Below are positions 1-24,000 of a stretch of DNA of 24,000 nt, in pieces. This stretch comes from an uncultured beta proteobacterium. GTDB lineage: Bacteria > Pseudomonadota > Gammaproteobacteria > Burkholderiales > Burkholderiaceae_C. Location of the stretch: contig CAWJZE010000001.1 of assembly GCA_963847265.1 (NCBI GenBank), positions 1,545,056 through 1,569,055 on the forward strand. The letters run 5' to 3'. The position numbers and the translations under genes were made by a program. The notes beneath the pieces were generated by a model. That model made no database searches. It was not told the origin of the DNA and worked only from the letters and a program-made list of their open reading frames with translations. Within the stretch, counting starts at the first letter, position 1; every line of letters starts with the position of its first letter.

Positions 1-2
1 AG

Positions 3-2519
3 CAAGAGCACCTGTGGGAGCCCAAGGGCGCGGCGCAGCTGATGCAGGTGCAGGGCGGCCTGCGCGCCGACGGGAGCGTGGCCTACGACTTCGAGACCTC
101 GTACCCGTCCAACGGCGCGCCGACGCTGGCGCTGCTGCTCACGCGCACCGTCGAGCCGGTGGCGCAGGCCTTCGAGATGGGCGACCGCACCGCGCGCCCG
201 CCCTACGCCTTCGAGAACCTGCGCGTCAAGGTCAACGACATGGCGCCGATCGTGCGCGCCTCCTGGCTGCGTGGCGTCTCGGCGCTGCCCAACGCATTCG
301 CGCACGAGTCGTACATCGACGAGCTGGCGACGGCCGCTGGCGTCGATCCGGTCGAGTTCCGCCTGCGTTACCTGCACGACCCGCGCGCGGCCGAGCTGGT
401 GCGGGCCACGGCGCACAAGGCCGGCTGGCGCGCGCGCACCGGGCCGCAGCAGAACGCCGACGGCGGGCTCGGGCCGGGCGGCGACATCCTGTTCGGCCAG
501 GGCTTCGCCTACGCGCGCTACGTCCACAGCAAGTGGCCCGGCTTCGGCGCCGCCTGGGCCGCCTGGGTGGCCGACGTGGAGGTCAACCGCCGGACCGGCG
601 AGGTGCACGTGCGCCGCGTGGTGGTCGGCCACGACGCCGGGCTGCTGGTCAACCCGGCCGGGGTCGAGCACCAGGTGCACGGCAACGTCTTGCAGACCAC
701 CAGCCGCGCGCTCAAGGAAAAGGTGCGCTTCGCCCCGCCGGCGGTGAACGGCGAGGCGCCGCGCCCCGGGGTTCCGGCGTCCGGCGTGGTCGCGAGCCGC
801 GAATGGGGGAGTTACCCGATCCTGAGCTTCCGCGAGGTGCCGGTGGTCGAGGTCATGCACATGCCGCGCTCCGGCGAGGCGCCGCTGGGCGTGGGCGAGT
901 CGTCCTCGGTGCCGGGCACGGCGGCGATCGCCAACGCGATCTTCGACGCCACCGGGGTGCGCTTCCGCGCGCCGCCGTTCACGCCCGAGGTGGTGCGGGC
1001 GGCGCTGCATCCGCTGGCGGCGCCGGAGGCTGGGGCAGGCGAAGCGGTGGCCCCGGACGGCGCCGGCAAACATGCTTTCCTGCCTTCGCCTCAAGCGGGA
1101 GGAGGCGAGGCGCCCGCGGCACCAAGGGTCGGCGCCGACGGGGCGGAACGGGGCAAGGCCTTCGATGACGAGAGTCGCCGCATCCCCGCCGACGCGCCCT
1201 GGCCGCGCCGGCGCGGCCTGTGGGCCGGCGCGGCGGCGCTGCTGGCCGGCGGCGTCGGCGTCGTCGCCGGCCTGCTCGGCTGGCGCCCCGCCATCGCGCC
1301 CGTTTCGCTGAGCGCACCGGTCTACAGCGCCGAGGCCGTCGAGCGCGGCCGGGTGCTCGCCGCTCTAGGCGACTGCGCCGTCTGCCACACGGCGCCCGGC
1401 GGCGCCGCGAACGCCGGTGGCCGCGCCATGGAAACGCCCTTCGGCACGCTCTACACCACCAACCTCACACCCGACGCCGACACGGGCCTGGGCCGCTGGT
1501 CGTTCAGCGCCTTCCAGCGCGCCATGCGCGAGGGCGTCTCGCGCGACGGCCGCCACCTCTACCCGGCGTTCCCGTACACGGCATTTGCCAAGACCAGCGA
1601 CGACGACCTGCAGGCGCTCTACGCCTACTTCATGACGCTGCCGCCGGTGCGCGCCGAGACGCCCGCGGCGCAACTGAAATTTCCCTTCGGCCTGCGCCCG
1701 CTCATGGCCGGCTGGAACGCGCTGTTCCACGATCCGGCGCCCTGGCAACCGGTCGCGGCGCAAGGCGCCGAGTGGAACCGCGGCGCCTACCTGGTCAACG
1801 GCCTGGGCCACTGCGGCGCCTGCCACACGCCGCGCAACGCGCTCGGCGCCGAGCGGGGCGGCAGCGCCTTCCTGGCGGGTGCGATGGTCGAGGGCTGGGA
1901 GGCGCCCGCGCTCACCGGCCTCTCGAAGGCCGCCGTGCCGTGGAACGCCGACGAGCTCTACCGCTACCTGCGCAGCGGCCACACGCGCCAGCACGGCATC
2001 GCCGGCGGGCCGATGGCCGACGTGGTGCGCGAGCTGGCGACGGTGTCCGACGCCGACATTCGCGCGATGGCCACCTATCTCGCGTCGTTCAACCCGGACC
2101 CGCCGCCGGCCGACGCGCAGTCGCAGGCCCGGCACGCCGTCGCCGCGGCGGCCGCCGGACCGGCAACCCCGCTGCCCGGCGCCGCGCAGCGCCTGTTCGA
2201 CGGCGCCTGCGCCGCCTGCCACCACGACGGCGACGGCCCGACGCTCCTGGGCGTCAACGCGCCGCTCGCGCTCAACAGCAACCTGACCAGCGCACGCCCC
2301 GACAACCTGCTGCGCACCATCCTCGACGGCGTGCAGGAGCCCGCCTCGCGCGACCTCGGCTTCATGCCCGCCTTTCGCGACGCGCTCGACGACGCGCAGA
2401 TCGCGCAACTCGCCGGCTATATGCGCGCGCGCTTCGCCCCGCGAGAGCCGGCATGGCGGGACCTGCCGGCCGAGGTGGCGCGCTTGCGCGCGAGCGGTGT
2501 AAAAACGGCCTCGCACTGA
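3..2519 (+). CDS. 5'-truncated molybdopterin-binding oxidoreductase large subunit (IorB / aldehyde-oxidase family) continuing in frame into a TM-anchored tri-haem cytochrome c domain
   Basis: The frame is open from the window edge (codons from nt 3: QEHLWEPKGAAQLMQ...), so the listed Met at 42 is not the start. The N-part ends with a typical family C-terminus (GVGESSSVPGTAAIANAIFDATGVRFRAPPFTPEVV). A linker with no in-frame stop follows, then a hydrophobic helix (PWPRRRGLWAGAAALLAGGVGVVAGLLGW). Three CXXCH haem motifs follow: CAVCH 1374..1388, CGACH 1812..1826, CAACH 2208..2222. Stop at 2517..2519. Confidence 0.75.
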   Translation, partial: QEHLWEPKGAAQLMQVQGGLRADGSVAYDFETSYPSNGAPTLALLLTRTVEPVAQAFEMGDRTARPPYAFENLRVKVNDMAPIVRASWLRGVSALPNAFAHESYIDELATAAGVDPVEFRLRYLHDPRAAELVRATAHKAGWRARTGPQQNADGGLGPGGDILFGQGFAYARYVHSKWPGFGAAWAAWVADVEVNRRTGEVHVRRVVVGHDAGLLVNPAGVEHQVHGNVLQTTSRALKEKVRFAPPAVNGEAPRPGVPASGVVASREWGSYPILSFREVPVVEVMHMPRSGEAPLGVGESSSVPGTAAIANAIFDATGVRFRAPPFTPEVVRAALHPLAAPEAGAGEAVAPDGAGKHAFLPSPQAGGGEAPAAPRVGADGAERGKAFDDESRRIPADAPWPRRRGLWAGAAALLAGGVGVVAGLLGWRPAIAPVSLSAPVYSAEAVERGRVLAALGDCAVCHTAPGGAANAGGRAMETPFGTLYTTNLTPDADTGLGRWSFSAFQRAMREGVSRDGRHLYPAFPYTAFAKTSDDDLQALYAYFMTLPPVRAETPAAQLKFPFGLRPLMAGWNALFHDPAPWQPVAAQGAEWNRGAYLVNGLGHCGACHTPRNALGAERGGSAFLAGAMVEGWEAPALTGLSKAAVPWNADELYRYLRSGHTRQHGIAGGPMADVVRELATVSDADIRAMATYLASFNPDPPPADAQSQARHAVAAAAAGPATPLPGAAQRLFDGACAACHHDGDGPTLLGVNAPLALNSNLTSARPDNLLRTILDGVQEPASRDLGFMPAFRDALDDAQIAQLAGYMRARFAPREPAWRDLPAEVARLRASGVKTASH

Positions 2520-2529
2520 CGCGTTTGAC

Positions 2530-2589
2530 AAGGAAAAAGGGCTCCAGCGCCCGTGGGATAAGGGAGCATAGCTATCGTTTTGATAGCGA
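2530..2589. repeat. Intergenic repeat, copy 1 of 2, ending in the hairpin GCTATC-N5-GATAGC
   Basis: aaggaaaaagggctccagcgcccgtgggataagggagcatagctatcgttttgatagcga. It shares its ends (aag..aaaaagg.c ... cat..gctat...tt.gatagcga) and its length (60 vs 61 nt) with 22101..22161. Both copies lie just 3' of a plus-strand stop codon. Confidence 0.35.
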
Positions 2590-2614
2590 ACGGGGTTTGC
2601 GACCCAAGACAGGC

Positions 2615-2830
2615 CTACCGCTCACACGCGGAGGCACCGGCGTGCGTCAATTCCTGCCGGATCGCGGCCTGCAACAGGTGGCGTGCCGTCCGGGCCCGCG
2701 CGGGGTCGTGTCCATGCTCGCGCCTGCAACGCAGGCAATGGTCCACCCAGATCATCAGGCGGGCCGCGGCCGCCTCCAGTTCGAGCGCGTTCATGCCAGG
2801 GCCATGGGAAGTGGGGTGTGGGTCGGTCAT
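2615..2830 (-). CDS. Hypothetical small protein (about 71 aa; alternative starts at 2794 or 2878)
   Basis: This is the only ORF in the 575-bp gap with high third-position GC (ATG AAC GCG CTC GAA CTG GAG GCG GCC GCG GCC CGC CTG ...). I recognise no family and see no clear Shine-Dalgarno sequence. Confidence 0.3.
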   Translation of the reverse strand: MTDPHPTSHGPGMNALELEAAAARLMIWVDHCLRCRREHGHDPARARTARHLLQAAIRQELTHAGASACER

Positions 2831-2869
2831 CGGCCCATTGTTGGGGAAACCCCTCTCGTCAGACAGCCA

Positions 2870-2943
2870 CTTTGTCACGCTCCCGCTCCGCGAGACGGGG
2901 CAAGCCCCAGCAAGTTGCAGGGAGCGTGAGCTTTGTCACGCTC
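2870..2943. repeat. 13-bp perfect direct repeat CTTTGTCACGCTC (2870..2882 and 2931..2943) upstream of the serine hydrolase gene
   Basis: Read directly from the sequence, start-to-start spacing 61 bp. The second copy is embedded in CGTGAGCTTTGTCACG, which has 5-bp inverted ends (CGTGA/TCACG). Function is unknown; it may be a regulator binding site. Confidence 0.5.
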
Positions 2944-3094
2944 GGCAGAGGGCTTCACATCAGCCCGCCGCGGGCCGGCGACGGGTGGCCCCTCAGGGCA
3001 GGACTCGCCAGTGCGCGAGGGTGCGTTGCAGCTTCGTGGCGCCGGATGGCCGCAAAATGCCCGGACCGAACCACTGGATACGAAAGAGACGACG

Positions 3095-4315
3095 ATGACA
3101 ACCCAACCCGAATCCCTGGGGATGTGCTCCCGGCGCCTGGCGCGCATCGACCGCTTCCTGGCCGAGCGCTACGTCGCGCCGGGCCGGCTGCCCTGCGCGC
3201 TGCTGCAGGTGGCGCGCGAGGGCCAGCTCGTGCACCAGACGGTGCTGGGCCAGGCCTCGCTCGAAACCGGCGCGCCGCTGGCCGAGGACAGCATCGTGCG
3301 CATCTACTCGATGACCAAGCCCATCACCAGCGTCGCCTTCATGATGCTGGTCGAGGAGGGGCGGGTGGCGCTCGACGACCCGGTGCACCGCTTCATCCCG
3401 GCCTGGCGCGACCTGGGCGTGTACCAGGCCGGCGTGCCCGGGGGCTTCCAGACCCGGCCCACCGAGCAGCCGATGCGCATGATCGACCTGCTGCGGCACA
3501 CCTCCGGCCTGACCTACGGCTTCCAGATGCGCACCAACGTCGATGCCGCCTACCGCGCCGGCAGGGTCGAGCCCTTCGAGCAGGCCGAGGGGCTCGACGG
3601 CTTCATCGACGGGCTGTCGAAGCTGCCGCTCGAGTTCTCGCCCGGCACCGCCTGGAACTACTCGGTCTCGACCGACGTGCTGGGCTACCTGGTCGGCAAG
3701 ATCTCGGGCGTTCCCTTCGACGAGTTCCTGCGCCAGCGCATCTTCCAGCCCCTGGGCATGACGGACACGGCCTTTCACGTGCCCGAGGACAAGGCCGGGC
3801 GACTGGCCGAGTGCTACCTGCAGTCGCCCTCGGGCCGCCTGGTGCCGGCAGGCGGGCCCAGCTTCCGCGCGCCGCCGGCAGCGCCTTCGGGCGGCGGCGG
3901 CCTGGTCTCCACCGCCGGCGACTACATGCGCTTCTGCGAGGCGATGCGCCAGGGCGGCGCCCTGGGCGACGTGCGGCTGCTGGGGCCCAAGACGGTCCGG
4001 CTCATGCGCGCCAACCACCTGCCCGGCCAGGGCGACCTGGCGGACCTGTCGGTGTCGCTGTTCTCCGAGGCCACCTACCGCGGCGTCGGCTTCGGCCTGG
4101 GCTTCGCCATGACGACCGACGTCGCCAAGACCGGCATCGCCGGCTCCGTCGGCGAATACTGGTGGGGCGGCATGGCCTCCACCGCCTTCTGGATCGACCC
4201 CGTGGAGGACGTGTGCGTGGTGTTCCTCACGCAATTCATCCCATCGAGCACGTACCCGATCCGGCGCGAGCTGCGCACCATGGTCAACGCCGCGATCATC
4301 GATTCGAAAGCCTGA
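3095..4315 (+). CDS. Beta-lactamase-fold serine hydrolase (family VIII carboxylesterase / EstB-like)
   Basis: Starts MTTQPESLGM after gaaagagacgacgATG. Carries the S-x-x-K motif (IYSMTKPITS), a Tyr motif (WNYSVSTDVLG), and WGG in place of KTG (EYWWGGMASTAFWIDP), as in family VIII esterases. About 406 aa. The longer listed ORF from 2933 is probably an upstream extension. Confidence 0.85.
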   Translation: MTTQPESLGMCSRRLARIDRFLAERYVAPGRLPCALLQVAREGQLVHQTVLGQASLETGAPLAEDSIVRIYSMTKPITSVAFMMLVEEGRVALDDPVHRFIPAWRDLGVYQAGVPGGFQTRPTEQPMRMIDLLRHTSGLTYGFQMRTNVDAAYRAGRVEPFEQAEGLDGFIDGLSKLPLEFSPGTAWNYSVSTDVLGYLVGKISGVPFDEFLRQRIFQPLGMTDTAFHVPEDKAGRLAECYLQSPSGRLVPAGGPSFRAPPAAPSGGGGLVSTAGDYMRFCEAMRQGGALGDVRLLGPKTVRLMRANHLPGQGDLADLSVSLFSEATYRGVGFGLGFAMTTDVAKTGIAGSVGEYWWGGMASTAFWIDPVEDVCVVFLTQFIPSSTYPIRRELRTMVNAAIIDSKA

Positions 4316-4432
4316 GCGAGGGCGCTGCTCCGGCGGTCCGCGCAAAGACGGTCCGACGGCCGCTGTGGGTGCCGGAGCCGCTGCCGGACGGTGTCGTCGA
4401 AGCCGGTGCGGCTCCCGGAGCAGGGGGCCGCG

Positions 4433-6511
<2,079 letters not shown>

Positions 6512-6584
6512 GTCAATGGCTCCTTCGCGGGTGCGTCCTTCGACGCAGGAAACAGCCGGCAAGCGAAGCGATGCCCTTTCGTGA

Positions 6585-6671
6585 AACACCGCGGAACCGG
6601 CTTTGCCGGGCCGCCGGTGTTGCCCCCGGCGAGGGGGTGGGCGGCCACACGCAGTGGGCAAGCCTGGGGGT
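6585..6671 (-). repeat. Intercistronic three-hairpin repeat, copy A (between livF and paaZ)
   Basis: aacaccgcggaaccggctttgccgggccgccggtgttgcccccggcgagggggtgggcggccacacgcagtgggcaagcctgggggt. By hand alignment it is roughly 85-90% identical to 7511..7600 and 10623..10713. In the transcribed sense it begins 3 nt after the livF stop codon (6675..6677). Confidence 0.8.
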
Positions 6672-6674
6672 GGC

Positions 6675-7400
6675 CTACTTTTTTCCGATCCCGAGGTAGG
6701 TGTCGATGATCCGCCGGTCGTGCAGCAACTCGCGCGCCGGGCCACTGAGTGCGACGGCGCCCATCTCCAGCACGTAGCCGCGGTCGGCCACCTGCAGCGC
6801 GGCGCGGGCGTTCTGCTCGACCAGCAGCACCGAGACGCCGTGCTGGCGCAAGGACGACACCACCTGCAGCACCTCGCGCACGATCAGCGGCGCCAGGCCG
6901 AGCGAGGGCTCGTCGAGCATCAGCAGGCGTGGGCGCGCCATCAGCGCGCGGCCGATCGCCAGCATCTGGCGCTCGCCGCCCGACAGCGTCGAGGCCAGCT
7001 GCGCGCGGCGCTCGCGCAGGCGCGGGAAGATCTGGAACACCTCGTCCATGCGCGCGCGCTGGTCGCGCTGGCCCTTGCGCCAGCGGTAGAAGCCGCCCAG
7101 CAGCAGGTTGTCCTCCACCGGCATGTCGCCGAACAGCTCGCGCTTCTCGGGCACCAGCGCCACGCCGCGCGCCACCATGGTCTCGACGCTCGGGCGCGCG
7201 ACGCGCTCGCCCGCCAGCGTGGCGACGCCGCGCGAGGGCAGCAGGCCCATGGCGGCGCACAGCAGCGTGGTCTTGCCCGCGCCGTTGGGGCCGATCACGG
7301 TGACGATCTCGCCTTCGGCGACGTCGAGCGCCACCTGGTGCACGGCCTCGACTGCGCCGTAGGAAACGCAGAAGTCTTCCAGCTTGAGCAAAGGAGTCAC
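6675..7400 (-). CDS. livF: Branched-chain-amino-acid-type ABC transporter ATP-binding protein (LivF class)
   Basis: [45 protein letters not shown] (Walker A), LSGGERQMLAIGRAL (signature), LLMLDEPSLGLAP (Walker B). Apparent GTG start at 7400. Confidence 0.9.
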   Translation of the reverse strand: MTPLLKLEDFCVSYGAVEAVHQVALDVAEGEIVTVIGPNGAGKTTLLCAAMGLLPSRGVATLAGERVARPSVETMVARGVALVPEKRELFGDMPVEDNLLLGGFYRWRKGQRDQRARMDEVFQIFPRLRERRAQLASTLSGGERQMLAIGRALMARPRLLMLDEPSLGLAPLIVREVLQVVSSLRQHGVSVLLVEQNARAALQVADRGYVLEMGAVALSGPARELLHDRRIIDTYLGIGKK

Positions 7401-7510
7401 AGAAGCCTCGCAGGCAGAGTGTCGATTTCACATGAACCGCCGCGCACCGCCGATCGCCGTCGAACCACGCTTTGCCCGCATGCCATGAAACACATGCGCC
7501 TCCTTCGGGA

Positions 7511-7600
7511 AACACCGCGGAACCGGCTTTGCCGGGCCGCTGGTGTTGCCCTCGGTGAGGGGGTGGGCGAAGCGACACGAAGTGCGCGCAGCCTGGGGGT
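7511..7600 (-). repeat. Intercistronic three-hairpin repeat, copy B (between livM::livG and livF)
   Basis: aacaccgcggaaccggctttgccgggccgctggtgttgccctcggtgagggggtgggcgaagcgacacgaagtgcgcgcagcctgggggt. In the transcribed sense it begins 5 nt after the livM::livG stop codon (7606..7608). Confidence 0.8.
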
Positions 7601-7605
7601 GAGCC

Positions 7606-9501
7606 TCATTCCACGCCTCCCAGGTAGGCGTCGAGGACCCGCTGGTTGGCCTGCACCTCGGCCGGCGTGCCCTCGGCGATCACGGTGCCGAATTCGAGCA
7701 CGGTGATGCGGTCGGCCAGGTTCATGACGAACTCCATGTCGTGCTCCACCACCAGGATGCCCAGCCCCTCGGCGCGCAGCTGGCCGAGCAGCGCAGCCAG
7801 CGCGCCCTTCTCCAAGTGGCGCAGACCGGCGGCCGGCTCGTCGAGCAGCAGCACGGCCGGCTGCCCGGCCAGCGCGCGCGCGATCTCGACGATGCGCTGC
7901 TGGCCCAGCGCCAGCGACGCGGCGGGCGCGTCGGCATGCGCGCCGAGGCCGACGCGCTCGATCTGGCGGCGCGCCTCGGCCAGCAGGGCCGCTTCCTCGC
8001 CGCGGTCGAGCCGCAGCATCGAGGCGATCCAGCCGCGGTGCGCGCGGCGGTGCGCGCCGAGCGCCACGTTCTCGACCACGCTGCGCTGCCCCAGGAGCCG
8101 CACGTGCTGGAAGGTGCGGCCCAGCCCGAGCGCGGCGAAGGCGCGCGAGGGGCGGTTCTGCATCGGCTGGTCCATCAGCCGCACCTCGCCCGCGCTGGTG
8201 TCGTCCACCCCCGAGATCATGTTAAAGAAGGTGCTCTTGCCGGCGCCGTTGGGCCCGATCAGCGCGTGCACCTCGCCCGCCTTGACGTTCAGGGTGACGG
8301 CGTTGTTGGCGACCAGCCCGCCGAAGCGCTTGGTCACGGCGTCGGCCTGCAGCAGCACCCGGCCCGCGGGCGGCAGCGCGCGCTGCGCCAGCGCGGCGCT
8401 GGCCTTTCGGGCCGCGCGCACCGGGGCGGGGCGCAGCAGGGGCGCGCTCCAGCGCTGCAGCGTCGGCCACAGCCCGGCGGCGAAGCGCTGCAGCACCACC
8501 AGCATCAGGAGGCCGAACACGATCACCTCGAAGTTGCCGCTGGTGCCCAGCAGCGCCGGCAGGATGTCCTGCAGCTTCTCCTTCAGCAGCGTGATCAGCG
8601 TGGCGCCCAGCACCGCGCCCCACAGGTGGCCGGCGCCGCCGACCACCGCCATGAACAGGTACTCGATGCCGATGTTGAGGTTGAAGGGCGTCGGGTTGAT
8701 GAAGCGCTGCAGGTGCGCGTAGAGCCAGCCCGAGAGCGCCGCCAGCAGCGCCGCCAGCACGAACAGCTTGACGCGGTAGCGCGCGGTGTCCACGCCCATC
8801 GATTCGGCCATGACGCGGCCGCCGCGCAGCGCGCGGATGGCGCGCCCCTCGCGCGAGTCGAGCAGGTTGTGCAGCAGCCACAGCGCCATGAACAGCACCG
8901 CCCAGATGACGACGCCGAGCGCGCGCGCCGAGGTCAGCGACCAGCCCGCGACGACCAGCGGCGGCACGCCGGTGATGCCGGTCTGCCCGCCCAGGAAGTC
9001 CATGTTGCCGAACAGGTAGTACAGGCTCAGGCCCCAGGCGATGGTGGCGAGCGGCAGGTAGTGGCCCGAGAGCTTGACCGTCACGGCGCCCAGCACCCAG
9101 GCGATGGCGAAGGTCAGCGCCAGCCCGAGCGCCAGCCCGACCCAGGGCAGCCCGGCCGGGCCGACCCAGCCGCCGAGCGCGGCGACCGGCCCCGGCGCGG
9201 TGCAGACCCACGCCGTGGCGTAGGCGCCGACGCCGACAAAGGCGGCCTGCCCGAAGGAGGTCATGCCGCCGACGCCGGTGAGCATCACCAGCCCGGCCGC
9301 GACCAGCGCGTACAGCCCGATGTAGCTCATCACGATGACGGTGAACTCCGGCAGCCATGGCCAGGCCAGCGCCAGCGCCGCGACGGCGGCGAGCGTGAGC
9401 TGGCGGCGCGTCAGCAGGCCACGCGGCGTGGCTGCGGCCTCGGCGGGCGGGGCCGCGGCGCGGTCGCCGGGGGCCAGGGTGCGATCGACGGGCGCGCTCA
9501 T
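7606..9501 (-). CDS. Fused ABC transporter permease (LivM-like) and ATP-binding protein (LivG-like)
   Basis: The N-terminal ~360 aa is polytopic membrane sequence (…[17 protein letters not shown]…[33 protein letters not shown]…). The C-terminal half is an ABC ATPase ([49 protein letters not shown]; Walker A about 8230..8256; [10 protein letters not shown]). The start ATG at 9501 overlaps the livH stop as ATGA (9498..9501), so I prefer it to the listed 9546. Confidence 0.85.
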
Positions 9502-10529
9502 TCCTCGTCCTCCTCGACGTGGTGGCTGCGCAGCGACCGCCACCACAGCACCGGGATGATCAGCGTGAACACCAGCACCTCCTTAAAAGCGCTGGCCCAG
9601 AAGGACGAGAACGATTCGAGCTGGCCGACCAGCAGCGCGCCGGCCAGCGCCGCCGGGTAGCTCGCCAGCCCGCCGACGATGGCCGCGACGAAGCCCTTCA
9701 GGCCGATCAGGAAGCCGGTGTCGTAGTACACGGTGGTGAGCGGCGCGATCAAGAGGCCCGAGACGGCCCCGATCAACGCCGCCAGCGCGAAGCTGAGGTC
9801 GCCCGAGAGCTCCGTCGGGATGCCCATCAGCCGGGCGCCGACGCGGTTCATGGCGGTGGCGCGCAGCGCCTTGCCGACCATCGAGCGCTCGAAGAACAGG
9901 AACAGCAGCGCCACCAGCGCGAGCGTGACGCCCAGCACCACCAGCGACTGGCCCGTCACCGGCAGGCCGCCCAGGTCGAAGCGCGCGTCGGAGAACGCCG
10001 GCGTGCGCGAGCCCTCGGCGCCGAAGAACAAGAGCCCCAGCCCGACCAGCACCCCGTGCAGCGCGACCGAGACGATCAGGAGGATCAGCACGCTGGCGTT
10101 GGCCAGCGGCCGGAACGCGAGGCGGTAGAGCAGCGGCCCGAGCGGCGTGATGAGCACCACGGTGGCGAGCGCCTGGCCGGCCAGCGAGGCCGGGCGCCAG
10201 CCGAGCACCAGCGCGCAGGCCGCGAGCGGCAGCGCCACGCACCAGGCGAGCGCGGCGGGCCAGTCCACGGTCGCGCCGCGCTTCCAGCGCCAGGCCTCGA
10301 CCAGCAGGGCCAGGCACGCCAGCACCAGCAGCAGCCACAGCGTGGCGGGCACGCGGCCGGCCTGCAGCATCGCCATCGACAGCGCGCCGAAGGTGACGAA
10401 CTCGCCCTGCGGGATGAAGATGACGCGGGTGACCGAAAACACCAGCACCAGCGCCACGGCCATCAGCCCGTAGACCGCCCCGTTGACGATGCCGTCCTGC
10501 CCCAGCAGCAGGGCGATCTGTGAATCCAT
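9498..10529 (-). CDS. livH: ABC transporter permease (LivH class)
   Basis: [50 protein letters not shown]… is a typical LivH N-terminus, and the protein is polytopic throughout. The acidic tail HHVEEDEE ends at TGA 9498..9500. Confidence 0.9.
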
Positions 10530-10622
10530 GGCGAACCTTTTGTTCGGGCCAGGCCCGTTTCATTCCAAGTCAGCAGCTCAACCTCACCTCACCTGACGCC
10601 CACCGCGCTGTCCCCTTCCAGG

Positions 10623-10713
10623 AACACCGCGGATCCGGCTCCGCCGGGCCGCTGGTGTTGCCCCCTGCAAGGGGGTGGGCGAAAGCGACACGCAGTGCGC
10701 GAAGCCTGGGGGT
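10623..10713 (-). repeat. Intercistronic three-hairpin repeat, copy C (between the SBP gene and livH)
   Basis: aacaccgcggatccggctccgccgggccgctggtgttgccccctgcaagggggtgggcgaaagcgacacgcagtgcgcgaagcctgggggt. Its last base is the first base of the SBP stop codon complement (tta 10713..10715). Confidence 0.8.
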
Positions 10714-11858
10714 TAGGGTTGATACTTCCAGGCCCCGTTCTCGATCTTGACCATGACGCGGGCGCGCTGGTCGAGCCCCAGGTGGTCGGTCGGCGACATC
10801 GTGAACACGCCGTGCGCGCCCGGCACCTCCTTGACCTGCTCCAGCGCATCGCGCAGCGCGGCACGGAACTCGGGCGTGCCGGGCTGCGCCTTCTTGAGCG
10901 CCACGGGAATCGCCGCCGTCATCAGCAGCCCGGCGTCCCAGGCGTGGCCGCCGAAGGTCGAGACGCTGCCCTTGCCGTAGGCCGCCTCGTAGGCCTTGAC
11001 GTAATCCGTGGCGGATTTCTTGACCGGGTTCGACGCCGGCAGCTGGTCGGCCACCAGCACCGGGCCGGCCGGCAGGAAGGTGCCTTCGACATCCTTGCCG
11101 CCCACGCGCAGGAAGTCGCCGTTGGCCACGCCGTGGGTCTGGTAGATCTTGCCGGCGTAGCCGCGCTCCTTGAGCGCCTTCTGAGGCAGCGCCGCCGGGG
11201 TGCCCGAGCCGGCGATCAGCACCGCGTCGGGCTTGGCCGCGATCAGCTTCAGCGTCTGGCCGGTGACCGAGGTGTCGGTGCGGCTGTAGCGCTCGTTGGC
11301 GACGATCTGCAGGTGCTTCAGCGCCGCGGCCTTGGCGAATTCCTGGTACCAGCCCTCGCCGTAGGCGTCCGAGAAGCCGATGTAGCCGACCGTCTTGACC
11401 CCGGCCTTGGCCATGTGGTCGGCGATGGCGAGCGACATCATGATGTCGTTCTGCGGGGTCTTGAAGACCCACTTCTTCTTGTCGTCCATCGGCTCGACGA
11501 TGCGCGCCGAGGCGGCCATCGAGATCATGGGCGTCTTCGCCTCCGACACCACGTCGACCATGGCGAGCGAGTTGGGCGTGACGGTCGAGCCGAGGATGAT
11601 GTCGGCCTTGCTCTCGCTGATGAGCTTGCGCGTGTCGGCCACTGCGGTGGTGGTGTCGGAGGCGTCGTCGAGCACGATGTAGTTGATCTTCTGCCCGCCG
11701 ATGGTCTTGGGCATCAGCGCGATCGTGTTCTTCTGCGGAATGCCGAGCGAGGCGGCCGGGCCGGTCGTCGAGATGACGACGCCGACGTTGACGTCGGCCT
11801 GCGCCGCGAGCGCGGCGGCGCACAGGGCGGCGAACAGCAGGGAAGCGCGGAATTTCAT
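10713..11858 (-). CDS. Periplasmic substrate-binding protein, Liv/type-I PBP family (candidate aromatic-acid binder)
   Basis: Start MKFRASLLFAALCAAALAAQA|DVNVGVVISTTGPAASLGIPQ, a Sec signal with AQA cleavage, preceded by ggagagacaacaATG. It has the type-I PBP fold signature throughout. The listed ORF running to 12437 is an upstream extension across the paaE 3' end. Confidence 0.9.
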   Translation of the reverse strand: MKFRASLLFAALCAAALAAQADVNVGVVISTTGPAASLGIPQKNTIALMPKTIGGQKINYIVLDDASDTTTAVADTRKLISESKADIILGSTVTPNSLAMVDVVSEAKTPMISMAASARIVEPMDDKKKWVFKTPQNDIMMSLAIADHMAKAGVKTVGYIGFSDAYGEGWYQEFAKAAALKHLQIVANERYSRTDTSVTGQTLKLIAAKPDAVLIAGSGTPAALPQKALKERGYAGKIYQTHGVANGDFLRVGGKDVEGTFLPAGPVLVADQLPASNPVKKSATDYVKAYEAAYGKGSVSTFGGHAWDAGLLMTAAIPVALKKAQPGTPEFRAALRDALEQVKEVPGAHGVFTMSPTDHLGLDQRARVMVKIENGAWKYQP

Positions 11859-11995
11859 TGTTGTCTCTCCAGGTCGATGATGAAAAAAAGGTGCAAAAAG
11901 CCGAAGAAAGGCGGGCGTCCATTGGAGCCGCATCGCGCGGGCGGCGCCATTGTGATAGACCCCAACAGGATGAAAAAGCGCTCGCGCGTCGTGGC

Positions 11996-13084
11996 TCAGC
12001 GTTCGTCGAACGACAGCACCACGCGCTCGGTCAGCGGGTGCGCTTGGCAGGTCAGCACGAAGCCGCTGGCGACCTCTTTCCTGTCGAGCGCGAAGTTGCG
12101 CTCCATGCGCACCTGGCCCTCGATCACCTTGGCGCGGCAGGTGCCGCACACGCCCGAGGTGCACGAATACGGCACCTCCAGCCCGGCGGCCGAGGCCGCG
12201 TCCAGGATGCTCGGCTGGCCCTTGGCGAACGGAATCTCGCGCTGCAGCCCGTCGCGCACGATGACGATGCGGGCCTGCTCGGCGTCTTCCGGCCGGGCCT
12301 CGTGCACCACGGCGTCGACCCGCTGGCCGGCGGCCTGCAGCGCGACGCCGAAGCGCTCGATGTGAATGCGCTCCTCGGGCACGCCGGCGGCCAGCAGCGC
12401 GGCTTCGGCCTCGTCGTTCATCTGGAACGGGCCGCACACGTACACCTCGTCGATCTGCCCGGCCGGCACCGGGCCGGCCAGGAACTCGCCGATCTTCTCG
12501 CGGTTCATCACGCCGTGGTTGAGCGGCGCGTCGGTGTGCTCGTCGGAGAACACGTACTGCAGCACCAGGCGCGTCATGTAGCGGTTCTTCAGGTCCTCGA
12601 TCTCTTCCTTGAACATGGTCGAGCGCAGCGCGCGGTTGCCATAGATCAAGGTGAAGCGGCTGTGCGGCTCGCGCGCGAGCACCGTCTTCATGATCGAGAG
12701 GATCGGCGTGATGCCGCTGCCGCCGGCGATGCCGACGTGGTGGCGCCGCGCGGCCGCGTCGAGCGGCACGAAGAAGCGGCCCTGCGGCGCCATCACCTGG
12801 ACCGTGTCGCCGGGCCTGAGGTGCGCGTTGATCCAGTTGGAGAACACGCCGCCGTTGACCTTGCGCACCCCCACGCGCAGCTCGCCGTCGTCCACGCCGG
12901 CGCAGATCGAGTAGGAGCGGCGCAGGTCCTGCCCGTCGATGTCGGTGCGCAGCGTGAGGTACTGGCCCTGCGTGAAGCCGAACACGTCGCGCAACTCGGG
13001 CGGCACGTCGAACGAGACGACGACGGCCTCGGGCGTGTCGGGCTCGATCGCGCGCACGCGCAGCGGGTGGAAGATGACGCTCAT
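11996..13084 (-). CDS. paaE: Phenylacetyl-CoA 1,2-epoxidase reductase subunit (FNR-like domain + plant-type 2Fe-2S)
   Basis: MSVIFHPLRVRAIEPDTPEAVVVSF…RRSYSIC…GIAGGSGITPILSI…C-terminal YSCTSGVCGTCRAKVIEGQV. Collinear with E. coli PaaE as recalled. Confidence 0.9.
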   Translation of the reverse strand: MSVIFHPLRVRAIEPDTPEAVVVSFDVPPELRDVFGFTQGQYLTLRTDIDGQDLRRSYSICAGVDDGELRVGVRKVNGGVFSNWINAHLRPGDTVQVMAPQGRFFVPLDAAARRHHVGIAGGSGITPILSIMKTVLAREPHSRFTLIYGNRALRSTMFKEEIEDLKNRYMTRLVLQYVFSDEHTDAPLNHGVMNREKIGEFLAGPVPAGQIDEVYVCGPFQMNDEAEAALLAAGVPEERIHIERFGVALQAAGQRVDAVVHEARPEDAEQARIVIVRDGLQREIPFAKGQPSILDAASAAGLEVPYSCTSGVCGTCRAKVIEGQVRMERNFALDRKEVASGFVLTCQAHPLTERVVLSFDER

Positions 13085-13155
13085 GGGCAGCTCCGGTGGA
13101 AGAGGTCGGTCGATGGAGCGGGTGGGCGCATCGGCAAAGAAAGAAAAAGGCGCCG

Positions 13156-13677
13156 TCAGATCGGCTTGAAGTGCTCGAAGGGCTCGCGGCAGGCCCGGCA
13201 GCGATAGAGCGCCTTGCAGGCGGTCGAGCCGAAGGCCGACAGCCGCTCGGTGTCCGGGCTGCCGCAGCGCGGGCAGGCCGGCTGGCCGGCGTCGGCGCGG
13301 CGTCCGACGATGCGGATCGGAACGCCCCGGGCGGGGTCCACCGCGCCGGGCGGCGCGATGCCGTATTCGGCGAGCTTGCGGCGCCCCTCGGCGCTGATCC
13401 AGTCGGTGGTCCAGGCCGGCGCGCGGCGCAGCGTGACGCGCGCCGGGCCCAGCCCCGCGGCGACGAGGGCGGCCAACACGTCGTGCTCGATCACCTCGGT
13501 GGCGGGGCAGCCGGAGTAAGTCGGCGTCAGCACGACCTCCAGCCCCCCGTCGTCGTGCTCGACCACGTCGCGCACGATGCCTAGGTCGCGCACCGATACC
13601 GCCGGCACCTCGGGGTCGAGTACCGTGCCCAGCACCTCCCAGGCAGCGTCGGCCCGCGCGCCACCCTCGATCACCAT
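13156..13677 (-). CDS. paaD: Phenylacetyl-CoA epoxidase subunit PaaD
   Basis: DPEVPAVSVRDLGIVRDV…TPTYSGCPATEVIE…APAWTTDWISAEGRRKLAEYGIAPP…CPRCGS…FGSTACKALYRCRACREPFEHFKPI, closely matching E. coli PaaD. The ATG at 13677 overlaps the paaC stop (ATGGTGA). Confidence 0.85.
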   Translation of the reverse strand: MVIEGGARADAAWEVLGTVLDPEVPAVSVRDLGIVRDVVEHDDGGLEVVLTPTYSGCPATEVIEHDVLAALVAAGLGPARVTLRRAPAWTTDWISAEGRRKLAEYGIAPPGAVDPARGVPIRIVGRRADAGQPACPRCGSPDTERLSAFGSTACKALYRCRACREPFEHFKPI

Positions 13678-14450
13678 ACCCCTCCCGGGAAGGTCCGCTG
13701 CAGGTATTGCATGTCGGTCAGGATGTAGCCCATGTGCTCGCTGTGGCGCCCGCGCTTGCCGTCGCTGCGAAAGGCCGCGTCGGCCGGCGGCGCGAGCCCG
13801 GCGTCGGCCAGGATGGCCTGCATCTCCGAGCGCCACGCCGGTTCGAGCGCTGACCACAGCGGCCCCAGGCCCGCGGCGTGCGCTGCCTCGTCCACCGCGT
13901 CGGTGTCGAACAGCTCCGGCACGTAGAGCCACAGCTGGCGCAGCGCGGCCTCCATGCGCTGGCGCGATTCGGCCGTGCCGTCGCCCAGCCGCGCCACCCA
14001 GTCGGCCGCGTGCTGCTGGTGGTAGCGCGCCTCCTTGACGGCCTTGCCGGCGATGCCCGCGAGCTCGGCGTCGCCGGAGGACGACGCCAGCCGCTCCCAC
14101 AGCAGCTTGAGCAGCGTGGCGACCATCGCGTTGCGCAGCACCGTGACCGCGAAGTCGCCGCGCGGCAACTCGACCAGCGTGAAGTTGAAGTAGTCGCGCT
14201 CGTTGCGCAAAAAGGCGAGCTGGTCCTCGTCGTGCTGCTCGCGGCCTTCGAGCTGGCCGGCGCGCGTGAGCACGGCGCGCGCCTGACCGATCAGGTCCAG
14301 CGCCATGTTGGCCAGGGCGATGTCCTCCTCCAGGATGGGCGCGTGGCCGCACCACTCGCCCAGGCGCTGCGCCAGGATCAGGCAGGTGTCGCCGATGCGC
14401 AGCAGGTACTGCACCTCGGGCGTGCGGTCGAGTTCGATGGAGCCTTGCAT
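13671..14450 (-). CDS. paaC: Phenylacetyl-CoA epoxidase structural subunit PaaC
   Basis: MQGSIELDRTPEVQYLLRIGDTCLILAQRLGEWCGHAPILEEDIALANMALDLIGQARA… and the C-terminal HSEHMGYILTDMQYLQRTFPGGVW match E. coli PaaC. Start chosen at 14450, 19 nt after the paaB stop. Confidence 0.85.
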   Translation of the reverse strand: MQGSIELDRTPEVQYLLRIGDTCLILAQRLGEWCGHAPILEEDIALANMALDLIGQARAVLTRAGQLEGREQHDEDQLAFLRNERDYFNFTLVELPRGDFAVTVLRNAMVATLLKLLWERLASSSGDAELAGIAGKAVKEARYHQQHAADWVARLGDGTAESRQRMEAALRQLWLYVPELFDTDAVDEAAHAAGLGPLWSALEPAWRSEMQAILADAGLAPPADAAFRSDGKRGRHSEHMGYILTDMQYLQRTFPGGVW

Positions 14451-14469
14451 CGTGGGCCTTTTCTTGCAG

Positions 14470-14907
14470 TCACATGTGGTCAACGGCCGGGGGCAGCGCG
14501 TAGAAGGTGGGGTGGCGGTACACCTTGTCCTCGGCCGGGTCGAAGTACATGGCCTTGTCGCCCGGGTCGCTCGCCACGATCTGGTCGGAGCGCACCACCC
14601 AGATGCTGCTGCCCTCCTGGCGGCGGGTGTAGACGTCGCGTGCCATCTGCACGGCCATCTTCGGGTCGGCGGCGTGCAGGCTGCCGCAGTGCTTGTGGTC
14701 GAGGCCGGCCTTGCTGCGCACGAACACCTCCCACAGCGGCCACTCGGCCTTGTCGGGAATGCCGTGGCCGGCCTGGGCCGCAGACGTGGCGGGCGCCGTG
14801 GGCGTGGCGGGATCGGGAGCGGACGCGGTGGTGGCGAGGGTAGCGGCCGGCTTGTCCAGCTCCACGGGGGTTTTGGAAGCGCCCGGCGGCAGGGGAGGGG
14901 CGCTCAT
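14470..14907 (-). CDS. paaB: Phenylacetyl-CoA epoxidase subunit PaaB with a ~50-aa Pro/Ala/Thr-rich N-terminal extension
   Basis: The conserved core [58 protein letters not shown]…[14 protein letters not shown] matches E. coli PaaB (95 aa). The only ATG upstream of the core is at 14907, overlapping the paaA stop as ATGA (14904..14907). Confidence 0.8.
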
Positions 14908-15926
14908 GCTGCACGCTCCATTGGCACCGTGTTGTTGTCGCGCTTGGCCGCGTACGCCAGCGCCGCCTCGCGCACCCAGGCGCCGTCCTCCCAGGCCTTG
15001 ACGCGCGCGGCCAGGCGCTCGCGGTTGCACGGGCCGTCGCCGCCCACCACGCGCCAGAACTCGCTCCAGTCGATGGCGCCGAAGTCCCAGCAGCCGCGCG
15101 CCTCGTTCCATTTCAGGTCGGGGTCGGGCAGGGTGACGCCGAGAATCTTCGCCTGCTCGACCGTGGCGTCGATGAACTTCTGGCGCAGCTCGTCGTTGGA
15201 GACGCGCTTGATGCCCCAGCGCATCGACTGCGCCGAGTTGGGCGACTGGTCGTCGGGCGGGCCGAACATCATGATCGAGGGCCACCACCAGCGGTCGACG
15301 GCGTCCTGCACCATGGCCTTCTGCGCGTCGGTGCCGTGCGTCATCATGGTCAGCAGCGCCTCGTAGCCCTGGCGCTGGTGGAAGCTCTCCTCGCGGCAGA
15401 TGCGGATCATGGCGCGGGCGTAGGGCGCGTACGAGCAGCGGCAGATCGGCACCTGGTTCATGATCGCCGCGCCATCGACCAGCCAGCCGATCACGCCCAT
15501 GTCGGCCCAGGAGAGCGTCGGGTAGTTGAAGATCGAGCTGTACTTGGCCTTGCCGCTGTGCAGGGCGTCGAGCAGCTGGTCGCGCGAGGTGCCGAGCGTC
15601 TCGGCCGCCGCGTAGAGGTACAGGCCGTGGCCGCCCTCGTCCTGCACCTTGGCCAGCAGGATGGCCTTGCGCTTCAAGGTGGGCGCGCGCGTGATCCAGT
15701 TGCCCTCGGGCAGCATGCCGACGATCTCGGAATGCGCGTGCTGGCTGATCTGGCGCACCAGCGTCCTGCGGTAGTGCTCGGGCATCCAGTCCTTGGCCTC
15801 GATGAAGTCGCCCGCGTCGATGCGGGCGTCGAAGCGTTCCTCGAGGACCATTTCCTCGGCCGAGCGCACCGCCTTGCGGGCGTCGCCGGGCTCCTTGCCC
15901 ATCGTGTCCATGGCTTGCGTGTACAT
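14904..15926 (-). CDS. paaA: Phenylacetyl-CoA 1,2-epoxidase catalytic (di-iron) subunit
   Basis: [54 protein letters not shown]…[32 protein letters not shown]…[11 protein letters not shown] is near-identical in blocks to E. coli PaaA. The start at 15926 is preceded by caggagaaagcaccATG. Confidence 0.9.
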
Positions 15927-15945
15927 GGTGCTTTCTCCTGAGTCG

Positions 15946-15991
15946 GGGCGCCGCGGCGCCCGGGGGTTGGACCGGCCCTGCCGCCGGCAGG
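15946..15991. other. Two GC-rich palindromes in the 67-bp pac-paaA spacer
   Basis: GGGCGCCGCGGCGCCC (15946..15961) is a perfect 16-bp palindrome. CCTGCCGCCGGCAGG (15977..15991) has 7-bp arms around one central base. Neither is followed by a U-tract. They may be RNA hairpins or a protein-binding site; function unknown. Confidence 0.3.
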
Positions 15992-15993
15992 TT

Positions 15994-18492
15994 TCAGTAC
16001 CTGAGCTGGCGGGTCGATTCGACGTGCGGGGCAAGCTGCGCCGGCGTCAGCCACTCGTCCTTGCAGCCGAAATCCCTGAACAGCGCCATCTGGTCGCCGT
16101 AATGCGGCGCCTTGCGGCCGTCGGGCGCCACGAAGCCGCTCTGGCCGGGCGGCGCCGCCGTGCACATCGAGACGCCGCCGCCGGCGCCGAAGACGATCTT
16201 GTCGTTCTGCGTGCCGCGGTTCATGAAGCTCGGCAGCTTCAGCAGTTCGTCGGCACCGGCCTGCGGCGCGCCCATGAAGTTGCTGGTCAGAAAGGCATGG
16301 GGCGTGACGGGCGTGAGCCAGGTGCGTGTGTCGCTGCCGAACCGGGCCGTCAGCTGGGCCATGGCCTGCGCCAGCGTGGCGCGCAGCACCGCGCCCGGGT
16401 CCTCGCCGTTGAAGAAGTCGTGGGTCTGCGGCACGCCGGCCTTCGGGCCGAGCAAGGCGTTGTAGACCAGCTTGGTCCCGTTGCCGGGCCGGATGCTGGC
16501 GACCTGCGGGCTGCCCGCGTAGCCGGCCCCCGCGTACGCCGCGAACACCTCGGGCGGCAGGTCGTCGGCCAGTACCCGCTGGTAGAGGATGGGCAGCCAG
16601 GTCATCATGAGCGTCGTGGCCGGGCTCTGGTAGGTGCCGCGCGCCTGCGGGTCGTCGTTGAGCCCGTTCCAGTCCGCGAACAGCTGCGCGGCGCGGCGCG
16701 CCGGGTCGCTGGCGGGCAGGCCGCGGGTGGCGTCGAAAACGAACGGAACGAGGTAGCGCGCGTTGGTGTCGGCGTAGGCGCTGGTGCGCACCAGCCCCCA
16801 GAGCTCCTCGGGCGCCAGCCGGGGCTTGCCCTGGAGCCGGGCGATGAGCTCGTTGACCCGGTCGGCCGCGCCGTAGTTGCCGCCGTCGCTCACCGCGCCG
16901 GGGGCCGACTGGTTGTTCCAGTTGACGACGTAGCCCTGCGCCGGGTTGAGCACCCGCGGGTCCTCGCCGAACGGCCGGATGCCCTGCCATTCCATGGTCC
17001 CGTCGCCCAGCGCCGGCAGCCGGATGTCCTGCGCCGGCGGGCGGATCGGCAGGCGGCCGGGCGAGACGTAGCCGATGTTGCCCTTGGCGTCGGCGTAGTA
17101 CCAGTTGATGGTGGTGGCCACGCGCGAGGCCTGCTTCAGCCATTCGTCCCAGGTGCCGGCCTGCATGGAGTGGATCCAGCCCAGCATGGATTCGAGCTCG
17201 TGGCCGTCCCAGCTGCGCTTCATCGAGTAGGCGGTGCCGTTGGGCAGGTCGAAGTCGGTCACGGTGCCGTGCACGGTCGCGTAGAGGTCCAGGCGCTGGT
17301 CGGGCTGGCCCTTGACGCGGATCGTCTCGGTGCGCCGGGTCATCGGGCGCATCGCGCCGTTGAACAGGTAGCGGTGCGGGTCCGCCGGGTCGAGCTTCTC
17401 CTGGTACATGTCGTTGACGTCCAGCGGCCCCGCCGTGGAGCCCCAGGCGATCCTGCCGTTGGTGCCGAACAGCACCACGGGGTAGGCGAACGGCGTGTTG
17501 CCGGTCACGTCGTAGCCCGCGCCGTGCAGGCCGATGCCGAACACGTACGAGGGGTTGAACCAGTTGAACTGCGGGCCGTTGACGAGGACGGTGCTGCCGT
17601 CGGTGGTTTTCTGCGGCCCGGCGATCCAGAGGTTGCTGGCGACCGGCCGCTCCCAGGGCTGGGCCGCGCCGCGCCGCGCCGCATCGGCTTCGCTGCGGGC
17701 GACCAGCAGCTCGGGCGAGACCGGTGCCAGGTGCGCCAGCGGGTCGCCGGGGGTCGCGGCGGGTTGCGCGTCGGCCAGCGGCCGGCCGGAGGCGCCGGTG
17801 CGCGGCACGGTGGTCGGCGCCAGCGGGTCCTCGATCCAGCGGATCTGGTCGAACAGCTGCCGGCCCGCCACGTCGCCCCTGGCTTGCTGGAGCTGCTTGA
17901 GCAGCCGCAGGTTGGCGACCTCGCTGCTGGTGTTGGAGTAGCGGTTGGCCATGGTGCCGATCCAGATCATCGCCACGTCGTAGCCGGTCCAGTCGGCCCG
18001 GGGCTCGAAGCCCGCGTCGATGAACTCCCTGGGCAGCAGCGTGCCCTTGTCGGCCAGCACTTCGTTCACGCGCGCGTTGAAGCCCGCCGCGTAGCCGTCG
18101 AAGATGGCCCGGTCGTCAGGCCCGAGCCGCGCCATCTGGGCCTGGATCGAGGCCGGCACGAAGGCCGAGCGGCTCGTCCTGTCGAGCGCCAGGTAGGCCG
18201 GGCCCATCACCTCGGAGACGGTGCCGAGCACCGAACGCCGCGCCATCTCCATCTGGAACAGCCGGTCCTCGGCGACCACGTAGCCGTAGCCGTGGAACAG
18301 CCCGCGCACATCGTTCGCGTACACGTGCGGCACGCCGTAGCTGTCGCGCCGGATGGTGAGGCTCGACCCGGCAGCGCCAGTCCCGGCGGTCGTCGCCGGC
18401 GGCGTCGAAGGCATCGGCGAGGTCGCGCAACCCGCCAGGACGACGAGAGCGGCGCAGAGGGCGCCCAGGTTTTTCTTCGACAGCGGTTTCAT
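15994..18492 (-). CDS. pac: Penicillin G acylase family Ntn-hydrolase (phenylacetyl-amide amidohydrolase), predicted lipoprotein
   Basis: 832 aa. The beta-chain start [71 protein letters not shown] closely matches E. coli PGA (SNMWVIG…[34 protein letters not shown]). The nucleophile Ser is codon 286 (17635..17637). The N-terminus [22 protein letters not shown] has a lipobox (Cys22, 18427..18429). Confidence 0.9.
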
Positions 18493-18537
18493 CGGGGACT
18501 GCGGGGTGGGGTGACGGTGGACGTCGGAAGCCGGCGC

Positions 18538-19851
18538 TCAGCGCGGCCGCGTATCGACCACGCGACGCGCCTTGCCGGTCTGCGTGCGCTCGATGGCATC
18601 CGGGTCGAACACGCGCACCTGCGTCGAGATGCCGACCAGCGTCTTGATGCGGTGCTGCAGCCAGGCGGCGATCTCGGCGCGCTCGGCTTCGGCGGCACCG
18701 GTGGCCGGGCGCAGCTCGCAGTGCACCTCGACCTGATCGAGCGCGCCCTCGCGCCGCACGTGCACCTGGTAGAGCCCCGACAGCCTGGGGTGCGCCAGCA
18801 CGATCTCCTCGATCTGCGTCGGGAACACGTTGACGCCGCGGATGATCATCATGTCGTCGCTGCGCCCGACGATCTTGCCCATGCGCCGGAACGCGCGCGA
18901 GGTCGGCGGCAAGAGGCGCGTCAGGTCGCGCGTGCGGTAGCGCACGACGGGCATCGCCTCCTTGGTGAGCGAGGTGAAGACCAGCTCGCCCTCCTGGCCG
19001 TCGGGCAGCACCTCGCCGGTGTCGGGGTCGATGATCTCGGGGTAGAAGTGGTCCTCCCAGATCACCGGGCCGTCCTTGCTCTCGACGCACTCGCTCGCCA
19101 CGCCCGGGCCCATGACCTCCGACAGGCCGTAGATGTCCACCGCGTCGATGCCGGCCCGGGCCTCGATGTCGCGGCGCATGGCCTCGGTCCACGGCTCGGC
19201 GCCGAAGATGCCGACTTTCAGCGAGCTCTCGCGCGCGTCGAGCCCCTGGCGCGCGAACTCCTCGCAGATCACCTGCATGTAGCTGGGCGTCACCATGATG
19301 ATGTCGGGCTGGAAGTCCCGGATCAGCTGCACCTGCTTCTCGGTCTGGCCGCCCGACATGGGCACCACCGTGCAGCCGGCGCGCTCGGCGCCGTAGTGCG
19401 CGCCCAGGCCGCCGGTGAACAGGCCGTAGCCGTAGGCCACGTGCACCATGTCGCCGGGCCGCCCGCCCGCCGCGCGGATCGAGCGCGCCACCAGCGCGGC
19501 CCAGGTGTCGATGTCGTTTTTCGTGTAGCCCACCACGGTCGGTTTGCCGGTGGTGCCCGAGGAGGCGTGGATGCGCGCCAGCTGCGCGCGCGGCACCGCC
19601 AACAGGCCGAACGGGTAGTTGTCGCGCAGGTCGCTCTTGACGGTGAACGGGAACCTGGCCAGGTCGGACAGCTGCTTCAGGTCGCCCGGCTGGACGCCCC
19701 TGGCGTCGAACGCCCGGCGGTAGTGCGGCACGTGGTCGTAGGCGCGCTGCAGCGTCGCGCGCAGGCGCTGCAGCTGCAGCGCGGCGATCTCGTCGCGGCT
19801 GGCGGTTTCGATCGGCTCCAGGTCGCCGGGGGCGGGATGCTTGACGGGCAT
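18538..19851 (-). CDS. paaK: Phenylacetate-CoA ligase
   Basis: MPVKHPAPGDLEPIETASRDEIAALQLQRLRATLQRAYDHVPHYRRAFD…IHASSGTTGKPTVVGYT…VTPSYMQVICEE…IYGLSEVMGPGVA…GRSDDMMIIRGVNVFP. At 437 aa it is the same length as E. coli PaaK. The listed ORF to 19941 is an upstream extension. Confidence 0.9.
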   Translation of the reverse strand: MPVKHPAPGDLEPIETASRDEIAALQLQRLRATLQRAYDHVPHYRRAFDARGVQPGDLKQLSDLARFPFTVKSDLRDNYPFGLLAVPRAQLARIHASSGTTGKPTVVGYTKNDIDTWAALVARSIRAAGGRPGDMVHVAYGYGLFTGGLGAHYGAERAGCTVVPMSGGQTEKQVQLIRDFQPDIIMVTPSYMQVICEEFARQGLDARESSLKVGIFGAEPWTEAMRRDIEARAGIDAVDIYGLSEVMGPGVASECVESKDGPVIWEDHFYPEIIDPDTGEVLPDGQEGELVFTSLTKEAMPVVRYRTRDLTRLLPPTSRAFRRMGKIVGRSDDMMIIRGVNVFPTQIEEIVLAHPRLSGLYQVHVRREGALDQVEVHCELRPATGAAEAERAEIAAWLQHRIKTLVGISTQVRVFDPDAIERTQTGKARRVVDTRPR

Positions 19852-19879
19852 GGGATTCCTGTGGCGGAGGGCGGCGCGC

Positions 19880-20341
19880 TCAGGTCGGGGCCACGACCGG
19901 CTTGCCCCTGAGGGTGTGGGAGCGGCCGCGGAACACGGCAATGCGTGCGCCGCGCTGGTTGGTCACTTCGGTGTCGTAGACGCCCGTGCGCCCGGTCTTC
20001 GACACCTCGGCGCAGCGCGCGGTGAGCAGGTCGCCCAGGTGCGCCGGCGCGATGAAGTCGATGGCGAAGGCCGAGGCGACCGTCACCTCGTTGTACGAGT
20101 TGCAGGCGAAGGCGAAGGCCGAGTCGGCCAGCGCGGCGATGAAGCCGCCGTGGCAGGTCTCGTGGCCGTTGAGCATGTCCTCGCGCACCGGCATGGTGAT
20201 GGTGGCGCTGCCGGGCGCGATGGCGACCAGGCGCATGCCCAGGGCCTGGGTGGCGCGATCGTTGCGCCACATGCCCTCGCCGACCAGGTCGGCGGTGTGC
20301 TGCGGCGACAGCTCGGTGGCGGGCGCGTGAGATCCGGACAT
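19880..20341 (-). CDS. paaI: Hotdog-fold acyl-CoA thioesterase PaaI
   Basis: …MPVREDMLNGHETCHGGFIAALADSAFAFACNS… is the PaaI signature. The ATG at 20341 lies 5 nt after a GGAGG that immediately follows the paaG stop (TGAGGAGGccgtgATG). Confidence 0.85.
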   Translation of the reverse strand: MSGSHAPATELSPQHTADLVGEGMWRNDRATQALGMRLVAIAPGSATITMPVREDMLNGHETCHGGFIAALADSAFAFACNSYNEVTVASAFAIDFIAPAHLGDLLTARCAEVSKTGRTGVYDTEVTNQRGARIAVFRGRSHTLRGKPVVAPT

Positions 20342-20351
20342 CACGGCCTCC

Positions 20352-21134
20352 TCAGCGGTCGCTGAAGCGCGGGGCGCGCTTGTGGCGGAAGGCGTCCACG
20401 CCTTCGAGGTAGTCGTGCGCGCCGCCCAGGCGGGTCTGCAGGCGCGCCTCGTGCGCCAGCGCCGCGTCCAGGTCCATGCCCTGGGCGGCGGCCAGCGCCT
20501 GCCGCGTCGCGACCAGCGCCTGCGTCGGCATGGCGGCCAGGCGGGTGGCGAGCGCCGCCGCCGTGGGTTCGAGCGCCGCGTCGTCCACGCACTGCCAGAT
20601 CAGGCCGATCTGCGCCGCCTCGGCCGCCGGCAGCTTCTCGCCCAGCAGGGCCAGGCCCAGCGCGCGGGCGTGGCCGACCAGCCGCGGCAGCAGCCAGGTG
20701 CCGCCGGTGTCGGGCACCAGCCCGATCTTCGAGAAAGCCTGGATGAAGCTGGCCGAGCGCGCCGCCACCACCAGGTCACAGCACAGCGCCAGGTTGGCGC
20801 CGGCGCCGGCCGCCACGCCGTTGACGGCCGCGACCACCGGCACCGGCATCGAGCGCACGCGCTCGACCAGTGGGCGGTAGTGCGCCTCGATCAGCGCCCC
20901 CAGGTCCTGCCCGGGCGCCGCGGCCGGGTCCGACAGATCCTGCCCGGCGCAGAAGGCGCGGCCGGCGCCGGTCAGCACCACGCAGCGCACCGCCTCGTCG
21001 CCCGCCGCACGGTCGAGCGCGGCGAGCAGTTCCGCGTGCATCGCCGTGGTGAAGCTGTTCATGGCGGCCGGCCGGTTCAGCGTGAGCGTGGTCACGCCGC
21101 CGGAGTGGCTCGCCAGGATCAGGGGGTCGGACAT
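20352..21134 (-). CDS. paaG: 1,2-epoxyphenylacetyl-CoA isomerase (crotonase family)
   Basis: MSDPLILASHSGGVTTLTLNRPAAMNSFTTAMHAELLAALDRAAGDEAVRCVVLTGAGRAFCAGQDLSD…VAAVNGVAAGAGANLALCCDLVVAARSASFIQAFSKIGLVPDTGGTWLLPRLVG is collinear with E. coli PaaG. It is the first gene of the minus-strand cluster. Confidence 0.85.
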   Translation of the reverse strand: MSDPLILASHSGGVTTLTLNRPAAMNSFTTAMHAELLAALDRAAGDEAVRCVVLTGAGRAFCAGQDLSDPAAAPGQDLGALIEAHYRPLVERVRSMPVPVVAAVNGVAAGAGANLALCCDLVVAARSASFIQAFSKIGLVPDTGGTWLLPRLVGHARALGLALLGEKLPAAEAAQIGLIWQCVDDAALEPTAAALATRLAAMPTQALVATRQALAAAQGMDLDAALAHEARLQTRLGGAHDYLEGVDAFRHKRAPRFSDR

Positions 21135-21199
21135 CGGAGGGGCCCTCGCTGCGGAAATTATGGACTTCGTGCGCTCGAAAGGAAGGCCATGAAGCATTG

Positions 21200-21213
21200 A
21201 CCGACCGGACGGT
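21200..21213. promoter_or_regulatory. Candidate TetR-type PaaR operator, ACCGACCGGACGGT
   Basis: An imperfect palindrome of form ACCG-N2-CG-N2-CGGT, with 12 of 14 positions self-complementary. It lies in the paaG/paaR divergent region, 2 nt downstream (operon sense) of the candidate -10 box. The core resembles the PaaR operator pattern I recall from Corynebacterium (from memory, unverified). Confidence 0.4.
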
Positions 21214-21215
21214 AG

Positions 21216-21245
21216 ATTTTAGGATGACGCAGATCGGGCTCGCAA
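21216..21245 (-). promoter_or_regulatory. Candidate sigma-70 promoter of the paa cluster
   Basis: Read on the minus strand: TTGCGA (21245..21240), an 18-nt spacer, then TAAAAT (21221..21216), about 80 nt upstream of the paaG ATG. Pattern match only. Confidence 0.3.
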
Positions 21246-21445
21246 GCGTTCTTGATCTAGGGCAAACCCTTGGCTGGCCGGCCTTGATGCGCCGCAAGAA
21301 AGAAGGCGCCGGGAAAAGCGGCCGCTGCGTTCGCGGGCGGTGGCCGTTGCCGCGACGCGGGCGCCTCCTGCCGGGCGGAGCGCCCGCTGAGGCAAGATGC
21401 CTGCCTTGGCACACCGCCACAGAGAAAGAAAGAAGCGATTCCTTT

Positions 21446-22081
21446 ATGGCGCGCGGAAGATCGGCCACCTACGACGACCAGCGCGAGCTGATCCTGCAGC
21501 ATGCGGCGCAGCTGTTCGCGCGGCGCGGCTATCCGGCCACCTCGATGAACCAGGTGGCCGAGGCCTGCGGCCTGTCGAAGGCCACGCTCTACCACTACTA
21601 CCGCGACAAGTACGACCTGCTGCTCAGCATCGCCGACGAGCACGTCTCGCGCCTGGCCGCGCTGGTCGCCGACGAGGACACGCCGCCCCTGCGCGGCGAG
21701 GCGCGGCTGCGCCAGCTCATCGGGCGCATCGTCATGGAGTACGCCCACGCGCAGGACGCGCACCGCGTGCTGACCGAGGACGTGCGCTTTCTGGAGGATG
21801 TCGACCGCGAGCGCGTGCTCGACAAGGAGCGCGCCGTGGTCGCCGGCTTCGCGCGCGCCGTGGCCGAGATGCGCCCCGGCGCGCCGGTCGCGCAGCTTGC
21901 CAAGCCGCTCACCATGCTGCTGTTCGGCATGGTCAACTGGATGTTCACCTGGATGCGCCCCGACGGCGAGCTCGACCACGCCGCGCTGGCGCCGATCGTG
22001 GCCGACCTGTTCATCGGGGGCGCCGGGGCGGTGCGGCTGCCGCGCGAGGCCGAGCCGGCCGGGTTGCCGCCTGTGGCCTGA
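21446..22081 (+). CDS. paaR: TetR/AcrR-family transcriptional regulator, likely the phenylacetyl-CoA-responsive repressor PaaR
   Basis: MARGRSATYDDQRELILQHAAQLFARRGYPATSMNQVAEACGLSKATLYHYYRDKYDLL is an N-terminal TetR HTH. The gene is divergent from paaG. No GntR-type paaX is present in the window. The listed ORF from 21197 is an unlikely N-terminal extension. Confidence 0.8.
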   Translation: MARGRSATYDDQRELILQHAAQLFARRGYPATSMNQVAEACGLSKATLYHYYRDKYDLLLSIADEHVSRLAALVADEDTPPLRGEARLRQLIGRIVMEYAHAQDAHRVLTEDVRFLEDVDRERVLDKERAVVAGFARAVAEMRPGAPVAQLAKPLTMLLFGMVNWMFTWMRPDGELDHAALAPIVADLFIGGAGAVRLPREAEPAGLPPVA

Positions 22082-22100
22082 TCCGGCCGTCGCCGAATTC

Positions 22101-22161
22101 AAGCCAAAAAGGCCATCTGCGTAGGCTGTATATACCTCATCTGCTATGAATTCGATAGCGA
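22101..22161. repeat. Intergenic repeat, copy 2 of 2, ending in the hairpin GCTAT-N7-ATAGC
   Basis: aagccaaaaaggccatctgcgtaggctgtatatacctcatctgctatgaattcgatagcga. It lies in the 110-bp convergent gap between paaR and comM. See 2530..2589. Confidence 0.35.
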
Positions 22162-22191
22162 TGTAACAGCCGGCGGCTCTGTAAAGTCGCC

Positions 22192-23751
22192 TCAGCCCGC
22201 CTCCCGCAGCACCCGCCGGTACTGCACCGCCTCCGCCACGTGCGCCACCTGCACCCCGGCCGCGCCGGCCAGGTCGGCGATGGTGCGCGCCACCTTGAGT
22301 GCGCGGTGCGTGCCGCGCGCGCTCCAGCCCAGGCGGGCGGCGGCGGTGTGCAGGAAGCGCAGCGCGGCGTCGTCGAGCGCGGCGTGGCGGTCGATCTCGG
22401 CGCCGTGCAGCGCCTGGTTGGGCTTGCCCTGGCGCGCGACGGCCCGCTCGCGTGCGGCCTCGGCACGCGCGCGGACGGCGGCGCTCGGCTCGCCGGCGCC
22501 CGCGGCGAGCAGCGCCTCGGCCGGCACCGCGGGCACCTCGACGTGCAGGTCGATGCGGTCGAGCAGCGGCCCGCTCAGCCGGCCCTGGTAGCGCGCCACC
22601 TGGTCGGGCGTGCAGCGGCAGGGCTTGCGCGTCGAGCCGAGCCAGCCGCAGGGGCAGGGGTTCATCGCCGCGACCAGCTGGAAGCGCGCCGGGAACTCGG
22701 CGCGCCGCGCCGCGCGCGAGACGGTGATGGTGCCGCTCTCCAGGGGTTCGCGCAGCGCCTCCAGCGCGGCGCGCGGGAACTCGGGCAGCTCGTCGAGGAA
22801 CAGCACGCCGTGGTGCGCCAGCGAGATCTCGCCCGGCCGCGGCGGCGAGCCGCCGCCCACCAGCGCGACGGCGCTGGCCGAGTGGTGCGGCTGGCCGGTC
22901 GGGCGCAGCCGCCAGCGCTCGACGGCGAAGCGCCCGCCCAGGCTGGAGACGGCCGCGCTCTCCAGCGCCTCGTCCACCGTCATGGGCGGCAGCAGCCCGG
23001 CGAAGCGCTGCGCCAGCATCGACTTGCCCGAGCCCGGCGGGCCGACCATCAGGAGGCTGTGGCCGCCGGCGGCGGCGATCTCCAGCGCGCGCCTGGCGCC
23101 GACCTGGCCCTTCACGTCGGCCAGGTCGGCGTAGCGCGCGGCGTGCGCCGCCTGCGCGGCCGGCAGCACGCGCGCCCAACCATCGTCGTTGCCCGCTTCG
23201 GCAGCCGCCGCGTCCGGCCCGGCGGCCGCGCCGGCCGGCAGGAACTGCCGCACCACGTCGAGCAGATGGCGCGCGCCGTAGACCTCGGCGCCGGGCACCA
23301 GCGCGGCTTCCTGCGCGCTGTCGGCCGGCAGCACCAGCCGGGTGGCCACGCCGCGCTGGTGCAGCGCCAGCGCCATGGCGAGCGCGCCGCGCACCGGGCG
23401 CAACTGGCCCGAGAGCGACAGCTCGCCCGCGAATTCGTGGCCGGCCAGGCGTGCCGCGTCGATCTGCCCGCTGGCCGCCAGGATGCCCAATGCGATCGGC
23501 AGGTCGAAGCGCCCCGAGTCCTTCGGCAGGTCGGCCGGCGCCAGGTTGACCGTGATGCGCTTGTTGCTCGGGAATTCGAGCCCGGCGTTCTGCAGCGCCG
23601 AGCGCACCCGCTCGCGCGCCTCCTTGACCTCGACGTCGGCCAGCCCGACCAGCGTGAAGCTCGGCAGTCCGTTGGCCAAGTGCACCTCGACGGTGACGCT
23701 GGCCGCCTCCAGGCCGAGCAGGGCGCGGCTTTGCACCAAAGACAAGCTCAT
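22192..23751 (-). CDS. comM: YifB/ComM family Mg-chelatase-like AAA+ ATPase
   Basis: MSLSLVQSRALLGLEAASVTVEVHLANGLPSFTLVGLADVEVKEARERVRSALQNAGLEFPSNKRITVNLAPADLPKDSGRFDLPIALGILAASGQI closely matches the E. coli YifB N-terminus. Walker A is VGPPGSGKSML. The start at 23751 is preceded by ggaggagaggtttcgATG. The listed ORF to 23958 is an extension. Confidence 0.9.
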   Translation of the reverse strand: MSLSLVQSRALLGLEAASVTVEVHLANGLPSFTLVGLADVEVKEARERVRSALQNAGLEFPSNKRITVNLAPADLPKDSGRFDLPIALGILAASGQIDAARLAGHEFAGELSLSGQLRPVRGALAMALALHQRGVATRLVLPADSAQEAALVPGAEVYGARHLLDVVRQFLPAGAAAGPDAAAAEAGNDDGWARVLPAAQAAHAARYADLADVKGQVGARRALEIAAAGGHSLLMVGPPGSGKSMLAQRFAGLLPPMTVDEALESAAVSSLGGRFAVERWRLRPTGQPHHSASAVALVGGGSPPRPGEISLAHHGVLFLDELPEFPRAALEALREPLESGTITVSRAARRAEFPARFQLVAAMNPCPCGWLGSTRKPCRCTPDQVARYQGRLSGPLLDRIDLHVEVPAVPAEALLAAGAGEPSAAVRARAEAARERAVARQGKPNQALHGAEIDRHAALDDAALRFLHTAAARLGWSARGTHRALKVARTIADLAGAAGVQVAHVAEAVQYRRVLREAG

Positions 23752-23925
23752 CGAAACCTCTCCTCCCCACAGTGGTGCGCGATTGTGGGGCCGGCAGCCG
23801 GCGGGCGGGAGGGGCCGTTCGTCCGTTCGTGCGCCGCCGTGCACCTGGAGCGCGACGGCGCCCGCACTGGGCTGAGAGTCGCCCATTGCCGTCCTTCGAC
23901 TGCCGGGGTGCCCGCCCGCACACGC

Positions 23926-23941
23926 TGGCACGTTCCCTGCT
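23926..23941 (+). promoter_or_regulatory. Candidate sigma-54 (-24/-12) promoter TGGCACGTTCCCTGCT
   Basis: Fits the consensus TGGCAC-N5-TTGCW with correct GG-to-GC spacing (G23927 to G23939, 12 nt) and one mismatch in the -12 box (CTGCT). It sits about 35 nt upstream of an ATG at 23976, which has GGAG 7 nt before it. Confidence 0.4.
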
Positions 23942-23975
23942 TTGGATGCTTCATCCATCCCGTCCGGAGTCTTTG

Positions 23976-24000
23976 ATGAAGCACCGCAACACCGCCCTGG
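23976..24000 (+). CDS. Start of an unidentified gene (MKHRNTAL…), truncated by the window end
   Basis: An ATG preceded by ccggagtctttgATG and by the sigma-54-like promoter. Only 8 codons are visible, so the product cannot be called. Confidence 0.25.

Follow-up and report, generated by a model that had tools for sequence, protein, structure and literature searches.

The REP in the malE-malF spacer affects the relative output of the neighbouring cistrons. E. coli REPs lying <16 nt from a stop codon affect translation according to Liang, Rudd & Deutscher 2015, who count 260 of 496 REPs as stop-proximal (both as relayed in PMC12306157), and 446 of 4,072 are stop-proximal in the set of PMC12306157 itself. 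The Beta-proteobacterial Repeat Element (BRE), named in Hot et al. 2011 (BMC Genomics 12:207; PMC3110155), is a ~90-bp, G+C-rich, intergenic repeat of Bordetella and Comamonadaceae, with 29 copies in Polaromonas JS666. Its copies are dispersed, at times tandem, and some touch ORF ends; mobility has been suspected, no function has been assigned, and BprJ1, an RNA of ~80 nt, overlaps a Bordetella BRE (PMC3110155).

The window analysed here, a 24,000-nt stretch of DNA from an uncultured beta proteobacterium, carries three repeats in the operon of the ABC transporter of a phenylacetate cluster. The original prediction could assign them to no named family; while no Rfam family matches the repeat, a named family exists, and by sequence similarity the window repeats are BREs, joined to the published ones via intermediate copies. 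An HMM of 17 Polaromonas-type copies matches both the published Bordetella BRE sequences (E 6e-8 to 1e-4) and the window copies (E 1e-9 to 4e-8), and a Bordetella BRE query finds V. paradoxus and Acidovorax plasmid copies at 81-83% identity over 68 nt. The family is a dispersed, modular repeat of Burkholderiales, of which the window copies represent the Comamonadaceae form, with a highly conserved third hairpin.

The gene calls made originally, including the ATGA overlap, were confirmed by the ORF list and Pfam. On the minus strand, the Peripla_BP_6 binding-protein gene ends at 10713, livH (9498-10529) overlaps a livM::livG fusion (7606-9501; BPD_transp_2, ABC_tran and BCA_ABC_TP_C on one ORF) by ATGA at 9498-9501, and livF lies at 6675-7400 (ABC_tran match); the fusion is common to all six orthologous loci. 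A repeat search of the window found a single three-copy family of 66-nt units (6578-6643, 7504-7569 and 10616-10681), 86-94% identical to the reference copy. With an HMM built from ten copies, nhmmer placed them at 6582-6671, 7508-7600 and ~10619-10712, all on the minus strand (E 3.5e-21 to 1.5e-26), with no other significant match in the window. Each copy starts 0-6 nt past the stop of livF, livM::livG or the binding-protein gene, and the junctions read TAA-CCCCC (copy C), TGA-GGCTCA-CCCCC (copy B) and TAG-GCCA-CCCCC (copy A). The features are as follows.

6494..6581, minus strand: 3' extension from copy A to the paaZ-like gene, with the motif TTTCCTGCGTCG, a small hairpin at 6532-6552 and a GAAGGAG ribosome-binding site
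6582..6674, minus strand: copy A, after livF (nhmmer E 3.5e-21, sequence, fold); in the minus sense, leader GCCA, C-run 6666-6670, hairpin 1 6644-6659, hairpin 2 6623-6637, hairpin 3 6585-6621
6675..6677, minus strand: livF stop TAG, 4 nt before the copy A C-run (ORF list and Pfam)
7401..7507, minus strand: spacer from copy B to the livF start, GTG at 7400 (sequence)
7508..7605, minus strand: copy B, after livM::livG (nhmmer E 1.5e-26, sequence); leader GGCTCA 7600-7605, C-run 7595-7599, hairpin 1 7572-7587, hairpin 2 7549-7561, hairpin 3 7511-7547
7606..7608, minus strand: livM::livG stop TGA (Pfam domains on one ORF)
10530..10618, minus strand: spacer from copy C to the livH start, ATG at 10529 (sequence)
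10619..10712, minus strand: copy C, after the binding-protein gene (nhmmer E 8.5e-26, sequence); no leader, C-run 10708-10712, hairpin 1 10685-10700, hairpin 2 10661-10675, hairpin 3 10623-10659
10713..10715, minus strand: binding-protein gene stop TAA, directly abutting copy C

The three same-orientation copies of the original prediction were thus recovered by both searches, with its junction sequences as quoted and its hairpin coordinates all correct. Its estimate of 85-90% identity is somewhat high for the whole element, where pairwise identity is 0.86 (B-C), 0.81 (A-B) and 0.77 (A-C). Each copy had also been described as filling its gap, but the copies occupy only about half of gaps of 181, 205-214 and 183 nt. 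The inserted unit may include the extension beyond copy A (6494..6581), since delimited full units elsewhere consist of the core plus ~62 nt; TTTCCTGCGTCG also occurs 3' of unrelated type-I copies (loci L003/L005 and L040, and L007 with one mismatch). The spacer behind copy B could be inserted material or a remnant, and holds a 32-codon ORF (7396-7494) behind a GGAGG motif, whose TGA overlaps the livF GTG and for which a Pfam search returned no match. A coding reading of the element is not supported.

A scan with the hairpin-3 pattern yielded at least 120 loci in Variovorax, Polaromonas, Hydrogenophaga, Rhodoferax, Roseateles, Rubrivivax and others. With plasmid loci and the window included, a seed HMM identified 139 copies among the matches listed, from many Comamonadaceae and Sphaerotilaceae genomes, a sampling that under-represents copies without hairpin 3. 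Adjacency to stop codons proved to be a strong rule throughout this family: the C-run starts <=12 nt from the upstream stop in 97% of the 104 copies listed, with a sharp cut-off, while a comparable C-run occurs at 12% of other, ordinary gene ends and 8% of co-directional intergenic bases lie that near a stop. The orientation is likewise strongly biased, with 76 sense and 6 antisense copies in co-directional contexts, only 2 copies between divergent genes, and 20 between convergent genes, where each is essentially the whole spacer (all among the copies listed); five of five annotated loci agree with placement behind a stop. The rule is a property of the subfamily and not of the whole BRE, because Bordetella-type copies from metagenomes have no orientation bias (28 vs 36). 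The upstream genes are of every kind, without transporter bias (84 genes with matches to 142 Pfam families, each found in three genes at most), so that the link to transporter genes drawn originally is incidental, and the interest lies in the placement rule itself rather than in a role specific to transporters.

Placement of this kind could reflect host selection for a cis-acting RNA. Once transcribed, hairpins near the terminating ribosome would slow or destabilise termination (by stalling, mRNA cleavage or trans-translation) and/or shield the upstream cistron against 3'-5' exonucleases, and either effect would set the relative output of neighbouring cistrons. We regard this as a serious but rather unlikely reading, to which the sharp 12-nt cut-off and the BprJ1 RNA lend weight, whereas the presence of every functional class among the upstream genes does not. 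For 98% of 99 copies listed, folding predicts a first base pair no more than 15 nt from the stop, although a first paired base from MFE folds is a weak measure; the C-run has a mean predicted pairing probability of 0.43 and no consistent partner. The altered stop context is also consistent with host selection: the last three codons beside copies are richer in A+T (45% vs 32%, p 2e-12) and lower in GC3 (0.61 vs 0.78, p 5e-8).

Conservation of three hairpins, as originally proposed, was evident across 64 distinct copies, in which 92.8% of cells are paired, compared with 40-45% in slid controls; both sides have changed in 13 of 26 pairs. The compensatory G:C to C:G change noted in hairpin 1 is real and affects the pair with the strongest covariation in the family (GC 28, UA 23, CG 6, AU 2). 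Such compensation would favour a selected RNA, but the stems have no excess of G.U over A.C mismatches (18 vs 24, about equally frequent). Therefore the step from conserved pairing to structured RNA does not follow, and the mismatches fit neutral decay of individual copies. Hairpin 3 is near-invariant across genera among the matches listed, a conservation partly imposed because the sample was picked by its pattern, and it contains a conserved internal loop (C/UU) and a bulged N.

These features could instead belong to single-stranded DNA, in which a transposase or recombinase that binds hairpins (HUH/RAYT-like or integrase-like) would recognise the hairpins and mobilise the unit, with strand bias and placement arising from exposed single strands, e.g. 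just past the point at which translation no longer shields the transcript. This refinement of a mobile-element reading, which does not exclude mobility, seems to us improbable. The imperfect hairpins with their internal loop and bulge, covariation between subfamilies without an RNA-type G.U preference, and the orientation bias relative to transcription are in its favour, as is the structure of the three delimited units described below. Conversely, the 5' side of the element has no constant target oligonucleotide, stop codon use beside copies is roughly as in the background (64/20/16% vs 75/13/12%, all three stops occurring), and none of the sampled loci showed a transposase or associated enzyme gene. 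An apparent transposase overlap at locus L009 was rejected as an over-extended IS3 OrfA annotation.

Occupancy of the three junctions (J1, J2 and J3) varies among seven orthologous operons, and the same junction holds different subtypes in different operons. The livF 3' junction is empty in Xylophilus sp. Leaf220 (L130), with an 8-nt spacer; the copy B junction is an ATGA overlap in five of six orthologous operons; and the binding-protein gene junction is filled in three of seven and empty in four, with spacers of 29-49 nt to which the window spacer at 10530..10618 does not align. The stop of the binding-protein gene is TGA in empty alleles and TAA in the two alleles with an abutting copy, a switch that leaves the protein end unchanged and that would also suit host selection; in the L132 allele, where the copy starts 7 nt past the stop, TGA stands at the same codon position. 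Variovorax replicons provided four filled/empty pairs with flanks 90-97% identical, the insertion points being TGATG, TGAGATG and ATGA junctions and a 22-nt spacer. Three delimited units measure 155, 155 and 158 nt, end on the right in a GGAG ribosome-binding motif and have no terminal inverted repeats. One 9-bp and one 4-bp target-site duplication were seen, without enrichment (10% vs 9% in controls). Identity of the window copies with copies from other genomes reaches 0.89-0.93, against 0.77-0.86 among themselves: among the matches listed, copy A, from a sublineage whose H1-H2 linker is short, is closest to L048 of Variovorax humicola (0.91) and copy B to L083 and L001 (0.92-0.93). These relationships, together with the variable occupancy and the differing subtypes at one junction, indicate on comparative grounds that the three copies are independent arrivals, and an operon-specific device, as first envisaged, is not supported. 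Presence or absence between 97%-identical strains and different subtypes at one junction are also unlike a conserved regulator, which counts against a host-selected RNA.

We therefore favour a reading of the copies as mobile, co-transcribed, junction-filling repeats whose host effects are side-effects, which we hold to be probable rather than assured. They would be mobile or recently mobile DNA insertions lacking terminal inverted repeats, each of which would have entered a different junction of the transporter operon separately, coming to lie directly behind the upstream stop in sense orientation, like almost all sampled copies, irrespective of which gene lies upstream. At ~155 nt where delimited, the inserted unit exceeds the conserved 92-nt core; it replaces a tiny or overlapping stop/start junction by a structured, G+C-rich spacer, and the right end of several copies supplies the GGAG motif to the next gene. 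Junction placement might result from targeting or from the survival of only such insertions. The copies are presumably part of the operon transcript and folded as RNA, and their main host effects, by analogy with E. coli REPs lying <16 nt from a stop, would be to hinder 3'-5' exonucleases and to place a stable structure within the terminating ribosome's reach. We infer that they are tolerated, also inside operons (as between the subunit genes dctQ and dctM), because transcription does not end at them and the stop and start signals stay in place. Some empty sites could be losses instead of gains. Selection at the level of the host could account equally well for the extreme placement rule, for a hairpin 3 that hardly varies across genera and for the local changes next to copies.

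Tolerance inside operons also bears on an intrinsic terminator or attenuator, in which hairpin 3 would end or reduce transcription after each cistron, leaving the binding protein in excess over the permease. Hairpin 3 is a long, G+C-rich structure, a U6 run behind hairpin 2 gives Bordetella-type BREs a canonical terminator shape, and the convergent-gene copies fill their spacers. Yet no U-tract follows hairpin 3 in the three window copies or the consensus (GGUGUUYCC), a terminator scan finds nothing there, and most copies lie inside operons between genes for subunits of the same complex (only 10 nt from the start between dctQ and dctM), making this reading very improbable. Still harder to credit is a translational-coupling switch, in which the C-run, as an anti-Shine-Dalgarno sequence freed by the terminating ribosome, would mask the next ribosome-binding site. 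The C-run does lie within the footprint of the terminating ribosome, and GAAGGRG-like runs occur 3' of type-I copies, but its predicted pairing with the downstream ribosome-binding region averages 0.055 (>0.5 in 2 of 60 copies) and with the 3' tail 0.15, and the next start lies at variable distances of about 10 to 120 nt; such masking is largely refuted in silico.

Compared with the Bordetella BRE, the window copies have a homologous 5' two-thirds (C-run, hairpin 1 and a CCCCCC-loop-GGGGG hairpin 2), whereas their third module is the conserved hairpin GCGGCCCGGCAAAGCCGGTTCCGCGG instead of a U-run and GGCCGCGGGCC, they have no A/U runs, and the strict sense-orientation, behind-stop rule, which the BRE-naming papers that we found do not mention, holds for the window form and not for Bordetella-type copies. 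Integron attC sites are likewise imperfect hairpins just 3' of ORF stops, oriented as the ORFs and conserved in structure more than sequence, but here the neighbours are ordinary operon genes, which have orthologues without the element, the loci are not cassette arrays, and the sequence has no RYYYAAC/GTTRRRY core sites. With MITE-like repeats (Correia/NEMIS, ERIC, RUP, BOX), which are intergenic and co-transcribed, some with orientation-dependent effects, the element shares its short, non-coding, multi-copy and strain-polymorphic nature; it differs in the missing terminal inverted repeats of the three delimited units and in having neither a general target-site duplication nor a TA-type target. 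The REP-type behaviour of a dispersed intergenic repeat that was originally suggested is supported, in that enterobacterial REP/BIME sequences are also mosaic intergenic repeats that form hairpins, lie at the 3' ends of genes and are co-transcribed (as we infer here); some REPs lie <=15 nt from stops and affect translation there, and REPs can stabilise upstream mRNA. REPs, however, are single palindromes of 20-40 nt that occur in either orientation, mostly as inverted pairs, whereas in the window form of BRE three different hairpins make up a ~92-nt unit, single-oriented and stop-proximal in ~97% of the copies listed.

The window contains exactly three copies of the element, all on the minus strand and interspersed with the following genes, whose order follows from the ORF listing, Pfam and a codon-usage gene finder that reproduced the annotated stops in five deposited records.

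Genes and element copies in the window, in the order of transcription
10713-10715, minus strand: stop codon of the binding-protein gene
10619-10713, minus strand: copy C, behind the binding-protein gene
9498-10529, minus strand: livH
7606-9501, minus strand: livM::livG fusion
7508-7600, minus strand: copy B, behind livM::livG
6675-7400, minus strand: livF
6582-6671, minus strand: copy A, behind livF
4433-6493, minus strand: paaZ-like aldehyde dehydrogenase/MaoC gene

A repeat search grouped the copies as one family (D1; three members, 86-94% identity over 66 nt), and an HMM of ten copies matched the window at the positions listed, with E values from 3.5e-21 to 1.5e-26 and no further significant match. 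Both searches confirm the three same-strand copies of the original prediction, whose hairpin coordinates are also correct, as are its stop-element junctions (TAA-CCCCC, TGA-GGCTCA-CCCCC and TAG-GCCA-CCCCC in the transcribed sense) and its sole copy-free junction, an ATGA overlap at 9498-9501. The cores measure 90-94 nt and contain 71-74% G+C. Their similarity is high, as had been claimed, with a full-length pairwise identity (0.77-0.86) slightly under the predicted 85-90%. The copies had further been said to fill the intercistronic gaps, yet each takes up only about half of its 181-214-nt gap.

We also observed smaller features near the copies. At the 3' edge of copy B a GGAGG motif precedes, by 5 nt, a 32-codon ORF (7396-7494, minus strand) whose TGA overlaps the livF GTG start (GTGA); the ORF has no Pfam match and may have arisen by chance or be what is left of an ancestral overlapping livMG/livF junction. 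On the plus strand, a weak stretch resembling hairpin 3, the last of the three stem-loops of the core, lies at 4318-4365 (CCGGCGGTCCGCGCAAAGACGGTCCGACGG; HMM E 0.003), directly past the stop (4315) of a plus-strand gene (3122-4315), which converges with the paaZ-like gene across this spacer; a fourth copy may have degenerated here. The LivM permease and LivG ATPase form a single protein of about 610-640 aa in the window (7606-9501, minus strand) and in six of six orthologous paa-cluster operons (L130-L135), with a C-terminal tail past the YLGG motif that varies in length and sequence.

The original prediction assigned the element to no named family; literature search and HMM tests place it in the Beta-proteobacterial Repeat Element (BRE) family. 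The Rfam search that had been proposed found no family for any subtype, with zero matches in the window at gathering thresholds, no meaningful match around copies A and B at E up to 10, and only a tRNA in twelve related loci spanning all subtypes. BREs were described as units of ~90 bp in Bordetella and Comamonadaceae, with suspected mobility and tandem-repeat (VNTR) behaviour and a function given as unknown (Hot et al. 2011; PMC3110155). The literature found in a searchable library, namely that study and a review naming BRE, assigns them no function. An HMM of 17 Polaromonas-type copies matched the published Bordetella BREs (E 6e-8 to 1e-4) over hairpins 1 and 2 and the C-run, which is the 5' end of the core, and also matched the window copies (E 1e-9 to 4e-8). 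A Bordetella BRE query recovered V. paradoxus and Acidovorax copies at 81-83% identity (V. paradoxus: 81% over 68 nt, E 3e-5), and a direct comparison of the Variovorax HMM with the Bordetella BRE was not significant (E 0.3). Homology to the Bordetella BRE is limited to the 5' ~55-70 nt. The similarity is thus indirect but significant, and the window copies are BRE members in their 5' two-thirds, whereas their 3' module is another one.

Copies are widespread among relatives of the Variovorax-like window host. A blastn search of plasmids placed them on large Variovorax, Comamonadaceae, Diaphorobacter and Methylibium replicons, and a hairpin-3 pattern scan of one genome per species returned at least 120 loci, with Variovorax, Polaromonas, Hydrogenophaga, Rhodoferax, Hylemonella, Curvibacter, Ramlibacter, Roseateles, Rubrivivax, Rhizobacter, Aquincola and Ideonella among the matches listed. 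Across these loci, the plasmid loci and the window, nhmmer found at least 139 copies in more than 100 loci, a sample gathered via hairpin 3. From 5' to 3', the units consist of a stop-proximal C-run, hairpin 1, a CCCCC-loop-GGGGG hairpin 2, a 3' module A (the nearly invariant hairpin 3) or B (an alternative), and optional extra hairpins. Hairpin 1 is variable in sequence, types I and III retaining a CAC-UKC-GUG tip and type II being a short GCGCC-UUCG-GGCGC. Tandem arrays and module-B variants are present in the related loci L123, L130 and L133, where subfamily modules are shuffled (L123:5236-5620; L130:6379-6490; L133:7231-7330): the last unit of a Polaromonas-type array has a Bordetella-like 3' module, which at orthologous junctions is attached to 5' parts of type I as well as type III. 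In the window, the motif TTTCCTGCGTYG stands at 6532-6552 (minus strand), 30-45 nt downstream of the type-I copy, with a small hairpin and then a ribosome-binding site after it; it recurs at this distance from unrelated type-I copies (L003:2126, L005:2125, L007:2110, and L040 on the minus strand, index 3138 in the reverse complement) and is probably a 3' module of the same composite element.

The hairpin-3 form follows a strict placement rule. Among the matches listed, copies in co-directional contexts are sense in 76 cases and antisense in 6; 20 lie between convergent genes, a context ('+E-') that holds no orientation information, and only 2 between divergent genes, though divergent spacers make up ~29% of intergenic bases. 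In 97% of 104 cases among the matches listed, the C-run begins 0-12 nt past the upstream stop (median 5 nt), while a comparable C-run occurs at only 12% of other gene ends and only 8% of co-directional intergenic bases are so near a stop. The rule is obeyed in five of five annotated plasmid loci, and the stop-to-element distance is 0 to 7 nt in comparisons of the same junction with and without a copy (filled and empty sites). Essentially, the elements make up entire short spacers; copies beside long non-coding DNA, considered as proof of targeting, proved mostly to be locus ends or missed genes.

TGA as a DNA target was rejected, since the stops beside copies (TGA/TAG/TAA, 64/20/16%) are near background (75/13/12%); all three are used, and no single DNA word marks the insertion site. 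A stop codon carried by the element was likewise rejected, as in three of four filled/empty comparisons neither the position of the stop nor the end of the protein has changed, and the distance varies. The 84 upstream genes match 142 Pfam families, with MreB, NuoH, carbamoyltransferases and flagellar rod proteins among them, and because they span all classes, the association with transporter genes that had been stressed for the window is incidental.

A metagenome scan for the Bordetella pattern of hairpin 2 plus a U-run gave 82 loci, many with tandem arrays. Orientation is not biased in them, the upstream gene being co-oriented in 28 cases and opposite in 36, in agreement with Table 3 and List S1 of Hot et al. 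(PMC3110155). Because Bordetella-type copies lack this bias, the strict rule is a property of the hairpin-3 subfamily. The Bordetella form would be a canonical terminator in the sense orientation used here, which may explain its different distribution. In the metagenome contigs (L141-L222) its arrays have a period of ~75-85 nt and up to four exact pattern matches each, with more divergent units visible, matching the VNTR behaviour reported for Bordetella.

Six orthologous paa-liv operons, retrieved via LivF homologues (~88% identity), were compared with the window junction by junction. Variovorax chromid-like plasmids provided four more sites filled in one strain and empty in another, with flanks 97% identical in three pairs and ~90% in the fourth.

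Junctions with and without a copy
Binding-protein gene/livH: filled in the window, Xylophilus Leaf220 (two copies) and one V. paradoxus; empty in four species (29-49 nt spacers)
livMG/livF: filled in the window (module A) and Xylophilus (module B); empty in five species (ATGA overlap)
livF/paaZ: filled in the window (type I, module A) and V. ginsengisoli (type III 5' part, module B); empty in the others (5-30 nt)
Variovorax, TGATG overlap: insertion of 156 nt
Variovorax, TGAGATG junction: insertion of 164 nt, TTGA on the flanks
Variovorax, ATGA overlap: insertion of 78 nt, module B, antisense
Variovorax, 22-nt spacer: insertion of ~140 nt

At the livH/livMG junction, an ATGA overlap everywhere else, Variovorax humicola (L135:4513-4632) carries a different 60-nt unit twice in tandem, each ending ATGA, such that the insert duplicates the stop/start overlap.

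The window copies are nearer to copies in other genomes (0.89-0.93) than to one another (0.77-0.86), and copy A belongs to a separate sublineage. Because of these relationships the three copies are independent arrivals, neither a local duplication nor an invention specific to the operon, which speaks against the operon-specific device that had been proposed. Several copies per operon are not rare, as 16 of 104 sampled 8-kb loci (~15%) carry a second dispersed copy. The window element is three independent insertions of a known, barely characterised repeat family, not a new RNA class, and the copies are not a transporter-specific regulator. The observation is real and beyond chance; the unexpected result is a family-wide sense placement behind stop codons in an element that is polymorphic between close strains.

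Conservation of pairing had been taken to indicate a structured RNA or DNA. Over 64 distinct full-length copies, 92.8% of cells in hairpins 1-3 are standard pairs, as against 40-45% with slid partners, and both sides have changed at 13 of 26 pairs (125 cells), values that none of 500 shuffles reached. Hairpin 3 has four strongly covarying outer pairs, and the compensatory pair noted earlier in hairpin 1 is the most variable of the family (GC 28, UA 23, CG 6, AU 2). Pairing is thus maintained between sublineages, while within single copies the decay looks neutral; folds of single sequences surpass shuffles only modestly (z -1.1 to -2.7). A strand test showed no asymmetry: G.U cells (18) are not commoner than A.C cells (24), so the conserved pairing stands but does not point to sense RNA as the folded molecule. 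A coding or relay ORF was rejected, since loop lengths differ by 1-2 nt among copies and no frame is preserved.

Several signs link the copies to the end of translation. The last three codons beside them have 45% A+T against 32% (p 2e-12), mainly at third positions (GC3 0.61 vs 0.78), an enrichment that does not extend to earlier codons. Where filled and empty sites compare most cleanly, the protein ends alike but TGA has become TAA, with synonymous G/C to A/T changes, and TAA is found where the copy abuts the stop. ATGA accounts for 39% of TGA stops beside copies, as opposed to 16%, an excess to be expected if overlapping stop/start junctions are frequent targets. For 98% of copies among the matches listed, the predicted structure starts no more than 15 nt from the stop. 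We also observed that the first codons of the downstream gene differ sharply in two filled/empty pairs (L002 vs L136, L007 vs L223) that are elsewhere ~97% identical.

Stop-proximal REPs of E. coli are described as altering termination, mRNA decay or cistron ratios (Liang et al. 2015, as summarised in PMC12306157). The codon, stop and structure signs keep alive a possible RNA-level, termination-linked effect of the copies, and the main rival explanation is a host-selected, REP-like function in termination or stability; given the sites that differ in occupancy between strains, and the apparently neutral decay of single copies, we consider it less likely. An intrinsic terminator was rejected: a U-tract is absent, hairpin 3 is followed by GGUGUUYCC, a scan of 6300-10900 placed no terminator at the hairpin 3 of any of the copies, and copies between subunit genes (e.g. 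dctQ/dctM) also oppose it. Pairing predictions do not support masking of the downstream ribosome-binding site by the C-run (mean pairing 0.055) or a conserved closing helix of it with the 3' tail (mean 0.15), and no consistent partner was found for it as an anti-Shine-Dalgarno or closing helix.

Three units could be delimited, of 155, 155 and 158 nt. Their last bases are YNTGGAGA, which at clean junctions puts a GGAG motif 7-8 nt ahead of the ATG of the next gene. A perfect 9-bp direct repeat (TGAGATGAA) flanks the copy in L006 and a 4-bp TTGA that in L007. A general target-site duplication was not found, flanking repeats of at least 7 nt being not enriched (10.3% vs 9.4% in controls); repeats of 4 bp or less need exact right ends for scoring.

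A mobile, junction-filling insert is probably the best explanation of the window copies. More tentatively, the hairpin-3 BRE could possibly be a non-autonomous mobile cassette of ~155 nt that lacks inverted ends and homes to gene junctions, a previously unrecognised kind. Such a cassette would insert directly behind stop codons of any of the three types in the sense orientation, bringing its own ribosome-binding motif such that the downstream gene would still be expressed. Rather than a simple DNA word, its cue for junctions might be the exposure of a strand at the end of translation, or some other signal linked to transcription or translation. If so, a junction-specific element is rewriting operon junctions in these bacteria, and its stop-proximal structure may secondarily tune termination. 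To our knowledge, few bacterial repeats are as position-specific as the Comamonadaceae form, which in the sampled loci lies no further from the stop codon than the footprint of a ribosome.

BRE received its name in 2011, and the placement analysis turns a vague repeat into testable questions: by what route a 155-nt unit without inverted ends reaches stop/start junctions, and whether a stable stop-proximal structure affects termination, mRNA decay or cistron ratios. For annotation, BRE copies account for intercistronic gaps of unusual length and high G+C content in the genomes of Variovorax and its relatives; such gaps should not be taken for operon-specific regulators.

Compared with known systems, the element differs from MITEs in the absence of terminal inverted repeats from the three delimited units, whose best match (8-9 of 20) equals the shuffle mean (8.3-9.0). 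REP/BIME (REPIN) elements are single imperfect palindromes of 20-40 nt and typically form inverted pairs, whereas BRE has three non-homologous hairpins in ~92 nt, and neighbouring copies lie mostly on the same strand (16 vs 7) with no inverted doublets. No gene for a RAYT (REP-associated tyrosine transposase) was seen beside copies in the loci fetched, and a literature search for RAYT/REP in Variovorax found nothing relevant. A 'transposase' overlapping a copy on Methylibium plasmid RPME01 (L009:1438-2457) is an over-extended ORF call; of its 339 aa, only residues 12-61 form an N-terminal IS3-type HTH, the rest running antisense through BRE-like sequence. By sequence inspection, the R''/R' core sites of integron attC (RYYYAAC...GTTRRRY ends) are absent, and the copies are flanked by operon subunit genes whose orthologues lack the element, not by a cassette context. 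With published BREs (~75-91 bp, against cores of 90-94 nt) the window copies share a G+C-rich, multi-copy, dispersed intergenic unit in Betaproteobacteria including Comamonadaceae. They differ from the Bordetella form in carrying hairpin 3 in place of its 3' module of U-run, GGCCGCGGGCC hairpin and A-run, and in being single units where Bordetella BREs form tandem (VNTR) arrays.

Follow-up and report, generated by a model that had tools for sequence, protein, structure and literature searches.

Penicillin G acylase (PGA) is a heavily used industrial enzyme whose natural role has rested mainly on its link to the repressor PaaX in Escherichia coli W. In that strain the gene (pac) occupies a separate locus and encodes a soluble periplasmic enzyme with a Tat-type signal; the PGA of Alcaligenes faecalis has an ordinary cleaved signal peptide and a stabilising disulfide formed by Cys β492 and β525. 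PGA has long been proposed to act as a scavenger for the phenylacetate (paa) pathway, and it is repressed by PaaX in E. coli (PMC9493321). TthPAC of Thermus thermophilus HB27 is attached to the membrane through the N-terminus of its α subunit and faces the periplasm (PMC3461476); it sits in the inner membrane by an uncleaved Tat signal helix and prefers the aliphatic penicillin K. The paa genes of Burkholderia cenocepacia are controlled by PaaR, a TetR repressor encoded in the cluster, whose operator (ACCGACCGGTCGGT) was validated by mutagenesis and EMSA and which is released by the inducer phenylacetyl-CoA (PMC2770484; PMC9493321). A genome-wide operator search in this species returned paa promoters only (the paaABCDE, paaZ and paaH regulon) and no acylase. 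The put operon (Crofts et al., 2018), as summarised in PMC11446756, also delivers amidase-released phenylacetate to paa and consists of a β-lactamase, an MFS transporter and amidases, separate from paa. Finally, the acyl-homoserine lactone (AHL) acylases PvdQ and MacQ share with PGA the Ntn-hydrolase fold and autoproteolytic α/β maturation, but have a different acyl pocket.

In the 24-kb stretch of DNA analysed here (the window), a pac gene lies within the paa operon itself. As a sequence-only reading of the window had proposed, an 832-aa ORF (15994..18492, minus strand) is found on the operon strand between paaK and paaA, 45 nt after the former (stop codon at 18538-18540) and 67 nt before the latter (ATG at 15926). 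It starts with ATG, and no in-frame start lies further upstream. We confirm that pac is a real, intact gene and not a chance ORF; the GC content at third codon positions is 0.95-0.99 in its own frame (GC3 0.97), matching the neighbouring genes. A 1372-aa plus-strand ORF over the same region was rejected as a gene, since its third-position GC of just 0.6-0.7 marks it as a high-GC artefact. By sequence and structure alignment, the precursor is laid out as signal peptide with lipobox, linker, α subunit, spacer and β subunit.

Sequence and model comparisons indicate that the pac product is a true PGA, and neither an AHL nor a cephalosporin acylase. The Pfam model PF01804 (Penicil_amidase) matches it end to end (residues 46-820 of 832; 442.8 bits against a cut-off of 21.3; E = 4.5e-132), and the best matches among solved structures are PGA chains, which overall score 470-530 bits: the β chain of A. 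faecalis PGA (3k3w) reaches 532 bits and that of E. coli about 472 bits, compared with 72 bits for PvdQ. Among characterised enzymes A. faecalis PGA comes nearest, with 45% identity over the β chain, followed by the enterobacterial PGAs with 41-42% (measured against Kluyvera and Providencia). Identity to PvdQ, MacQ and relatives is 17-20%, with a TM-score of about 0.6; under the NCBIfam PvdQ model (NF051460; cut-off 950 bits) the protein reaches 81 bits. In the AlphaFold2 (AF2) model (pTM 0.79), the predicted β chain superimposes on the PGA structures 1cp9, 3k3w and 1pnk with TM-scores of 0.89-0.91 and rmsd values of 2.6-3.2 Å, and on PvdQ with a TM-score of 0.63 and an rmsd of 8.8 Å. The alignments of both chains, as well as PF01804, bear out the claimed homology and collinearity with E. 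coli PGA, and a firm placement with aliphatic AHL acylases, named beforehand as an outcome that would refute the sequence-only reading, was not seen.

The region 17638..18363 (minus strand) encodes the α subunit (about residues 44-235) and the spacer (about residues 236-285), as delimited with the E. coli and Kluyvera α chains, whose alignment covers residues 42-231; the spacer, which in known PGAs is removed by autoproteolysis, has low confidence in the AF2 model. The β alignment begins exactly at Ser286, so that the β subunit comprises residues 286-832 (15997..17637, minus strand) with the nucleophile as its first residue. The junction RPVA/SNLWIAG and the nucleophilic serine are present where they had been read, with the Ser286 codon falling, by arithmetic, at 17637..17635. 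The residues acting as nucleophile, oxyanion hole and catalytic support (βS1, βQ23, βA69, βN241 and βR263) are identical to those of characterised PGAs, and αM142, αR145 and αE152 correspond to M181, R184 and E191. Eight of the ten residues lining the phenylacetyl pocket are likewise identical (αM142, βP22, βF24, βY31, βF57, βS67, βW154 and βI177), the exceptions being αF146, replaced by Tyr185, and βV56, replaced by the Leu also found in the A. faecalis and P. rettgeri enzymes. The protein shares βL56, βP71 and Cys β492/β525 with A. faecalis PGA, its best-scoring solved relative (3K3W/3ML0). Compared to the E. coli enzyme, βF71 is replaced by Pro and the leaving-group region β384-388 is divergent; together with αTyr146, these changes suggest that the enzyme may favour another amine moiety in its substrates than E. 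coli PGA does. With the Ca2+ site defined as αE152, βD73, the βV75 carbonyl, βD76, the βP205 carbonyl and βD252, the ligands αE152, βD73 and βD76 are conserved, and the βD252 region carries a 3-residue deletion and aligns to Val.

The N-terminus departs from that of the E. coli enzyme in the manner anticipated, with a lipobox in place of a Tat motif. Residues 1-22 (18427..18492, minus strand) form a predicted signal peptide with positive charges at K2, K6 and K7, an uncharged h-region and the lipobox L-A-G-C22 (Cys22 codon at 18429..18427), followed by Ala-Thr-Ser at positions +2 to +4; no twin-arginine motif is present in the signal peptide. The assignment follows a PROSITE-style rule that considers the sequence pattern only ([LVI][ASTVI][GAS]C in the first 35 residues, a charged n-region and an uncharged h-region), and every Comamonadaceae orthologue keeps the lipobox, as do about 75 of the top 120 homologues. 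Between Cys22 and the first strand of the α subunit lies a Pro/Thr/Ala/Gly-rich putative tether (residues 23-43; 18364..18426, minus strand); the alignment to mature PGA α chains begins at residue 42-45, and the pLDDT of residues 1-41 in the AF2 model is about 30. These features predict that the product is lipidated and membrane-located.

The surrounding genes encode a phenylacetate catabolic pathway on the same strand. The operon is headed by paaG (ring 1,2-epoxyphenylacetyl-CoA isomerase; 20352..21134), which has an ECH_1 domain and scores just under the TIGR02280 cut-off (338 versus 345 bits), a PaaI-like hotdog thioesterase gene (19880..20341; PF03061) whose position is conserved in orthologous loci, and paaK (phenylacetate-CoA ligase; 18538..19851; TIGR02155, 718 bits, above cut-off). 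Beyond pac follow the phenylacetyl-CoA epoxidase genes paaABCDE (11996..15926; TIGR02156, TIGR02158, TIGR02159, TIGR02160 and Pfam PaaB), namely paaA (14904-15926), paaB (14470-14907), paaC (13671-14450), paaD (13156-13677) and paaE (11996-13084). The Liv-type importer that had been placed downstream of pac is present with four components: this Liv/HAAT-type ABC system (6675..11858) consists of a binding protein (10713-11858), a permease (9498-10529), a permease-ATPase fusion (7606-9501) and an ATPase (6675-7400). Next comes paaZ (4433..6511; TIGR02278, 992 bits), encoding the ring-opening oxepin-CoA hydrolase/semialdehyde dehydrogenase. PaaK, PaaA, PaaC, PaaD, PaaE and PaaZ score above the cut-offs of their NCBIfam equivalog models, and PaaB, the thioesterase and the ABC system were assigned by Pfam matches. 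The importer's binding protein scores only about 50 bits against Leu/Ile/Val binders, compared with 412 bits for 3sg0, 404 bits for 4dqd and about 345 bits for 3ukj, 3uk0, 3tx6 and 4jb0; we take 3sg0 and 4dqd to belong to the Rhodopseudomonas aromatic-acid binder series.

A TetR-family regulator gene, paaR (21446..22081, plus strand; PF00440 and PF17932), is divergent from paaG, and a TetR gene occurs in all related paa clusters examined. Upstream of paaG lies a sigma-70-like promoter (TTGCGA-18-TAAAAT; 21216..21245, minus strand), with the PaaR-type operator ACCGACCGGACGGT (21200..21213) at the core promoter, directly after its -10 element. This sequence is the sole exact match to ACCGNNCGNNCGGT in the window and differs by one base from the B. 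cenocepacia operator. Wherever an orthologous locus extends upstream beyond paaG, a single such site stands at the same place. Our scans for promoters, terminators and operators score consensus matches only; they returned just two promoter-like sites in 10500-22200, both upstream of paaG, and no promoter-like or minus-strand terminator-like site between paaG and paaE, although a weak internal promoter inside the paa operon is possible. The order and strand of the genes suggest that pac would be co-transcribed with them.

The leader between paaK and pac (18493..18537, minus strand) is C-rich, G-poor and weakly structured, and the assertion that pac lacks a recognisable Shine-Dalgarno (SD) sequence is matched by an anti-SD duplex energy of +0.8 kcal/mol, whereas the remaining genes of the operon range from -3.2 to -12 kcal/mol. 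Orthologous loci share the G-poor, SD-less trait: the pac anti-SD energy is -2.5 kcal/mol or weaker in 12 of 13, while the SD of paaA is strong in all. The 83-nt pac leader region folds more weakly than 196 of 200 shuffled sequences. The pac-paaA intergenic region (15927..15993, minus strand) contains two GC hairpins that lack a T tail and, after them, the strong SD sequence AGGAGA for paaA; its folding equals that of shuffled sequences (z = -0.03), the hairpins are shared with one orthologous locus (L001) only, and no terminator-like site was found in it.

The paaK-pac-paaA arrangement is not unique to this genome, and it is already present, unremarked, in public annotations. A survey of relatives, proposed together with the sequence-only reading, showed the order paaG-paaI-paaK-pac-paaABCDE-ABC to be kept in 11 loci from Variovorax, Comamonas and metagenome-assembled genomes, as well as in C. 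testosteroni and one 7.15-Mb genome (L081, L082), and pac orthologues in this conserved position share 66-85% protein identity across genera. Judging from gene order, other lineages have also brought PGA genes into paa clusters in at least four further ways: paaI-pac-paaK (Herbaspirillum), paaK-pac (Collimonas), paaZ-pac (Amaricoccus), pac about 2.4 kb from paaA (Paracoccus and Ensifer) and paaK-ABC-pac (L035), with the various arrangements falling in separate clades of a neighbour-joining (NJ) tree. In the same tree the Herbaspirillum pac nests within the Variovorax clade, from which we conclude that pac has moved between lineages. Outside paa operons, 15 pac genes of Rhodococcus, Paracoccus and V. 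robiniae, stand-alone or nearby, have a PaaR motif in the 300 nt preceding them (0.36 expected; Poisson P ~1e-19). A subclade with an altered pocket (αI142, βQ24, βV69) shows neither a paa link nor a PaaR motif. A. faecalis PGA falls in a different half of the NJ tree from the window gene, and its closest sampled relative, a Paenalcaligenes locus (L063), lacks both a PaaR motif and any paa gene within 10 kb.

In light of these data, we consider it likely that pac encodes a membrane-tethered periplasmic phenylacetyl-amide hydrolase that is induced by phenylacetyl-CoA and feeds the paa pathway; its enzymatic activity and physiological substrate, like the purpose of the SD-less leader, are inferred here. 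The precursor would be exported by Sec and matured by autoproteolysis between Ala285 and Ser286, as in known PGAs, and a lipid on Cys22 would tether the α subunit to the membrane, facing the periplasm, via a flexible linker of ~21 residues; Ala at position +2 makes the outer membrane the likelier site. The mature enzyme would free phenylacetate from phenylacetyl-amino acids, benzylpenicillin or benzylpenicilloate, and possibly from aryl-acyl signals. Phenylacetate would then be captured by the neighbouring ABC importer, whose binding protein is of the aromatic-acid type, and activated by PaaK; PaaABCDE would epoxidise the ring, and PaaG and PaaZ would process and open it. The gene would belong to a single operon, paaG-I-K-pac-ABCDE, which probably runs on across the transporter genes as far as paaZ and would be driven from the sole promoter region of the window that carries a PaaR-type operator, and because of this operator phenylacetyl-CoA, the first pathway intermediate, would induce pac in a feed-forward loop. 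The leader, SD-less, G-poor and unstructured, probably holds translation of a slowly maturing, secreted lipoprotein low relative to that of the cytoplasmic enzymes, although the lack of an SD is just as compatible with very low production of the protein. The chain from release through import and activation to ring attack, already sketched from the sequence, has gained support from the binding-protein matches, the conserved synteny and the single operator at the operon head.

Akin to E. coli W pac, the window gene has the same family, layout, catalytic and pocket residues and, by prediction, the phenylacetyl-CoA-responsive repression known from E. coli (PMC9493321), but it lies inside the operon, carries a Sec/lipobox signal and Tyr at α146, and is associated with a TetR-type PaaR rather than the GntR-type PaaX. 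Where TthPAC is held by its signal helix and favours an aliphatic substrate, a lipid on Cys22 and a phenylacetyl-type pocket are predicted here, and in contrast to B. cenocepacia the putative regulon extends to a secreted acylase and an ABC importer, both encoded within one long operon.

The phenylacetate release could instead serve benzylpenicillin, with pac part of a dedicated catabolic or detoxification device in which a β-lactamase acts first, then the amidase, then paa. Penicillin G hydrolysis defines the enzyme family, and soil bacteria degrade penicillin via benzylpenicilloate, an amidase and paa (Crofts et al., 2018, as summarised in PMC11446756); Paracoccus sp. KDSPL-02 converts penicillin G to penicilloic acid and phenylacetate (PMC8554860), Paracoccus genomes carry a pac with a PaaR motif beside paaABCDE, and a gene of the PF00144 'beta-lactamase' family lies 118 nt beyond paaZ (3095-4315, plus strand). 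This gene, however, is convergent with the operon and encodes an esterase-like protein with no signal peptide; its candidacy as a β-lactamase was rejected, its best model being the esterase AcmB and its scores far below every class C cut-off. Unlike put, the conserved loci have no β-lactamase or MFS gene beside pac, and the window offers a PGA-family enzyme embedded in paa with no credible β-lactamase. The paa link across ecologically diverse lineages also fits common natural substrates better than a rare antibiotic, and we regard a penicillin-dedicated device as unlikely.

Less probable still is that the enzyme is mainly a quorum-quenching AHL acylase, acting on aliphatic or aryl substrates such as phenylacetyl-HSL, with an operon position that is either incidental or tied to use of the released acyl chain. 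The enzyme shares its Ntn-hydrolase superfamily with the AHL acylases, some Alphaproteobacteria use phenylacetyl-HSL as a natural signal, Kluyvera PGA has side activity on C6-C8 AHLs, and an aryl-HSL would suit both the pocket and the operon. Variovorax paradoxus moreover grows on AHLs via an acylase for which no gene was yet listed in 2017 (PMC5474475). Against this stand the weak similarity to PvdQ and MacQ reported above, an acyl pocket of the closed aromatic PGA kind that is identical to the A. faecalis one, and genomic and operator links that point to phenylacetate rather than fatty-acid catabolism. That pac is a horizontally inserted passenger with little or no expression and no role in the operon, as its mobility between lineages and a leader without SD or anti-SD complementarity might suggest, is very hard to reconcile with an intact ORF in the genome's codon bias, the retention of every catalytic residue, and a position and SD-less leader kept across genera; selection is further indicated by the operator enrichment and by a linkage to paa that arose independently more than once.

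Taken together, the scavenger role of PGA is supported by three independent genomic lines: the operon embedding, the four or more other arrangements and the PaaR operators, the last involving a repressor family different from that of PaaX and preceding non-operon pac genes in three bacterial classes. The repeated link of the acylase family to paa in comparative genomics supports the old idea that phenylacetate released from amides serves as food. The window gene represents an uncharacterised, A. faecalis-like PGA branch, predicted to be lipoprotein-anchored and with a natural αTyr146, that may interest biocatalysis, and Comamonas testosteroni, Paracoccus denitrificans, Rhodococcus jostii and Variovorax offer genetically tractable hosts for the substrate question. 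More tentatively, a mostly lipoprotein, biochemically uncharacterised PGA subclade might form a dedicated front end of the PaaR regulon across Actinobacteria, Alpha- and Betaproteobacteria, acting on phenylacetyl-amino-acid conjugates that stem from hosts or plants; candidate substrates would be the rhizosphere auxin conjugates PAA-Asp and PAA-Glu and, in animals, phenylacetylglutamine and phenylacetylglycine. If this is true, root-associated Variovorax would possess a self-inducing module for deconjugating, importing and burning these compounds, and the purpose of penicillin acylase, in question for decades, would be settled.

The pac gene occupies positions 15994..18492 on the minus strand of the window (GC content 71.8%) and encodes a protein of 832 aa, its ATG being the first possible start of the open reading frame (ORF). 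Third-position GC in this frame (0.95-0.99) is the signature of real genes in the window; an antisense ORF of 1372 aa on the plus strand (15793-19911), which spans pac and paaK, has a third-position GC of 0.6-0.7 and no coding signature, and was set aside as a high-GC artefact. Translation gave the same N-terminus and the same junction between RPVA and SNLWIAG as an earlier, sequence-only reading of this DNA, with the nucleophile Ser286 at the junction (codon 17637..17635), and the gaps of 45 nt between paaK and pac and 67 nt between pac and paaA are exactly those of that reading, whose overall interpretation, a lipoprotein penicillin G acylase (PGA) inside a paa operon, is supported: the finding is real.

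Scores and structure model both placed the protein with the PGAs and far from PvdQ-type acyl-homoserine lactone (AHL) acylases. The Pfam Penicil_amidase model matches it from end to end (443 bits), and among solved structures its beta subunit scores best with the enzymes of A. faecalis (532 bits), Providencia (492 bits) and E. coli (∼472 bits), followed by the remoter Bacillus PGAs (∼250 bits), D-succinylase (192 bits) and cephalosporin acylase (∼98 bits); in the beta chain the protein is 45% identical to A. faecalis PGA and 41-42% identical to its enterobacterial counterparts. An AlphaFold model (pLDDT 74, pTM 0.79), disordered at residues 1-41 and in the spacer of the protein, superposes on PGA beta chains with a TM score of 0.89-0.91, as opposed to 0.63 on PvdQ. 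Membership of the AHL acylases was rejected on this TM score, on the match to the PvdQ structure (72 bits) and on the NCBIfam PvdQ equivalog model (81 bits against a cut-off of 950). In E. coli/Kluyvera numbering (a, alpha subunit; b, beta subunit), bSer1, bGln23, bAla69, bAsn241 and bArg263 are conserved, as are aMet142, aArg145, bPro22, bPhe24, bTyr31, bPhe57, bSer67, bTrp154 and bIle177, while aPhe146 is replaced by Tyr, bVal56 by Leu and bPhe71 by Pro. The bLeu56 and bPro71 residues are common to A. faecalis PGA, which also has Cys b492 and b525 at positions identical to those of the window enzyme; we take this pair to be the stabilising disulfide of the A. faecalis protein. Family scores, structure model and conserved residues identify the pac product as a PGA sensu stricto, its predicted pocket being of the phenylacetyl type. 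We know of no characterised member of the branch that holds it.

The N-terminus of the protein, which had been read as carrying a lipobox rather than a Tat-type signal, indeed has Lys at positions 2, 6 and 7 followed by an uncharged core and L-A-G-C22, fits the lipobox rule and contains no twin-arginine motif. LAGC or AAGC stands at the same place in all Comamonadaceae orthologues; among the 120 best database relatives, about 75 satisfy the rule, with those of Arthrobacter and Kocuria type failing it. Between Cys22 and the first strand of the alpha subunit lies a Pro/Thr/Ala/Gly linker of ∼21 residues, and the lipid anchor would sit on the alpha subunit after maturation. Membrane anchoring of a penicillin acylase is known from Thermus thermophilus, by a Tat signal helix that stays uncleaved (PMC3461476), whereas lipid on Cys22 is predicted for the window enzyme.

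On the minus strand, pac is preceded by paaG (20352-21134), a paaI-like thioesterase gene (19880-20341) and paaK (18538-19851), and followed by paaA, paaB, paaC, paaD and paaE (11996-15926), a Liv/HAAT-type ABC importer extending down to 6675 (binding protein, 10713-11858; permease; permease-ATPase fusion; ATPase) and paaZ (4433-6511); the TetR-family gene paaR (21446-22081) and paaG are divergently oriented. Genes for the lower, beta-oxidation-like steps (paaF, paaH and paaJ) and paaY are absent within the 24-kb window; in one relative's locus (L082) a PaaY-like hexapeptide-repeat gene separates paaR from paaG, where the window has none. The paaB start ATG overlaps the paaA stop (ATGA, minus strand), and PaaB carries an N-terminal Pro/Ala/Thr-rich extension of ∼47 residues (14766-14907, minus strand), making it 145 aa long, whereas its orthologues in L081 and L082 have 98 aa. 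Near the edge of the window, a large plus-strand ORF (42-2519) with molybdopterin-cofactor-binding domains and several cytochrome c domains, which probably runs past the window start, looks like a subunit of a membrane-associated aldehyde or N-heterocycle dehydrogenase.

Only two sigma-70-like sites were found between 10500 and 22200, both within the paaR-paaG spacer, and no terminator-like site was detected on the minus strand from paaG to paaE. Directly after the -10 element of the paaG-facing promoter-like site lies ACCGACCGGACGGT (21200-21213), the sole exact match to ACCGNNCGNNCGGT in the window. In B. cenocepacia, the PaaR operator ACCGACCGGTCGGT has been defined by mutagenesis and EMSA, and phenylacetyl-CoA frees it from PaaR (PMC2770484, PMC9493321). 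Neither a second PaaR operator nor an internal promoter was found before pac, paaA, the binding-protein gene or paaZ, and the one-mismatch operator sites in the window fall within coding sequence at chance frequency. We infer a single transcript that includes pac and is putatively controlled by PaaR.

In all orthologous loci, the importer genes adjoin paaE. The binding protein scores 412 bits with PDB entry 3sg0, 404 bits with 4dqd and ∼345 bits with 3ukj, 3uk0, 3tx6 and 4jb0, all of which we take to be Rhodopseudomonas aromatic-acid binding proteins, and ∼50 bits with Leu/Ile/Val binders. The second permease is fused to an ATPase in a protein of 631 aa (7606-9501, minus strand; BPD_transp_2, ABC_tran and BCA_ABC_TP_C domains), and this fusion is kept in all orthologous loci.

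The adjacency of paaK, pac and paaA recurs beyond the window. A scan with one genome per species yielded 274 relatives, and among the best 80 of these 274 loci, which were analysed, the gene order of the window is also present in 11 Variovorax, Comamonas odontotermitis or metagenome-assembled genome (MAG) loci; it is likewise found in C. testosteroni and in one genome of 7.15 Mb. The closest relatives are Variovorax. Other arrangements are paaI-pac-paaK in Herbaspirillum, paaK-pac in Collimonas, paaABCDE-paaZ-pac in Amaricoccus, paaK-ABC-pac in an uncultured betaproteobacterium (L035), and, in Paracoccus and Ensifer, pac ∼2.4 kb upstream of paaABCDE-paaZ. In a quick neighbour-joining tree of beta subunits, drawn without support values, the differing arrangements fall into separate clades, and Herbaspirillum pac lies inside the Variovorax clade. 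Since it is nested there despite its different position in a different paa operon, pac alone was likely transferred horizontally and re-inserted in Herbaspirillum, in which (L005 and L009) pac is 75% identical to that of the window but PaaA only 66-67% and PaaK 73-74%.

Every paaK-pac-paaA locus that extends upstream of paaG has exactly one PaaR motif, located in that upstream part. Fifteen pac genes outside paa operons also have the exact motif (ACCGNNCGNNCGGT) ahead of them, 85-167 nt upstream of where their alignment starts; they belong to V. robiniae, six Rhodococcus (including R. jostii and R. koreensis), six Paracoccus, Phyllobacterium and Ensifer (L013, L022-L026, L028, L048, L055, L057, L058, L064, L065, L071 and L079). 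These 15 sites in 23.5 kb compare to 0.36 expected from the motif density elsewhere in the loci (Poisson P ∼1e-19), which suggests that PGA is a member of the PaaR regulon even without linkage to paa genes. The pac genes of Achromobacter, Marinobacter and Arthrobacter/Kocuria have neither paa neighbours nor a PaaR motif. While the A. faecalis-type pocket is kept in all paa-linked clades, a subclade of four loci (L034, L037, L043 and L053) has aIle142, bGln24, bVal69 and bSer/Ala71, a pocket suggestive of a different acyl specificity; with neither paa link nor PaaR motif, it serves as a natural control. In one of these (L037, Variovorax sp. EL159), the gene's neighbours on its flanks are two aromatic-acid-type binding-protein genes and an ABC importer.

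The leader of pac, described in the sequence-only reading as lacking a recognisable Shine-Dalgarno (SD) sequence, has an anti-SD duplex energy of +0.8 kcal/mol, compared to -3.2 to -12 kcal/mol for the remaining operon genes. The absence of an SD from pac (-2.5 kcal/mol or weaker), together with a leader low in G (8-20%), is shared by 12 of 13 orthologous loci, and in every one of them paaA, a few dozen bases on, is preceded by AGGAG or GGAGG. Across orthologues the mean minimum free energy of the pac start region (-5.4 kcal/mol) is half that of paaA (-10.8 kcal/mol), and in the window 196 of 200 shuffled sequences fold at least as well as the pac start region. The corresponding z-score across orthologues is positive only to a slight degree (mean z 0.66), since shuffling preserves the G-poor composition from which the low structure stems. 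The SD-less, weakly structured leader is a conserved trait. As initiation is possible without an SD at starts in unstructured regions, and the slow maturation of PGA is easily overloaded, we infer that the leader throttles translation. Two GC-rich hairpins, CCTGCCGGCGGCAGG and GGGCGCCGCGGCGCCC, in the pac-paaA spacer (15927-15993) were considered as a terminator, attenuator or regulatory RNA and rejected: both lack a T tail, their stability does not exceed that of shuffled sequences (z = -0.03), they match no Rfam family, and apart from the window only its closest relative (L001) has them, with slightly different stems.

The route these data outline would begin with Sec export, lipidation of Cys22 and autoproteolysis into alpha and beta subunits, as expected from sequence and family knowledge. 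The pocket predicts that phenylacetyl amides would be hydrolysed in the periplasm, and context and homology that the phenylacetate would be captured and imported by the ABC system, after which PaaK, PaaABCDE, PaaG and PaaZ, most of them orthologues above curated cut-offs, would carry out the reactions of the established pathway. Phenylacetyl-CoA would release PaaR from its presumed binding at the operator seen in the window, derepressing the operon, pac included. A PF00144 'beta-lactamase' family serine hydrolase gene (3095-4315, plus strand) looked like the beta-lactamase that a route for penicillin catabolism would need, but was rejected as part of the system: it is convergent with paaZ and hence the operon, its product lacks a signal peptide, and the model that fits it best, the esterase AcmB, scores below cut-off. 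The product is probably an esterase or amidase of the cytoplasm with no relation to pac.

PGA as a phenylacetate-pathway scavenger, co-regulated through PaaX in E. coli W, is established (PMC9493321), and penicillin catabolism via an amidase and the paa pathway is already known (PMC11446756, PMC8554860). The gene order itself is visible in public annotations, with pac labelled 'penicillin acylase family protein'. No description of an acylase inside a paa operon was found in the searched literature on penicillin acylase/amidase and paa, nor, in the searchable literature, one of a PGA lipoprotein anchor, a conserved SD-less pac leader or a PaaR operator before pac genes outside paa operons in three classes. 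The paa linkage of PGA will be no surprise to specialists, yet it lends unusually strong genomic support to the enzyme's natural role and points to tractable systems for testing that role.
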